Of a stretch of DNA of 64,000 bases, positions 1-64,000 are shown in pieces; position 1 is the stretch's first letter; each line of letters opens with the position of its first letter. The position numbers and the translations under genes were made by a program. Source of the DNA: Pseudomonadota bacterium (lineage in GTDB: Bacteria; Bdellovibrionota_F; JAHFAK01; JBDREC01); assembly GCA_043820105.1 (NCBI GenBank), contig JBDREC010000090.1, positions 1 to 64,000 of the forward strand. Reading direction: 5' to 3'. The notes under the pieces are model-generated. The model was not told the origin of the DNA. It ran no database searches and saw only the letters and a list, made by a program, of their open reading frames with translations.

Positions 1-26
1 CTCCAATTTGAATACCTAAACAATAG
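1..26 (-). repeat. Terminal inverted repeat fragment of the MITE/IS family seen at 37121, 46607 and 50188
   Basis: ctccaatttgaatacctaaacaatag is the exact reverse complement of 46818-46843, the right end of the MITE; cut by the window edge. Confidence 0.8.
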
Positions 27-320
27 ATCGGGCACATAAAAAACATTACAAAACCTCTTTTTCAAAAAGCTAATGCCCACACTCCTTATTCAAGCAATAA
101 AAATATTTTATTATTAAAGGCTTATTGTATTCCCACTATAAGTGGTGCCAGAGCGAGCAGTTGAGCAAGCAGATTTCAAAACTGAAGAAGTGCCAAACTT
201 GTGCTGCTAAAACAGTATACTGGAAAATTTCCTTTTTTAAAACATTCTGAAAATGGATTTTGTAAAAAATTAGTATCAAAGATCTTGAAATTTGCTTTTA
301 TAATTAATATGTACTTTATT

Positions 321-515
321 ATGAGAAAAAAAGAAATAAAACAAAGAGCATGTCAAAATGCAGAAGAATATGGAATTGATTTAACTTTAATTGATGAGAA
401 TTTGAAAAAAACTCCAACTGAAAGGCTCCTGGCATTACAAGACCTGGTAAATTTTATGCAAACCTTGAAAAAATCTGGAAAAGAATATTATGCAAAACTT
501 CGAAAAAATAATTAA
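321..515 (+). CDS. Small protein, putative antitoxin-like partner of the downstream nucleotidyltransferase
   Basis: ATG at 321 preferred over GTG at 201; GIDLTLIDENLKKTPTERL motif; overlaps the NTase start. Confidence 0.6.
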   Translation: MRKKEIKQRACQNAEEYGIDLTLIDENLKKTPTERLLALQDLVNFMQTLKKSGKEYYAKLRKNN

Positions 516-960
516 GCTATTTATTGATAATGATGTAGATTTTGTTTTAATAGGTGGATTAGCTGCTACTTTGCATGGATCAAGCATTGCAACGCAGGAT
601 ATAGATTTTTGTGTATCATTTGCTGAAGAAAATTGTGAAAAGATTCTAAAAGCTATTGACGGAATTAATCCCATTCATAGAGATATTAAAAAACCGTTTA
701 AAGAAAATTCCCAATCACTTTCTAAATATAAAAATCTTTATCTTATAACTGATCTTGGATCCATTGATATGCTTGGGCTCGTAAGCGGTCTTGGGGATTA
801 TAAAAAATTAATATCTCAATCAATTGAAGTAGACCTCTTTAACAGAAAATGCAAAGTTTTATCAATTGATGCTTTGATAAAAACAAAAAAGGAAATGCAA
901 AGAGAAAAAGATAAAGAAACCATTTTTCAGCTAGAGGCTATTAAAGAGAAAACGGGATAG
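490..960 (+). CDS. Nucleotidyltransferase (pol-beta superfamily, putative toxin-antitoxin component)
   Basis: FVLIGGLAATLHG...TQDID motif and C-terminal REKD. Confidence 0.8.
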   Translation: MQNFEKIIKLFIDNDVDFVLIGGLAATLHGSSIATQDIDFCVSFAEENCEKILKAIDGINPIHRDIKKPFKENSQSLSKYKNLYLITDLGSIDMLGLVSGLGDYKKLISQSIEVDLFNRKCKVLSIDALIKTKKEMQREKDKETIFQLEAIKEKTG

Positions 961-1090
961 ATTTTAATATTTTATAAAGTTCTTCCATCGCAGAATAACA
1001 TAAAGGAAAATAGACTTGTTGAAAGAAGAATTGTTATCGTTTTGCAAGAATTTATACTAAAATATTAATATAGATTTGACAAGGTCTTTG

Positions 1091-1954
1091 TTATCCTTTA
1101 ACAGAACCTGCAGTTAATCCTTCCACCATATGTCTTTGCAACATAAAAAACAAAGCCATTACTGGAGCTGAAACTAAGATCGCGCCGGCTGCAAAATGTC
1201 CCCAAGCTGTTGAGCGGGCACCAACATAGCTTTGAAGAACAACAGGGAGGGTGTAACTTGTTTCATTACTCATGAATTTAGCAGCTAAAATAAATTCGTT
1301 CCAGGCTGTCATAAAGGAAAATAAAAAAGTAATTCCAATAGCAGGTTTCGCAAGCGGCAAAATTATCTTAAGAAATATTTTTAAGGTAGAAGCGCCATCC
1401 ATTTTAGCAGCTTCTTCAAGGTCTTTAGGAATTGTATCAAAATATCCTTTTAGCATCCATGTTGAAAAAGGAATTGATGTCGTGGAATAAACAAGTATAA
1501 GACCTGTTTTAGTATCAAGCAAACCAGTGAAATCTAATAAAATATATAATGGAATCATCATCATTGTTCCAGGAAACATTTGTGTGATTAGCAAGCTTGA
1601 TAAACAAGTTTTTTTACCTGGAAATGTGAATCTTGAGAAAGCATAGCCAGCTGTAGTTGCCAGGAAAACACCGAGTATGGCTGTTAATAATGAAATAACT
1701 ATACTATTGTAAAGCTGATATCCAAAAACCCATGTTCCAGCGAGATCAGTGTTTGTAACGACTTCAACAAAATTTGAAATAGAAGCATTTTCAGGAATAG
1801 GGGATAATCCCATTGCAAAATTCTGACTTGGAGTAAGAGCCATTCTTACTACCCAAAGAAAAGGATAAAGCACTATGATTGAAACAAAAACAAGCAAAAG
1901 GTGACTAAAAAATCCCTTTGCATAATTTTGAATTTTGAATTTAGAATTTTGCAT
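1091..1954 (-). CDS. malG: Maltose/maltodextrin-type ABC transporter permease (MalG-like)
   Basis: EAA loop (LEEAAKMDGA), multiple TM segments, C-terminal GLTAGSVKG. Confidence 0.88.
   Translation of the reverse strand: MQNSKFKIQNYAKGFFSHLLLVFVSIIVLYPFLWVVRMALTPSQNFAMGLSPIPENASISNFVEVVTNTDLAGTWVFGYQLYNSIVISLLTAILGVFLATTAGYAFSRFTFPGKKTCLSSLLITQMFPGTMMMIPLYILLDFTGLLDTKTGLILVYSTTSIPFSTWMLKGYFDTIPKDLEEAAKMDGASTLKIFLKIILPLAKPAIGITFLFSFMTAWNEFILAAKFMSNETSYTLPVVLQSYVGARSTAWGHFAAGAILVSAPVMALFFMLQRHMVEGLTAGSVKG
1924..1951. repeat. Heptamer array (AATTTTG)x4 inside the 5' end of malG
   Basis: aattttg aattttg aatttag aattttg; encodes QNSKFKIQN on the minus strand. Confidence 0.85.
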
Positions 1955-1960
1955 TATTTT

Positions 1961-4246
1961 CTAATCCTCAAATTGCTTTTTCATTCTAGTAGTTGCCATT
2001 GTATAGCAAACAAGCATTACAAATATTAAAGTTGAATAAGCCGCTGCATATCCAAAAGCTCCGCCTTGTCCTCTTTCAAAAGCCCAGCGGAAGGCTTCAG
2101 TGATTAAAATATCAGTGGTTCCATCAGGTAAACCTCCAGAAACAAGATAAATTATATTAAACATATTAAAGGTCCAAACTGTTCCAAGAATGATTGCTGG
2201 AGCAAGAACTGGTCTTAAAAGGGGTAGGGTAATCTTTTTTAATTTATTAAGCCAGGTAGCCCCATCAATATCAGCAGCTTCATATAAATCGCGTGGAATA
2301 GCAGTTAAGCCTCCCATTACAATGACCATCATAAAAGGAAAACCAAGCCATATATTGGTGATTAAGTTAGCTGAAAAAGCTGACCATGTTTGGTTCATCC
2401 ATGAAAAACCCTGGATTCCAAGTATGTTGTTGATCGCGCCAAATTCAGGATGAAACATGCCTTTCCATATTAAGGCTGTGATGTATGAAGGAACTGCCCA
2501 TGGAATTATGAACAAGATTCTATAAAGCCATTTAAACTTTAGCCTGGCTTGATTCAAAACTAGTGCTAAGAAAATGCCGATTGTAACATGAAAAAAAACA
2601 GAGCCAGCTGTCCACAATACTGTCATAAAAAGAGTGTAGAAAAATCGGGAATCAGTTGCCGTTAAAATATTTACAAAATGTTTTATTCCTACAAAGGAAT
2701 ATTCTCCCCACGAGTGCTTGAAAAAGCCCATTCCCAGGCCAAAGATAAAAGGAATAAAAACTAATATGAACATTCCAATCATTGCAGGAGCAGCATAGGC
2801 ATAAGCAGTTTTATTGTTTTTAATATCTTTAATTAAATTTTTAGGGCCATATTTAAAAACCCACCTTATATATAAAGCAAATATAATAAATATAATTGCA
2901 AGCACACCTATGTAAAACTTAGTGGGATCAAGCTCTTCTACGGTAGCTTCATATTCATTTGCAAAACCTTCCATCGTTGTTTGCACTTTAGCAAGCGTTT
3001 GCTCAGGTGGAATAGATTGAGCAATTGATAAGGTTAAAGCACCTTTCATGGGATTCCACAAGGCCTTCATAAGTGGAGAATTCGGAATTGGAACAGTATT
3101 TGGAAGCTGAGCACAAAATCCTTTTAATATAGCTTTTTCTTTTTCAGCCTTTTTTCTTTCGTCCGGATCATTTATAGATGCAACATGCTTTTCATATTCA
3201 TCCCAGGCCTTTATTGAAGAAACGGTTTGTTTTCCTGTAACAAGTCTCGTTTTGGCAGAAAAACCTGTGGCTAAAAGCTTTGCAGCCTCTACTGCTAATG
3301 CAGGATTTTTACTTTTAGCTGAAACCATGACAGCTTCAACAGTTAAAAATGGTTTTAAGCTTTCACCAGGCTTTATTTTCTCTCCGACTTCATTTACATC
3401 AACAACTGGTAATTTCGAAACAGCAAAGCTAACTTTTGAATCATCAATTTCTCCAATAGCCCATGGTCCTTGGATTATAAAGGCAGCTTTACCTTCATTA
3501 AATAAGGAAGAAATTATAGCATCATTAACTTCAGCTGGCATTACTTTTAATTTGTTTTGCAGAAACATGGCATATTTAAAGGATTTGATATTAGCTTCAG
3601 AATCAATTTTAGGATAATCTAAACGATTGAAAAGCTTTCCGCCAAAACCATAAAGCAAAAAAGCATGTCTGTATAAATCAGTAGTTTCATAAACTATTCC
3701 ATATGTTCCATTTTTACTGAGGTCTTTTGAAATATTTTGAAGCTCACTTAAAGTTTTTGGTGCAATTGGTACAAGCTTTGTATTGCGAAAGAGTGCCAGA
3801 GACTTAAATGAAAGCGGAATGCCATACATGGATCCTTTATAAATCATGGCCTTTGGCAAGATCTCAAAGAAGTTTTCTAAAAATTGAGGATCAACTTTAT
3901 CATCAAGTTTAGCAATAGAATTAGCTTCAGCCCAATCTGCAATATCATTGTGAGCAGCTATTATGAGATCAGGTCCTTTCCCACGAGGAATGGCTGCTCT
4001 AACTTTGTCCAAAAATGCATCATAAGGAATCGCCAATGGATTAACGGTAAACGCGAGGTCTTGAGCATTAATATGCTTTGCCCAAATTTCAATGGCGTCT
4101 TTTTCAGTTGCTCTATAGGAGTGCCAGAGCACAATTTGTTTTTTATCATTTGCACTAAGTACCTGATAATAGGAAAGTAGACAAATTAGTACAAAAAACA
4201 ATGCAATTTTGAATTTTGAATTTTGAATTTTGAATTGTTTACACAT
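1961..4246 (-). CDS. Fused sugar-binding protein and permease (MalE-MalF fusion)
   Basis: Signal peptide, SBP motifs (GPDL..AHND, GPW), then TM permease with EAA loop LYEAADIDGA. Confidence 0.85.
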   Translation of the reverse strand: MCKQFKIQNSKFKIALFFVLICLLSYYQVLSANDKKQIVLWHSYRATEKDAIEIWAKHINAQDLAFTVNPLAIPYDAFLDKVRAAIPRGKGPDLIIAAHNDIADWAEANSIAKLDDKVDPQFLENFFEILPKAMIYKGSMYGIPLSFKSLALFRNTKLVPIAPKTLSELQNISKDLSKNGTYGIVYETTDLYRHAFLLYGFGGKLFNRLDYPKIDSEANIKSFKYAMFLQNKLKVMPAEVNDAIISSLFNEGKAAFIIQGPWAIGEIDDSKVSFAVSKLPVVDVNEVGEKIKPGESLKPFLTVEAVMVSAKSKNPALAVEAAKLLATGFSAKTRLVTGKQTVSSIKAWDEYEKHVASINDPDERKKAEKEKAILKGFCAQLPNTVPIPNSPLMKALWNPMKGALTLSIAQSIPPEQTLAKVQTTMEGFANEYEATVEELDPTKFYIGVLAIIFIIFALYIRWVFKYGPKNLIKDIKNNKTAYAYAAPAMIGMFILVFIPFIFGLGMGFFKHSWGEYSFVGIKHFVNILTATDSRFFYTLFMTVLWTAGSVFFHVTIGIFLALVLNQARLKFKWLYRILFIIPWAVPSYITALIWKGMFHPEFGAINNILGIQGFSWMNQTWSAFSANLITNIWLGFPFMMVIVMGGLTAIPRDLYEAADIDGATWLNKLKKITLPLLRPVLAPAIILGTVWTFNMFNIIYLVSGGLPDGTTDILITEAFRWAFERGQGGAFGYAAAYSTLIFVMLVCYTMATTRMKKQFED
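4205..4236. repeat. Heptamer array (AATTTTG)x4.5 inside the 5' end of the malE-malF gene
   Basis: Perfect aattttg x4 plus aatt; encodes QFKIQNSKFKI on the minus strand. Confidence 0.85.
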
Positions 4247-5348
4247 TTATTCTGGCTCCATCTTTTGCAAAAAAGTGAAACTTATTAGCATAAGCTGCAA
4301 CAAAAACTTTATCTTCAGCTTTTAAATTGCTAAGGTATGAGCCTGGCACACTTTCATCAAGTTTTCCTGTTAATTTCTTTTTATTGATATTTCCAAGCAC
4401 AAATCTTTCTGTGCCTAAGTTTTCGATAACATCAATATCTGCTAATCCAACAACAATTTCATTTTCATTTACTTTTGGAATTTCATTTAAATTATCTGCT
4501 TTTATAAAATTTATATTATTGGGTCTTATGCCAATACATGTTGTATTGGTTGGGATTTTACTTATGGGAATAGGGTGCTTTGTTCCATCTATTATGAATT
4601 TGCCATTTTCAGTTTTACCTTCAAAAAGGTTCATTGCTGGAGTTCCTAAAAAGCCTGCCACAAATTTGTTAGCAGGTGTTGAATATACTTCCATTGGTGA
4701 ACCAATTTGTTGAGCTATCCCTTCATGCAAAACAACAACTCTGTCAGCCAGTGTCATGGCTTCTGCTTGATCATGTGTAACATAAACTGTAGTTGTTCCA
4801 AGTTGTCTGTGAAGGCGAGCAATTTCAGCCCTAACTTCACCTCTTAATTTGGCATCTAGGTTTGAAAGGGGTTCGTCAAACAAATAGGCTTTTGGTCTTC
4901 TGACAATAGCTCTGCCCATTGCAACACGCTGGCGTTGACCACCTGAAAGTTGTTTTGGTTTTCTATGTAATAAATCTGATAGACCTAGCATAGATGCAAC
5001 TTCTGAAACTCGCTTTTTTATTTCATCTTTTTTTATCTTTTGAACTTTAAGGCCAAAGGATATATTATCAAAAACATTCATGTGTGGATAAAGTGCATAA
5101 CTTTGAAAAACCATAGCAAGATCTCTTTTGCCAGGAGGCAGATCATTTATTTTCTTCCCATCAACAAGCAAGTCACCGTTTGTAATGGCTTCAAGCCCAG
5201 CAATCATTCTCAGAGTAGTTGATTTTCCGCAACCAGATGGGCCAACCAAGACAATGAATTCACCATCTTTGATCTCTAAATTTAAGGTTTTTACAACTTG
5301 ATTGGAATCATACCATTTTTCGATATTTGATAAAGTTATAGAGGCCAT
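4239..5348 (-). CDS. malK: Sugar ABC transporter ATP-binding protein (MalK/UgpC family)
   Basis: Walker A GPSGCGKST, LSGGQRQR signature, DEPLSNLD, HDQ, C-terminal TOBE-like region. Confidence 0.9.
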   Translation of the reverse strand: MASITLSNIEKWYDSNQVVKTLNLEIKDGEFIVLVGPSGCGKSTTLRMIAGLEAITNGDLLVDGKKINDLPPGKRDLAMVFQSYALYPHMNVFDNISFGLKVQKIKKDEIKKRVSEVASMLGLSDLLHRKPKQLSGGQRQRVAMGRAIVRRPKAYLFDEPLSNLDAKLRGEVRAEIARLHRQLGTTTVYVTHDQAEAMTLADRVVVLHEGIAQQIGSPMEVYSTPANKFVAGFLGTPAMNLFEGKTENGKFIIDGTKHPIPISKIPTNTTCIGIRPNNINFIKADNLNEIPKVNENEIVVGLADIDVIENLGTERFVLGNINKKKLTGKLDESVPGSYLSNLKAEDKVFVAAYANKFHFFAKDGARINV

Positions 5349-5804
5349 TTATTGACTTTCCCCTAATTAAATTAAAATTTACACGCGATAATATGTACCC
5401 GATATGTTTTGAAATAAGCCAATGACATAGCTGGGAAGCTGTAAGGTGTCAAGGAAAAGTGGCATGTGGTAAGTGTGCTATAGCACTAGAATTACTTATT
5501 AAGTAATAAAAAAGGTATGAAAATCATAGATTGGGAAAATGCGATATTCGATATCAGTATCATTGGCATTTTGATCATATGCACTAATCTTTTTCATCCC
5601 ATTTCCTCCTTGTTGAATAATAATGTTTTTGTTTTTGTCTAATAATTCAAAAACATTTAAATAGTATTGCAAGTGAAGTGCCATGTGTTTTGCAGGAAAA
5701 TGTTATGTGAAATTAAGTGCTTAGATTGTGTTAAAAAAACTATAGATTAAAAAGAGGATTTTTGCTCATTTGAGAAATGTGTTCATGGCACCATTGATAT
5801 GTTA

Positions 5805-7361
5805 TTAAAAAATATTAGTCGCACAATGAAGACCTGCATTTTTATTATGCATTTCTTTGACTTTGGATAGATGAATTTCAAGACCAGCTTTAGTTTCAAG
5901 TTGATCTTTTACATCCAGTGCGTTTTCCATTCGTTCATAATAAGGCATTATGAACTGAGTCTTAAGTGTTTTTAGTTTAGGAAGAGAATATATAACTCCA
6001 TTTAAATAGCTCTTTCTTTCAAATAAAGAGCTAAAAGATTGTTTAATTTTCACTACTTCATATCCAGAACCTTGCACTTTTATATAAAACTCTTTTAAAG
6101 TATGCTCTAATAATCTCATATCATCAACAGTATTAAACACTTTTTTTTGAAAGCTTCTTATTACCCATTCCATTTCATTTTCCCAGGATGATGTATCAGT
6201 GCAATAATTTTGCCTTAAGCTTTCTAATTCTGCTTTTAATAAAGGCATGTATTGTTCAATAATAGCATTTCTGTCATATTCATAATCCAGCATTATTACT
6301 TTATTGTTAGCAATAGGGATAAGATAAAGGTCAAGGTGATAAATAAAAGTTGGTTTAGTATAATTGGTTGTTAAAATAATTGGTTCTTTATCAAAAGTAG
6401 TTCTAAAAACGTTTTTAATACTTTCAAAATCATAATCTAATCCCAGGTATTTATAAAGTACTGTTGTTAACTTAAAAGCCAAATCACCAACAAAGACATG
6501 TGACTGGCTAACACTTATATCGCCTCCGTCAAATATTACAGGGGTTTCAACTTGCTTAAAAGGCAAGGAATTATCCTGAGAGTTGAATCTGACATATGCT
6601 GATGTGAGCAAAACTCGTTTTCCATTTTCATAAGCAAATTCACCATAATCTTGAGGCCACATTTTTCTGCCTAATACACCTGATTTTAGAGTTTCAATAT
6701 TAAGATTGCGATATTTCTTTGCACGGTTTTCAAATTCTGAGACATCAATATTGAACTCCTCCTCTAGATCAAGTAGTATTTTTTTATCAATCGTATTATC
6801 AAATAAAATATTTGTTCTTTTGGGGAAATGTTTCAAAACTTCAAGCTGATCTTCCATAAAAGCCCTTTGTTCTTCATGTGTTGCTTTTTCATCTTTGTCT
6901 TTGGGAAATGCCATCAAAACATTTCTGGGAATTCTTAAAAAGTCAGGTTCAATTTTTACCTTTTCAATTTTCGCCTGGGCAATTAATTCAATAATTTTAT
7001 TTTTTTTATTATTTCTATTTTCGTTAAATTCTAAATAAATACTTTCCATAGTTTCAAATGTGTTAGTGGATTTAAAGTGAACTTCACCCTCATAATCCCA
7101 TTCATTTATCATCATCGTATTTAAATATATCTGGTTTCTTTTAATTAATTTTTCAATTTTTTCATTTTCTGCATTGGAAATTATTTTGTTTAAAATGTCC
7201 TTGAGTAAATCATCAGTTATTGGGCATATTTCATTTTTATTTTCATTTTCTGCTATTTCAATCTTTACCATGCTACTTTCATTTAAATCTGCGAAACATA
7301 TAGAAGACAAGAGTATCATTATAGAATATAGCCTTGTAATATTGACAAAAGATATCCTCAT
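5805..7361 (-). CDS. Secreted pentein-superfamily enzyme (agmatine/peptidylarginine deiminase-like)
   Basis: Signal peptide; motifs WPQD, DGGD, YHLD, SYLN and C-terminal GLHCAT with the catalytic Cys. Confidence 0.7.
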   Translation of the reverse strand: MRISFVNITRLYSIMILLSSICFADLNESSMVKIEIAENENKNEICPITDDLLKDILNKIISNAENEKIEKLIKRNQIYLNTMMINEWDYEGEVHFKSTNTFETMESIYLEFNENRNNKKNKIIELIAQAKIEKVKIEPDFLRIPRNVLMAFPKDKDEKATHEEQRAFMEDQLEVLKHFPKRTNILFDNTIDKKILLDLEEEFNIDVSEFENRAKKYRNLNIETLKSGVLGRKMWPQDYGEFAYENGKRVLLTSAYVRFNSQDNSLPFKQVETPVIFDGGDISVSQSHVFVGDLAFKLTTVLYKYLGLDYDFESIKNVFRTTFDKEPIILTTNYTKPTFIYHLDLYLIPIANNKVIMLDYEYDRNAIIEQYMPLLKAELESLRQNYCTDTSSWENEMEWVIRSFQKKVFNTVDDMRLLEHTLKEFYIKVQGSGYEVVKIKQSFSSLFERKSYLNGVIYSLPKLKTLKTQFIMPYYERMENALDVKDQLETKAGLEIHLSKVKEMHNKNAGLHCATNIF

Positions 7362-7393
7362 GCAAAACTCCAGAAAGTTTTTTATTTTATCAT

Positions 7394-7410
7394 TTGCACA
7401 TACTGTGCCG
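7394..7410 (-). promoter_or_regulatory. sigma54 (-24/-12) promoter for the deiminase-like gene
   Basis: Minus strand CGGCAC-AGTAT-GTGCA, GG-N10-GC spacing, ~35 bp upstream of the ATG. Confidence 0.6.
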
Positions 7411-7438
7411 GAAATGTTTTTATAAAAAAATGCTATAA

Positions 7439-7451
7439 AATCAAGGTATTG
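7439..7451 (+). promoter_or_regulatory. IHF-binding site candidate
   Basis: AATCAAGGTATTG matches WATCAANNNNTTR exactly, with an A-tract upstream, 30 bp from the sigma54 promoter. Confidence 0.55.
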
Positions 7452-7563
7452 GTTTTTTTGTGTTTGGAATATTATGTTTAATTGATTAATTTATGGTTAC
7501 CATTTTAAGTTTAAATCCTATATTAGATTAACTTGACTACTAGTGTATGGCGATGTATGGCAG

Positions 7564-7590
7564 GGTAAGTGGTAAGTGGTAAGTGGTAAG
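7564..7590. repeat. Heptamer array (GGTAAGT)x4
   Basis: Direct reading; the same unit occurs at 8662 and 60340. Confidence 0.9.
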
Positions 7591-7663
7591 AAAATATGTA
7601 TATTGATAACCATTTCTGGCGCACTAACATATTATATGGCTATATTATAAGGATCAATACACT

Positions 7664-7840
7664 ATGTCCAATAATAAGAAAATATCTACAACGGTTTATT
7701 TAACTGAAGAACAGCTTGAACGGCTGAGAAAACTTAATGAAAATACAAAGGTGCCTATTGCTGAGTATATTAGGGAAGGGGTAGATCTTGTTTTAGAAAA
7801 ACATAGGGATCAGGTGCCTGGTCAACTTTCATTACTCTAG
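7664..7840 (+). CDS. cdbA: Ribbon-helix-helix DNA-binding protein, CdbA-like (58 aa, absent from the ORF track)
   Basis: My translation: MSNNKKISTTVYLTEEQLERLRKLNENTKVPIAEYIREGVDLVLEKHRDQVPGQLSLL; strongly resembles myxobacterial CdbA as recalled; AAGGA RBS upstream. Confidence 0.8.
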   Translation: MSNNKKISTTVYLTEEQLERLRKLNENTKVPIAEYIREGVDLVLEKHRDQVPGQLSLL

Positions 7841-7848
7841 GAGATAAA

Positions 7849-8664
7849 ATGAGTGATATGCAATACAAAGAAGTGAATTATAATATTTCCATGCAAGAGC
7901 ATAAATATGGAGATAATATTCATCTGCTATCAAATCCGATTTTAATGACTCAACTTGCAAAGCTGTGTTTTAAGACAACTATCCAACCACAAGTAAATGA
8001 GTTGATTACGTTTATTTATCGATCTATGACTGCAATTTTAATTAATCATCGTTTTCCCAGAATAAATGTGAAAAAAGAAACACGAATGATTGATTATAAT
8101 AAAGAAGCAATTTTTGAGGGTCAGATAATTGACACTGAACACAAGGTTGTGCTTGTTGACCTTGCCAGGGCTGGAATGCTTCCTTCCCTTGTTTGTTATC
8201 AATACTTAAATAATTTCTTAAATCCAGAAGGTGTTCGCCTTGATCATATCTTTATTAATAGAAAGATAAATGAAAAAGAAGAAGTTATTGGCACTAATTT
8301 AAGTGGTCATAAAATTGGTGGCGGTGTTGATAAATCTTTTGTAATATTTCCAGATCCAATGGGAGCTACAGGGATTTCAATTTGCAATGCTGTTGATGTT
8401 TATAAAAAGCAAATAGCTGGAACTCCTGATATGATGGTTGCTGTTCATTTAATTATTACACCTGAATACATAAAAAAGGTTAGCCAGGAACATCCTGATT
8501 TGCAGGTTTATGCGATTAGACTTGATAGAGGACTTTCAAGTCCTGAAGTTTTAAAAACAATTCCAGGCACTCATCCAGAGCAAGAAAAGGGTTTAAATGA
8601 AAAGCAATATATTGTTCCAGGAGCTGGTGGCTTGGGAGAAGTTATTAATAATAGTTATATATAA
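7849..8664 (+). CDS. upp: Uracil phosphoribosyltransferase
   Basis: LARAG, PRPP motif DPMGATG, C-terminal YIVPGAGGLG. Confidence 0.85.
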   Translation: MSDMQYKEVNYNISMQEHKYGDNIHLLSNPILMTQLAKLCFKTTIQPQVNELITFIYRSMTAILINHRFPRINVKKETRMIDYNKEAIFEGQIIDTEHKVVLVDLARAGMLPSLVCYQYLNNFLNPEGVRLDHIFINRKINEKEEVIGTNLSGHKIGGGVDKSFVIFPDPMGATGISICNAVDVYKKQIAGTPDMMVAVHLIITPEYIKKVSQEHPDLQVYAIRLDRGLSSPEVLKTIPGTHPEQEKGLNEKQYIVPGAGGLGEVINNSYI

Positions 8665-8728
8665 GTGGTAAGAGGTAAGTGGTAAGTGGTAAGTATTCCT
8701 TACGACTTACGACATACGACTTACGACT
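8662..8728. repeat. Inverted pair of heptamer arrays (TAAGTGG)n / (TTACGAC)n
   Basis: Starts at the upp stop codon; the arms are complementary at 6 of 7 positions per unit. Confidence 0.85.
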
Positions 8729-8743
8729 GTAAATGAGGTATTT

Positions 8744-9259
8744 ATGCCCGAACTTAAAGTGCTTATTTCCGAAGAAGATGTTTTAAAAAGAGTTAAGGAG
8801 CTTGGTACTCAAATAAGTAAGGATTATGAAGGCAAATCTCTCACTGTAATTGGAGTTTTGAAGGGTTCTTTTTTATTTCAAGCAGATCTCGTTCGCTACA
8901 TAGATGTGCCAGTGCAAGTCGATTTTTTAGAAGTTTCAAGTTATGGCAACGAAACCAAATCAAGTGGTGTTGTAAAATTTGTCAAAGACCTTACCCATTC
9001 AATAGAAGGCCTTGATGTTTTGATTGTTGAAGATATTATTGATTCAGGCTTAACCATGAATTATCTTTTAAATAATTTAAAAACTAGAAATCCAGCATCT
9101 TTGAAGGTATGTACCTTATTGGAAAAACCTCATAAAACAGAAGTACCAATAGATTATACTGGATTCAAAATAGAGGATAAATTTGTAGTTGGCTATGGCC
9201 TGGATTACAGAGGATTTTATCGAAATACTAGATATATCGGCTATTTTGACAATCCATAA
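8744..9259 (+). CDS. hpt: Hypoxanthine phosphoribosyltransferase
   Basis: GVLKGS, SSYG, VEDIIDSGLT, FVVGYGLDY motifs. Confidence 0.95.
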   Translation: MPELKVLISEEDVLKRVKELGTQISKDYEGKSLTVIGVLKGSFLFQADLVRYIDVPVQVDFLEVSSYGNETKSSGVVKFVKDLTHSIEGLDVLIVEDIIDSGLTMNYLLNNLKTRNPASLKVCTLLEKPHKTEVPIDYTGFKIEDKFVVGYGLDYRGFYRNTRYIGYFDNP

Positions 9260-9369
9260 TTGCCCCCTTTTTAGCTTGCCAATCATCAATAGTCATGCTT
9301 ATTTAATCGCCTTAAAATTGATATGTTTTATAAATGTTTAATATAGTAGTAAGCTTTATTGGATGAAAT

Positions 9370-9440
9370 AGTATTCAGTATTCAGTATTTAGTATTCAGT
9401 AAGAAAAACACTGAATACCGAATACCGAATACTGAATACC
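9370..9440. repeat. Inverted pair of heptamer arrays (AGTATTC)n / (GAATACY)n
   Basis: agtattc x4.5, short spacer, then actgaat/accgaat x4; can form a long hairpin upstream of hflK. Confidence 0.9.
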
Positions 9441-9477
9441 CAAGTTAAGGTTTACTACTTAGCAAAGGAGCGAACTA

Positions 9478-10509
9478 ATGAGTCAATGGCAAAGAAATGA
9501 ACAACCTAACCCCTTTCGTGATCTTGAAAATCTTTTAGTTTGGTTTAAAAATAATAAATCTTTAGTTATTATTGGAGCAGTATTATTATTGAGTCTTTTT
9601 GTTGGAAGCAAAACCTTTTATACTGTTCAACCCAATGAAGAGGCAGTGGTTTTAAGACTTGGAAAATATAACAAAACTTCAGATCCTGGCCTAAATTTCA
9701 TGATTCCAATTTTTGATAAGGTACTAAAGGTAAAAACATCCTTAATTCATCAAGAGGAGTTTGGTTTCAGAGGAGCACTTGATCAAACCAGTCATAACAC
9801 ACAAAAAAGTTCTAATTACAAAGAAGAAGCAATAACATTAACTGGTGATTTGAATGTTGCTGTGGTTGAGTGGATTGTTCAATATCAAATCAGTGATCCA
9901 ATGAAATATCTTTTTAATGCAAAAGATCCAATTCAAACAATTAGAGATATTTCTCAAGCCATCATGCGAAGAGTTGTGGGGGACAGGCTTGTTAGTGAAG
10001 TTCTAACAATTGGTAGAGCAGAAATCGCATCTGAAGCTCAAAAACTAACTCAAGAGGTTTTAGATTCTTATAATATTGGTATTCGGATTGTTTCTGTGAA
10101 ACTACAGGATATTAATCCTCCTGATATTGTTAAGCCTTCCTTTAATGAAGTTAATGCTGCTAAACAAGAACAGGAAGAAGTAATAAACATTGCTGAAAGA
10201 AAATATAATAGCATAATTCCAGAAGCCAAAGGTCTTGCTAAGAAAAAAATAGCCCTGGCTACTGGTTATGCAACTGAAATCATAAATCAGGCAGAGGGTG
10301 ATGTTGCTCAGTTTAATCAAATTTATTTTGAATATAAAAAAGCACCTTCTATTACAAAGAAAAGACTTTATATTGAAAAAATGCAGGATATTTTCACAAA
10401 ATTAAAAAAAGTGACCATTGTGGATGAAGAAGTAAAAGGCTTGCTTCCTATTTTTGGAAACAAAGGCTCAAGCTCATCTTCCTCAGCTTATGAAGGAGGT
10501 GTTAAATGA
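9478..10509 (+). CDS. hflK: FtsH protease modulator HflK
   Basis: N-terminal TM, SPFH/band7 domain, LTGDLN; paired with hflC. Confidence 0.92.
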   Translation: MSQWQRNEQPNPFRDLENLLVWFKNNKSLVIIGAVLLLSLFVGSKTFYTVQPNEEAVVLRLGKYNKTSDPGLNFMIPIFDKVLKVKTSLIHQEEFGFRGALDQTSHNTQKSSNYKEEAITLTGDLNVAVVEWIVQYQISDPMKYLFNAKDPIQTIRDISQAIMRRVVGDRLVSEVLTIGRAEIASEAQKLTQEVLDSYNIGIRIVSVKLQDINPPDIVKPSFNEVNAAKQEQEEVINIAERKYNSIIPEAKGLAKKKIALATGYATEIINQAEGDVAQFNQIYFEYKKAPSITKKRLYIEKMQDIFTKLKKVTIVDEEVKGLLPIFGNKGSSSSSSAYEGGVK

Positions 10510-11480
10510 AAAATAATAATATATTAATTTCTATTGTGGTAATTGCAGCTATTTTAATAATAGCAATTTATCAATCAGTTTACATTGTTCCAGAAGGCTT
10601 TCAATCAATTATTACACAATTTGGAAAACCAATAGGAAAGGCCAAGGTTGAAGCTGGTTTATATTTTAAAACCCCTTTTATTCAAAAAGTTATTTATCTT
10701 GAAAAAAGGATGTTAAACTGGGATGGAATACCAAATCAAATTCCAACTAAAGACAAAAAATTTATTCTGGTTGATACAACAGCTAGATGGAAAATTACAG
10801 ATCCCCTTTTGTATATTATGACTGTTCAAAATGATAGAGGCGCTAAAGCAAGGCTTGATGCTGTTATAGAAGCTACAACCAGAGATATGATTGCAAATCA
10901 TAATTTAGTAGAAACAGTTCGAAATACTAACAATATTATAAATAAGATAAATGAAAGAGTATCAAGACAGAAAAAAGGTATATTCCAGTCAGGTGAAGAA
11001 GAAATTGTTGGTGAAATTGAACCTATTACAATTGGTCGAGAAAAATTGGCTTCATACATTGTAAAAGGTGCTCAACCTGAACTGAAAAAGTTTGGTATTC
11101 AACTTATAGATGTGCAATTAAAAAGAATTGCATACGAAGATTCAGTTCAAAGAAAAGTTTTTGATAGGATGATTTCCGAAAGAAAAAGGATAGCTGAAAA
11201 AATTAGATCTTTTGGTAAAGGTCAGCAAGCAGAAATTGAAGGTAAAACAGATCTTGAGCTTAAAAAGATTGAATCCGAAGCCTATAGAACTTCAAAAGAA
11301 ATAAAAGGTAAAGCAGAAGCTGTACAGTATGCAATTTATGCTAAAGCTTTTAAGCAAGATCCTGACTTTTACGAGTTCTTAAGAACCTTAGAAGCTTATG
11401 ATGAAGCATTTTCCGAAGATTTTAATTTTATTTTATCAACAGATTCCAAGTTTTTTAATGTTCTTAAAAATGGTAAATGA
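10506..11480 (+). CDS. hflC: FtsH protease modulator HflC
   Basis: SPFH domain, TKDKK, RMISER, DPDFYEFLRTLEAY. Confidence 0.92.
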   Translation: MKNNNILISIVVIAAILIIAIYQSVYIVPEGFQSIITQFGKPIGKAKVEAGLYFKTPFIQKVIYLEKRMLNWDGIPNQIPTKDKKFILVDTTARWKITDPLLYIMTVQNDRGAKARLDAVIEATTRDMIANHNLVETVRNTNNIINKINERVSRQKKGIFQSGEEEIVGEIEPITIGREKLASYIVKGAQPELKKFGIQLIDVQLKRIAYEDSVQRKVFDRMISERKRIAEKIRSFGKGQQAEIEGKTDLELKKIESEAYRTSKEIKGKAEAVQYAIYAKAFKQDPDFYEFLRTLEAYDEAFSEDFNFILSTDSKFFNVLKNGK

Positions 11481-11546
11481 GCAATAAAGTTAATTTAAAA
11501 CCTGGCGACTTCTTGCACTGGTGTTCTGGTGCACAAGGAATGATTT

Positions 11547-12980
11547 ATGGAAAAAATATTTAATAAAAGAATTAGAAACAAGCTTATTTTAGTTTTCTTA
11601 ATTCCAATTTGTATAATAGTTATTGTTTTTGGTTTTATTAATTATTTAATTTCAAGAAAAGGGATGGAAGATGAACTTGCTAAGCGTTTAATTGCCATTG
11701 CCAACAGTGCCTCAGGTTTTATTCCCATTGATAGTGTTGTTTATTTAGCGCCTGGAGATGAGTCAACGCGGCTTTATAAGTCATTATTTACCAAGCTTAA
11801 AAAGCTAAAAGACTTAAACAATGTTAAAAAAATATATGTATTCACTAAGGAAAACAAGGCACTTATTGACACTGATCCAAATGTTACAATTGGGTATTAT
11901 TATACTAAGCATGAGTTTGATGAATCTGAACTTTCTCGAGTTTTAGCAGGTGAGGCAAGCACTTCAATAATGTTTAAGGGGCAGGATGGGCTTTATTATA
12001 AAACTGGTTATGTCCCCTTTTTTGATAGAAATAATGAAACAGTTATCATAGGTGTTGAAGGGAGTGTTGAATTTTTTGCAACACTTCGTAAGCTCAATAC
12101 TATTTTATTATGGCTTACACTGTTTTCAATTACGATTGTTATTTTAGCTTCAATTTTATTTTCAAGAAGAATTGTAAATCCTATCAAAAATCTAATGTCA
12201 GCTATTACAAAAATTGGTGATGGAGATTTATTGTCTAAAGTTCCAGTTCAAACAAAGGATGAAATTGGTTATCTTAGTTATAAATTTAATGAGATGCGAG
12301 AAAATCTATTAGAAAGAGATAATCGCATGAAGATGATGCTGCAAGGTATAGCACATGAAGTTAGAAATCCTCTTGGTGGAATAGAATTATTTACAGGTCT
12401 TTTATCTGAACAAGTTTCCGATAGTGCTGAAAAAACTCAGTATGTAGAAAAAATAAAAAAAGAAACAGCGAATTTAAAAAATATTGTGAATGACTTTTTA
12501 GATTATGCAAGAGCCGTTAACCTTGATATTCATTCAGTGGACATGAATAAGTTTTTTAATGATACAGCTTTATATTTTAAAACTGATATGGAAAAAAAGA
12601 AAATAAATTATAACATAGAGCTTAAATCAAAGAAGAGGAGCTTTAATATTGATCTTGAATATATGCAGAGAGTATTTTTTAATCTTTTTGATAATGCTAT
12701 TCATGCAATGCCTATGGGAGGTCAGATAAATATAAGAACAGCTAACTGTGCTTCTGAAGATAAAAATAAAGTTGTATGTGTTCAGTTTTCTGATACAGGA
12801 ATTGGAATTAGCAAAGAAAACATTGAATCCATTTTCACTCCTTTTTTTACAACCAAGGCTAAAGGAACTGGGCTTGGTTTAGCCTTTACAAAAAAGATCA
12901 TTGAAGAGCATGGAGGAGGCATTAAGGTGGAAAGTGAACTTAATAAGGGTACTGACGTATTTATATCATTGCCATGTTAA
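11547..12980 (+). CDS. Sensor histidine kinase (2 TM, HAMP, HisKA, HATPase)
   Basis: AHEVRNPL H-box, N box, DTGIG, FTPFFTTK, GTGLGL. Confidence 0.92.
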   Translation: MEKIFNKRIRNKLILVFLIPICIIVIVFGFINYLISRKGMEDELAKRLIAIANSASGFIPIDSVVYLAPGDESTRLYKSLFTKLKKLKDLNNVKKIYVFTKENKALIDTDPNVTIGYYYTKHEFDESELSRVLAGEASTSIMFKGQDGLYYKTGYVPFFDRNNETVIIGVEGSVEFFATLRKLNTILLWLTLFSITIVILASILFSRRIVNPIKNLMSAITKIGDGDLLSKVPVQTKDEIGYLSYKFNEMRENLLERDNRMKMMLQGIAHEVRNPLGGIELFTGLLSEQVSDSAEKTQYVEKIKKETANLKNIVNDFLDYARAVNLDIHSVDMNKFFNDTALYFKTDMEKKKINYNIELKSKKRSFNIDLEYMQRVFFNLFDNAIHAMPMGGQINIRTANCASEDKNKVVCVQFSDTGIGISKENIESIFTPFFTTKAKGTGLGLAFTKKIIEEHGGGIKVESELNKGTDVFISLPC

Positions 12981-12999
12981 CTTATAAGGGACTAAAGAA

Positions 13000-14394
13000 A
13001 TGAATATTCTTGTCATAGATGATAATCAAACAATGCGAGAAGGAATCGCTCAAATTATTAAGAATATGGGTCATCATGTTTTTGAGGCTGAAAATGGAAA
13101 TGAGGGCCTCGAAATATCTAAAAACAACATTGTGGATTTCACAATTTGTGATTTAAAAATGGAAGAAATGGATGGAATTGGTGTTTTAAAGGAAATTAAA
13201 AAAGTGGATCCTGAAGCCTTGTTTATGATAATTACTGGCTATGGAACCATTGAAGTTGCTGTTGAAGCCATGAGAATTGGAGCATATGACTTTATTACTA
13301 AGCCTTTTTCTGCTGATGTATTAAAAGCAAAGGTTGAAAATGCCTTGAAAGTAAAAGAGCTTTCAAACCAAAATGTAAAACTTCAAAGAGAAAATCTTAT
13401 ATTAAAAGAAGATAATATGGAAAGCTTTTCAAGTTCTACAATTATTGGGAAATCTGCTTGCTTAAAAGAAGTTATTGAGCGCATAGAAAAAATCGCTTTA
13501 ACAGATTCTTCTGTGCTTATTACTGGTGAGAGCGGTACAGGGAAAGAGCTTGTGGCAAAAGCTATTCATTATGCAAGTAAAAGAAAAGACAAACCTTTTA
13601 TTAAAGTTAACTGTGGGGCTTTAGCTGAAGGTGTTTTAGAAAGTGAATTGTTTGGGCATGAAAAAGGTTCTTTTACTGGTGCTATAAAAAGAAAGCTTGG
13701 CAGATTTGAGTTAGCAGATACTGGAACAATATTTCTTGATGAAGTTGGAGATTTTTCACCAACTTTGCAATTAAAGTTATTGAGAGTTTTACAGGAAAGA
13801 GAATTCGAAAGAGTTGGTGGTACTGAAACTTTAAAAGTTGATGTCAGGTTTATTAGTGCAACAAATAAAAATCTTGAAGAATGTATTATCCAGGGTAGTT
13901 TTCGAGAAGACCTTTACTATAGGCTTCATATTATACCTGTTGTTATGCCTAATCTTAGGGATAGAAAAGAAGATATTCCAATCCTTCTAGAACACTTTGT
14001 TAATAAACTTAATAAAAAAACGGGTGCTGGCAAAAAAAGATTTTCAAGTGAAGCACTTGCAAAACTTTCGTCCTATTATTGGCCTGGAAATATTCGTGAG
14101 CTTGAAAATATAACAGAACAAATCTATGTTCTTTCTAGTAATGACATTATTGAAGAAAATGATTTACCAGTTTATATATTATCTACTCAAATAAAATCAA
14201 ACTTAGATTTATCTTCTCAAGATTTATCATTAAATGATGCTTTAGAAAAACTTGAAAAAAGAATGATTGAAGAGGCTTATAAAAAAGCATCCGGAATTAA
14301 AACAGAAGCAGCCAGGCTTTTAGGGATAAAAACCAGTGCTTTGTATTATAAATTAGAAAAATATGGGCTTATAGAAGTAACTGAAAAAAAATAA
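13000..14394 (+). CDS. sigma54-dependent response regulator (NtrC/AtoC family)
   Basis: Receiver domain, GESGTGKE, GSFTGA, WPGNIREL, Fis-type HTH. Confidence 0.93.
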   Translation: MNILVIDDNQTMREGIAQIIKNMGHHVFEAENGNEGLEISKNNIVDFTICDLKMEEMDGIGVLKEIKKVDPEALFMIITGYGTIEVAVEAMRIGAYDFITKPFSADVLKAKVENALKVKELSNQNVKLQRENLILKEDNMESFSSSTIIGKSACLKEVIERIEKIALTDSSVLITGESGTGKELVAKAIHYASKRKDKPFIKVNCGALAEGVLESELFGHEKGSFTGAIKRKLGRFELADTGTIFLDEVGDFSPTLQLKLLRVLQEREFERVGGTETLKVDVRFISATNKNLEECIIQGSFREDLYYRLHIIPVVMPNLRDRKEDIPILLEHFVNKLNKKTGAGKKRFSSEALAKLSSYYWPGNIRELENITEQIYVLSSNDIIEENDLPVYILSTQIKSNLDLSSQDLSLNDALEKLEKRMIEEAYKKASGIKTEAARLLGIKTSALYYKLEKYGLIEVTEKK

Positions 14395-15767
14395 TGATTC
14401 ATATGGGTAAAATTCTGTATAATAAAAGATATTTAAAAGCCATAAGTTCTATAGCTATATTCCTTGCTTTTATTTTATCAGTTTCTTTGTTATTTGCACA
14501 AGATCAAAAGAAGTATTATGATCCAGAAATTATTATATTAAAAAAATCAATAGCTCATCTTGAGCTCGAACTTGATCGCCTTAATTTAGAGATGCAAAAT
14601 AAGCATCAAGAAATTGAAAAACAATCCACTGAAATTAATAAAATGAAAACAGCACAGTGGTCAAATTATAGTTGGTTTAGATCATTAAAATTAAATAAAA
14701 ATCTAGCTATAGCAGAAGAAATGCGCAAGGATTACACTTCAAAACTTGAACGACATAGAAAACTAAAATTTAGAATCATAAACTTAAAGTGGAAGCTAAT
14801 TGACAGATATGATGCTATTTTAGATGACTTAGCAAAGCAAATATATGTTAAAAAAACAGCTGGAAAGTCCTTTGTTCTTCCTTATTTAAAGAAGTATAGC
14901 TTTTTTTCCAAGGAAAAGGAAAAAATTGAATCAAAATTAGACCAGCCAGAAATGAAAGAGCAAAAGTTTTTTATTGTTGAGGCTGATCCTCTTGACGGTC
15001 CAGATGAAATAAATGACAAAATAGATATTCTTAGGGATATGGAAGATAAATTAGATTCAAATATTGCTAAAGTATCAAGGATCCTGAAGGACCTAAAAAG
15101 AAGAGAGTTGCTTTTAAAAGAGGTCAAAAGATTTAAGGATGAAATTGAGTTTTTTTCTGACGAATTTTTTGTTATGAAAACAAAACAAGAATCTGATGAT
15201 GAAGATGACTCTAGCTCTGATGGATCTGATGATGGTTCACAAGATTCAGATGGAACAGCTGATGGCACAGATGGAGACGGAGACGCAGATGGAACAACTC
15301 AAGATTCTGACTCAGATCAATCTGGTGATGGTGTTAGCACTACGGATACCAGTACTGATACTCAAGGTCAAACAGGCGATCAAACGGGAGATGTTGATGG
15401 AACAATAGATACTGGAACAGGTACAGATACGCAAACACAAGGAACAGATACTAGTGATCAAACCTCAGGCGCAGGCAATACTGGAACAGGAACAGATGGA
15501 TCCTCAACAATTGATACAGCTAACACCGGGACTGTGGCTGATAGTGAAACCTTGGCAGACATTTCAAGAAACACAATAAACACACCATTCAGGGGGACTC
15601 TTGATATTGCTAATATTGATAAAATAAAGGAACTGTCCTTGCCTGATGCTATAAAAATGCTTTCTCAAAAAGAAAAATCTCTTGAAAAACTAAAAACTCA
15701 ATTAAAAGATAAAATCAATTCTTTAAATAAAGAGATTGATAAAAGATATAAAGAGGTGAAAAAGTAA
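14394..15767 (+). CDS. Exported coiled-coil protein with an acidic D/T/G-rich linker
   Basis: Signal peptide, heptad-rich helices, low-complexity linker; translationally coupled to the response regulator. Confidence 0.7.
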   Translation: MIHMGKILYNKRYLKAISSIAIFLAFILSVSLLFAQDQKKYYDPEIIILKKSIAHLELELDRLNLEMQNKHQEIEKQSTEINKMKTAQWSNYSWFRSLKLNKNLAIAEEMRKDYTSKLERHRKLKFRIINLKWKLIDRYDAILDDLAKQIYVKKTAGKSFVLPYLKKYSFFSKEKEKIESKLDQPEMKEQKFFIVEADPLDGPDEINDKIDILRDMEDKLDSNIAKVSRILKDLKRRELLLKEVKRFKDEIEFFSDEFFVMKTKQESDDEDDSSSDGSDDGSQDSDGTADGTDGDGDADGTTQDSDSDQSGDGVSTTDTSTDTQGQTGDQTGDVDGTIDTGTGTDTQTQGTDTSDQTSGAGNTGTGTDGSSTIDTANTGTVADSETLADISRNTINTPFRGTLDIANIDKIKELSLPDAIKMLSQKEKSLEKLKTQLKDKINSLNKEIDKRYKEVKK

Positions 15768-15768
15768 T

Positions 15769-16857
15769 ATGTCAAAATTATCTTATTTTATTTTAGCATT
15801 TTTTTTCACAATAAAGTTTTTCCTATATGCTGAGGAAGAAATTCAAGTTGAAAGCCAACAGGAGCCTGGTTTCTTTGATGGAATAGATTTTGATGGTAAT
15901 GTATCCTTTAGCGGTGAATATGATGATAATGTTTATAAGACTCTTGGTGAAAATGTAGATGCTGATTTTGGGTCTAGGCTTTATCTTGATGCAAACTGTA
16001 AAGTGAAAATAGATGAAAAAGAGTATTTTAATGTTAGATATCAAGGTGGAGGTAAGAAATATTTAAACGAAGTTAGTCAGGATTCAATAATAAATAATGT
16101 TGAACTTGGCTATTCTAATATTTTTAAGGGTAACTATTTGCTTTCAGCTACTGCTAGCGTTAAGAATAAATTTGAACGAAGAGTTGGTGATGAGGATTAT
16201 CTGCTTTCCTATTTTGACTTGCTAAGTGGAAAATATTTTAATGACCTAAATTTATATGCTTTCATTAATGGAAAATATACTTTCTTTTATTATGACTATA
16301 AAATGGCCTACAGTTTTCACAGGGGAAGATATGGCGCCGGAGCAAAAAAAGGTATTTTTGATGACAAATTAGCTTATGAACTAAATTATTATTTTCAACA
16401 TCAGGGCTTTTTAGAAGCTTTATCCGGTTATTCTAAAAGGGAAGACGCTCTTCATGAAGTTGGAAATTATCTGCATCTTGATACATTTGTTTTTAGCAAA
16501 CTTGGTTATGTTTACCAGTTTAATGATTCAAATATTGATAGCCTAAAATTCCATAATCACAGGTTTACTGTTGAAGTTAACAAGTTATTACCGTTTGACA
16601 TTATGATTATGATTTATGGAACCTTACTCTATAAGATTTATAATTCTGGTTCAATTATTGATGAAGAATCTGAGCGTTCACTTCTAACAAGTTCAGAAGA
16701 TGAGTTTTTTAATTCCTTTATTATTAAAATTTCAAAGAGGCTTTATAAAGAACTTCACCTTGATTTTAAATATTCAAGATTTTCTGATGAGCTTTCATCA
16801 CTTGATGAGCAATATGAAAGAAATGTTTATAATATTGGGTTTAGATATAATTTTTAA
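15769..16857 (+). CDS. Putative outer-membrane beta-barrel protein
   Basis: Signal peptide, alternating aromatic strands, C-terminal YNIGFRYNF (BAM-type signal). Confidence 0.7.
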   Translation: MSKLSYFILAFFFTIKFFLYAEEEIQVESQQEPGFFDGIDFDGNVSFSGEYDDNVYKTLGENVDADFGSRLYLDANCKVKIDEKEYFNVRYQGGGKKYLNEVSQDSIINNVELGYSNIFKGNYLLSATASVKNKFERRVGDEDYLLSYFDLLSGKYFNDLNLYAFINGKYTFFYYDYKMAYSFHRGRYGAGAKKGIFDDKLAYELNYYFQHQGFLEALSGYSKREDALHEVGNYLHLDTFVFSKLGYVYQFNDSNIDSLKFHNHRFTVEVNKLLPFDIMIMIYGTLLYKIYNSGSIIDEESERSLLTSSEDEFFNSFIIKISKRLYKELHLDFKYSRFSDELSSLDEQYERNVYNIGFRYNF

Positions 16858-16858
16858 G

Positions 16859-17398
16859 CTATTTTATCAAATTTAAAAACTCCGCCCGAGCTTCAGGTTC
16901 TTTTCTGAAATCCCCAAGCATGCAGCTTGTTTTGGCGATTGCATTTTCTTTTTTAATGCCTCTCATGGTCATGCACATGTGAGTTGCTTCCATTACAATA
17001 GCTACACCATGAGGTTTTAAATGCTTTTTTAGGCACTCAGCGATTTGTCTTGTAAGGCGTTCTTGCACTTGTAATCTTTTTGAATATACTTCTACTAAAT
17101 TAACAATTTTTGATAATCCTAAAATTTTACCATTAGGGATATAGGCAATATGACATTTGCCATGAAAAGGAAGCAGATGGTGCTCGCACATACTGTAAAA
17201 ATCAATATCCTTGAGAATAACCATGTCTTCTAGTTCATCACTAAAAACAGCGTTTTTAATTATTTTATCAGGATCTTCATTATAGCCATTTGTAATTTCT
17301 TTCCATGTTTTTACAAATCTCTTAGGAGTATCAATCAGTCCTTCACGGTTTGGATTTTCTCCGATATTTTTCAAGAAATCTTTTACCAGGTTTTCCAT
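16859..17398 (-). CDS. folE: GTP cyclohydrolase I
   Basis: [40 protein letters not shown]. Confidence 0.96.
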
Positions 17399-17484
17399 AT
17401 ATTTTTCCTTTTAAAACTAAAAAATTGATTTTAATGCTATTATTAATTAAACTTTGCACCTTAAAACAATCTATTGGTAGGTTT

Positions 17485-20478
17485 ATGAAATGTCAAGAAT
17501 GTGCAAGCCAAATAAAAAACAATGATGTTTTTTGTACTGATTGTGGTAAGAGAGCTTTGCAAGAATGCCCTGATTGCGGATCTTATCAAAATGATGAAAA
17601 AAAGTATTGCGCCAATTGTGGAAAATCTCTAGTTGAAAGTGAAACAGAGCTGCAAACTTTAGCAAGAAGTGGAAAACTTGATTTTTTAAAAAAGTATATG
17701 CCAGCAGCTGTTTTTGATAACTTAATGGGTTCTAATAAAGAGCTAAAAGGGGAAAGAAGAGAATGTTCAATTATTTTTGCTGATATTTCTGGTTTTACTT
17801 CTTATTCTGAAAAGCATGAACCTGAAATGGTTACAAAAATGTTAAATGATTGTTTTAAGGGCCTTGTTGCTGCTGTTGAAAGATATGATGGTATGGTTAA
17901 TAAGTTTATTGGTGATTGTATTATGGCTGTATTCGGTGCTCCTAAAGCCCATGATAATGATCCAGAACGAGCAGTTAGATGTGCTATTGATATGCAAGAA
18001 TTCTTAAGACAATATAATGAAGTAATTGAGGAACCTCTTGGTCTAAGTATTGGAGTAAATACAGGTTCTGTTGTTGCTGGAAATATTGGATCTGAAACAC
18101 AAATGGAGTACACTGTAATTGGAGATCCTGTTAACTTATCTCAAAGACTCGAAGCCGCTTCTGATAGAGGACAAATATTAGTTGGAAAATCTGTATTTGA
18201 AAAAATGCCTGAAACTATTGAACTTAGGAAATTGGAACCAATAAAAGTTAAAGGTAAAGAAAAACCTGTAGAAATTTATGAGGTGCTTGGGCTTGTTGAA
18301 CAAAGTCTTGAAGATTCTAAAAAGTTTGAAGTTGTCTATACTCAAAGATCAGGCGAGTTAAAGTCAATTCGAAATGAGCTCCTTGGAGCAAAAGAAGGCA
18401 GGGCTTGTGTGTTATTTTCCTACGGATCAATTGGTTTTGGGAAAACACGGTTAGCGAAAGAAGTATTTAAAATTGGAAAAGAATATGAATATCAAATTCT
18501 TTTTGTTAAAGGTGAATCTCATTTATCAAAGGTCCCATATAAAATATTTATGGAAATTATTGCCCAAAGCTTAGGACTAGATCAAGTAACTGCTGATACT
18601 AAGCTATCTAAACTCATGAGTTTTGGTCTTGATATTATTGATGTTGAAATACTTGAGACATCAATGGAATTGCAGTTCTCTGATTCAGACAAATCAAAAA
18701 AATCTAAATTATTGGAAAACAAGGAAATCATTGGAAATGTTTACATAAAGCTTTTACAAAAAATTGCCAGGAAAAAACCATTACTTTTTATAGTAGAAGA
18801 TTGCCATTATGTTGATGAATCAAGTCTTGATGTTTTAAAACGATTAGCTAATGCTTCTTTAAGTGCTCATCTAGCTCTTTTTTTAACTCAAAGATCTGAA
18901 AAATTGCCCAGATGGGTAGATGAAGAAAACTTTGTAGTTTACCCTTTAAAACCTTTTGAAGGCAATAGTCTAAATTCATTTATTCAAAATATGCTGCAAT
19001 CTGAGAAAGCTCCTGAAGAATTTACCTGGCTTGTTAAATCCAAGAGCCTTGGCAATCCTTTATTTATTCAAGAAATATTTAAGACTTTGCTTGGATCCAA
19101 AAAATTGATGAATCAAGATAATGCCTGGTTTGTTGATAAAGATATTGAAAATGTTGAAATCCCGAATAACTTAACAACAATATTTGGAGCAAGGATTGAT
19201 GGTTTATCTGTCAACTCGAAAACAGTTATTCAGACAGCATCAGTTATTGGAGAGAAATTTAATGTTGATGTATTAAGAGGAATTTTAAAAGAATCATTTT
19301 CCCAGGTTTATTTAAATGAACTTGTTAAAAAAGAATTAATATTATCAGAAGGAGAAGAATATAGCTTTGCGAATAAATATGTTCATGAAGTTGCTTATAA
19401 AACTAACTTATCAACAGATCTAGAAGAAATGCATTTGATTCTAGCTAAGTATTACGAAGATCTTTTTATTGTTAAAAAAGTAATTGGACAAATTGAAAAT
19501 ATGGATTTGGTTGCTAATCATTATGCTAAAAGTTCCGATTCTTATAAGGCTATTGAGTATCTTGAAAAATTTTCATCTAAGCTTATTCGAGCATATCAAA
19601 TGGAAGGTGCAACTGAAGCCTTACTGGAAATTTTAAAAATAGTAGAAGTTAAAAAGCTAATCAAATGGGATGATAAGCAAAAAGCAGATTTGAAGCTTAG
19701 AATAAATCTAAAAATAGCCAAGGCTTTTCTAGGAATTTCCAGGTTCAATGATGCAATGACTTATGCCAAAAAAGTATATGAATCTGCAAAAGAATTAAAT
19801 AAAGAGGAAATGACTGCAAATGCCTTGCTTGTTATGGCAAAAGTTTTAAATAATAAAAGCCAGTATGATGAAGCCTTAAAGTACTTATCTAATGCTTTGA
19901 AAATTGGAAAAGCATTAAAAAAAGGGAAATTAGTAATTCCTACTCTTGGTTTAATTGCTGATACCTTACAAGATAAGAATGATTTGGCCAAAGCAGCAGA
20001 ATATGTAAATTCTGCTATTTCAGTTCTAAGAAATCAAGCTATTGAAGATGATTCTGGTTTTTCTGGACTTATTCACCCCGGCACTTTCTATAATACTTTA
20101 GGTACAGTTAGATTCAGGCAACAAAAATATGATGAAGCAAAAGCAGCATGGGAAAAGGCTATTGCCATCTCCAAACAATATGAAGATCAGTCGATTGTTG
20201 CAAAATCTATTGGAAATATTGGAGCTATATGCAACATTAATGGAGATTTTGAAGGTGCCATAAAGCTTATTGATGAAGCAATCGCTGTTTTTAATCAAAT
20301 TGGAGATAGAGTTTCCCTGGCTAAACAACTTTATAATAAAGGTTCAATAATTTTAGCCAATAATGATAAAGTAAAGGCCAAAAAATATTTTAGTGAAGCA
20401 TACAATATTGCCAAGGAAATTGGTTTTAAAGACGGAGTTGCTATGTGTTCATTGCAGCTTGATAAGTTGAATAAATAA
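17485..20478 (+). CDS. Class III adenylate/guanylate cyclase with double zinc ribbon, STAND/AAA ATPase and TPR repeats
   Basis: Start taken at ATG 17485 (MKCQEC); CxxC x4, FADISGFT, KFIGDC, IGDPVNLSQRLE, GSIGFGKT, C-terminal TPRs. Confidence 0.88.
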   Translation: MKCQECASQIKNNDVFCTDCGKRALQECPDCGSYQNDEKKYCANCGKSLVESETELQTLARSGKLDFLKKYMPAAVFDNLMGSNKELKGERRECSIIFADISGFTSYSEKHEPEMVTKMLNDCFKGLVAAVERYDGMVNKFIGDCIMAVFGAPKAHDNDPERAVRCAIDMQEFLRQYNEVIEEPLGLSIGVNTGSVVAGNIGSETQMEYTVIGDPVNLSQRLEAASDRGQILVGKSVFEKMPETIELRKLEPIKVKGKEKPVEIYEVLGLVEQSLEDSKKFEVVYTQRSGELKSIRNELLGAKEGRACVLFSYGSIGFGKTRLAKEVFKIGKEYEYQILFVKGESHLSKVPYKIFMEIIAQSLGLDQVTADTKLSKLMSFGLDIIDVEILETSMELQFSDSDKSKKSKLLENKEIIGNVYIKLLQKIARKKPLLFIVEDCHYVDESSLDVLKRLANASLSAHLALFLTQRSEKLPRWVDEENFVVYPLKPFEGNSLNSFIQNMLQSEKAPEEFTWLVKSKSLGNPLFIQEIFKTLLGSKKLMNQDNAWFVDKDIENVEIPNNLTTIFGARIDGLSVNSKTVIQTASVIGEKFNVDVLRGILKESFSQVYLNELVKKELILSEGEEYSFANKYVHEVAYKTNLSTDLEEMHLILAKYYEDLFIVKKVIGQIENMDLVANHYAKSSDSYKAIEYLEKFSSKLIRAYQMEGATEALLEILKIVEVKKLIKWDDKQKADLKLRINLKIAKAFLGISRFNDAMTYAKKVYESAKELNKEEMTANALLVMAKVLNNKSQYDEALKYLSNALKIGKALKKGKLVIPTLGLIADTLQDKNDLAKAAEYVNSAISVLRNQAIEDDSGFSGLIHPGTFYNTLGTVRFRQQKYDEAKAAWEKAIAISKQYEDQSIVAKSIGNIGAICNINGDFEGAIKLIDEAIAVFNQIGDRVSLAKQLYNKGSIILANNDKVKAKKYFSEAYNIAKEIGFKDGVAMCSLQLDKLNK

Positions 20479-20515
20479 GTAGAGAACAATAGTGCAAGGG
20501 AACAAGGTTTTGGAT

Positions 20516-21952
20516 TTAGGACAAGAAGAAATGCGGGACATTTACATTTAGTTCATCTGGGTCGATAGTGTTTACAATTGTTCTTTTGAACTTCCCATTA
20601 GCTTGATCATTTAAATCAACAATAATTCCACCAAGACTTTTTCCCATTGCATCAAGGACTAGTTTAATAATAGGTCTTGTGTAATCTTTTAAACCCTTTG
20701 GAATGTCAAAAACAATGCCTTTTTCGCGAGTGTCCAGTTCTACTGTAGTACCAATTGGATAAACACCAACCATATTAATAAAAACTCGAACTATAATAGT
20801 GTCATATTTTTTACCCATTGCTTCCATTAATACACGGATAGCTTCATCTGGTAAAAGACCAGGCTCATCACCAAGTGGTGTTGTAAGTTCAATAAAGGCA
20901 GCAACAACAGCTATTATTCTGGAAAATAAAATTGGTTTTGCTTTGAATGGATATGATATTAGTTTTTCATCTGTTTCACCTTTGACATTCATTTGACTTT
21001 CAAAGGCTGTTATAAAACGAGTTATCCAGGATTCATTAAAACTTTTAAACTTAATTAATGTTTTTAGTGAATAAATTGGAACCTTTCTAACTTCAAGCCA
21101 TTCAGCTATTGATAAGTTTCTGCCTTTTGCAAGAATTTCTTCAGGAAGTAATACTTTTCCAATATCAAAATAAAGGGCAGCAAGAGCAATTTCAGAAAGA
21201 TCATAATTGGAAAGTTTTAGTTTTCTGGCAAGCAGCATTGATAAAATTGAAGTATTAGCAATTTGTGCAAAGAGTTCTTTTCTATATTCAGGTAAAAATG
21301 TAATACCTATCCATTTATTATCTTCACCCTCACTAACATCAACAATTTGCTGTATTAGGCGCTTGAGGTGTTTAGGAGGGGCAGCTCCACCTTCCTTGTT
21401 TTTATTTATAAAATCCTTAATAAGCAACAAGTAAAGAGCATAAATCTGAAAAAAATCTATTTCTTCATCTGTATCATCGCCAAAGGATACTCTGTATTTT
21501 TTCTTAACTTTAATATTATTAAATTCAGCTTCATGGACTCTTTTTCCATTGTCATCATCCTTGATCGACAGAGTAAGAACTTGCAAAAAATCTACTAAAT
21601 CTTTTTCATTTAGATGACCAGTAAAGCGAATTTCTCCAATTCCAAGTTTATCGAAAACTTTTTTTGATGCCTCACCCTTTTTATATGCTTGAATATCGAG
21701 TTTAATGATATCTTCACCAATAAAAGGAAGTTCTTCAATAAATCTAAAATTACATTCAGCGTCACATTCCTGTAAAAAACCATTGATGGCTGTTTTTAAA
21801 TCATCAATGTAATTTTGCATTGTTTTATTTGAAAACTCGAGAAATGATAGGGATCTGAAAATAACTATTATCTGATGATAGATTTTAGTCCCATATTCTT
21901 GAAACATAATCTGTTCAGGTGATTTTTTATTATCCATAAAAGCTTGGGACAT
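20516..21952 (-). CDS. Degenerate HD-GYP-like domain protein
   Basis: HD-GYP scaffold (AALYFDIGK, SRIIAV, C-terminal YPIG) with the metal ligands substituted. Confidence 0.7.
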   Translation of the reverse strand: MSQAFMDNKKSPEQIMFQEYGTKIYHQIIVIFRSLSFLEFSNKTMQNYIDDLKTAINGFLQECDAECNFRFIEELPFIGEDIIKLDIQAYKKGEASKKVFDKLGIGEIRFTGHLNEKDLVDFLQVLTLSIKDDDNGKRVHEAEFNNIKVKKKYRVSFGDDTDEEIDFFQIYALYLLLIKDFINKNKEGGAAPPKHLKRLIQQIVDVSEGEDNKWIGITFLPEYRKELFAQIANTSILSMLLARKLKLSNYDLSEIALAALYFDIGKVLLPEEILAKGRNLSIAEWLEVRKVPIYSLKTLIKFKSFNESWITRFITAFESQMNVKGETDEKLISYPFKAKPILFSRIIAVVAAFIELTTPLGDEPGLLPDEAIRVLMEAMGKKYDTIIVRVFINMVGVYPIGTTVELDTREKGIVFDIPKGLKDYTRPIIKLVLDAMGKSLGGIIVDLNDQANGKFKRTIVNTIDPDELNVNVPHFFLS

Positions 21953-21958
21953 AAAATA

Positions 21959-23941
21959 TTATTCCTTTTCTAACATTTCAACAGCAAACTTGCATGCCTC
22001 TTTCAAGTCTTTTGGTGAAAACATGTTTTTGGCCTGTCTTTTTAAAAATGGTGAGTGAGTTTTATCACCAAGCATTCCAAGAGTCATTGCAGCTGAAGCT
22101 TGAGTTTCAATGAATTTTTTATTTTTAAATTTAGAAAATACTTTAAGTATATCGTATAAATAAGAGTCTTTAATTTTTGTAGTATTGTTAGCTATAATCA
22201 TCAAGCACTGACGTTTTTCCTCGACACTTAAATTATGAAATCTTCTTTCATTTACATAATTATTAATCTTTGTGAGGATTCTTACATCACTGTAATAATT
22301 TAAATAAGATAAGGCTTTTAGTCGTATCTTATCAGATGTATCATTAATCGCTTTTAAGTAAGCAGATAGAGCATATTCATTTTGTGACTGGCTAAGAGCA
22401 TCTAGAATGATAGCTTTTAATTCATCGGAGTTACTGTCAATATATGCTGAAGTCATTTTAATTGCATCATCAGATCCAATTTTAGAAAGCAGTGTTATTA
22501 GTTCTCTTTGTTGAGGAACAGAAATGTCTTCATCTTTTAGAAGATCTTCAATATCCCCGATTAGCTCATCACCAAATTTTGAGAATTGGTTTATAATCTT
22601 TCCTCTTAATGATTTGCTTTTAAAGAATTCTACCTTTGATAAAATAAACTTTCTAACTGCTTGGCTTGTTGAGAAAAGTAAAATTAAGCGATAGGCATCT
22701 TGATCATCATCAATAATCCCATTATTTATATCATCTACTATTCTTTCAATTCTTTTTAAAGTAATTGCACCATGTACAGCAGAAGTCAGGAGTGTAATAG
22801 TTTCGCTTTGCTTTTCTTCATCCTTTTTGGATTTTTCTTTGTCTTGATCAACTATCTTAAATACTTTTATATTTGAAATTTCCCTTAACTGGAATAATAC
22901 GTTAATTACCCAAGTATATTTTTTATTATCAATTAAATAGCCAATTAAATATGTTAATAATTCTATTGCCTCATTAAATTCTTCGCCCTCTTTAACCTCA
23001 GAAATAAAAATTAATAAAATTTGTACAAAGCGTTGAAGCAATTTTGTGTTTCTAACTTTGCCCAGTAAATCTATTTTTCTAAGATCCTTTGAATCCAGGT
23101 TTAATAAATCATTTGCAAAACTATCAGATGCTTCACTGTTCATGATTTCCTGAAAGTCTGATAAATCATAATGCTGCAGTACTCGTGTAAGCCTTTGTTT
23201 TTTAGCAGCTTTGGCATCACCTGAAGATTTTCCTTGTTTGTTTTTCGCATCTTTATTTGTTGATTGCTTACTCTGAAGGTCTTGCAAAAGAGATGAAAAT
23301 TCATTCGGATCAATAATATCTTCATCTGCTGATAATTCATGAAAAGATTCAATAATTTTATAACTTACATTTTCAAAGCGTTTTGACCACATTAGAGTGA
23401 TCATATCTTCATCTGCCATTTCTAGGCTGCCAAAGTCCGTGGTTAAGACATCTAAAAATGAAGCGACTTCATTGTGTGAAATGCCATTTGCAAAGGATAT
23501 ATTTCTAACGCCATCTTTAAAAAATTTGTAAGATAAAGAAGTCTCAAGTTCCTGATTAGTATATATTACTTCATTGTTATAAAGAAACTCAAAAGGTTTT
23601 ATGGTTACGGTCAATTCATTAAAAACCCTCAAATAGTCAATCATTGTGGCTGAGGTTTGCTCAACAAACTTTACGGTATTTTGGTGCCCCTTCTGAAACA
23701 TTACAATATTTTTAGCTGCTTTTGTAATCAAGTCAAAGATCATTCTAACATATCTTAAATGTTCATTTTTATTAGCAGCAGGATAAAACTCCATAACAGA
23801 TTTTTCTCTTGGAGTTTCTACAATACCTGTTGCTTTATCCTGGATTTTCGCTGGCTTTTCAGTGGTTTTAGTAATGCTAGGCCCTGTTAAAGGAGCCCCG
23901 CGAATATCAGTAACTTTCTTTTTTTGACTCTTTTCTACCAT
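21959..23941 (-). CDS. HEAT-repeat protein co-transcribed with the HD-GYP-like gene
   Basis: Helical C-terminal repeats (IRLKALSYL, AAMTLGMLG); N-terminal DGVRNISFANG motif resembles that of the neighbouring gene. Confidence 0.65.
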   Translation of the reverse strand: MVEKSQKKKVTDIRGAPLTGPSITKTTEKPAKIQDKATGIVETPREKSVMEFYPAANKNEHLRYVRMIFDLITKAAKNIVMFQKGHQNTVKFVEQTSATMIDYLRVFNELTVTIKPFEFLYNNEVIYTNQELETSLSYKFFKDGVRNISFANGISHNEVASFLDVLTTDFGSLEMADEDMITLMWSKRFENVSYKIIESFHELSADEDIIDPNEFSSLLQDLQSKQSTNKDAKNKQGKSSGDAKAAKKQRLTRVLQHYDLSDFQEIMNSEASDSFANDLLNLDSKDLRKIDLLGKVRNTKLLQRFVQILLIFISEVKEGEEFNEAIELLTYLIGYLIDNKKYTWVINVLFQLREISNIKVFKIVDQDKEKSKKDEEKQSETITLLTSAVHGAITLKRIERIVDDINNGIIDDDQDAYRLILLFSTSQAVRKFILSKVEFFKSKSLRGKIINQFSKFGDELIGDIEDLLKDEDISVPQQRELITLLSKIGSDDAIKMTSAYIDSNSDELKAIILDALSQSQNEYALSAYLKAINDTSDKIRLKALSYLNYYSDVRILTKINNYVNERRFHNLSVEEKRQCLMIIANNTTKIKDSYLYDILKVFSKFKNKKFIETQASAAMTLGMLGDKTHSPFLKRQAKNMFSPKDLKEACKFAVEMLEKE

Positions 23942-24104
23942 AAATATTTGCTAACTTTATTTTATTTGATAAGATATTGTATTTATTTTAATATAATTTT
24001 ACAACCATAAAAAATAATAAAAAATTCAAACAGATTTAACATAAAAAAGCAAATCCTAGTTTTCTAAGTTCTTAATTAGATAGAAAAAACCTTGATATTT
24101 AAAA

Positions 24105-24121
24105 ATGGCACACAAAATGCA
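24105..24121 (+). promoter_or_regulatory. sigma54 promoter for the lipoprotein cluster
   Basis: TGGCAC-ACAAA-ATGCA, GG-N10-GC; TTTAACATAAAAA 69 bp upstream. Confidence 0.7.
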
Positions 24122-24197
24122 CTAATATTGGATGAATGAGCTTATTTATTCTTTTATTATATAAATAAGCCTTTTGGAGGAAAACAAAGGAAAAAAT

Positions 24198-25631
24198 ATG
24201 AAAAAGAAATTAAGTAAAATATTCAAAGTAAATTTAATTCTAAACTCTTTAATTATTCCTATCTTTTTTATTTCATGTACAGGAAGTGATGTTGGTGTAA
24301 GTAAAGCTGGTGTTGAATATAATTATATAGATGCAGACGGTGATGGTAAAAATGATAATGAAAAACCTGATTTTTGCACCTCAGGTATTGGTGATAGTAC
24401 GGATTCAGATGCAGATGGAATAAGTGATGAAGATGAAGAAAGCTATGGCACAAGCAAAAGTCTAGACGATACAGATGGTGATGGCTTGTCAGATTTTTAT
24501 GAAATCTGCTATTTTGGTTCTGATCCTAATAATACTGATTCTGATGGTGATGGTTTAAATGATGGTACAGAGTATTCTATATATCAAGCATGCTATGGCG
24601 ACTTAGAACATGATAATGATGAAGATGGTTTAACTTGTGAATATGAAGTCCTGCAAGGAACTGATCCTAATGATGCTGATACTGATGATGATGCTTTAAG
24701 TGATTCAGTGGAAACAGATACAGGAAGCTATGTTGATGCAACAGATACTGGAACTGATCCTCTTGATAGTGATACAGATGATGATGGTTTGCTTGATGGT
24801 GTTGAAACTAATACAGGTATTTATGTAAGTTCAACTGATACTGGCTCAGATCCATTTGTTGTTGATACTGACAGTGATGGTCTTACAGATGGCGAAGAAA
24901 TAAATACTTATAATACAGATCCAAATGACACAGACACAGATGACGGTACAGTTTCAGATTATGATGAAGTAGAGCAGGGAACTGATCCAACTAACCCTGA
25001 GGATGATATTATTGAGCCCGCTGTGGATCCTGATGATGTTGGTGATCCATATGAAACACAAGAAGCCTTATATAATGGTCTTTCTGATAAATTTTTTGAC
25101 TCTTTTGATGTCAGAATCAATGATTTTACTTATGATAATCTTGCTAATATGCTTGTTAGCGTTGAAGCAATGATAGATGCTATTCAGGAAATTTTTGAGA
25201 TGATTAGGTGCGATGGCCCTGGCAGTAATCTTCCTGATGATGAAGTTAGTATGGTTATTGAAATGTTGGCTGAAGAAATTTTTACAATGATGGTTGAAGA
25301 TATTAGCGTAAATTTAACACCTGAATACTTGGGAAGCTTAAGTGATTCAGAATATAATAATTTGCTTTCAAATTTTGGTCAAAGCTGTGAATCTTTAGCA
25401 GGTTATTTAACAACTAATTATAGTGCAGATAATGCAAATACCCTGGCGGTTGCAGGTTTAGTTACAGAAGTTCAAGCCCTGCAAGCTTATACTCCAGCAA
25501 GTGTAGCTATGGCATCTGCTTCATTTAGTGCCTTTTCTTCAGCTAATTTAATGGCGAATGTTGCTACAAATATGCAGGCAAATTATGGTGCTAGTTATGC
25601 AAATACTGGCACAATGAATATGTTTAGATAG
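24198..25631 (+). CDS. Lipoprotein with bacterial TSP3-type Ca-binding repeats
   Basis: ATG 24198, lipobox FISC, many DxDxDGLxD..E...GTDP repeats, helical C-terminus. Confidence 0.8.
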   Translation: MKKKLSKIFKVNLILNSLIIPIFFISCTGSDVGVSKAGVEYNYIDADGDGKNDNEKPDFCTSGIGDSTDSDADGISDEDEESYGTSKSLDDTDGDGLSDFYEICYFGSDPNNTDSDGDGLNDGTEYSIYQACYGDLEHDNDEDGLTCEYEVLQGTDPNDADTDDDALSDSVETDTGSYVDATDTGTDPLDSDTDDDGLLDGVETNTGIYVSSTDTGSDPFVVDTDSDGLTDGEEINTYNTDPNDTDTDDGTVSDYDEVEQGTDPTNPEDDIIEPAVDPDDVGDPYETQEALYNGLSDKFFDSFDVRINDFTYDNLANMLVSVEAMIDAIQEIFEMIRCDGPGSNLPDDEVSMVIEMLAEEIFTMMVEDISVNLTPEYLGSLSDSEYNNLLSNFGQSCESLAGYLTTNYSADNANTLAVAGLVTEVQALQAYTPASVAMASASFSAFSSANLMANVATNMQANYGASYANTGTMNMFR

Positions 25632-25644
25632 GAAGATTAAAATT

Positions 25645-26922
25645 ATGACGAGAGAATTGTTTTACACAATATGCTTTATTATAATTACTTTAAGTGTTTA
25701 CTCTTGTGGTGGATCTCAAGTTATACCACAGGAAACGACAGTAATAGATGTTTATGAAGGCGGTGACGGTAACGGTAACGGTGACGGTGATGGTGATGGT
25801 GATGGTAACAGCGATGGATCTGATTATAAGAGTTTTAGTATGTGCTTAGAAGATGCAAGTGATGCTGATGCTAACGGGATTTCAGATTGTATGGAAGAAT
25901 ATTTAAGTCAGAATGAATGTGACTTGTTGGAAGATTGTGACAATGATGGTATTTTATCAATCAATGAAATTCTTCCAACTGTATATTATCCTTGTTATTA
26001 CTACTATTCAATTGATAATGCTACTTATAATTCAGATTATGCAAGCCAGTGTGCTAATTATGAAGAATATTATTCTGAAAGTCTTATTTCCTATACTTAC
26101 TATTACTATGATGATACTAATGAATATAACTATGGTTTTTCTATTTCAGATCCAATGAATTTAAACTCAGATAATGATGGCCTGTCAGATTTCGAAGAGG
26201 CTGAACTTTATTTAGATCCACTTAGTGACGATACTGATGGAGACGAGATCTCAGATTCAAGTGAAATTAATGGATATTATGAAAATAAGGGAATAGTAAC
26301 TTCTCCAAATTATGCAAACACAGATGGAGAAGATTATAATGATAAATTAGATATCGATTATGATTTGAATCCAAGTGACAATGATATACCAAATTCACTT
26401 GAAGCCTGTATGTCAAGCCAGGATTCTGAATATTATAGTGATGGTTACGGTGGTTTAAAGTTTAGTTTTAATGCTGTTGCTGATAAAAGATATTATGCTT
26501 TAAAGATTTATTATTCAAATATTACGACCAATAAATATACATATGCCATTTTAGATATTGATAATTCTGACTGGGGTTTCGCGGACGCTTTTCAATCAAG
26601 TGATGTTTTTTATGCTGAATCCAGATTAACAGACCTTACAGATGACCTTTATAGCTATTACTATTGCACATACACTGATGATAGTCTTACAGTCAGCTGT
26701 TATCTTGATAATTATGCAATGGATAGCCTTGATGATGGCGGTGATGCAGAGACTGATATTTATATTGCTTTAGCAATTTATGATGACGATTCTAATGAAT
26801 TAGAAACAAATTTTTCAGATAATTTATTTATTGGCTCACCTGCCGGGCGAGATGGCTTTGAAGCAACAAATACATGTTTGGAAGCCAGCCATGCAGCACA
26901 AATGAGCCTAGGTTTACGTTAA
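25645..26922 (+). CDS. Lipoprotein with short GN/GD linker, TSP3 repeats and Tyr/Asp-rich FN3-like C-terminal domain
   Basis: Lipobox VYSC; DxDxDG repeats; FSFNAVADKRYYALK. Confidence 0.75.
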   Translation: MTRELFYTICFIIITLSVYSCGGSQVIPQETTVIDVYEGGDGNGNGDGDGDGDGNSDGSDYKSFSMCLEDASDADANGISDCMEEYLSQNECDLLEDCDNDGILSINEILPTVYYPCYYYYSIDNATYNSDYASQCANYEEYYSESLISYTYYYYDDTNEYNYGFSISDPMNLNSDNDGLSDFEEAELYLDPLSDDTDGDEISDSSEINGYYENKGIVTSPNYANTDGEDYNDKLDIDYDLNPSDNDIPNSLEACMSSQDSEYYSDGYGGLKFSFNAVADKRYYALKIYYSNITTNKYTYAILDIDNSDWGFADAFQSSDVFYAESRLTDLTDDLYSYYYCTYTDDSLTVSCYLDNYAMDSLDDGGDAETDIYIALAIYDDDSNELETNFSDNLFIGSPAGRDGFEATNTCLEASHAAQMSLGLR

Positions 26923-26947
26923 AAGCTAATTACGGAGGGATAGTAAA

Positions 26948-27664
26948 ATGAAAAGCTTATTTTTAACAGTGCCATTGACAATTATTGCATGCTTAAGTTT
27001 TCTCTCATGCAGCTCAGAAGCTCAATATGAAATCAAAAGTGCTTCAGGCGAAGATCAATGTAAAGTTTATGTTGATGCAGATGATGTAAAATTCGCTGCA
27101 GCCTACACTGGACTGGGTGGTGGAGATAGTCTTCCTAAAGGTGGTGGATCTTGTACTTTGGATTCAGACAGCGATGGTGTTTGTAATGCTGATGATAATT
27201 GTCCAATGATACCAAATCCACTACAAACTGATAGTGACAAAGATGGTATTGGTGATATGTGTGATACTTCCATTCCAGATTTCAGTGGCGATGGCGATGG
27301 AGATGGAGATGGCGATGGCGATGGCGATGGAGATGGCGACGGTGACGGTGATGGCGATGGCGACGGTGATGGCGATGGTGACGGTGATGGTGATGGCGAT
27401 GGCGACGGTGACGGCGATGGAGATGGCGACGGTGATGGAGATGGCGACGGTGACGGCGATGGCGATGGAGATGGCGATGGTGATGGAGATGGCGATGGCG
27501 ATGGAGATGGAGATGGTGACGGTGATGGCGACGGCGATGGTGACGGTGATGGCGACGGTGATGGCGATGGAGACGGCGATGGCGATGGCGATATTGACGA
27601 TTTTAGTGACAGAGAATTGATTGTTGATGAAGAGGGAAATGTGTATTATCTTGTGGATTGTTAA
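26948..27664 (+). CDS. Lipoprotein with TSP3 repeat and (Gly-Asp)51 tract
   Basis: Lipobox [28 protein letters not shown]; 306-nt GGNGAY tract. Confidence 0.8.
27287..27592 (+). repeat. Coding hexamer repeat (GGNGAY)x51
   Basis: Variation only at synonymous codon positions. Confidence 0.95.
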
Positions 27665-27737
27665 GAGTTTAATAAGCTAATTATTTTTTTGACCTTTTAT
27701 TTCTGTAATACTAATCAAATATCGATAAGAATGAATC

Positions 27738-27785
27738 GGTAACGGTAACGGGCACGGGCACGGTAACGGTAACGGGCACGGTAAC
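27738..27785. repeat. Intergenic hexamer array (GGTAAC/GGGCAC)x8
   Basis: Direct reading; GC-rich island in an AT-rich spacer. Confidence 0.9.
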
Positions 27786-27829
27786 GTTTATGGGATCGAA
27801 AATGGTAACAATATATATAAAAGGTATTT

Positions 27830-28702
27830 ATGTCTGAATTAAAAACTTTGATAAGTTATGCGGAAAAAGATTATGAGTTGATAGATAGTGGAGAAGGTTA
27901 TAAATTAGAACGATTTGGGAAATATGTTTTGTCACGAACTGATCCGCAGGCTTTATGGAAAAAACTTTTACCTTGCTCTGTTTGGGACAAGGCACATGGG
28001 AAATTTATTCAGGAAGCAAAAAAAGCCAGCTGGGAGCTTAATTCAGACCTGCCTGCCTGCTGGGAAATTAAAATATCAGGATTGTGTTTTAAAATAAAAC
28101 CAACCAGCTTTAAACATGTGGGTATTTTTCCGGAGCAATCCTCAAACTGGGATTTTATCTATAATAAAATAAAGGAAGCCAAAAGGCAGATATCTGTTCT
28201 CAACCTTTTTGGATACACAGGTGCTGCCACTTTAGCAGCCCTTAAGGCAGGAGCTGAAGTGTGCCATGTGGATGCTTCAAAAGTAGCCATTACCTGGGCA
28301 AATGAAAATGCCGACTTAAATGGCTTAAATAGAAATAAAACCAGATGGATGCTTGATGATGCCTTAAAATTTATTAAAAGAGAATTAAAAAGAGGCCGGA
28401 TTTATGATGCTGTAATCATGGATCCACCAGCTTTCGGACATGGTGCAGGCGGAGAAATATGGAAAATCGAAAAAAATTTTACTGAACTTCTGGAAATTGC
28501 TAAAAGTCTCTTATCAAAGGATCCTTTGTTTTTTTTAATAAATGGCTATGCTTCAGGATATTCGTCAATAGCTTATCAAAATAACCTTCTTGATCTTGCT
28601 GAAAAACTGGGTGGAAAAATAACTCACGGCGAATGCGCTATTGCTGAAGCAAAATCAGACAGACTGCTGCCTTGCGGGATATACGCAAGATGGGAAAAAT
28701 AA
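27830..28702 (+). CDS. Class I SAM-dependent methyltransferase (RlmI/RlmK-like)
   Basis: YELIDSG..KLERFG, GIFPEQ, VLNLFGYTG, MDPPAFG. Confidence 0.88.
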   Translation: MSELKTLISYAEKDYELIDSGEGYKLERFGKYVLSRTDPQALWKKLLPCSVWDKAHGKFIQEAKKASWELNSDLPACWEIKISGLCFKIKPTSFKHVGIFPEQSSNWDFIYNKIKEAKRQISVLNLFGYTGAATLAALKAGAEVCHVDASKVAITWANENADLNGLNRNKTRWMLDDALKFIKRELKRGRIYDAVIMDPPAFGHGAGGEIWKIEKNFTELLEIAKSLLSKDPLFFLINGYASGYSSIAYQNNLLDLAEKLGGKITHGECAIAEAKSDRLLPCGIYARWEK

Positions 28703-28752
28703 AGACCTATATTGGAATTTTTCTTGTCTCTTTCTTCGAAACCTGTGATTAT

Positions 28753-28794
28753 GATTATGATTAAGTTGAGGATTATGAGCATGAATGCTTCTTG
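28753..28794. repeat. 42-bp dispersed repeat built on GATTAW hexamers
   Basis: 41/42 identical to the reverse complement of 34605-34646. Confidence 0.85.
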
Positions 28795-28817
28795 AATGCT
28801 TGGAAGTTTTTGTTTTT

Positions 28818-29028
28818 ACCACAGAGGCACAGAGACACAGAGGTTTTAAAAAAAAGTATTTTAAATGGAATTTAAAATTCTTTTTTAATAATTTTATTAC
28901 AAAAGCACTTTTTCCTTTCCCATAATAAAGGAGTAAAAATTCATTCTTTAAAAACTTTCCCAAAATGTATTTAAAGTTTTACTTTAAATACATTTTTTTC
29001 CATCTCTGTGTCTCTGTGCCTCTGTGGT
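28818..29028. repeat. Perfect 25-bp inverted repeat (ACCACAGAGGCACAGAGACACAGAG) enclosing a second perfect 16-bp hairpin
   Basis: Arms 28818-28842 and 29004-29028; inner arms 28962-28977 and 28981-28996. Confidence 0.92.
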
Positions 29029-29313
29029 TTCCCAAAAACATTCAATCAAGCAAAAATCACCTATAAAAAAACCAAGCATAGACTAAATGGCCGATTGAAA
29101 TCATAATTGTTATTATAATTTAATAACTACATTTTAGTTCAAAAATATATATAGGAGCTATTGTTTAGAATAATGTGTGTGGGGACAATTTCCCAGAGAT
29201 TCAAACCACCGTTTGTAAAATAGGTTAACAAAAGTAAAGCACCTTTAACATAAAAACACCATCTTTCTGTCTGCAATAGCTGATAATTAAAGATAAAAGC
29301 TAAATTTAAGCTT

Positions 29314-29330
29314 TTGGCACGACTCCTGCT
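29314..29330 (+). promoter_or_regulatory. sigma54 promoter
   Basis: TTGGCAC-GACTC-CTGCT; TTTAACATAAAAA 69 bp upstream. Confidence 0.75.
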
Positions 29331-29391
29331 ATTATTAATTTTGAAGGATTAAAATTTATTTAATCCAACATTATGGCTAAAAACGGAGGAA

Positions 29392-30534
29392 ATGGGAATG
29401 AGGAATTTACTTAAACTATCTTTAGTTATTTCTAATTTATTTATTCTATTAATTTTCACAGCAAATGTCATTTCATGTTCAGGCTCAGGAGAGGTTGACG
29501 GAAAAGATAACAATCCAGCGTCTAGTGATACTGATGGGGATGGAATCATAGATTCAGAAGATAATTGTATTGATATAATAAATGTTGATCAGGCGGATGC
29601 AGATTTGGATGGAATTGGTGATTTATGTGAAACAGACCCTGCTGGTGATGGTGATGGTGATGGTGATGGTGATGGAGACGGCGATGGTGATGGAGACGGC
29701 GATGGTGATGGAGACGGTGATGGCGACGGCGATGGTGATGGCGATGGAGATGGTGACGGTGAAGCAAGCTTCCTTCCTAGTGCAGATGGAGAAAGAAGTT
29801 TTCTTGGACTTAGCGATGGTATAGGGAGTGAAGAGGAGTCTACAACAAGAACAAGTACTGGGCAATTAGAATATTCTTTGGATAGCACTGATACTCAAAC
29901 AGATACTCTGTTTACCAGTGTTGATGATGGAACCTGGACAGGCAGAGAAACATGCTCATCAGTCTATAGTGGCGATTCTATTATGTCAGGTTTATATATT
30001 TGGGAAAAAAATCTTTATGATTATGAAAAGGCAAGCATTCAATGTAGGACCATTGATAATAATGGAGATATTAATTTTGATACTTTTCAGACTAGTGATT
30101 ATTTTTTTGATGAAAGCGGAAGTGGTGATTTTCAAAAAACCGTATTGAATGATGACAGCCAGTTACCTATTGGTATCGGTGTGCTTTATAAGGTTGGTTC
30201 TAAAGATAAAATTGGTAGTTTCGCGCTAATTAGCTCGAGTATTGACAACATTTTCTCATCTTCTGAGCGAGATGTTGAAAATTATTCTGAACCAACTGCT
30301 AACGAAGAATGTTTAGATAGAGATGATGCCTGGAGTGAGCTTTTATCAATTCTGCTTACTGGAGGAATGAGTCTTGGCTCTTCTAGCGATTCACTTCCTG
30401 GTGAAATTGAATATAATGAAATTACCTGTGATTATGGTTATGTATTAACTGGTTTAAATCTGAAAGTAAGTTCAGGCAGCTATGTTGAAATTTATAACAT
30501 TGGAATTCATTGTACAAAATTAAATTATGAATAG
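29392..30534 (+). CDS. Lipoprotein: TSP3 module, (GD)19 linker, putative beta-prism-like C-terminal domain
   Basis: Lipobox VISC; repeats of the C..xYVLTGL type (IMSGL, LPIGI, VLTGL). Confidence 0.78.
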   Translation: MGMRNLLKLSLVISNLFILLIFTANVISCSGSGEVDGKDNNPASSDTDGDGIIDSEDNCIDIINVDQADADLDGIGDLCETDPAGDGDGDGDGDGDGDGDGDGDGDGDGDGDGDGDGDGDGDGEASFLPSADGERSFLGLSDGIGSEEESTTRTSTGQLEYSLDSTDTQTDTLFTSVDDGTWTGRETCSSVYSGDSIMSGLYIWEKNLYDYEKASIQCRTIDNNGDINFDTFQTSDYFFDESGSGDFQKTVLNDDSQLPIGIGVLYKVGSKDKIGSFALISSSIDNIFSSSERDVENYSEPTANEECLDRDDAWSELLSILLTGGMSLGSSSDSLPGEIEYNEITCDYGYVLTGLNLKVSSGSYVEIYNIGIHCTKLNYE

Positions 30535-30682
30535 AAATTATAAGGGCAATGGAATTCTGAAAAATCAGACCATTTTATGCAATACGTAAAACGACATACG
30601 ATTTCTTGACGTTTTTAACATAAAAAACAAAATGTTTTCAGTCAAGCAGTTGTAAATAAAGCACAAATCACTTTTGGCTCTT

Positions 30683-30699
30683 TTGGCACACCTCCTGCA
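30683..30699 (+). promoter_or_regulatory. sigma54 promoter
   Basis: TTGGCAC-ACCTC-CTGCA; TTTAACATAAAAA 68 bp upstream; IHF-like AGTCAAGCAGTTG in between. Confidence 0.75.
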
Positions 30700-30753
30700 A
30701 TTATTTTCCTTGAAGAATAAATTTATCCGTAAACTCTTTAATTTGAGTTTATA

Positions 30754-31932
30754 ATGGAGGAAATGGGTATGAAAGTGTTATTTAAATTATCATTTTTATC
30801 AATTAATATTTTATTTCTATTTTTTTTCACAGCAAATTTCATATCATGTTCAGGCTCTGCAGGTATAGAATTAGGAAAAGGTGATAATCCTGTTCTAGTT
30901 GATACTGATGCAGACGGAATTGTTGATTCTGAAGATAATTGTGTTAGTATTGCTAACCCAGATCAAGCAGATGCTGACGCAAATGGAGTTGGTGATCTTT
31001 GTGAAGGTGCTGGTGATGGAGATGGTGATGGTGACGGTGACGGCGATGGTGATGGTGATGGTGATGGTGATGGTGATGGTGATGGTGATGGTGATGGTGA
31101 TGGAGACACTGATATAGATACTGATTCTGATGGAAAAATTGATTCTGAAGACAATTGTCCTGAAATAGCTAACACGGATCAGGCAGATGCAAATGGCGAT
31201 TTTGTGGGCGATGTTTGCGATTCCATATCAGACACAGATGGTGATTTATTAGTGGATTCAAGTGAAGTAAATGTTTACTTTACAGATCCAAGTGATACAG
31301 ATTCTGATGACGATGGTTTTAGTGACTATGAAGAAGTTATTACTTATTTAACAGATCCAAATCTAGCTGATACGGATTCTGATGGAATTTATGATTCAGA
31401 TGAGATTAATGTAACTTTAACTGATCCAAATGACTCTAGCTCAAATTATACAAATAATTATCCACTGGACTATAGTGTTGCTAGATCTTCAGAAGATTAT
31501 GATGGAGATACTTATACAGCTGCTTTCATATCATTTCAAGCTGTTGCTGGAGCTGATTCATATATTTTAAAAATGGCTACAAGCTCTACTTTTGCTTATT
31601 ACTATCATATTTATAATACAAATGCATATACATCTAGTTTATGGTATACATCAAAATATATAACATCAAATAGCTATGATGGAGAAACTGATCCAGATAA
31701 TGCTGATTGGACTTCTGACTCATCAGGCTATGGAAGGTTTCAATGCTTTGAAATGGATTATGGCAATGATACACCAACAATTGAGTGTTATTTTGATACC
31801 TATAAACTTGAATCTTGTTGGGATATTGATCTCACTATGACTGTTCGTGCCTTTTCAGATGATTATGGCTTTTCAAGTTTTTCAGATGAAGTAAGCTTTA
31901 ATCCAAGTGCATTAATTGTTATTCTGATGTAG
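30754..31932 (+). CDS. Lipoprotein: TSP3 module, (GD)16 linker, TSP3 repeats, FN3-like C-terminal domain
   Basis: Lipobox FISC; ISFQAVAGADSYILK...TVRAFSDDYGFSSFSDEV. Confidence 0.78.
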   Translation: MEEMGMKVLFKLSFLSINILFLFFFTANFISCSGSAGIELGKGDNPVLVDTDADGIVDSEDNCVSIANPDQADADANGVGDLCEGAGDGDGDGDGDGDGDGDGDGDGDGDGDGDGDGDTDIDTDSDGKIDSEDNCPEIANTDQADANGDFVGDVCDSISDTDGDLLVDSSEVNVYFTDPSDTDSDDDGFSDYEEVITYLTDPNLADTDSDGIYDSDEINVTLTDPNDSSSNYTNNYPLDYSVARSSEDYDGDTYTAAFISFQAVAGADSYILKMATSSTFAYYYHIYNTNAYTSSLWYTSKYITSNSYDGETDPDNADWTSDSSGYGRFQCFEMDYGNDTPTIECYFDTYKLESCWDIDLTMTVRAFSDDYGFSSFSDEVSFNPSALIVILM

Positions 31933-32015
31933 AGTCAAAATTCCCTGTTTTAATTTATAGAGAATTTTTAATAATATAAGCATTTGAAATTATAGCAAAA
32001 GATTCTTTTATCTTA

Positions 32016-32032
32016 TTGGCATAATATATGCA
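32016..32032 (+). promoter_or_regulatory. sigma54 promoter
   Basis: TTGGCAT-AATAT-ATGCA, GG-N10-GC, ~65 bp before the ATG. Confidence 0.6.
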
Positions 32033-32094
32033 CTTTCTTAAGCATGAGCTTTTAAAAAAGCTTTATTTTACATTTAGTAAAGGAGGAATGGGAA

Positions 32095-33156
32095 ATGCAA
32101 AATATAATAAGAACAAAAAATATTCTCATAATATTTTCAATTATCTTTATTTTTTTGCTAAGTTTATTATCCTGTAATGGTAGTGCAGAGGTTTATCAAC
32201 AAAAAGCAGATACTGACGCTGACGGAATTGTTGATACTGAAGATAATTGTGTTAACATTGCTAACCCAGATCAAGCAGATGCTGATTTAAATGGAGTAGG
32301 TGACCTTTGTGAAGTTGCAGGCGATGGTGATGGCGATGGAGATGGAGACGGCGATGGCGATGGAGATGGAGATGGAGATGGAGATGGAGATGGAGATGGA
32401 GATGGAGATGGAGATGGAGATGGCGATGGTGACGGTGATGGAGATGGAGATGGAGATGGAGATGGAGATGGAGATGGCGATGGTGATGCTGCAGTCGTTT
32501 TACCAGTTTATTATGCTGTTGTTGTTGATAGTTATACTCCATCTGATGTAACTATTGAAAAATCAAGTGCATATTATGGGAGTATGGCTTGTGTTGATTA
32601 TACTGATCATTATGAAGAATATGATGAAGATCATGACCATGATGGTATTATGGGTGAAGGCTGTCTTGAATATAAAGGTTATGCAGGAAAGGTATCCTGG
32701 ACTGGGTCTAGTGATTATGAATATTATGTTTTAAAAGTAAAAAGACAATCTTCATATGGTGGCAATATGTACAAATATTATAGATTAAATTCTGATAATT
32801 ATACTACTGAAAATCAAGGATGGTCTTATCTAAGGAGAATGAATATAGATTATGAAATTGAAAATAGTGGGACAAATGATCAAGAGATTACGAACATTAT
32901 AGGAAGTGATGATGATGGTGAGTGGGAAGTGGATTCTGATTACAGGTACAATTGCAATAATAATTCAAACTCAATATATTGTTACATTGATGACAATGTT
33001 TTTGATGATATTGATGATGTTGCATCTAGAGATGAAGGTGATTTAGTTGACGAATCCTTTACTGTTTATGTTGCTGGTTATGATGAGGTATCTGGAGAAT
33101 TAACAGAATGGAGTGGTGGAATTTACATTTATAGCTCAACTATTCATAATTATTAG
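32095..33156 (+). CDS. Lipoprotein: TSP3 module, (GD)28 linker, FN3-like C-terminal domain
   Basis: Lipobox LLSC; VSWTGSSDYEYYVLK...FTVYVAGYD. Confidence 0.78.
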   Translation: MQNIIRTKNILIIFSIIFIFLLSLLSCNGSAEVYQQKADTDADGIVDTEDNCVNIANPDQADADLNGVGDLCEVAGDGDGDGDGDGDGDGDGDGDGDGDGDGDGDGDGDGDGDGDGDGDGDGDGDGDGDGDAAVVLPVYYAVVVDSYTPSDVTIEKSSAYYGSMACVDYTDHYEEYDEDHDHDGIMGEGCLEYKGYAGKVSWTGSSDYEYYVLKVKRQSSYGGNMYKYYRLNSDNYTTENQGWSYLRRMNIDYEIENSGTNDQEITNIIGSDDDGEWEVDSDYRYNCNNNSNSIYCYIDDNVFDDIDDVASRDEGDLVDESFTVYVAGYDEVSGELTEWSGGIYIYSSTIHNY

Positions 33157-33334
33157 ACTATAAATATTCAAAAAAAAAATCTTTTTATATCTTAATTTTT
33201 TTATTGATTAAGATTCTATTCCAGGCACTTGAAGTTCGCAAACATGTGTTAAAAGCACGAAGGTTAGTCTTTATATTCTAATGTGTTATGAAGAACATTA
33301 CTGTGTTACTTTAAAAAGTTTTGACAGAATTTAA

Positions 33335-34024
33335 CTATTTATTCGTAACTTCATTTTCATTACTCGCACTCAATTTCTCAAAACAAATAGGCTCAGATTC
33401 GAGATTCTGTGGATTTCCCAATACTGAATGTTTGCATTTTTCATTATTTTTCATTCGACTAACGGAAAGTGGGGATCCTAATTTTTTTAATTGCTCCCAA
33501 TGCATTGAGATTAAACCAATAATAATAGTCCCAGAAATTATCACAACAATAGCAACTTCTAAAAGACTAAATGCATGTAAGTCATCAATAAATAAGCTTT
33601 TAATCGCCGAAATTAATGATTGAATTTTGTTGTTATTCTGTGATGCTAGGCTAATTGGTAATTCTGCTTCATAAAAATGAATTAAGTCTGCTAAATTCAT
33701 CATGTTTTCTAATGGATTTGCACTAGTATTATTTGAAAAATCAAATAATGGTGCTAATGAGATTCTTTTGGTTTCAAGACCATTATTTGAAGCAATAATA
33801 GCTAAATTTGCTTTATCAAAGGTATATTCTGTTGAAATACCTTGAATTACTAGCTTATTTGTAGCCTTGTCTAAAATACCAGTAGTGTCGCCAAATTGAA
33901 TTTTGTAAATTTCCTTTTCATTTTGGGCACTTGTTTCTGCAAAGGCTAGATTTGGTAAAAAAGTAGATGTTAGGAAAGCAAAAGATACAAGTAATGAAAC
34001 TAAAGACCTCATTATAACCCCCAA
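33335..34024 (-). CDS. Exported hypothetical protein with an internal prepilin-like hydrophobic segment
   Basis: Signal peptide (LAFA|E); internal AFSLLEVAIVVIISG. Confidence 0.6.
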   Translation of the reverse strand: MGVIMRSLVSLLVSFAFLTSTFLPNLAFAETSAQNEKEIYKIQFGDTTGILDKATNKLVIQGISTEYTFDKANLAIIASNNGLETKRISLAPLFDFSNNTSANPLENMMNLADLIHFYEAELPISLASQNNNKIQSLISAIKSLFIDDLHAFSLLEVAIVVIISGTIIIGLISMHWEQLKKLGSPLSVSRMKNNEKCKHSVLGNPQNLESEPICFEKLSASNENEVTNK

Positions 34025-34287
34025 TGCATAAGTTATTAAAAATACACAAAAATAGTGTCAATTTAAATGGATGAATTTAATTTAGCATTAAATTTTTAGG
34101 AAAGTATTGTGTGAATACTCCCAGTTACCCATGAACGATAACGAAAAGAAGATCAATTTTTACCAACTAGGTATTTTATATAAAAAAATCAGATAACAAG
34201 TCAATATAATTATTCAAATTTCTAATATGTATAGATAATTCTCTCTCCCCATTGATCCCTTGTGAAACAAAGCAACAGGTTGTAAAT

Positions 34288-34652
34288 AATCAATGATCAA
34301 CAATACAATCAATTTTCAATAATCAATGAATATTTGGTCACCAGTCAACAGAACACCTGTCACCAGTAGGATACAGAATACCGAATACTGAATACTAAAT
34401 ACTGAATACCAATCCCTTTTTTCCTTGCCCTCTTGTTCTCGATATTTAGAATAAATAGCTGACACTATACTTGTGATTAGGATTAAGAATTAAGAATTTA
34501 GAGTTTAGAGGCAAGACTACGAGATCAGAAGAGTCAAGAAGCAAGAGTCAAGAAGCAAGAAGCAAGAAGCAAGAAGCAAGAAGCAAGAAGCAAGAAGCAA
34601 GAAGCAAGAAGGATTCATGCTCATAATCCTCAACTTAATCATAATCCTAATC
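34288..34652. repeat. Stack of at least six different short tandem arrays
   Basis: (AATCAAT)-like, (TCACCAG), (GAATACT), (CTTGTTCY), (AATTTAG/GATTAAG), (CAAGAAG)x9 at 34549-34611, (TAATCM). Confidence 0.85.
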
Positions 34653-34654
34653 CC

Positions 34655-34837
34655 GAAGACCGAAGACGTTTCTTCGAAATCTCGCTTGGTTCAATAGCTG
34701 AAGTCTGCGCCTGTCTTGACCTTCTTGACTCTTTTGATCTTGTATCTTTAGATCTTGACTCTTCTTCTTTTTCTTCAGTCTTATCTCTAAAAAAACATTA
34801 CCAATCCATCTATTCCATGATATTCAAATTGAAATAA
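34655..34837 (+). pseudogene. 3' remnant of a four-helix-bundle protein gene (TIGR02436/23S-IVP-like)
   Basis: My translation EDRRRFFEISLGSIAEVCACLDLL...KKHYQSIYSMIFKLK*; no start codon, and the 5' half is replaced by repeats. Confidence 0.7.
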
Positions 34838-35042
34838 ATATTTCTATACATGAAACCATTGGATTAATCTTAGGATTATGATTAAGATTATGATTAAGAT
34901 TGATGGTGAAGTAAAAGATTAAGAAACAGTGTAGCCACTTGCAATGATAGCTATTAATAAATAAATATGGCAAAGGTTCCAGTTATATGATATAATTATT
35001 AGTATATTTATCGGGTAGTGTCTTGGGTTTAGGGAGTGCCAA

Positions 35043-37115
35043 ATGTTTAGAAAAATCATATCTTTTTTATTCATTATTACAATAATAGTTTTTAACTCTT
35101 GCGCTATGTTTGAAAATAATATTGGGGCAGGAAATGATATGGGCTTTTCTTATGACCCAGATGCAATTGAGCCTTCAACTGATTCCTTTGATTCTATGAT
35201 TCCTGTGGATTTATCTGATTTTGATTATACAAATACAGAAGATTCTCAGGATTTAAGTGGAGCTTTTCTTAAGTATGCTTATGAAGCTTCAGTTGATAGG
35301 CAAGAATCATCAAATGCTTCAGCGGATGAATTTTCAAGACCTGGTTGTGAAGCATTTATCCACAAGCAGGAAGTTATATTAGCAAGTAAAGAGCATCAAA
35401 ATGCCAGATGTCCTATAGAAGCTTTAAATAAATATGGATATTTAGATGTTGGGGATGCAGAGTTTAACTACTATAAGATTTTTGTAGAAGGGATGCTCGA
35501 GGAGCTTGAGGCAGAGTTAATGAAAATTGGATTTATTGTCCAAAGTAAATCAAAAGATAAGCAAGCTTCGACTTACTATTTGAAAGATTATCCTGATGGC
35601 CAAGAACAAAGAGATATAGAAGAAGGATGGGATGCAGGAAGTAATGATCAAAAAGCTGGTTCAGACAAAGAAAAACCAGGATTAGGTGGTGTAAAGCCTC
35701 CATTGAATGGGGAAAAGCCAATAATTGATGAGGAATTTGCAGACAAAGGCAATATTGAGGATAAGTCAGAAAAAGACAAAGATAATAATAAATCAGGTGG
35801 TATTTCTGCTCCAGGATTTGGAAGTGCTCTTATCGTTAGAATTGGTAATTTTGACTCTGAACTAAAGTTTGATTCTTGTCGTGGAAAAGATAATTTTATT
35901 AAAGACTTCCAAAACTATCAATTAGAGAAAAATGGTCTTTATTATGACTTTACTGTTGAAGCTGTGCATATTGAAACAACTAAAATTAGAGATATAAAAA
36001 CAAAGCAAATTCTGTCAGCAAGCGGAATTGAAAAATTTGACCTTGAGGGGAATATTTACATGAGTGATACAGGTCTTATTGAAGTTGATTCCCTCTTTTA
36101 CAATACCTTTGGCCAGGGATCTGTTTACTTTAAATCAGATGCAAGTCTTGCCAGTAATTTGCTTTCATCAATTTTTCTTGGCAAGCAATATATTGATGAT
36201 GGCGAAGAAATTGAGTTTGTAAACCAGAGCATGGCTTATTTTGATGGAATTTCACAAGCTGGAGTCGCAATAACAACCTTTGCTGGTGAAACAAAAGCAA
36301 TTCCACTTGCTCAACTACTTCCAAAACCTAATCAGTCTCAGGATTTAAAGGATGATTTAGATAAAGACGGAAGTGACAAAAGTAAATATATAAAAAGTGA
36401 AGTTGAAATCAGTTTTGATACTGTAAAAGGTCCAAATGATTCAATTAATGAATTTATTGCTGGACTTGGAATTGATCTTGAAAGTTTAGATTTAAAAGAG
36501 CTGGGGAGTCTTGGCTTATGTCTGGTAAGAGATAAATCAGGAGAAATTACTTATGAACTTTCAGAAGATGGTACTTGTATTGAAGATTTCACTGATCAAT
36601 CAATATTTTATATTGCAGAAAAAGATGACGAAACTTCTGCAATAAATTTACCTGAGTTTTATGAATTAGATAATGATTATAATTCATTTAAAAAGGCACT
36701 TCCGGAATTTAGGAAAAAGGATTATTCAGATTTAAATGTTAAAGACCAAATTAAACCATTAAGAACAGATTGGGAATGCCAGAAGCCTTCTCAGGGCTGG
36801 ACCTTAATAGATTTAACTGAAATCGTTGCAGCAGATTCTGATGTTAGAAAGGAAATAGTAGCATGCTATTCTTCTCTTTATGAAATTATACAAGAAAGAA
36901 TTATTATATCTCCAGATTATTGTCACAGAGATGAGTCAGAGAAAGCTTTAGACAAGGAATTGGAACAAAAAGAAGGAAGTAAGGATAAAAAGGCAGAAGG
37001 CGAAGGTTCTGATAAAAAACCAAAACATGAACCTGGAACAATGCCTCAGGAATGTTCTGAAGCAGGAATTGAAGAAGGTCATTTTAAAAATTGTTATGAT
37101 TTTTTAAATAAATGA
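35043..37115 (+). CDS. Large hypothetical lipoprotein
   Basis: Lipobox FNSC, AGGGAG RBS, acidic, several Cys; family not recognised. Confidence 0.72.
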   Translation: MFRKIISFLFIITIIVFNSCAMFENNIGAGNDMGFSYDPDAIEPSTDSFDSMIPVDLSDFDYTNTEDSQDLSGAFLKYAYEASVDRQESSNASADEFSRPGCEAFIHKQEVILASKEHQNARCPIEALNKYGYLDVGDAEFNYYKIFVEGMLEELEAELMKIGFIVQSKSKDKQASTYYLKDYPDGQEQRDIEEGWDAGSNDQKAGSDKEKPGLGGVKPPLNGEKPIIDEEFADKGNIEDKSEKDKDNNKSGGISAPGFGSALIVRIGNFDSELKFDSCRGKDNFIKDFQNYQLEKNGLYYDFTVEAVHIETTKIRDIKTKQILSASGIEKFDLEGNIYMSDTGLIEVDSLFYNTFGQGSVYFKSDASLASNLLSSIFLGKQYIDDGEEIEFVNQSMAYFDGISQAGVAITTFAGETKAIPLAQLLPKPNQSQDLKDDLDKDGSDKSKYIKSEVEISFDTVKGPNDSINEFIAGLGIDLESLDLKELGSLGLCLVRDKSGEITYELSEDGTCIEDFTDQSIFYIAEKDDETSAINLPEFYELDNDYNSFKKALPEFRKKDYSDLNVKDQIKPLRTDWECQKPSQGWTLIDLTEIVAADSDVRKEIVACYSSLYEIIQERIIISPDYCHRDESEKALDKELEQKEGSKDKKAEGEGSDKKPKHEPGTMPQECSEAGIEEGHFKNCYDFLNK

Positions 37116-37120
37116 AGTTT

Positions 37121-37345
37121 GGATCATCTCCAATCTGAGTACCCACAAAGAATAATTTATTTAAAAAAATATAAAAAACATTGTTCCAACTATTCTATGA
37201 TATTCAAATTGAAATAAACGGTTCTATCTATCTAAAAACTACAGAATTATGATTAAGATGAGGCTTATGATTTTTACGCTTTTGTTCTCTGATTTGACCG
37301 GAAACTGGTGCTCTATTGTTTGGGTATTCAAATTGGAGATGATCC
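37121..37345. mobile_element. MITE copy 1 (225 bp)
   Basis: TIRs GGATCATCTCCAATCTGAGTACCCA / TGGGTATTCAAATTGGAGATGATCC; flanks TGAAGTTT / TAAAGTTT (7/8 TSD). Confidence 0.85.
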
Positions 37346-37352
37346 TAAAGTT

Positions 37353-38513
37353 TTATCTCTTAACTTTTCTTGCATCTTTTGTTCTGGCATCAATTCTAGC
37401 CCGAACAGCTTCCCTTGCTGGATCTACATCTCTTATATCACGACTAGATGCAGTACCAGGTTCAAATCTTTGAGCTCTTATTGTAGCACCTGAAAGGTCA
37501 ACATCAGCTATTTCTCCTTGTGCAATATCCATTAATCCAGGAATAACTTCACGCCTTGCAGATTCTGTATCTAAGTCAATTTCAATAATTTCAACAGGAT
37601 CAATATAGGGATCATAATTTAGGGTTTGTCTATAGCTGCTAGCAGGAGTTTTTTTACCTTTTTTTGCATCATTTAAATCAGCAAATGCTTGAAGAACTGC
37701 ATAGGTATGTCTTTGGGCTAAATGCTTTCTGGCATTGATATCATGAAAACCGTCTCTAATATCAGCATGTTGTTGTTGAACTTTAATGACTTCTAAAGCT
37801 TCTGCTGCAATTCTAACAGCTGCTAAAGGGCTTTCTTTGGCATAAGCAATTGCTTCCATAATATTATCACCTTGAAATCTTGGATCTTCTAAAATAGTAA
37901 GGGACAGGAGTTGTGCATTGATTAATAACTTCGCTGCATTGGCATCAAGAAAAGCTTCTGGTGGGCCGTCTTCAAAGCCTGGCGCTCTAATTTCAAGTGG
38001 AACTACTCCATTATCAGGAAATTGGGTTGTACTTGTAAAGGTGTTAGCATTAATTATGCTTGCTCTTATTTGTTTTGAATCTACCAATATATTGATACAT
38101 CCCTGAACTATAAAACCTGGATATAAGTTTTTTGCATATAAGACATTTAAAGCTGTTGGACTATAGAAATTTGTGCCCCCAAGTGCTAGTCCTCCTAATG
38201 TTGCCTTAATTTTAGGATTGTCTGGCCATTTTGCTAACGAGTCCAAAATTTCCATATACACAGTCAATGATTCTCTTGTGTTTTGTTTTATATTTAGCAT
38301 CTGTTTTTTTAGTATATCAATTGCTTCATCACTTGGTTCTCTATCTGTTACTAACATTCTAATAAGAGCTAATTTCTGATGTATGTTTCTGTCAGGATCA
38401 AGCAAATATTTTGCATAGTGCTCAATATCAGCAGCATCTTTTGGATAAGAAAATAAGGCACTTGCATTTAGTAATAGAGAAATTAAGGTGATAAATAATA
38501 TTGTTTTTTTCAT
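37353..38513 (-). CDS. Exported hypothetical helical protein
   Basis: Long ORF with signal peptide; HEAT-like segments; family not recognised. Confidence 0.65.
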   Translation of the reverse strand: MKKTILFITLISLLLNASALFSYPKDAADIEHYAKYLLDPDRNIHQKLALIRMLVTDREPSDEAIDILKKQMLNIKQNTRESLTVYMEILDSLAKWPDNPKIKATLGGLALGGTNFYSPTALNVLYAKNLYPGFIVQGCINILVDSKQIRASIINANTFTSTTQFPDNGVVPLEIRAPGFEDGPPEAFLDANAAKLLINAQLLSLTILEDPRFQGDNIMEAIAYAKESPLAAVRIAAEALEVIKVQQQHADIRDGFHDINARKHLAQRHTYAVLQAFADLNDAKKGKKTPASSYRQTLNYDPYIDPVEIIEIDLDTESARREVIPGLMDIAQGEIADVDLSGATIRAQRFEPGTASSRDIRDVDPAREAVRARIDARTKDARKVKR

Positions 38514-38718
38514 AATAATTATTCTTCTTCTTTATATGTATTAGGATTAATAATAAGGTTTCATTAAATTATGCTTAACTGGATTTTTCCATAACGAAAT
38601 GGGGCAGCTAAAATAATTATTTAAAAAGCATTGTCAACTATTTTCACTTATTAAATTTTCCAATTGTAATTTTTATTAAAATCAATATTATTATTACACA
38701 ACATTTACAGGAGAAATA

Positions 38719-39504
38719 ATGAGAATTGCAATTTATCAGAATAATCCTGAGTTCGGTAAAGTAGTTGAAAACATTGCTAAATTTCAAAGCTTTTTAGGAA
38801 ATGCGGATTTTCAATTTCTTGTTTTACCTGAACTTGCTTTTACTGGTTATCAGTTCAAAGATAGAACTGAGCTGGAATCTATGGCTGAAGAAGTTTCTTC
38901 AAGCAGTACTATTGAAAAGATGAAAGAGATCGCGCAAATTGGGAATTTTCATCTTCTTTTTGGAATGCCTGAAAAATCTGGGAGTTGTATTTATAATTCT
39001 GTTTTTTTAGTTGGTCCATCTGGATATATTACAAAATATCGCAAAATTCATCTTTTTATGTTTGAAAAAAAAATATTTACTCCTGGTGATATTGCGTTTC
39101 CTGTAATTGATATCAAAGGAGTAAAAGTCGGTATTTCAATTTGCTTTGACTGGGCTTTTCCGGAAGTTACCAGAAAAATGGCTCTTGAAAGAGCAGATAT
39201 TCAAGTGTTACCTGCGAATTTAGTTCTGCAATATTGCCAAAAAGTTATGGTGGCTCGATCAATTGAAAATAGGATCTTTACATTAGTTGCAAACAGGATT
39301 GGCTCAGAAGAAAGAATCGAAGGTGACAAACTAAATTTTACAGGTGCAAGCCAAATCGTAAATCCTCATGGTTCTGTGATTTTAAGCTTTCCCAAAGATA
39401 AAGAAAAGCTAGTAAGTGTCGATGTAGACCCACTTGAAGCTAGAAATAAAAAAATCACGCCTTTTAATGACCTGTTAGCAGACAGAAGAGAAGAGTTTTA
39501 TTAA
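38719..39504 (+). CDS. Carbon-nitrogen hydrolase (nitrilase superfamily)
   Basis: E-K-C triad in LPELAFTGY, YRKIHL and ICFD. Confidence 0.92.
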   Translation: MRIAIYQNNPEFGKVVENIAKFQSFLGNADFQFLVLPELAFTGYQFKDRTELESMAEEVSSSSTIEKMKEIAQIGNFHLLFGMPEKSGSCIYNSVFLVGPSGYITKYRKIHLFMFEKKIFTPGDIAFPVIDIKGVKVGISICFDWAFPEVTRKMALERADIQVLPANLVLQYCQKVMVARSIENRIFTLVANRIGSEERIEGDKLNFTGASQIVNPHGSVILSFPKDKEKLVSVDVDPLEARNKKITPFNDLLADRREEFY

Positions 39505-39574
39505 AATTTCCTTTACTTTTATTCTTTAAAATTTTATTTCTTGGCCCGATTTTATTAAATTTTTGGAGAAGTAA

Positions 39575-39925
39575 ATGCAAAAGCAAACAGGATCTCTTCA
39601 TTCATGGCTATGGCATCGCATCTCTGCAGTTTTTCTCGTTTTTGGCCTTTTTATTCACTTTGTTTATGTGCATGTTGCAATTATACCACCATTAACTTAT
39701 CAAAAAGTGGCCCAACGCATGGCTGAGAATATGTATTTTTGGGTGGTATTTGATATTATGTTGCTTCTAGCTACAATTTATCATGGCTTGCTTGGAGTTT
39801 ATAATATTTTTTGTGACTATTCCTTTAGTAAACAGCTTAAAGAAACAGTTAAATATGCTTTAATTGCCATTGGATTTTTGATGTTTATTATTGGGATTTG
39901 GATATTGATTCCTTTTACAAGTTAA
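39575..39925 (+). CDS. sdhD: Succinate dehydrogenase hydrophobic anchor subunit
   Basis: WLWHRISA, 3 TM, YHGLLG...DY. Confidence 0.75.
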   Translation: MQKQTGSLHSWLWHRISAVFLVFGLFIHFVYVHVAIIPPLTYQKVAQRMAENMYFWVVFDIMLLLATIYHGLLGVYNIFCDYSFSKQLKETVKYALIAIGFLMFIIGIWILIPFTS

Positions 39926-39946
39926 TTACAAAATAGGTAGAATTAA

Positions 39947-40321
39947 ATGAAATTAATAAGATGTGCATTTGATTATGTTGAAGAATTATTCCTTAATTTT
40001 AATGTTGGAATGATCGCTTTTTTAATTCAAAGAGTAACTGGAGCAGGTCTTGCTGTTTTTATAGCCCTTCATTTATTAACAATTGGAGCTGTCAGAGGTG
40101 GCTCTTCTGCTTTTAATGACTCTTTGGGAAAGTGGAATAATTTTCCAGGCCATATAATGGAATGGCTTTTACTTTTATGTGTTGCAGCTCATGGAATCAA
40201 CGGAATTAGGATTATTATAGCAGACTTTTTTGACATGACTGAGCAGCATCAAAAGATGTTTTATATTGGAACAATGGTTTTTATAGCCATTGCGATTTTT
40301 GGATTAATATTATTTTTTTAA
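39947..40321 (+). CDS. sdhC: Succinate dehydrogenase cytochrome b556 subunit
   Basis: QRVTG, HGINGIRIIIAD, 3 TM. Confidence 0.78.
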   Translation: MKLIRCAFDYVEELFLNFNVGMIAFLIQRVTGAGLAVFIALHLLTIGAVRGGSSAFNDSLGKWNNFPGHIMEWLLLLCVAAHGINGIRIIIADFFDMTEQHQKMFYIGTMVFIAIAIFGLILFF

Positions 40322-40405
40322 ATTAATGATTTAATATTCACTATTTTTTATTTTCTTTTTTAAAAAGGAAATGTCTAGTAATGAATAAAAATATTAGGAA
40401 ATTTA

Positions 40406-42130
40406 ATGATTAAGCATGACGCGATAGTAATTGGTGGTGGTCTCGCTGGACTTAGGGCGGCCATTGAACTAAATAGACATAATATTAAAGTGGCAGTTAT
40501 TTCCAAAGTTCACCCCATTAGATCTCATTCAGTTGCAGCTCAGGGAGGTATTAATGCATCTTTAGGAAATCATCCAAGGGGTTTGTATGATTCTTGTGAA
40601 AAACATGCTTTTGATACAGTTAAGGGCAGCGATTATCTTGCAGACCAAGATGCTGTTTTAAGAATGACTAAAGAAGCACCAATAATTGTTAGGGAAATGG
40701 AAAATTTTGGTTGTCCTTTTTCAAGAACAGAAGATGGTCTTATTGCCCAAAGACCTTTTGGTGGAGCTGGCTTTCCAAGGACAGCTTATGCAAAGGATAA
40801 AACAGGCTTAATGTTACTGCATACTCTTTATGAACAAGTGGTTCGTTATGAACATGCATCTGAAAGACAGGACATGGTTGTTTATGATGAGTGGATTGTT
40901 CTTAAGCTTGTTGTAAGTGATGGAAAAACAGATGGTGTTATTGCAATGAATGTTAAAACTGGAGAAATTGAATGCATCCAGTCAAGTATTGTAATTTTTG
41001 CAACAGGTGGTTCTGGAAGAATTTATGGAAAATCTTCAAATGCTTTGCAAAATAACGGACATGGGATGGCCCTTGCATACTGGGAAGGCATTCCTTTGAA
41101 AGATATGGAATTTATTCAATTTCATCCAACCTGTTTATTGGGATCCTGCATCTTAATGACAGAGGGATGTAGGGGCGAAGGTGGATATTTAAAAAATAAT
41201 TTAGGCGAGAGATTTTTAGCAAATTATTCTGATTCATCAAAGGCAATGGAAGTAGCCCCAAGAGATATCGTGGCAAGAAATATTCAAACAGAAATTAATG
41301 AAGGTAGAGGCTTTGCAGGTGGATACGTTAATCTTGAACTCATGCACCTCGGTGAAAAACGAATCATGGAAAGACTTCCAGGTATTAGAGATATTTCTAT
41401 GAATTTCGTGGGTGTTGATCCAATTACAGATCCTATTCCAATTCACCCAGCACAGCATTATACCATGGGAGGAATTTCAGCAAACATTGATTGTGAAACC
41501 GAGATTAAAGGAACTTATGCTGCAGGTGAATGCTCATGTGTTAGTGTTCACGGTGCTAACAGACTTGGTGGAAATTCCCTGCTTGAGACAATTGTTTTTG
41601 GAAAAATTGCAGGAAAGGCTGCTTCTGAATATGCTACCTCTATACCAAAAGCTTCTGATGATAAAGCTTTAGCAAATGGAAAAGAAGAAGTAGAAGTAAT
41701 GATCAAAAATTATTTTGACCGAGAAGGAAAAGAAAAAGCCTATGAAATTAAAAATGAACTTAATTCTATCATGGATTCTAAGGTTGGTATTTTCAGAAAT
41801 AAAGAAGGTTTGAGTGAGGCTGTTGAAGGAATTCAAAAACTCAGAGAAAGATTTAAAAATGTCGCTGTTTCTTTTAAAGCTAATAAGTTAAATCAAGAAC
41901 TTCTTTCTGTAATTGACTTAAAATCAAATCTTGATGTGGCTCTGGCAATTGTTACTGGAAGTCTAAAAAGAGAGGAAAGCAGGGGAAGTCAGTTTAGAAC
42001 AGATTTCCAAACCAGAGATGATGCAAAATTTTTAAAACATACCTGTGCTTATTATACCGAAGATGGACCTAAGCTTAAATATACTGATGTTAATTTGAGT
42101 TTGTTTGAGCCTAAAGAAAGAAAGTATTAA
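40406..42130 (+). CDS. sdhA: Succinate dehydrogenase/fumarate reductase flavoprotein
   Basis: GGGLAG, RSHSVAAQGG (FAD-His), QFHPT, HYTMGG, HGANRLGGNS. Confidence 0.95.
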   Translation: MIKHDAIVIGGGLAGLRAAIELNRHNIKVAVISKVHPIRSHSVAAQGGINASLGNHPRGLYDSCEKHAFDTVKGSDYLADQDAVLRMTKEAPIIVREMENFGCPFSRTEDGLIAQRPFGGAGFPRTAYAKDKTGLMLLHTLYEQVVRYEHASERQDMVVYDEWIVLKLVVSDGKTDGVIAMNVKTGEIECIQSSIVIFATGGSGRIYGKSSNALQNNGHGMALAYWEGIPLKDMEFIQFHPTCLLGSCILMTEGCRGEGGYLKNNLGERFLANYSDSSKAMEVAPRDIVARNIQTEINEGRGFAGGYVNLELMHLGEKRIMERLPGIRDISMNFVGVDPITDPIPIHPAQHYTMGGISANIDCETEIKGTYAAGECSCVSVHGANRLGGNSLLETIVFGKIAGKAASEYATSIPKASDDKALANGKEEVEVMIKNYFDREGKEKAYEIKNELNSIMDSKVGIFRNKEGLSEAVEGIQKLRERFKNVAVSFKANKLNQELLSVIDLKSNLDVALAIVTGSLKREESRGSQFRTDFQTRDDAKFLKHTCAYYTEDGPKLKYTDVNLSLFEPKERKY

Positions 42131-42132
42131 TT

Positions 42133-42160
42133 AGGGAACAAGGGAACAAGAGAACAAGGG
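42133..42160. repeat. Octamer array (AGRGAACA)x3.5 after the sdhA stop
   Basis: Related units at 20481-20507 and, reverse-complemented, at 34421-34440. Confidence 0.75.
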
Positions 42161-42200
42161 AAAACACATAAATTATTAAAAAAAAATAAGGAAGAAAAAA

Positions 42201-42920
42201 TTGGAAGAAATAATAATTAAAGTTTTTAGGTTTGATCCTGATGTTGATAAAAAGCATCACTTTGATAAATTTGTTGTTCCTTATGAAAGAGGAATGACAG
42301 TCCTTGATTGTTTGTTGTATATTCAAAGTCATCTTGATGGATCCTTGGCTTTTAGATATTCTTGCAGAGAAGGTGTTTGTGGAAGTTGTGCTATGCATAT
42401 TAATGGCAAATATCAATTAGCCTGCGAAGCTCAAGTCTCAGAACTTAAATCAAAATCTATTACTGTTAGGCCACTGGCACATTTACCAATTGTTCGAGAT
42501 CTTTTTGTTGATTTAGAACCATTTTGGGAAAAATATAAATTGATTAAACCTTATTTAATACCTGGCAAACCCAGTGTAGATGGTAAGGAAAGATTGCAAA
42601 AGGTTGAAGATAGGTCAAAACTTGATCAAATTGTTGATTGTATTTTATGTGGCTGTTGTTTTTCATCTTGTATGCTTACCAAAACAGATCCTAATTACAT
42701 TGGACCTGCTGCTTTAGCTAAAGCTGATCGCTTTGTGCTTGATTCAAGAGATTCCGCAACTGAAGAACGTTTAGCAATTATTGGTGGTGATGATGGTGTT
42801 TTTAAATGTCACACTATGTTTAATTGTCTGGAAGTCTGTCCAAAAGATGTTAATCCTACTAAAAGAATCGCTGATTTAAAAAATAAACTAGTTTGTTCAA
42901 AATATAAATTAGGCACTTAA
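42201..42920 (+). CDS. sdhB: Succinate dehydrogenase iron-sulfur subunit
   Basis: CREGVCGSC, CILCGCCFSSC, CHTMFNCLEVCP; TTG start. Confidence 0.93.
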   Translation: MEEIIIKVFRFDPDVDKKHHFDKFVVPYERGMTVLDCLLYIQSHLDGSLAFRYSCREGVCGSCAMHINGKYQLACEAQVSELKSKSITVRPLAHLPIVRDLFVDLEPFWEKYKLIKPYLIPGKPSVDGKERLQKVEDRSKLDQIVDCILCGCCFSSCMLTKTDPNYIGPAALAKADRFVLDSRDSATEERLAIIGGDDGVFKCHTMFNCLEVCPKDVNPTKRIADLKNKLVCSKYKLGT

Positions 42921-42963
42921 TTTTATTTCATAATTACTAAACTTAAATAAAAGGAGTTTAAGT

Positions 42964-44931
42964 ATGCTTAAGCGAAATGAAGGCGTAGACATTGTAGCCG
43001 AAATAGGAGGAATCCATTCAATTGATGAAGCTAAAAAGCTTTTTGAAGAAAAAATGGATTGCGAGACTCTTGCAAAGCTTAAAAAGATCGAAAACACTGA
43101 AGCTTTATTAAAGATCGCAAACTCAATTGTTATGTGTAAACCTGATAATATTTTTATTAATACAGGAACCCCTGCTGATGTGAGTTTTGTTAAGTATTTA
43201 GCTTTAAAAAAAGGTGAAGAAAAGCCTCTTCCAATGATTGGACATACAATACACTTTGATCTCAAAGGAGAACAAGGAAGGCTTGTTGATAAGACATACT
43301 ACATCTACAATGAAAATGAAGATATATCTTCACTTGCTAAGAAACAGCTTAGGGCTGATGCTTTAGTTGACATTAAAGAAAAAATGACAGGTATTATGCA
43401 AGGTCATACAATGGTAATTGGTTTTTATTCAAGAGGACCTGTTGGTTCTCCTGTTTCAAATCCTGCCATTGAAATTACTAGCTCAGCTTATGTTTGCCAC
43501 AGCGCTGAACTCCTTTACAGGAATACTTATAATGATTTTGATAAAGAAGCAGCTCGTCTTGGACATTTCTTTACAAACATTCATTCAGAAGGTCTAAATA
43601 GAGATCAGGATCTTGAAAATGCTAGAGTCTATATGGACAGAAGCCATTGGACAACATATAGTATATTCTGCACATATGCAGGAAATACCTTGCTCATGAA
43701 AAAAGGTAATCACAGATTTGCAGTTGATAAAGCAGTTTATATAAATAGAAATAAAGAATTATCTGAACATATGTTTATAACTGGAATCGTTGGTCCAGAT
43801 GGTAGAGAAACCTGGATAGCTGGCGCTGCTCCATCAGGTTGCGGAAAAACAACAACAGCCATGGCTGGAAATTTGTTTGTTGGTGATGACCTGGCTCAAA
43901 TGTGGATTGATGACAATGGCTGCGTAAAAGCGATAAATCCTGAAGCTGGAATTTTTGGAATCGTTGAAGATGTTAATTGGGAAGGTGATCCAGAGCTGAT
44001 GAAGCTTATAAGAAATCCAAAGACTGAAGTTATTTGGTCAAATGTATGTATATCAGAAGCTGGCGTGCCATATTGGACCGGCAGTGGTGAAGCATATCCA
44101 GAAAAGGGTTTTAATTTTCAAGGTGAATGGTACAAAGGAAAAACAGATGCTAATGGAAAAGAAATTCCAATTTCTCATCCAAATTCAAGATGTACTCTTA
44201 GATCTAACGCTTTAGCTAATTATTCAGAAAAAGCAGAAGATCCAAATGGTGTTCATGTGAAAATTGTTACTTATAGTGGAAGAGACGCTGATACAATGCC
44301 ACCTGTTTGGGCAGCTTTAAATTCTGACCATGGTGTGGTAATTGGTGCTTCAATTGTCTCAGCGGCAACTGCAACAGAAGTTGGATCAACCGGCGTGAAA
44401 CGTGCTCCATGGGCTAATGCTCCTTTTATTCCTGGCGCACTTGGCGATTATATGGATGCTCAATTTAAATTTTATGGATCAGATAATATTAGCAAAGGCA
44501 ATCGTCCAATTATGGCAGGTCTTAACTATTTTCTAACTCATGAGGCAAGAGGCGGTGAAGGCAAAAAACTTCTTGGTGAGAAAAAAGATGTTAAAGTTTG
44601 GCTTGCATGGCTTGAAAGACTTGTACACCATGAAGTTTCTTCTATAAAAACTCCAATGGGTCTAATTCCCAAATATGCAGAACTTAAAAAGCTTTTTTCA
44701 GAGATTATTGATAAAGAATATACAGAAGATTTATATAATAAACAATTTTCATTCTATATTGATAATATGTTGGCTCGGATTGAGTTGCAGAAAGAAGCTT
44801 ATTCAAAGGACCTAAATGTTCCAGAAAGACTCTTTGAAGTTTATGATGAACAGCAAAAGAGTTTGGAAGTTTTAAAAGAAAAATATGGTCAGGTTGTAAC
44901 ACCAAAACAACTAGAGGAATATAATAAATAA
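42964..44931 (+). CDS. pckG: Phosphoenolpyruvate carboxykinase (GTP)
   Basis: YAGN.LL.KK, SEHM, PSGCGKT, VGDDLA, NPEAG, HPNSR. Confidence 0.92.
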
Positions 44932-44932
44932 T

Positions 44933-46165
44933 ATGTCTAGAGGAAAAATATTAGCAATGATTCTGGCAGGAGGGGAAGGCAAAAGGCTTGCTCCTCTTAC
45001 TAGAGACAGAGCAAAACCAGCAGTTCCCTTTGGTGGGAAATATAGGATTATAGACTTTGTGCTTAGCAATTTTGTTAATTCCGGCATTCTTAGAATAAAG
45101 GTTTTAACTCAATATAAGTCCTATTCATTAACTAATCATCTTATTCGAGGCTGGGCTCTTTCCCCATTTCTTGATAACTATGTTGAAGCTGTGCCTGCTC
45201 AAATGAGAAGAGGAAAGCACTGGTATCGTGGCAATGCTGATGCTATTTACCAAAGCATGAATATTATTACTGATGAAAGACCTGAGATTATAGCTGTTTT
45301 TGGCGGTGATCATATTTACAAAATGGACGTAAGGCAGATGGTCAATTTTCATGAAAAAAAGCTTGCTGATATGACTGTTGCTGCAATTCCTGTTCCAAAA
45401 GAATTGGCTAGTAGTTATGGAATTATTGAAGTTGATAATGATTGGAAAATGATAGGTTTTGAAGAAAAGCCTAAAGATCCAAAAACTATGCCTGGCAATA
45501 ATGACATGTGCCTTGCCTCAATGGGAAATTATGTTTTCTCGTCAGACCCTTTAATATGGGAGATTGAGCACGATGCTCAAAACGAAGATTCAGAACATGA
45601 TTTTGGAAAGAACATTGTAACAAATATGTTTGCAAAAGGAAAAGTATATGTTTATGACTTTTTCCAGAACAAAATTCCTAATCAACCAAAGTCTGAATTA
45701 GGCTATTGGCGTGATGTGGGAGATCTTGATATGTACTATCAGGCTAATATGGATCTTATTAGTGTTAATCCAATTTTTGATATATATAATGATCGATGGC
45801 CAATTCACTGTTCTATTCGAAAAAATCCGCCAACAAAATTTGTATTTTCAGACTATGCTAATCAAAGAGTAGGTGTAATGACTGATTCTCTGGTAGCAGG
45901 AGCTTGTATTATAAGTGGAGGTCATGTTCATAGGTCAATATTATTTCCCAATGTCAGGGTAAATAGTTACAGCAGAGTTGAAGATTCAATTGTTTTTGAT
46001 AATGTTAAAATTAATAGACACGCGAAAATTCGACGGGCCATTATAGATAAGAATGTTGTAATCCCAGAGGGCATGGAAATAGGATATGATCTGGAAAATG
46101 ATAAAAAACGCTTTCATGTTTCAAATGATGGAATTGTGGTAATTGCAAAAGGTACAAAACTTTAA
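44933..46165 (+). CDS. glgC: Glucose-1-phosphate adenylyltransferase
   Basis: [45 protein letters not shown]. Confidence 0.96.
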
Positions 46166-46302
46166 CATTTTTTTGAGTGACTCGGGACATGGTTTACCTT
46201 TAATTTTTCAAAAAATATAAATTTTCCAGTTTTTAAAAAAAAGATTTTACTTCAATTTAAAATAAGCTCCTAATAATATAGATGTATTTATAAATCCAAA
46301 AA

Positions 46303-46319
46303 TTGGCACCTTTCTTGCT
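46303..46319 (+). promoter_or_regulatory. Consensus sigma54 promoter
   Basis: TTGGCAC-CTTTC-TTGCT, a perfect -24/-12 match. Confidence 0.8.
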
Positions 46320-46329
46320 TTAAATAAAA

Positions 46330-46397
46330 TCACCGTTTCATAATATGTCCCCCAATTTATCTTAAGACCTGGATTTTTCCAGGTCTTAAGATTTTTA
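46330..46397 (+). ncRNA. Candidate sigma54-dependent small RNA (~67 nt)
   Basis: Lies between the consensus sigma54 promoter and a terminator; no RBS-led ORF; unpaired UCCCCCAA segment. Confidence 0.45.
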
Positions 46398-46400
46398 TTT
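46359..46400 (+). terminator. Intrinsic terminator
   Basis: 15-bp perfect stem ATCTTAAGACCTGGA/TCCAGGTCTTAAGAT, TTTT loop, T-tract. Confidence 0.85.
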
Positions 46401-46512
46401 ATGAAACAACTTTTTTAGGGGAGCATTTAAATTTGGGAATATGTTTAACCGAGAAGTATGTATAATTCCGGTTATAAAGAGCATTATTATTTAACTATTG
46501 TTAGGTGAAAAC

Positions 46513-47159
46513 ATGTTTCCAAGCAAATGTATTAAGGTGATATTATTATCTTGTTTTCTGTTAATTTTCAATTTTTATTCATTAAACGCCACAATAAATA
46601 AAATATGGCTCATCTCCATTTTGAGTACCCACCAAGAATAATTATTCTGAAAATATAAAACACTGTTCTATCTATTCCATGATATTCAAATTGAAATAAA
46701 TATTTCTAGACATGAAACCATTGGATTAATCTTAGGATTATGATTATGATTAGGATTAAGATGAGGTTAATGATTTTTTGTGCTCTTCTTCTCAGATTTA
46801 ACTGAAAACTGCTGCTCTATTGTTTAGGTATTCAAATTGGAGATGATCCTAAAATATTTAGTCAAGAGCGGCTAATAACTTTATTTTCTGAACCAAACTC
46901 AGGATTTAAAATTCTTATTATTTACAAGCAGGAGCATGCTAAAAATGAAGATTATTTAAACTTTTTATGTCATAGTCCCAGCAAACCAGGGTATTATGGA
47001 TTGCCTTTTATACAGGTATTTAAAGATGGGAAATTAAAAAAAGCTATCAGGGGAAAACAAGCAGCTTTATCTGATTTAATAAAAGAAGCGCTGGAATCAG
47101 AGGATACTGCCTCAGATATTTCTTTAGAAGAGATTTTGATGAAAGTTTGCCAATGGTAG
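46513..47159 (+). pseudogene. Secreted thioredoxin-fold-like protein gene (131 aa) interrupted by a MITE
   Basis: Removing 46607-46857 restores an open frame MFPSKCIKV...GLPFIQVFKDGKLKKAIRG...VCQW*; AGGTG RBS. Confidence 0.75.
46607..46849. mobile_element. MITE copy 2 (243 bp) with a perfect 8-bp TSD
   Basis: TIRs GGCTCATCTCCATTTTGAGTACC / GGTATTCAAATTGGAGATGATCC; TAAAATAT at 46599-46606 and 46850-46857. Confidence 0.92.
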
Positions 47160-47220
47160 AAATTTAATAAATCTAATTATTAATAATTAACGATTTGCTG
47201 AAAATATTTAATTATAAGGT

Positions 47221-48741
47221 CTATTCTTCTTCTTCCAATTCTTCATCGTTACCTGCAATTGCTTCTTCAAAAGTTGCTATATGAGGAACAGGCAACAAAG
47301 GCATGGCCTCTGGAAATACATTTATGCCGCATCCAGAGTATACGTCTGAGCCAACAAAAGTTAGACCTGTTATAACATAATCAATATTACCTAGATCAGC
47401 CGGTGAAAATCTCACCTCAATCCCTTCTGCATCTTGTTCGCCATCAAAATCAATGTTTTCCTGTTTATTATAAGCATTATCTTTAAACCAGGAATAATGA
47501 CCTGCATTATTTTTACCATAACCATCTTCTCTTAAATCCCTTCTTAGGATTTTGCCTTTAATATTGCAATCTGTACCTCCAAGATCAATACCAGTAAGTG
47601 CAAAGTCATCAGTAAATTCAAAGGAAGTAGTTTTATTGATTTCCTCATCACCTGAATCAGAGCTTTTATAGGCATAATTTGTATTGCTTGTTTCCTCTGG
47701 AAGTACGCAGGTTCCTTCACCATTTCGATTATCTACAATTTCTTGCTTTACACCTTCTGATAATCTGCCATCAGGTAGAATTTCCTTGTATTTTACAAGG
47801 ACACAACTGATGTGTTTTGTGTTAAACTCATTTCTCGTGGGTTCGGGAAAGGCAGCTAAAAAGTCCATTTCATAATCATCCATAACAGCTTCCAACTCAA
47901 ATCCTACTATAACGCTTTTATCGTCGGATTTTGATTTAATTTCAATTAAACTTTCATCTGCTCTGGCTCCAATTGTTGCAACAGCATCGATACACATTAT
48001 TTCAACTATTGGAGCGAGAGCTGGATTTAATAACCCTGATATACATAAAACAGAAGCGACCCCTAAGTCAGCTTGATTATCATCAACAAAGGTTTGAGGA
48101 TCCATTATCATATTTGATGTAGCTAAATCCAGTTTCCATCCTTCTGAAAGATTAGTATTGCACTCTTTAATTAGATGTTCAAAATAGACTTCAAACGAAA
48201 GAGATCCATCATTATAATATTCAGAGTAATATTCCATGCAACAAACATCTGGATCAATGGTATCAAGACATATGGAACAGTAACCATCGAGTTCTTGTTC
48301 GGGATTGTAGCAGAAAGGATAATTATCTTGACCATTTGGAATGCCATCTTCATCGTCATCTGATTCTTCACATACATCACCAACTCCATTATTATTTGAA
48401 TCTTTCTGGTCTGGGTTGGCGTCATATCTGCAATTATCTTTGGTATCACTGAATCCATCACCATCTGTATCAATATTATCATATTGTGCATAACAAGCAT
48501 CATTACAGCTTGCAAGGCCTTCAAGATCATCCTGACTAAACTCAATTGTGCATTCAACAAGGCAAGCTTCCAGATTATCTTTTGAACCACCTGGTGAGTC
48601 TGGGATGATCCCTGGTCCTGGATTTCCAGGTTGGCCAGCGCCACCTGGAGTTTGCTCTCTTGGTTCTCTGTTGCTTTTGCCACATGAAGCAAGACTTAGG
48701 ATTATGATTAGGATTATAATTAAGAATAATGATTTTTTCAT
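47221..48741 (-). CDS. Lipoprotein with TSP3 repeats and putative beta-prism-like C-terminal domain
   Basis: Lipobox LASC; DNCRYDANPDQKD; VIVGF/FALTGI/YVITGL repeats resembling the C-terminus of the 29392 protein. Confidence 0.78.
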   Translation of the reverse strand: MKKSLFLIIILIIILSLASCGKSNREPREQTPGGAGQPGNPGPGIIPDSPGGSKDNLEACLVECTIEFSQDDLEGLASCNDACYAQYDNIDTDGDGFSDTKDNCRYDANPDQKDSNNNGVGDVCEESDDDEDGIPNGQDNYPFCYNPEQELDGYCSICLDTIDPDVCCMEYYSEYYNDGSLSFEVYFEHLIKECNTNLSEGWKLDLATSNMIMDPQTFVDDNQADLGVASVLCISGLLNPALAPIVEIMCIDAVATIGARADESLIEIKSKSDDKSVIVGFELEAVMDDYEMDFLAAFPEPTRNEFNTKHISCVLVKYKEILPDGRLSEGVKQEIVDNRNGEGTCVLPEETSNTNYAYKSSDSGDEEINKTTSFEFTDDFALTGIDLGGTDCNIKGKILRRDLREDGYGKNNAGHYSWFKDNAYNKQENIDFDGEQDAEGIEVRFSPADLGNIDYVITGLTFVGSDVYSGCGINVFPEAMPLLPVPHIATFEEAIAGNDEELEEEE

Positions 48742-48790
48742 CTTTTCTCTCCTTGAAAATACTTTTTTGTCTTTGTTGATTTATTATATG

Positions 48791-48807
48791 AGCAAAGTTT
48801 GTGCCAA
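48791..48807 (-). promoter_or_regulatory. Consensus sigma54 promoter
   Basis: Minus strand TTGGCAC-AAACT-TTGCT, ~50 bp upstream of the ATG. Confidence 0.8.
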
Positions 48808-48902
48808 TGTGAGAATATTTTAAAAGGATAGTAATAATAGATGGTTAGTTTTAACGTTTTGAGAGTCTTTTTTTCAAAATTGGGATTTATTTTGTTATTT
48901 GT

Positions 48903-49895
48903 TTAATATGGTAAACCCCTGTTTGTTGCAGGCGAGGTTTTTTGCAAGGAATCTTGTACCTCCTGAGATACTCTTATAAAACTTTGAGCTGATCTGTCTA
49001 TATCTGTCTGAGAATAATCTATTAAACTTAAACCATCTTCTTCTAAATTAAGAACAGCCAGTTCCAGTATATATTTATCACTTGGTCCAAAAGCGTCCCT
49101 GAATTTAACCTGGGCAAAATCTGTTAATTGTCCATGTGCTAAAGATAAGATAGTGATTATCTCTTTTCCTTTAAGTTCCCTTATAGATCCTGCTAAGTGT
49201 TCTACTGAATTACAAATATCTGTTCCTGTGCTTATTACTTTATCTGTATAAAAATCTGCTTTTTCAAGCAGGTCTTTTTTTGCCAGGTCTTCAATAATGT
49301 TTGTATCAAGTTTGATTCTACATGCTAAACTTTCAAGCCCTTGTTCTAGTTTTTCTTCAAAAAACTGCCTTTTATGTTTTTTATTGAAATAGTCTTCTAT
49401 TGCAACTTGTACTTCTTCTTTTGTAACAGCTTGGAAAGGATTTGAATCATCTGCTGGAAAGGATCTTAGATATAATCTATAGGTATTTGTATATCTTTTT
49501 TCTTTTTTTAGTTCAGCTCTTTCGTCAAACCATCCAAGATCATCTAATTCAATTAGAATTTTGGCATCACTACTGCCTGTAACTTCTAGCATAATTTGGT
49601 CAAGCTCTAATCTTCGTTCATCTGCATTAACTATTATATTATCAAGAAGTCCATTTAAGGTAATTCTATCATTAAAGTAATTTTCTTTAAAAAAAGTCAT
49701 GGTCTTTGATGATATGAGATAACCATTTGATGTTACAGTGTCTATATAATCGTGAACCATTTCATTAAATGGATCTGGAGTTACTCCTTCTGCTACTGGA
49801 TAAATTTCTCCAGCTGGTCGCCCAAATAAAAAAGCTGGTAATATTAAAATTGCTAAAACTAAAAAAAAGATTTTCTTAAAGAAATTAAGGCTCAT
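48903..49895 (-). CDS. Exported hypothetical protein
   Basis: GGAGGT RBS, signal peptide; family not recognised. Confidence 0.68.
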   Translation of the reverse strand: MSLNFFKKIFFLVLAILILPAFLFGRPAGEIYPVAEGVTPDPFNEMVHDYIDTVTSNGYLISSKTMTFFKENYFNDRITLNGLLDNIIVNADERRLELDQIMLEVTGSSDAKILIELDDLGWFDERAELKKEKRYTNTYRLYLRSFPADDSNPFQAVTKEEVQVAIEDYFNKKHKRQFFEEKLEQGLESLACRIKLDTNIIEDLAKKDLLEKADFYTDKVISTGTDICNSVEHLAGSIRELKGKEIITILSLAHGQLTDFAQVKFRDAFGPSDKYILELAVLNLEEDGLSLIDYSQTDIDRSAQSFIRVSQEVQDSLQKTSPATNRGLPY

Positions 49896-49993
49896 ATGGC
49901 ACCTCCGTCTTAAATGGTTTATAAGAGTTTGGGAATCAAGATACTATTAGGATTTATTCTAAATCATAAAGCTATCTATTCGTATAATTTATT

Positions 49994-50010
49994 AGCAAGA
50001 TAGAAGCCAA
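49994..50010 (-). promoter_or_regulatory. sigma54 promoter candidate
   Basis: Minus strand TTGGCTT-CTATC-TTGCT, GG-N10-GC. Confidence 0.55.
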
Positions 50011-50187
50011 AAAGCTTTGCCTTCTAAATTTAATAATTCTAGCTGCTTATCTTTGAATTTTACAGAATCTTTTTTTTAAAAGTATGCATTTTTTCATAAG
50101 ATTTTTAAAGATGTGATTTCCATGTCTCATGAAATCCCCATTAAAAATTGAAAATTGATTGTTGATTATTGATTATTTTGTTCTCCT

Positions 50188-50401
50188 ACAAAGAATAATT
50201 TATCTGAAAATATAAAAAACTGTTCTATCTATTCCATGATATTCAAATTGAAATAAATACTTCTATATATGAAACCACTGGATTAATCTTAGAATTATGA
50301 TTAGGATTAATATGAGGCTAATGATTTTTGCGCTCTTCTTCTAAGATTTAACTGAAAACTGCTGCTCTATTGTTTTTAGGTATTCAAATTGGAGATGATC
50401 C
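50188..50401. mobile_element. MITE copy 3 (left TIR missing, abutted by an (ATTGATT)-type array at 50147-50177)
   Basis: Near-identical body and right TIR to the 46607 copy. Confidence 0.85.
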
Positions 50402-50443
50402 TTATTTATCATGGCCTCCCACGCTCTTGGAAAAATAAAAAAT

Positions 50444-51904
50444 TTAATTATTATTCACAATATCTTGATAATATGTGTTTATTTCGGCTTCGTTGAGAAC
50501 TTCTGAATAGAGACGGAATTCTTTAATTATTCCTGAAAAATAATTTGCTATGTCATTATGTTTTCCCCAATATGCAACATTGCTTTCATCGCTATTTATT
50601 TTATATGCTCTACACGCCTGGCAAATTTGGTTTGATTCCAGGGTTTCATTGATAAAAATACTCAATTCACCATCGCTTAATGTAAGAGCTACTAGGTAAT
50701 CAGTGTTAGGAGTTAAGCTTCCAACTAAGTTGTCAGTTGAAATTTCTAAATCATTTTCATATCTGACTTTTGACCTAAGGCCATAATCTAAGCTTTCTTC
50801 ATTATATGTAAGCACTATGGCAATACTATTTGTTAAGGAAAATATTGGTAAGTTGCTATAATGTAGTCCCTCTATTTCATCAAAACTAAACCAAACTAGC
50901 ATAGAAAATTCATTTTGAATGGGGTAGGTAATATTATTATTATAACTTGCTTCTAAATAATAACTAGATCCATCAAAATATAAGCCTTTATTTTCATCCC
51001 AGCTTGAACTTCCGCCACTTACACTGGCATCAAAATTATTTAATGAATAGTCTTTAACTATGTTTCCTGCAAGTTCATCAAACTTTAAATAGTAAACCAG
51101 TGAGTTTTCAATTAAACTTTGAAATTCCGAATTATCTGTATTTTGGTTTTCTTCAGCTGTATTATTGTCTGTTTTATTATTAATGCTATTTGATGCAGTT
51201 GCTATAATTTGGCCAAGTTCATTTTCATTTAAACTAAGTTTTCCAAGATCAATCTCAGGCTCAACACTTGCTAGAGTAAGGTTTGATTGTGAATTCTCAT
51301 ATAGGGCTATTGCAAATCCAAGCTCTTTTTTTTCAGTTTCAAACTTGCTAGATTTTAAGTTTTCATTAAAAAGATCTTTTGTGAAATCATAAAATGGAAA
51401 TAGAATAAAAATTTTAAACTTGCTGTTTGTACTATAAAAAGAGGATTTAAGATTAAATTCTCCTGTTTGATTTTCAATAAGGGAAAAACTTGTTATGTTT
51501 TTAAGGTCATTTGCCATGAATAGATTTGATTCAATTTTTGTTTGGGTTAATTCATCATTAGTGGTTATAATAAATATGGCTCTATCAACACTAGTATTTT
51601 GTTTATTAAATTTAAAATAATTAGTAATATCTGGTCTAGGAATTCCGATTGGGGAAATAATACCATCTTTTAAATTTACTTCATCTTTGCTTAGCACTTC
51701 ATACTCTAGTAATATTTTTTCAAGCAGGGTGTTTTCTTGCGATGTGTCTAAACTTCCTGTTATATTAATATCAAATGTGGAAGAGTTTATTTCTTGACTG
51801 GACAGGTCATTTTCAAGGTCAGAATTGCTGCAATGGGTTGTTACTAAGATTTGGATTAATAAAAGAAATGCTAGTAATATGCTCTTCATCTGTTCCCTAA
51901 TCAT
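50444..51904 (-). CDS. Probable lipoprotein with C-terminal LamG/concanavalin-A-like domain
   Basis: LVYYLKFDE..G..VKDYS, LYFDG, YFSGIIKEFRLY; N-terminal signal ending in Cys. Confidence 0.78.
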   Translation of the reverse strand: MIREQMKSILLAFLLLIQILVTTHCSNSDLENDLSSQEINSSTFDINITGSLDTSQENTLLEKILLEYEVLSKDEVNLKDGIISPIGIPRPDITNYFKFNKQNTSVDRAIFIITTNDELTQTKIESNLFMANDLKNITSFSLIENQTGEFNLKSSFYSTNSKFKIFILFPFYDFTKDLFNENLKSSKFETEKKELGFAIALYENSQSNLTLASVEPEIDLGKLSLNENELGQIIATASNSINNKTDNNTAEENQNTDNSEFQSLIENSLVYYLKFDELAGNIVKDYSLNNFDASVSGGSSSWDENKGLYFDGSSYYLEASYNNNITYPIQNEFSMLVWFSFDEIEGLHYSNLPIFSLTNSIAIVLTYNEESLDYGLRSKVRYENDLEISTDNLVGSLTPNTDYLVALTLSDGELSIFINETLESNQICQACRAYKINSDESNVAYWGKHNDIANYFSGIIKEFRLYSEVLNEAEINTYYQDIVNNN

Positions 51905-52210
51905 GGCTTATGCTTTATAATAGCTCCTCATATCATATGTTTTTAATCCTGTAAACAAAAAATTAACTTTCATTTGTATGTTAAATTTATAAGAATTTAT
52001 AATTTTTAGCAGCAATGAAATTTTAAAAAATTTAAAAATGCATAACATATCAATTAGATATCATATAATCTTTTATTAAAATTAAGTTATTTATTTATGA
52101 AATCAGGGTGTGTTTAGTGAATCGTTAATTTAAAAAAAGATTGCACTTTGTGTTTATATGCTGTACAGAGTCAAAAAACATCAAATATAGATATAGATAA
52201 AAAGGGCAGC

Positions 52211-55200
52211 ATGAAGCATATTAATCAATTAATCTATGATTTTGAAATATCCTTACGAAAAGAAAATAAGCTTAATTCAAGTACAATCAATTTGTACAAA
52301 AAAAAGTTAAATGACTTTTCAAAAAATTTTAATGCAAATATTAAAATTGATGAGATTAGAAAAAAAGATCTAGATAAATTTTTACTTAAAATAAGAAATC
52401 AAAATTATTCAATTCAAACCTACAACCTATATATATCTGCTATTAAAGTATTTTACAAATATCTAAACATGAAATTTGATTTAGATGATTATGGGAAGTT
52501 AATAAAAAACAGGAAAAAAATTGAAACATGTGCAATCTCGACTGATAAAATTGAAGCATTTTTAAGTCTGATTAAAGATTTAGACGATTTCAGAAAAACT
52601 GCATTTTTAATGTATATCGTTCTTGGCTTAAAAGCAGATGTTATTTCAAAGTTAAAAAAAGATGATGTAATATTTGAAGAAGATAAAATAGGGATTTGTT
52701 TAAATAAAGACTATAAAACAGAAATCCTTTATTATGATTTATTAAGCAATAAATATGGGCTTAGGTTAAAAAGAGAGCTTCTTGAATTAATGAAGAAGTC
52801 AGACTTATATATTTTTGAAAATTCAAAATCTCTGCCTATAACTTCAGCAAGTTTTATTTATTTTTTCAAAAAGATAAAAGATGAACTTTCATTTAAAGTT
52901 GCTTCAATATTACAGCTTAGGTCAGAGGCTTTGCTTTTAAAAAAAGAAATTGAACTTGCTTGTGATCTGAAAAAAATGATACATCGCCGTTATAAGTTAT
53001 TGCGTCTCATAAAAGAAGGGGAAAATAGCAAAGTATATTTGGCGAAAGACCTAAAAAGAAATATCCCAGTAGCCTTTAAGCTTTTGCTAAGGGTTAACGA
53101 TAATCCAGAAAATATAATTAATTTTAAGAATGAATTTTCAATTGTTAAGAAATTAAATCATCCCCTTATTGCAAACATATATGATTTTGGATATTTAAAT
53201 GATATTAAAAAGTTTTATTATACAATGGAGTATATTGATTATAAACCACTTGAGAAATTGGCTTCTAAAATATCAGTATCCAATGCTTGTGCTATTTTAA
53301 ATGGTCTTTTATCTTTTTTAAAATATATGAGACAAAATAAATTACTCCATTATGATTTGAACACTAGAAATATTCTTTGCAGGATTCGTGAAAATGATAA
53401 TATTGATCTCAAAGTTGTTGATTTTGGTATGGCTTCGACTCCCAATGAGGCGACTGTCAAGGGAAGTTCAAAATTTATTGCGCCAGAAATATTGATTCAT
53501 AAAAAGTCTGACCTATCTTCTGATATATTTTCTGTAGGCGTTGTTATATATTATTTACTAACAAAAAAATTCCCTTTTGCAACGAGCAACTTTCAAGTAT
53601 ATTTTAATGATATTAAAAACAATAAGCTTGTTGATCTTTTTAGACATAATGAATCTGTTTCTTTGGAGTTTAATAAGATAATTATGAAGATGATAGCTTT
53701 AAATGTTAACAAAAGATATTGTGAGCCTGAAGAAATTCAGAAAGATTTATCAAAATTTATAGATCAAAATCTTCTCCTAAACCGCGATCTGTCATCAAAG
53801 ATAAATATAAGATACCCCAATTTTGTTGGTCGAAATCATGAACTGGATATTTTAAAAAATAATTTTAATATAATATTTTCTCCTTCATTAAAACAAGCAG
53901 ATATAAGTATTAATTTGATTTCTGGTGAATCTGGAATAGGCAAAAGTGCCATTATTGATGAAATGAAAAACTATGCAAATTTGTCTGAAATTAATTTTTT
54001 AGAATTAAATCTAGGACAAGAGGATCCTTATTTAAGTGTATTAAAATTCGTTTCAGCATTTTCTAAACTAAAACAAAAGCAACTTAAAATTTCTCCATAT
54101 GCAGCCAGCGCTTTAAAATCATCAGCTTTAGCAAAACTATCGGAATATTTATATAAAATAGTATCAAAATCAAAAGCAATACTAGTCATTAAAAATTCAG
54201 AATATATTTCAAAGGATTTAATAATATTTTTTAAGTTCTTTTTAGAAAATTTTTCAAATCTAAAATATTCTTTATTTATTATATTTTCCTTTAATTCTGA
54301 TCGCAAAAAAAGCAATCAACTTTTTGATTTGATAAATAGCAAGGTGCCTGAATATAGCAGAGTCAATGAGATCAATTTATCACCTTTGAGTAAGGAAGAA
54401 TGTTCAAAATTATTGTTTTCAATTTTAAATAGACCACCGGGCGATGATTTTCTTAATTATATTTATGATATTTGCGGAGGAAATCCTGGCTTAATAATGG
54501 CCCTGGTGCCATATTTACATGAAAAAGCACTTTTATTTATTAAAGAATTCTCTGTTTCTTTGAAATCAAAACCTGGATTGCTTCCTTCAAACATATTAGA
54601 GACAATTTCTGATCGTTTAAAATCTTTAAATCCTTTGCAAAGACAGATATTGTATTTACTTGCACTTGATGAGTTTACTCTAAATGTTAATCTTATATAT
54701 TCAATATTATTTTATACAACTTATGAACTAACTAGATTAGAAATATCATTAAATGTTGAAAACTTAATTAGGCGAAATTATATTTATTTAAAATCCCCAA
54801 TTACCAGTGCTTCTGCTAATAAAAATGCAAAACGCTCTGAAGATGCAGAGCTAGCTTTTACAAGTCGATTTGTAAAAGACAATATCAAGAAGTTTTTATT
54901 ACAAAAAGAAGCAAGGTCTCTTCATAAATCAATTGCTTTATTTATTGATGATACTAGTATTTTGGATAATAAAAATAAGGAAAGGCTGGCTTATCACTTA
55001 CTCCTGGCTAATGATAAAGCTGAGGCTATAAATTATTATAAAGAAATTGCTGATGAAAACTATGAAAGCGGCTATGTTTTTAAGGCAGCTAAAATCTATG
55101 ATATTATACTAAATTCCTTAAGACCACTAGATACTCGGAAAAAGGAAGAACTAGCAAAAGAAATATTAATAAGACTTGGCAATTTACATCTCAAATTAGC

Positions 55201-58075
55201 TGAATATAAAAAAGCAACAGAGTATTTACAAGCTGCAATAACAGGAGCTAGCACAAAAGAGAAAATAGAAATTAAAAAGTCATTTTCTCAAATGAAAATA
55301 AATCAGGGGTTTTTAGAAGAAGGTATTAAGGATATAGATGAAGTTATTATAATATCAAAGGAGGAAGCTTATAAAGATATATTTATAGAGGCAAACATTC
55401 TAAAGGCTTCGGCATTGTTAGGGCTGGCTAAGTATAATGAAGTATCATTGCTTCTAAAAAATATTCTAAGTACAAAGGTTTTAGAGGATAAATATAAATC
55501 AAAGCTATATAATTTGGCGGGCTTATTGGATTATTACAATAATAAACTCGATTGCTCATTAAAGAATTTTAAGCTTAGTTGTGATTATGCTACAAAATTA
55601 AAAGATCTACATGCTATTTCAAATGCCTATAATAATATTGGTCTAATTCACTATCAATTATCTGAATTCGAAGATGCGATAAAGTATTATAATGAATCTT
55701 TGCAAATTTCCAATAAAACATCTGACATTTTAGCAAGAGCCCAGGAGTATTCAAATATCGGCAGTTGCTATTTAAAGCTTGGCAAATTGGGAGATGCATT
55801 AAAAACATATCTTAAGTCTTATAATATTTTATTGAATCTGGATATGCCCAGGGAAACGGATTCAATTGCATTTAATATAGGGCTTATTTATTCAGAATTG
55901 GGTGATTATGAAAAGAGTGAACAATTTCGGCAGACTTCATTGTCCTTGGCTAGGGATAGAAGCAATAATCTTTTAATAGCTTATAATGAGTCTTTAAGTG
56001 GAGAACTTTTCTATAATATGTGTGAATATGAAAAGGCCATTGCATCCTATAAAAAAGCCTTTGATTTATTTGCAAACCTTGGCAATAATAGAGTTCATGC
56101 GGAAATTCTGATTAGTCTAGCTGCTTGTGAAAATCAATTAGGAAATCTTGAGGCATCAGAATCGTATATTTTAGCTGTCCTCAAAATTGGTGGAGATGAT
56201 TTAAAGACTAAGATTGAAGCCAATATTTTGTCAGCTAGAATTGCTCTTTCAAGATCAAATCACTCCTACTGCAAGTCAATTTTAGATGAAATTGAAGAAA
56301 TTGAAATGTCAAAGTTACACTATCTTACAAAGTTATTATATTTTGAAATATTTACACGATTCTATTTGAGCATTGGTGATATTAGAAAGTCAAAAAAAAG
56401 TGGGAAACAACTTGAAAAAATTCTTTATACTATAAAGGCAAATATTCCAGAATCAAAGAAAGCAAATTTTTTAAAAAACCCCAGAATTCAAATTGCCTCC
56501 GAAGTTTTATTTCAACTAAAATTGGCTGCAGATGGACTTTCAGATAGGAATAAGTTGAAATGTTTAATTGATATTAACTGGGAATTGTCTTCAGAAACGG
56601 ATATTCATAGACTTGGAAATATGGTCCTAGATAATGCGATTTTATTTAACCAAGCTAAAAGAGGTTTTGTTTTGTTAAAAAATAAGCAGTCATTTGATGT
56701 GCTTGTAGCTAGAAATTTCAAAAAAACAGATATAGATGACTGTATAAATGTTATTAGCTCAACGGTTTTTAAAGCCACCCTTGACCATGATATGATAATA
56801 AATATTCAAGATGCTTTTATGGAATTTGAAAATAGCGAAAGTATTCAGAAAGCAAATTTAAAAAGTATATTAAGTTTTCCTATAGTAGAAAACAATAAAC
56901 TAATTGGAGCAGTTTATTTAGATGATCCAACGAAAGTAGGAGCTTTTGCTCATGTTGATACTGAGATATTATCTTGCTTTGCAAGACAAGTATCAATAGC
57001 GATTTCAAATTCAAAATATATTGAAACAATTAAAAATAAAAAAGAGAAAATTGAAAAGATGGCCTCAGAGCTTGAGCAGAGATTACTAATAACTGATAAA
57101 AATTATGATATAGCTAATGAATCTTTTATAAAAAAAAGTAGGGATGAAAAAATAAAATATGATTATCAGAATATAATTACTAAAAGTCCTATGATGTTTG
57201 AGTTATTTGATATTATTGAAAAAGTTAAAGATGCTGATGTTTCAGTCTTAATTACAGGAGAGTCAGGTGTAGGCAAGGAGTTAATTGCAAGGGCAATACA
57301 TTTTGGTGGGAATAGGAAGGACAAAGCATTTTTTGCAGAAAACTGTGGAGCTATTACTGAAACAATTTTAGAAAGCGAACTCTTTGGTTATGTAAAGGGT
57401 GCTTTTACAGACGCGATAAGAGATAAACGTGGTATTTTTGAGTTAGCTAACGAAGGATCTATATTTTTAGATGAAATAGGTGAAATGTCTTTATCTATGC
57501 AAAAAAAATTACTAAGAGTTCTACAAAATAAGACAATAAGAAGAGTTGGTGGAAATAAATACCTTACTATTGATATTCGTGTTATTTGTGCTACAAATCG
57601 AAATTTATCTGAAATGATGAAAAATGAAAAATTTAGAGAAGATCTTTATTATAGGATTAATGTAATTGAAATAAATGTGCCAGCTCTTAGAGAGCGAAAA
57701 GAAGATATACCCTTGCTTGTGGATTATTTTTTAAAAAAACATGCCAGGGGTAAACCTAAAAAATTTACATCCTCATTGATTAATCTTTTTCAGAATTATA
57801 ATTGGCCTGGAAATGTAAGAGAGCTTGAAAATGAAGTAACAAAATTAATAACATTATCAACATCAGATACTATCACGCCTGAATTTCTACTCGAAAAGCA
57901 GAAGTTTGTAAGCTTTAACGAAAACACCCAAGCTCTATCACTTACTGAAATTGAGCAAAAGGCTATCAAAAAAGCTTATCACTTAGCAAATTATAACAAA
58001 ACAAAAACCGCTAAAATTTTAGGAATTAATATCAAAACTCTTTATTCAAAGCTTCACAAATATAAAATATCCTGA
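52211..58075 (+). CDS. Multidomain sigma54 activator: degenerate tyrosine recombinase, Ser/Thr kinase, STAND NTPase, TPR, GAF, sigma54 AAA+, Fis HTH
   Basis: ATG 52211; integrase core-binding helices, VAFK/HYDLN/DFG/APE, GESGIGKS, TPRs, GAF, GESGVGKE, GAFTDA, WPGNVREL, HTH. Confidence 0.85.
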   Translation: MKHINQLIYDFEISLRKENKLNSSTINLYKKKLNDFSKNFNANIKIDEIRKKDLDKFLLKIRNQNYSIQTYNLYISAIKVFYKYLNMKFDLDDYGKLIKNRKKIETCAISTDKIEAFLSLIKDLDDFRKTAFLMYIVLGLKADVISKLKKDDVIFEEDKIGICLNKDYKTEILYYDLLSNKYGLRLKRELLELMKKSDLYIFENSKSLPITSASFIYFFKKIKDELSFKVASILQLRSEALLLKKEIELACDLKKMIHRRYKLLRLIKEGENSKVYLAKDLKRNIPVAFKLLLRVNDNPENIINFKNEFSIVKKLNHPLIANIYDFGYLNDIKKFYYTMEYIDYKPLEKLASKISVSNACAILNGLLSFLKYMRQNKLLHYDLNTRNILCRIRENDNIDLKVVDFGMASTPNEATVKGSSKFIAPEILIHKKSDLSSDIFSVGVVIYYLLTKKFPFATSNFQVYFNDIKNNKLVDLFRHNESVSLEFNKIIMKMIALNVNKRYCEPEEIQKDLSKFIDQNLLLNRDLSSKINIRYPNFVGRNHELDILKNNFNIIFSPSLKQADISINLISGESGIGKSAIIDEMKNYANLSEINFLELNLGQEDPYLSVLKFVSAFSKLKQKQLKISPYAASALKSSALAKLSEYLYKIVSKSKAILVIKNSEYISKDLIIFFKFFLENFSNLKYSLFIIFSFNSDRKKSNQLFDLINSKVPEYSRVNEINLSPLSKEECSKLLFSILNRPPGDDFLNYIYDICGGNPGLIMALVPYLHEKALLFIKEFSVSLKSKPGLLPSNILETISDRLKSLNPLQRQILYLLALDEFTLNVNLIYSILFYTTYELTRLEISLNVENLIRRNYIYLKSPITSASANKNAKRSEDAELAFTSRFVKDNIKKFLLQKEARSLHKSIALFIDDTSILDNKNKERLAYHLLLANDKAEAINYYKEIADENYESGYVFKAAKIYDIILNSLRPLDTRKKEELAKEILIRLGNLHLKLAEYKKATEYLQAAITGASTKEKIEIKKSFSQMKINQGFLEEGIKDIDEVIIISKEEAYKDIFIEANILKASALLGLAKYNEVSLLLKNILSTKVLEDKYKSKLYNLAGLLDYYNNKLDCSLKNFKLSCDYATKLKDLHAISNAYNNIGLIHYQLSEFEDAIKYYNESLQISNKTSDILARAQEYSNIGSCYLKLGKLGDALKTYLKSYNILLNLDMPRETDSIAFNIGLIYSELGDYEKSEQFRQTSLSLARDRSNNLLIAYNESLSGELFYNMCEYEKAIASYKKAFDLFANLGNNRVHAEILISLAACENQLGNLEASESYILAVLKIGGDDLKTKIEANILSARIALSRSNHSYCKSILDEIEEIEMSKLHYLTKLLYFEIFTRFYLSIGDIRKSKKSGKQLEKILYTIKANIPESKKANFLKNPRIQIASEVLFQLKLAADGLSDRNKLKCLIDINWELSSETDIHRLGNMVLDNAILFNQAKRGFVLLKNKQSFDVLVARNFKKTDIDDCINVISSTVFKATLDHDMIINIQDAFMEFENSESIQKANLKSILSFPIVENNKLIGAVYLDDPTKVGAFAHVDTEILSCFARQVSIAISNSKYIETIKNKKEKIEKMASELEQRLLITDKNYDIANESFIKKSRDEKIKYDYQNIITKSPMMFELFDIIEKVKDADVSVLITGESGVGKELIARAIHFGGNRKDKAFFAENCGAITETILESELFGYVKGAFTDAIRDKRGIFELANEGSIFLDEIGEMSLSMQKKLLRVLQNKTIRRVGGNKYLTIDIRVICATNRNLSEMMKNEKFREDLYYRINVIEINVPALRERKEDIPLLVDYFLKKHARGKPKKFTSSLINLFQNYNWPGNVRELENEVTKLITLSTSDTITPEFLLEKQKFVSFNENTQALSLTEIEQKAIKKAYHLANYNKTKTAKILGINIKTLYSKLHKYKIS

Positions 58076-58152
58076 AAAATCTGTTTGCTTTTTCGTGATA
58101 ATCATATAATTTTGTTAACTAATACACTGCAAAATAAAAGGTTTTATATATA

Positions 58153-60339
58153 ATGAAAAGAAAGCTTAATTTAGCATTTTTATGGCATATGCATCAACCC
58201 AATTATAGGGTTAATGATAAGCATAAGGCTCAATTGCCTTGGGTTCGTCTGCATTGTATTAGAGCCTATTATGATATGGCAAGAATGGCTTTTAAATATC
58301 CTGATCTTAAAATGGTTTTTAATTTTGTGCCATCCTTATTGTTGCAAATTCAAAAGCTTGCTTCAGTTGAATCTTTGACAGACTTTGAAAACAATAATGA
58401 TTTAGATATTTATTGTGATTATACCTTGCGGGAGCCTGGCGATTTAAGCGCGAGCGATAAAAAATTCATTGTTGATAACTTTTTCCAGATAAATGAAGCA
58501 ATTATTAGAAAATATAAAAGATATTCTTTTTTATTAGATAAAAAAAATACTTATTCAAGCACTGCTCATCTTGAATTTTCTAATGAAGAAATTCAAGACC
58601 TCCAGGCTCTTTTTAATCTGGCATGGTTTGGTTTTTCAGCATTTGCTGAAGATACAGTGCTTAGTGAGCTTGCAGAGAAGGGGGAAAAGTTTAATAGAGA
58701 AGATATTGAAGCCATTATTTCAAAACAACTTGAAATATCTAAACAAATTATTCCTTTATATAAAGAACTGCAGAAACTTAAGATTTGCGAAATATCTACA
58801 ACTCCATTTTATCATCCTATAATGCCGCTTTTGCTTAACACTGAAAATTCTCTGCGCTCCAGACCAAATGCACCTGTGCCCTCAATTGAAAACATGGCTA
58901 TGGATGTAAAAAAGCACTTGGAATTATCAAAAGAATATTGCGCAAAGGTATTTGATGTAGAAAGCACAGGCCTATGGCCCTCAGAGGGTTCAGTTTGTCC
59001 TGAGCTTATACCAATAGTTTCTGAAATGAATTTTAAATGGATGGCAACCTGCAATGGGGTTTTAAGAAAGTCAAAAGATGAACATGGGAATTATATTGAA
59101 GAAAGCAAGACCTATGGTTATCATAATGTAAAACACGGATCATCAGCCATTCCAATGGTTTTTCGGGATCGATGGCTGTCAGATAGGTTTGGATTTGATT
59201 ATTATAAAATGGGAGCAAATCAGGCTGTTGAAGAATTTATATCTTGTATAAAGGGAAAGGATAATAAGGATTCTTCAATACCTAATTTAATTCCAATTAT
59301 TTTAGATGGTGAAAATCCTTGGGAATATTATGAAAATAGTGGCCTTGATTTTCTTGAAATACTTTACTCAAGACTATCCAGTGACCCAAATATAGATGTC
59401 CTTTCATTAGGAGAATATATTACCCAAAATGAACCTCTTGGTGAAGTTCATGCTCTGCATTCTGGTTCCTGGATCAATGCTGATTATAAAATATGGATTG
59501 GTGGGGAATGTGAAAATAGTGCCTGGAAGTGTCTTGAAAAAACTAGGTCTTTTTTAAATAAAATCTGCTCTGGAGAAAAACCTCATGCCTCTAAAGAATC
59601 TTGTAAAGATGAAATCCTTCATTCAATGCTATCAGCTGAAGGTAGTGATTGGTTTTGGTGGTATGGGGATGATTTTGAATCAAGCACAAAATTAATTTTT
59701 GATGATCTTTTTAGAGCTCATCAGGCAAATATTTTTAATAAAGCCAAAATCGAAATTCCAGCTTATCTTGAGCAGCCAATTGTGCAAAAAAGAAGCCTTG
59801 ATGTTGTCATGGCTCCAAAAGCTTTTATTTCTCCACATATTGATGGAATTGAAAGTCACTTTTTTGAATGGGTTGGAGCTGGAAGATATAACGCACTAAT
59901 TGACTCATCAGCAATGGCACAATCACAAAAGCTTATTGAAAAAATATTTTATGGTTTTGATCTTTCAAATATTTATTTGAGAATAGATTTTCAAAATGAG
60001 AATGTTTATGAAGAAGGATATGAGGTTTTAATTTCATTTTCAGGAAAGAGGGAATATAAAATTTCATTTAAACTTGGTGGAAAATCAATGTATACGCTTT
60101 ATAGAAGCGATGATTGGCTTTCATATACTCCAGTATGCGAGTCTGATAAAATAGAGTTTGGAAAATGTGTTGAGCTTGCCCTGCCATTAGAGTTTACAGA
60201 TTTTAAAAAGCAAGAAATTGTCAATATGAGTTTTACGATTATTCAAAATGAAAAACAGATAGCTAGATATCCTATTAAGACAAAGATTGAACTTCAGATT
60301 CCATCAGAGGAATTTGAAGATATGAACTGGATGGCGTGA
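58153..60339 (+). CDS. Glycoside hydrolase family 57 (amylopullulanase-like)
   Basis: WHMHQP, YHPIMPLL, WPSEG (nucleophile), LDGEN, AEGSDWFWW. Confidence 0.92.
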   Translation: MKRKLNLAFLWHMHQPNYRVNDKHKAQLPWVRLHCIRAYYDMARMAFKYPDLKMVFNFVPSLLLQIQKLASVESLTDFENNNDLDIYCDYTLREPGDLSASDKKFIVDNFFQINEAIIRKYKRYSFLLDKKNTYSSTAHLEFSNEEIQDLQALFNLAWFGFSAFAEDTVLSELAEKGEKFNREDIEAIISKQLEISKQIIPLYKELQKLKICEISTTPFYHPIMPLLLNTENSLRSRPNAPVPSIENMAMDVKKHLELSKEYCAKVFDVESTGLWPSEGSVCPELIPIVSEMNFKWMATCNGVLRKSKDEHGNYIEESKTYGYHNVKHGSSAIPMVFRDRWLSDRFGFDYYKMGANQAVEEFISCIKGKDNKDSSIPNLIPIILDGENPWEYYENSGLDFLEILYSRLSSDPNIDVLSLGEYITQNEPLGEVHALHSGSWINADYKIWIGGECENSAWKCLEKTRSFLNKICSGEKPHASKESCKDEILHSMLSAEGSDWFWWYGDDFESSTKLIFDDLFRAHQANIFNKAKIEIPAYLEQPIVQKRSLDVVMAPKAFISPHIDGIESHFFEWVGAGRYNALIDSSAMAQSQKLIEKIFYGFDLSNIYLRIDFQNENVYEEGYEVLISFSGKREYKISFKLGGKSMYTLYRSDDWLSYTPVCESDKIEFGKCVELALPLEFTDFKKQEIVNMSFTIIQNEKQIARYPIKTKIELQIPSEEFEDMNWMA

Positions 60340-60378
60340 TAAGTGGTAAGGGGTAAGTGGTAAGTGGTAAGTGGTAAG
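60340..60378. repeat. Heptamer array (TAAGTGG)x5.5 directly after the GH57 stop
   Basis: Direct reading; same unit as 7564 and 8662. Confidence 0.9.
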
Positions 60379-60470
60379 ATTTGTTTTTGGTGAGAGATGT
60401 GATGAGCTGCAAGCTTATTTTTATAATTAGTTAATATTCAATTCTTGATTAAAAAAAGAAAGAAGAATAA

Positions 60471-61853
60471 ATGATGTATGATTTGATTATAAAAAACGGA
60501 ACCATCTTGACTTCACAAAAAATCTTTAAATCTGAGATTGCTGTAAAAAATGAAAAAATTGTGGAAATTGCTAAGAAAATTCAAGGTTCAGCTAAGGAAG
60601 TAATTGACGCCAGTGGGCTTTATGTAATGCCAGGAGGCATTGATGTGCATGTGCATTTTGAAAATGTGTTTTCAGGTTATACTATAGCTGATGATTTTGA
60701 GTCAGGTTCTATTTCAGCAGCTGCTGGTGGGGTGACAACGTTTATAGATTTCGCTAATCAAGACCCCAAGACTGGCCTTTTAGGCGGAGTCAAGCAGCGC
60801 ATTGCTCAAGCTGCAAAGAAGTCATGTGTCGATTTCTCAGTGCATGCAACTATTACAGATTGGTCATTAAAAACAAAAAAACAAATGCAAGCTTGCATTG
60901 ATTTTGGGGTGCCTTCTTTTAAGATGTTTACTATCTATGAAGAAAGAGGACTAAAATCAGAAGACCATGAAATATTTCAGGCCTTAGAAGAATCAAAGAA
61001 AAAAGGTGCTTTAATTATGATTCATGCTGAATCTGAAAAAGTCATGAATCATCTTATTGAAAAATATTCAAAAGATATGAAAAAATTTGGAGCTTATGCG
61101 CACGCTTTATCACGTCCTAACTATATTGAAGCCGAAGCTGTTTCGCGCATGATTAAGTGGGCTGAAGTTACTAAAGGAAATTTGTACATTGTTCATATGT
61201 CAACAGGTGAGGCGAGTGATTTAATTAAAAACGCGAAATCAAAAGGCTTAAATGTTGATGCAGAAACTTCCCCGATATATTTAACTTTAACTGATGATTT
61301 ATTTAAAAAAGAAAATGGCCACTTCTATGCCACTTGCCCACAGCTTAAAAAGAAAAAGGATTGCACAAGGCTTTGGCAAGGCTTAAAAGCTGAAATTGAG
61401 ATAATCTCAACTGATACCTGCCCATTTTCGATAAAAGACAAGAATAAGTGGAAGGGCGATTTTCGAAAGATTGCTTATGGACTTCCTGGTGTTGAAACCA
61501 TGATTCCTATTTTGTATACTGAAGGTGTATTAAAAGAAAAGGTGAGTCTTAAAAGATTTGTTTCATTAGTTTCAGAAAATCCTGCTAAAAAATTTGGGCT
61601 TTATCCGAAAAAAGGTTGTATAGAGGTTGGAGCAGACGCTGACTTTACAATCTTTCATCCAACAAAGAAAAAACTTGTTAAAGCCAAAAACCTAAAATCA
61701 AAATGTGACTTTTCACCATTTGAAGGCAAGAAGTTGGCAGCCTTTCCTGAATATACAATTTTACGAGGAAGGACAATTTATCAAAATGAACAGTGTTTTG
61801 CCTCAAAAGGATCAGGGAAGTTGTTAAGAAGAAAACTTTTAATAAAACGATAA
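60471..61853 (+). CDS. hydA: Dihydropyrimidinase/D-hydantoinase
   Basis: PGGIDVHVH, SFKMF, HAE, HMST, GLPGVET, KKG..EVGADAD. Confidence 0.88.
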   Translation: MMYDLIIKNGTILTSQKIFKSEIAVKNEKIVEIAKKIQGSAKEVIDASGLYVMPGGIDVHVHFENVFSGYTIADDFESGSISAAAGGVTTFIDFANQDPKTGLLGGVKQRIAQAAKKSCVDFSVHATITDWSLKTKKQMQACIDFGVPSFKMFTIYEERGLKSEDHEIFQALEESKKKGALIMIHAESEKVMNHLIEKYSKDMKKFGAYAHALSRPNYIEAEAVSRMIKWAEVTKGNLYIVHMSTGEASDLIKNAKSKGLNVDAETSPIYLTLTDDLFKKENGHFYATCPQLKKKKDCTRLWQGLKAEIEIISTDTCPFSIKDKNKWKGDFRKIAYGLPGVETMIPILYTEGVLKEKVSLKRFVSLVSENPAKKFGLYPKKGCIEVGADADFTIFHPTKKKLVKAKNLKSKCDFSPFEGKKLAAFPEYTILRGRTIYQNEQCFASKGSGKLLRRKLLIKR

Positions 61854-61899
61854 TTCGTCAAAACAAGGTCCTAAAAATATAGGAGTTGTTTTTTTAATA

Positions 61900-63483
61900 T
61901 TATTTTACAAGCACTACTGTAACCCAATACTGTGATTTTTTAGACCCTTCAGTTATGCCTACTCCATAATATTTCCATTCGGTTTTTGGTGGAATAAATG
62001 AATCAAGAAAGCTTATATCGTTAACTTTGTAGACTTGACCCCATACAGATCTAATACCATATTTGGCAACTTTAACTTTTTGAAAAAGATTTCCATAGTT
62101 AAGATTTGTGTCTACTTTATCTTCTTCAATCATCAGTTTAGTATGAATTTTGCATATTTTTGAGATTAGTGCATCTTCTTTTATTGCAGAATTAATTGAA
62201 GAGATTCTTTCTAAAATACTATTATTTAGTAAATCAAAACCTAATTCATCTGTTCTTTGAGCAAAGTTTTGAGTTATAACATAGACTCTTTTTCCATTTT
62301 CTTTTTTCACAAAGATTCCTGCTCCAGCATCACTTAAGTCTGGATCCATAATATTTCCCCTATGCGCTGGACTTTCCATTAATTTGTGAACAGCCTCAAA
62401 AATTGATTCATTTTTAGCGAGGTTTTCTGTAACTTTTACATAAAGAAAGCTAAGTCCTCTTGATCTTTGCTCAAGGGTGCTGCCGTTTCTTGAAACATGA
62501 CCAAAAAAATTATTGCGTGCCATATCTTCTGAATGAAGTCTCGCCATATTTCGCAATTCTTCATTAAAAATAAGTGGGTTTAAGTTCATTTTCTTTCTTA
62601 TATCATTAACAAGCTGAAAGAACTTGTTTTCTGCTTCTTCTATACTATTATAGATTTCTGGTTCATTTGGCATCATCTTTTTATCTCTTTCGTTTTCAGC
62701 TGAATATGGAATATCCACAAAGATTGGAAAAAGGTTTGCTACAGTGGGACCAAATTGAGTTGTGACCATTAGTTCCATTTTATATCTTCCAGATTTTTCA
62801 TTTAAAATAAGTTCACCTGAAAAATTGTTTCCTGAAACATTTAATGGATATTGATTAACCTTGCCTGATGGCGTTGTTGTATATATTTTAGGATTTTTAA
62901 CTTGTGAAAAGAGTTTACCAGATATTTTAATTGGCTTTGCTTCTTTTATTTCCTTTGGAATTGGTGATAGTTCTACAAATCTTTTTAATATAACTATTGT
63001 TCCAATGTATTCATCGTTTATGGAGCTAATCCCCATTCCAAATGTATCAAATTTGCTTTCTTTAATTTTTTTGGAAAGAGCTTTTGCAAGTGATACTTTA
63101 GTTTTTATTAAAAACGATTTTAAAGATGAAGAGGAACTTACAATGGCATGTGGAAAATATTTCGCTTCGCTAATTCCATTTATTAATAGTTCTGTTTGAA
63201 TTAGATCTCTATCTAAGGATGGATTGCTGGAGTTGATTGATTTATTAATGTTTCTGGTGGCATTAACGATTCTTTTATCTAAATAAAAAGGGGTTTGAGC
63301 ATTGAGTTTTCTAACCTTTAATAACCAGGTTGATATTTCTTTTTCGATAGCATTTAATTGTAGAGAATCTTGTTCTTGTGGATTGTTATAAAGGCTTTGC
63401 CCTAGACTTGTGATAGGGCTAGAAAACAAGCATATGACCAGGAATAGGACTAATTTTAAAGATAAAAAAGATTGTTTAATCAT
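61900..63483 (-). CDS. Exported CAP/SCP-domain protein
   Basis: LVNDIRK, ARLHSEDM..NFFGH, ENLA, LMESPAHRGNI; start taken at ATG 63483. Confidence 0.85.
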   Translation of the reverse strand: MIKQSFLSLKLVLFLVICLFSSPITSLGQSLYNNPQEQDSLQLNAIEKEISTWLLKVRKLNAQTPFYLDKRIVNATRNINKSINSSNPSLDRDLIQTELLINGISEAKYFPHAIVSSSSSLKSFLIKTKVSLAKALSKKIKESKFDTFGMGISSINDEYIGTIVILKRFVELSPIPKEIKEAKPIKISGKLFSQVKNPKIYTTTPSGKVNQYPLNVSGNNFSGELILNEKSGRYKMELMVTTQFGPTVANLFPIFVDIPYSAENERDKKMMPNEPEIYNSIEEAENKFFQLVNDIRKKMNLNPLIFNEELRNMARLHSEDMARNNFFGHVSRNGSTLEQRSRGLSFLYVKVTENLAKNESIFEAVHKLMESPAHRGNIMDPDLSDAGAGIFVKKENGKRVYVITQNFAQRTDELGFDLLNNSILERISSINSAIKEDALISKICKIHTKLMIEEDKVDTNLNYGNLFQKVKVAKYGIRSVWGQVYKVNDISFLDSFIPPKTEWKYYGVGITEGSKKSQYWVTVVLVK

Positions 63484-64000
63484 GTAAAATGAGATCCTTT
63501 TTCTTAGCAATTTCACTTTCAATTGTTTTTAAAATTTTACTGTTTTTTACATCAGCCTTATCATTGTCTACAATTTTAGATTTTAAATCTTCCAAAAAAG
63601 CGATGTCATTATTGGCTCTACTGTTAATTGATTCTATCAAATTATTAACAGGTTCAACAAAGCTTTTAAGCTCATCGAATTTTCTTAAGTTGCCAATTTT
63701 TCTAAGTTTGCCAGAGGCAATATCTTCCATGGATTTCATTATTCGAAACGCAGGGCCTGCAATTTTATGGGTTAACAACGTCCCCAAAATGAAAAGACTG
63801 AAAATTTGAACTATAAAAAATGTAATAAGATAATATAAGGTAAAATTATCTTCTTGTTCAACCATGCTTTGCAGTTCAAAATTCTGAATTGAAAGCAGAT
63901 CAGTTGCTTCTAATGAGGTTGTATAAAAATGATAACCCAGCAGTACATAAATAAGAGAACAAACTGCAATAACTATTAATGTATATTTAATCTGAAACTT
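63476..64000 (-). CDS. Membrane HAMP-domain protein (5' end beyond the window)
   Basis: Frame open to 64000 (KFQIKY...); THKIAGPAFRI, LRKFDEL. Confidence 0.7.
   Translation of the reverse strand, partial: KFQIKYTLIVIAVCSLIYVLLGYHFYTTSLEATDLLSIQNFELQSMVEQEDNFTLYYLITFFIVQIFSLFILGTLLTHKIAGPAFRIMKSMEDIASGKLRKIGNLRKFDELKSFVEPVNNLIESINSRANNDIAFLEDLKSKIVDNDKADVKNSKILKTIESEIAKKKDLILHD

Follow-up and report, generated by a model that had tools for sequence, protein, structure and literature searches.

In the window, by which we mean the whole 64,000-nucleotide stretch of Pseudomonadota bacterium DNA analysed here, positions 52148..58075 (+) form a single open frame, and the ORF starting with the ATG at 52211 codes for a protein of 1954 residues. 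An AAAGGG Shine-Dalgarno-like run precedes this ATG, and the start aligns with the MK... starts of the paralogs described below. From the N to the C terminus, the protein is composed of a tyrosine-recombinase-like module (residues 1-240, the head), a Ser/Thr kinase, a STAND P-loop, TPRs, a GAF domain, a sigma-54 AAA+ domain and a Fis-type HTH (Table 1). The linker between head and kinase is among the least conserved segments across the paralogs, and the helical middle region has no Pfam match, a weak TPR_14 match (E 2.3e-4, residues 984-1010) lying just beyond its end. A profile search of the genome places Sigma54_activat at C90:57173-57673.

Table 1. Domains of the 1954-residue protein and neighbouring features in the window
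Feature	Residues	Positions	Strand	Evidence
Exported, lipoprotein-like 506-aa protein, thrombospondin type 3 repeats		47221..48741	-	Pfam TSP_3 E 1.6e-12; N-terminus
Sigma-54 promoter-like site TGGCACAAACTTTGCT		48791..48806	-	49 nt upstream of TSP_3 gene
Exported, lipoprotein-like 486-aa protein, Laminin_G_3		50444..51904	-	Pfam; hydrophobic N-terminus then Cys25
Core-binding (SAM-like) domain of tyrosine recombinase	1-100	52211..52510	+	Phage_int_SAM_1; VIA-align; AF2 pLDDT about 85-94
Inactive, truncated recombinase catalytic domain	101-240	52511..52930	+	PDB profile match; structural alignments; Xer alignment
Linker	241-258	52931..52984	+	Mean pairwise paralog identity 0.27; pLDDT 60-68 (1-540 model)
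Hanks-type Ser/Thr kinase	259-520	52985..53770	+	Pfam Pkinase 261-504, E 1.4e-38
STAND-type P-loop NTPase	535-800	53813..54610	+	Pfam AAA_16 537-640, E 6.4e-12
Helical middle region between NTPase and TPRs	801-975	54611..55135	+	Mean paralog identity 0.26
TPR array	976-1440	55136..56530	+	Pfam TPR_12, TPR_1, TPR_2, TPR_MalT (matches about 980-1330)
GAF domain	1463-1598	56597..57004	+	Pfam GAF_2 1463-1598, GAF 1520-1598
Sigma-54 interaction AAA+ with lid	1655-1896	57173..57898	+	Sigma54_activat 1655-1821, E 3.8e-71; AAA_lid_14 E 1.1e-20
Fis-type HTH (HTH_8)	1911-1951	57941..58063	+	Pfam HTH_8 E 4.1e-9

Kinase, ATPase and sigma-54 activator parts

A preliminary description of this DNA had listed a kinase with an atypical Gly-loop, a P-loop with a degenerate Walker B, TPRs, GAF, a GAFTDA AAA+ domain and an HTH, all of which were borne out by Pfam searches and motif alignment; the motif strings that it quoted (STINLYKKKLNDF, SIQTYNLYISAIKVFYKYL, LMYIVLGLKADVISKLKKDDV, LQLRS, KEGENS, HYDLNTRN and GAFTDA) are all found in the 1954-residue translation. 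The kinase scores 133 bits against a cut-off of 31.7 (PF00069) and retains the VAIK Lys (AFK), the alphaC Glu, HxD with its Asn (HYDLNTRN), DFG and APE, but the Gly-rich ATP loop GxGxxG is degenerate (KEGENSKV here; degenerate in four of the seven kinase-bearing paralogs), so its activity is uncertain. AAA_16 is matched above cut-off (46.7 bits), with the Walker A motif GESGIGKS; the Walker B motif lacks its acidic residue in this protein (LVIKN) and in paralog 3, and has it in the other six. The sigma-54 AAA+ domain has GESGVGKE, FLDEIGE and the conserved Arg residues. Its L1 loop reads GAFTDA rather than GAFTGA, and action of this protein on sigma-54 is for that reason assumed. Seven of the eight paralogs have D at the fifth position of this loop and one has GAFTGA; within the genome, the D-type loop is restricted to the recombinase-headed family (7 of 29 motif matches).

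The genome codes for one rpoN and has 32 PF00158 matches, and 208 sites of the form TGGYAY-N5-TTGCW occur genome-wide, compared with 12-25 for other spacings and three for the reversed sequence. One such site lies before the TSP_3 gene of the window (Table 1) and is a candidate target of some sigma-54 activator. The Laminin_G_3 gene is the divergent 5' neighbour of the fused gene; at the N-terminus, its product weakly resembles those encoded beside paralogs 4 and 7. A predicted exported, lipoprotein-like gene lies directly 5' of the paralog in all eight cases. The suggestion that an exported-protein regulon is the target thus stood in part, with these neighbours and the promoter-like site in its favour, but a relaxed scan of the intergenic region found no sigma-54 promoter before 50444-51904. 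The same scan found none before the neighbour genes of paralogs 1, 4, 5, 7 and 8, a 10-of-11 match upstream of paralog 3's neighbour, and a full match facing away from paralog 6's neighbour. The adjoining lipoprotein-like genes are therefore putative sigma-54 targets at most.

A STAND NTPase, a TPR sensor array and extra N-terminal domains would also suit a STAND (Avs/NLR-like) protein of anti-phage defence whose effector domains are N-terminal, and the PADLOC kinase models PD-T4-6 and mad6 match the kinase domain. However, the PADLOC matches listed (25 of 31) are all to generic kinase or RtcR-like AAA+ models, with no STAND/Avs model among them; the complete sigma-54 AAA+ and HTH_8 output is the best conserved part of the family, and both rpoN and about 200 sigma-54 promoter-like sites are present in this genome. 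We consider a defence protein, in place of a transcription activator, very unlikely. PADLOC gave no match on the relative from genome G002 described below.

The recombinase-like head and its lost catalytic residues

Phage_int_SAM_1 (PF02899) matches residues 10-85 above cut-off, at E 1.9e-9 over the full-length protein and E 2.9e-11 when residues 1-260 are scanned alone. In a phmmer search of the PDB, residues 25-172 match the XerC-like 4a8e_A (E 4.5e-5), and a profile of the eight paralogs retrieves 4a8e at E 6.8e-10 (positions 4-203) and XerD 1a0p at E 2.3e-4. PF00589 is absent from residues 1-260 of this protein even at E<=10; it is found in three of the eight paralogs, at model positions 3-121 of 172 only, and one of the three exceeds the curated cut-off (31.1 bits).

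An AF2 model of residues 1-240 (pLDDT 85.3) gave 63 Foldseek matches at E<=1e-3, and these were tyrosine recombinases throughout among the matches listed, in agreement with the integrase fold proposed for the N-terminus. VIA-align superposed residues 1-101 on core-binding domains with Z 14.5 and rmsd 1.9 A (99 residues to 3nrw), and residues 109-240 on topoisomerase IB catalytic domains with Z 9-10 and rmsd about 3 A. Whole-model alignments to XerD, lambda Int and Cre take in the region of residues 101-240, and the head model stops opposite XerD residue 244, lambda Int 308 and Cre 289 (VIA-align), which we take to be the His of the HxxR box.

We judged the loss of catalytic residues by alignment with the genome's own three Xer proteins, together with the ends of the structural alignments. 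Across the eight paralogs, the Arg-I position is occupied by K/N/N/S/S/K/S/N (Lys141 in this protein). The HxxR remnant is LQLRS here and L/I/M-x-L/V-K/R-S/N/A in the other paralogs, such that L, I or M stands at His-II in all eight and Arg-II is R in two and K in six. In the alignment, no His/Trp-III and Tyr nucleophile segment was found after the remnant in any of the eight; about 20 residues past it, the linker and kinase begin in seven paralogs, and the STAND part begins in paralog 5. Residues 1-240 thus comprise a tyrosine-recombinase core-binding domain followed by a catalytic domain of which only the N-terminal two thirds are present. Because Arg-I is replaced, the HxxR box is decayed and the His/Trp-III and Tyr segment is gone, the head is incapable of cutting or rejoining DNA. 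PDB matches, Xer alignment, Foldseek and structural alignment ends agree in this, and they uphold the preliminary description of an inactive recombinase fold truncated before its Tyr.

The head shares with XerC/XerD/XerA (PDB 4a8e, 1a0p, 5hxy) the core-binding fold, about the first 130 residues of the catalytic fold and a basic charge. Unlike them, it has Arg-I replaced and HxxR decayed, lacks roughly the last 55-60 residues, and has about 1700 residues fused behind it.

Paralogs, relatives and origin of the fusion

The eight paralogs lie on seven contigs, are 31-43% identical and are uninterrupted ORFs of 1661-1965 residues. Phage_int_SAM_1, AAA_16, TPR, Sigma54_activat and HTH_8 are present in all eight, and Pkinase in all except paralog 5. 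Their recombinase-like modules form one clade (SH-aLRT 100). Mean pairwise identity is 0.34 in the core-binding domain, 0.395 in the N-terminal catalytic part, 0.35 in the kinase, 0.29 in both the STAND and TPR parts and 0.38 in GAF, and is highest (0.58) in the sigma-54 AAA+ plus HTH_8 output.

The only other genomes of the order, G001 and G002, code for a degenerate relative of 1015-1019 residues with the same recombinase-kinase junction, which keeps the recombinase-like module but is without the sigma-54/HTH part. The hhalign match of these relatives crosses the junction (probability 97.8, E 1e-12), which points to a common origin of the fusion in the three genomes. In the tree, the modules of G001/G002 and those of the present genome each form a clade with support 100, and a sister relation between the two clades is unsupported. 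Judging from the hhalign junction match, the fusion was probably joined once, in the ancestor of the order, onto a pre-existing kinase-STAND-TPR(-GAF-sigma54-HTH) protein, and the fused gene appears to have expanded later to eight paralogs in this genome. The order belongs to a phylum with four species-level genomes.

In protein searches, the exact 1954-residue sequence was found on a single contig of a single assembly, as would be expected if an assembly error or frameshift had joined a recombinase pseudogene to a regulator gene. Such an artefact has a negligible probability, as the same junction is found in eight independent ORFs on seven contigs at 31-43% identity and also in G001 and G002. 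The fusion is therefore genuine, and uniqueness to this assembly, which had been raised as grounds for dismissing it, does not apply.

Among the matches listed from searches of up to about 15 billion proteins, the recombinase head occurs in no further protein, in line with the expectation that no such protein was known outside; the exhaustive search covers the best 150 of 9112 matches, below which weak fused relatives of the G001/G002 type would rank. PF02899 is present in 3 of 118 matches, all three from the same genome as the present gene, and the ESM Atlas returned plain kinase clusters only for residues 1-540. The nearest outside relatives (1585-2058 residues) begin at the kinase. Among them, seven proteins of uncultured bacteria (P0152, P0179, P0206, P0220, P0235, P0242 and P0255) have the arrangement Pkinase-AAA_16-TPR-GAF-Sigma54_activat-HTH_8, as had been anticipated for a recombinase-less version of the architecture. 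Residues 1-1699 of P0152 (1700 residues) align nearly end to end with 253-1953 of the present protein at 27% identity, sharing the domain order from the kinase on. In contrast to the present protein, the seven outside activators have no recombinase-like head, and the L1 loops of the outside activators read GAFTGA, GAFTHA or GSFTHA in place of GAFTDA. A relative in the same class (genome G003, contig C334) is a 1395-residue Pkinase-TPR-sigma54-HTH_8 protein, with Pkinase at 13-250 and without the head.

Among better known regulators, the AfsR/SARP and MalT types combine a STAND NTPase with TPR-like repeats and a DNA-binding output (N-terminal in AfsR), and M. tuberculosis PknK is a kinase plus a MalT-like region. 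The present protein resembles them in its STAND part, TPR-like sensor repeats and DNA-binding output, and PknK also in the kinase, but their DNA-binding domains are OmpR-like or LuxR-type, and they are not known to have a sigma-54 AAA+ or a recombinase-derived domain. SARP-STAND-TPR proteins (P0250 and P0258) are among the weak matches. In the open-access main texts searched, we found no account of a sigma-54 activator headed by a recombinase or a kinase, and the terms Pkinase, protein kinase, integrase and recombinase are absent from a sigma-54 regulon survey (PMC12316311).

A proposed role for the head in binding DNA

Module conservation is comparable to that of the sensor domains, and the module is retained where the kinase (paralog 5) or the sigma-54 part (G001 and G002) is missing; on these grounds it appears to be functional rather than decaying. 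The module could instead be a relic, left by the capture of an upstream recombinase gene and persisting as a folded spacer without function of its own, which would fit the complete loss of catalytic function and, among the matches listed, the limitation of the family to one order. Such a relic is nonetheless improbable given that the module is intact in all eight paralogs, with no internal stops or deletions at 31-43% identity, is conserved at a level equal to or above that of the STAND and TPR parts, and is kept in G001 and G002 as well.

Both halves of the module are basic in all eight paralogs (net charge +10 to +18, pI 8.7-9.7). In charge the module resembles the genome's own Xer proteins and seven of the eight HTH domains; neutral or acidic charge predominates in the middle, TPR and GAF regions. 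This is consistent with DNA binding; however, basic proteins are common in a genome of 32% G+C, and the kinase of the present protein is itself basic (+12). We favour the reading that the module has been retained to bind or bend DNA, as a head without catalytic activity, and regard the chances that this is right or wrong as about even. Other points weigh against it: the DNA clamp of the truncated head may not close, because the truncation removes the helices that complete the catalytic fold and mediate recombinase-recombinase contacts; the regions 5' of the paralogs have no direct or inverted repeat in common; and a second DNA-binding domain is not required, because an HTH is already present.

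We also considered a dead module that has lost DNA binding and acts as a protein-protein or regulatory module, docking on the kinase, STAND or AAA+ domain or recruiting a partner. In STAND proteins, effector or adaptor domains are usually N-terminal, which is where this module lies, and the structural alignment suggests that truncation uncovers a surface normally hidden by C-terminal helices. In addition, the pLDDT of residues 221-250 is about 80, 80 and 68 when the kinase is modelled with the module, vs 67 and 51 for the module alone. Against this, the module is equally conserved in the kinase-less paralog 5 and is kept in G001/G002 without sigma-54 and HTH, which indicates independence of both the kinase and the sigma-54/HTH domains as partners, and it is basic in all eight copies. 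Modelled together by AF2 (residues 1-540; pLDDT 81.7, pTM 0.52), the module and the kinase show no fixed interdomain contact, and with pTM of only 0.52-0.53 in the 1-240 and 1-540 models the domain arrangement is left undefined. A protein-protein role is possible but, in our view, rather doubtful.

The preliminary description had further proposed that the head reads dif/att-like DNA, FtsK or phage integrases and so couples chromosome or mobile-element state to sigma-54 transcription, for which the Xer-like ancestry of the module is the sole support. The genome has complete Xer-type recombinases of its own, and eight diverged paralogs at unrelated loci, scattered on seven contigs, fit poorly with a single chromosome-dimer signal. 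Xer proteins use their C-terminal region for partner and FtsK control, and by structural alignment this region is absent from the head. There is no shared dif-like or att-like repeat upstream of the paralogs: the regions 5' of the eight have no 9-mers in common, and a scan for inverted repeats (arms 9-12 nt, <=1 mismatch, spacers 2-12 nt) found none shared, with repeats present only upstream of paralogs 2 and 3. We abandon this coupling as highly improbable.

The protein is best explained as a cytoplasmic multi-input bacterial enhancer-binding protein (a sigma-54 activator). A DNA-binding head would add a second DNA contact per paralog beside the C-terminal Fis-type HTH, for example fixing or bending enhancer DNA so that it can loop to the sigma-54 promoter. 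Inputs from the kinase, from the STAND NTPase and its TPR array, and from GAF would control how the AAA+ ring assembles and hydrolyses ATP, and each paralog would probably serve its own locus, marked by the adjoining exported lipoprotein-like gene. The inactivated recombinase domain would be retained for DNA handling, in a TnsF-like use.

A precedent is TnsF of Tn6022-like Tn7 transposons, in which an inactivated tyrosine-recombinase domain serves to select DNA targets (Faure et al. 2023, PMC10293859). The likeness lies in a recombinase-derived domain without a catalytic pocket that is the DNA-recognising or -bending part of a larger machine; TnsF differs in having N-terminal zinc fingers and tandem core-binding-like domains and in selecting transposon targets, whereas the present head is the N-terminus of a transcription activator. 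Crypton-derived domesticated genes of animals are likewise reported to be tyrosine recombinases exapted into host proteins with a non-recombination role, but are eukaryotic, transposon-derived and joined to unrelated partner domains (Kojima and Jurka 2011, PMC3212892).

The finding concerns a single order in this phylum of four species-level genomes, and its general reach is therefore limited unless a DNA-binding role of the module is demonstrated. The eight paralogs, one of them kinase-less, and two orthologs without sigma-54 output nevertheless form a natural series for tests of domain dependence.

Tyrosine recombinases normally serve mobile elements or chromosome segregation as enzymes. A clear case of a dead recombinase domain, conserved in eight copies of a transcription activator, would bring bacterial signal transduction into the short series of such exaptations (TnsF and the Crypton-derived genes) and, if it binds DNA, would be a new module for sigma-54 enhancer complexes. 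More tentatively, we speculate that in this deep, barely sampled order a recombinase stripped of its active site became the sequence-specific DNA clamp or bender of giant sigma-54 activators, whose paralogs co-diversified with the adjoining lipoprotein-like genes, each pair being a dedicated sensor and its target. In that event, a single polypeptide would unite enhancer recognition, IHF-like DNA bending, STAND/kinase/GAF gating and sigma-54 remodelling, and it would be, among the cases in the literature found, the first example of a bacterial transcription factor that owes its construction to an exapted recombinase fold.

Domain architecture of a family of eight activators

The gene starting at 52211 in the window is one of eight uninterrupted ORFs with a recombinase-like N-terminus, distributed over seven contigs of its own genome, G000 (3.81 Mb, 113 contigs, 32% G+C). 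The paralogs are 31-43% identical overall and are 1948-1965 aa long, plus one of 1661 aa; Phage_int_SAM_1, AAA_16, TPR, Sigma54_activat, AAA_lid_14 and HTH_8 are found in all eight, and Pkinase and GAF in seven. The shortest, paralog 5, is without the whole kinase, so that its N-terminal module (residues ~1-240 of the family) runs straight into the STAND NTPase. The eight modules form one clade in the tree (SH-aLRT 100), and paralogs 6 and 8 are a mutual-best pair. A separate 1156-aa ORF in G000, perhaps a shorter relative, combines a sigma-54 domain with an N-terminal part resembling the family's mid/TPR region, and lacks the recombinase, kinase and P-loop parts. About 3.5 kb separate paralog 3 from a Rad52/22-family protein gene, and the gene directly 3' of paralog 8 encodes RNase_T exonuclease and GIY-YIG domains in one protein.

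The window copy occupies a single open frame, in which AAAGGG precedes an ATG that lines up with the paralog starts (MK...), and the motif strings quoted in the preliminary description are all present in its 1954-aa product. In NCBIfam the only similarity is of a generic kind, to sigma-54 activators and kinases, and none of it reaches an equivalog cut-off; a hydropathy scan predicts no transmembrane segment. The kinase retains its Lys, alphaC Glu, H-x-D, Asn, DFG and APE motifs, with a degenerate Gly loop in the window copy and three further paralogs; the STAND Walker A of the window copy is intact, and the Walker B acidic residue is absent from it and from paralog 3. The sigma-54 AAA+ domain, with normal Walker motifs, is the best-conserved part of the family (mean identity 0.58). 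Its L1 loop in the window copy reads GAFTDA instead of the sigma-54-contacting GAFTGA, and Asp occupies position 5 in seven of the eight paralogs (GAFTDA, GSFTDA or GAYTDA), whereas relatives outside G000 have GAFTGA, GAFTHA or GSFTHA. By motif count, this variant is confined to the giant family within G000 (7 of 29 matches, no other activator). We predict that the giant protein acts in the manner of bacterial enhancer-binding proteins, taking its inputs through STAND, kinase and GAF domains, an architecture that is already known and little studied.

Coordinates of the window protein, its paralogs and their surroundings (C-numbers are contigs; L-numbers are loci around paralogs or relatives)
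Feature	Location	Remark
Open frame	window 52148-58075 (+)
Giant protein gene	window 52211-58075 (+)	1954 aa
Phage_int_SAM_1	residues 10-85	Pfam
Pkinase	residues 261-504	Pfam, E 1.4e-38
AAA_16	residues 537-640	Pfam
TPR repeats	residues about 980-1330	Pfam
GAF	residues 1463-1598	Pfam
Sigma54_activat	residues 1655-1821	Pfam, E 3.8e-71
AAA_lid_14	between Sigma54_activat and HTH_8	Pfam
HTH_8	residues 1911-1951	Pfam
L1 loop	window, about 57398-57415	GAFTDA
Paralog 5	G000:C54:14626-19611; L018:6627-11612 (-)	1661 aa
Sigma-54 ORF	G000:C108:629-4099 (+)	1156 aa
Rad52/22-family gene	L016:16105-16713 (-)
RNase_T/GIY-YIG gene	L021:12475-14160 (-)
5' neighbour gene	window 50444-51904 (-)
5' neighbour gene	L015:13293-14900
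5' neighbour gene	L016:13278-14717
5' neighbour gene	L017:5023-6378
5' neighbour gene	L018:11879-13255
5' neighbour gene	L019:5342-6829
5' neighbour gene	L020:4096-6009
5' neighbour gene	L021:4912-6462
Window flanks	40406-46165; 58153-63522	ordinary genes
TGGYAY-N5-TTGCW site	window 48791-48806 (-)
Exported TSP_3 protein gene	window 47221-48741	49 nt beyond the site
G001 protein	G001:C44; L033:1124-4183
G002 protein	G002:C23; L022:2934-5981
G003 activator	G003:C334; L034:1062-5249	1395 aa; Pkinase at residues 13-250

Fold and catalytic residues of the N-terminal module

Scanned alone, the N-terminal region of the window copy matches Phage_int_SAM_1 (E 2.9e-11) and has no match to PF00589, which is matched in three paralogs, each only at model positions 3-121 of 172 and one above the curated cut-off. 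A phmmer search of the PDB matched the XerC-like recombinase 4a8e (E 4.5e-5, residues 25-172) as well as XerA, and A2, the profile of the eight modules, matched 4a8e over positions 4-203 (E 6.8e-10) and XerD 1a0p (E 2.3e-4). An AlphaFold2 model built from A2 (pLDDT 85.3, pTM 0.53) gave 63 Foldseek matches at E<=1e-3, and those listed are all tyrosine recombinases (lambda Int, XerA, Tn1549 Int, Cre, XerH, XerD and IntI), so the integrase fold proposed in the preliminary description is present. With VIA-align, residues 1-101 superimpose on isolated core-binding domains (Z 14.5, rmsd 1.9 A) and residues 109-240 on topoisomerase IB catalytic domains (Z 9-10, rmsd about 3 A). The model stops at the position of XerD 244, lambda Int 308 and Cre 289, in each case the HxxR-box His.

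Catalytic residues were assigned by alignment with the three Xer-type proteins of G000. Arg-I is replaced in all eight paralogs (K, N, N, S, S, K, S, N), and the HxxR box has decayed to LQLRS in the window copy and to L/I/M-x-L/V-K/R-S/N/A in the others; in the aligned paralog modules, no sequence after the HxxR remnant could hold either His/Trp-III or the Tyr nucleophile. The alignments and fold comparisons thus agree with the earlier reading of a Xer layout in which GLR has become GLK and HxLRH has become LQLRS, ending before the Tyr. Because three features that define active tyrosine recombinases were looked for and not found, the protein does not belong among them, and the module is catalytically dead.

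Distribution and history of the fusion

Searches of 5.8 billion clusters found the module in G000 only, with three of three matches in a word-seeded search with residues 1-260, and five of five when A2 was compared with the longer proteins. An exhaustive HMMER search with A2, run on 1.84 billion sequences that represent about 15 billion proteins, gave 9112 matches at E<=1e-3. Only five reach E<=1e-30, all G000 paralogs of 1661-1965 aa, after which the bit score falls from 306 to 96; the other 145 of the best 150 are all <=818 aa and include no fused carrier, and weak fused forms could rank lower. Among the matches listed, the best non-self ones (P0007, P0008, P0009 and P0036) are recombinases of 517-818 aa with an unusual architecture, in which two to four tandem SAM-like core-binding domains precede one complete catalytic domain.

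A search with residues 255-1450 returned 118 proteins, and PF02899 is listed for three, all from G000. Seven outside proteins of 1585-2058 aa combine Pkinase and Sigma54_activat, most with AAA_16, TPR and GAF. In one of these database proteins, P0152, residues 1-1699 align to giant-protein residues 253-1953, so the known architecture begins exactly where the recombinase-like head ends. The preliminary description knew of no such activator with a recombinase N-terminus, and outside G000 the database searches described here found no protein with the head among the matches listed; nor did we find a recombinase-headed activator described in the literature searched, which covered papers without their supplements. 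What is new is that a sigma-54 activator carries an exapted recombinase head, and the surprise lies in this architecture.

The phylum is sampled by four species-level genomes in the collection. G001 and G002, of the same order as G000 and a different family, each encode one orthologous protein of 1015-1019 aa (45% identical) that carries a dead recombinase head. Their N-termini score higher with A2 (E about 1e-16) than the Xer proteins of the same genomes do, and carry Phage_int_SAM_1 together with a Phage_integrase match that is truncated (positions 7-135 of 172; 34.6 bits in G001, above cut-off). By hhalign, residues 1-323 align with 1-307 of the giant family, a stretch that crosses the junction and enters the N-lobe of the kinase (probability 97.8, E 1e-12). 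Beyond the head there is no Pfam match above cut-off, including to Pkinase, sigma-54 or HTH, and the remainder shows weak colinearity with the giant family's kinase N-lobe, STAND and TPR parts; neither genome has a sigma-54 ORF >600 aa. The G002 gene overlaps the end of an upstream 440-aa ORF. G003, the only class-level relative in the sample, has 28 PF00158 matches and one Pkinase-TPR-Sigma54_activat-HTH_8 protein with neither a recombinase head nor an AAA_16 match.

On the evidence of these paralogs and orthologs, the recombinase-activator fusion is real and narrowly distributed, confined to one order. The G001/G002 modules form their own clade, whose position relative to the G000 clade is not settled by the tree. 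In the simplest history, a single event in the ancestor of the order would have fused a recombinase fragment to a kinase-STAND-TPR protein, and the fused gene would then have expanded in the G000 lineage and decayed in that of G001/G002.

Genomic setting and role of the module

The gene immediately 5' of each paralog codes for a predicted exported, lipoprotein-like protein of 451-637 aa, with a hydrophobic N-terminus followed by Cys; five are divergent from the paralog and three are on the same strand. A loose lipoprotein-like pattern is passed by seven of these eight, compared with 268 of 2523 G000 ORFs (about 10.6%); the window neighbour has Cys25 and fails it. Laminin_G_3 is found in three neighbours, including that in the window, TSP_3 in one and RCC1 repeats in one. 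Weak N-terminal similarity is common to six, and those beside paralogs 6 and 8 show homology over their whole length (E 1.7e-55), matching the pairing of those paralogs. No sigma-54 promoter was recognised before most neighbours, and no shared DNA motif was found at the 5' sides of the paralogs. The pairing is real. Each neighbour may be regulated by its activator as a target, be a partner under common regulation, or act in the signal path. One flank in the window encodes an SdhA/FrdA-like flavoprotein, GTP-dependent PEP carboxykinase and a GlgC-like nucleotidyl transferase, and the other a GH57 glycoside hydrolase, an amidohydrolase and a CAP-domain protein.

The sigma-54 setting of the family is solid. 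G000 has one rpoN, 32 PF00158 matches and 208 TGGYAY-N5-TTGCW sites, compared with 12-25 for other spacings and three for the reversed sequence; an ORF starts within 300 nt of 136 of the 208, and sigma-54 seems to rank among the major sigma factors of this genome. Only one site in the window has a downstream ORF, that of the exported TSP_3 protein.

Mean pairwise identity among paralogs is 0.34 in the core-binding part of the module and 0.395 in the catalytic-N part, compared with 0.35 for kinase, 0.29 for STAND, 0.29 for TPR and 0.38 for GAF; the module is under constraint, and a relic is unlikely. The module is independent of the kinase, since kinase-less paralog 5 keeps it, and of the sigma-54/HTH output, since the G001 and G002 proteins keep it, and in these two no other nucleic-acid-binding fold can be recognised. 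Each of the eight copies is basic in both halves (module net charge +10 to +18), resembling G000's own Xer proteins and most of the HTH domains (seven of eight); in the mid, TPR and GAF regions a neutral or acidic charge prevails. A precedent for a dead recombinase fold used on DNA is TnsF of Tn6022, described as an inactivated tyrosine-recombinase derivative that selects, and probably bends, target DNA (PMC10293859). Constraint, domain independence, charge and this precedent together lead us to favor a non-catalytic DNA-binding or bending head, a reading to which we give about an even chance; a protein-interaction or regulatory part ranks next, as a tentative and rather doubtful reading of the same module. 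The family offers a clean natural series for testing, with paralog 5 a natural deletion variant useful for experiments.
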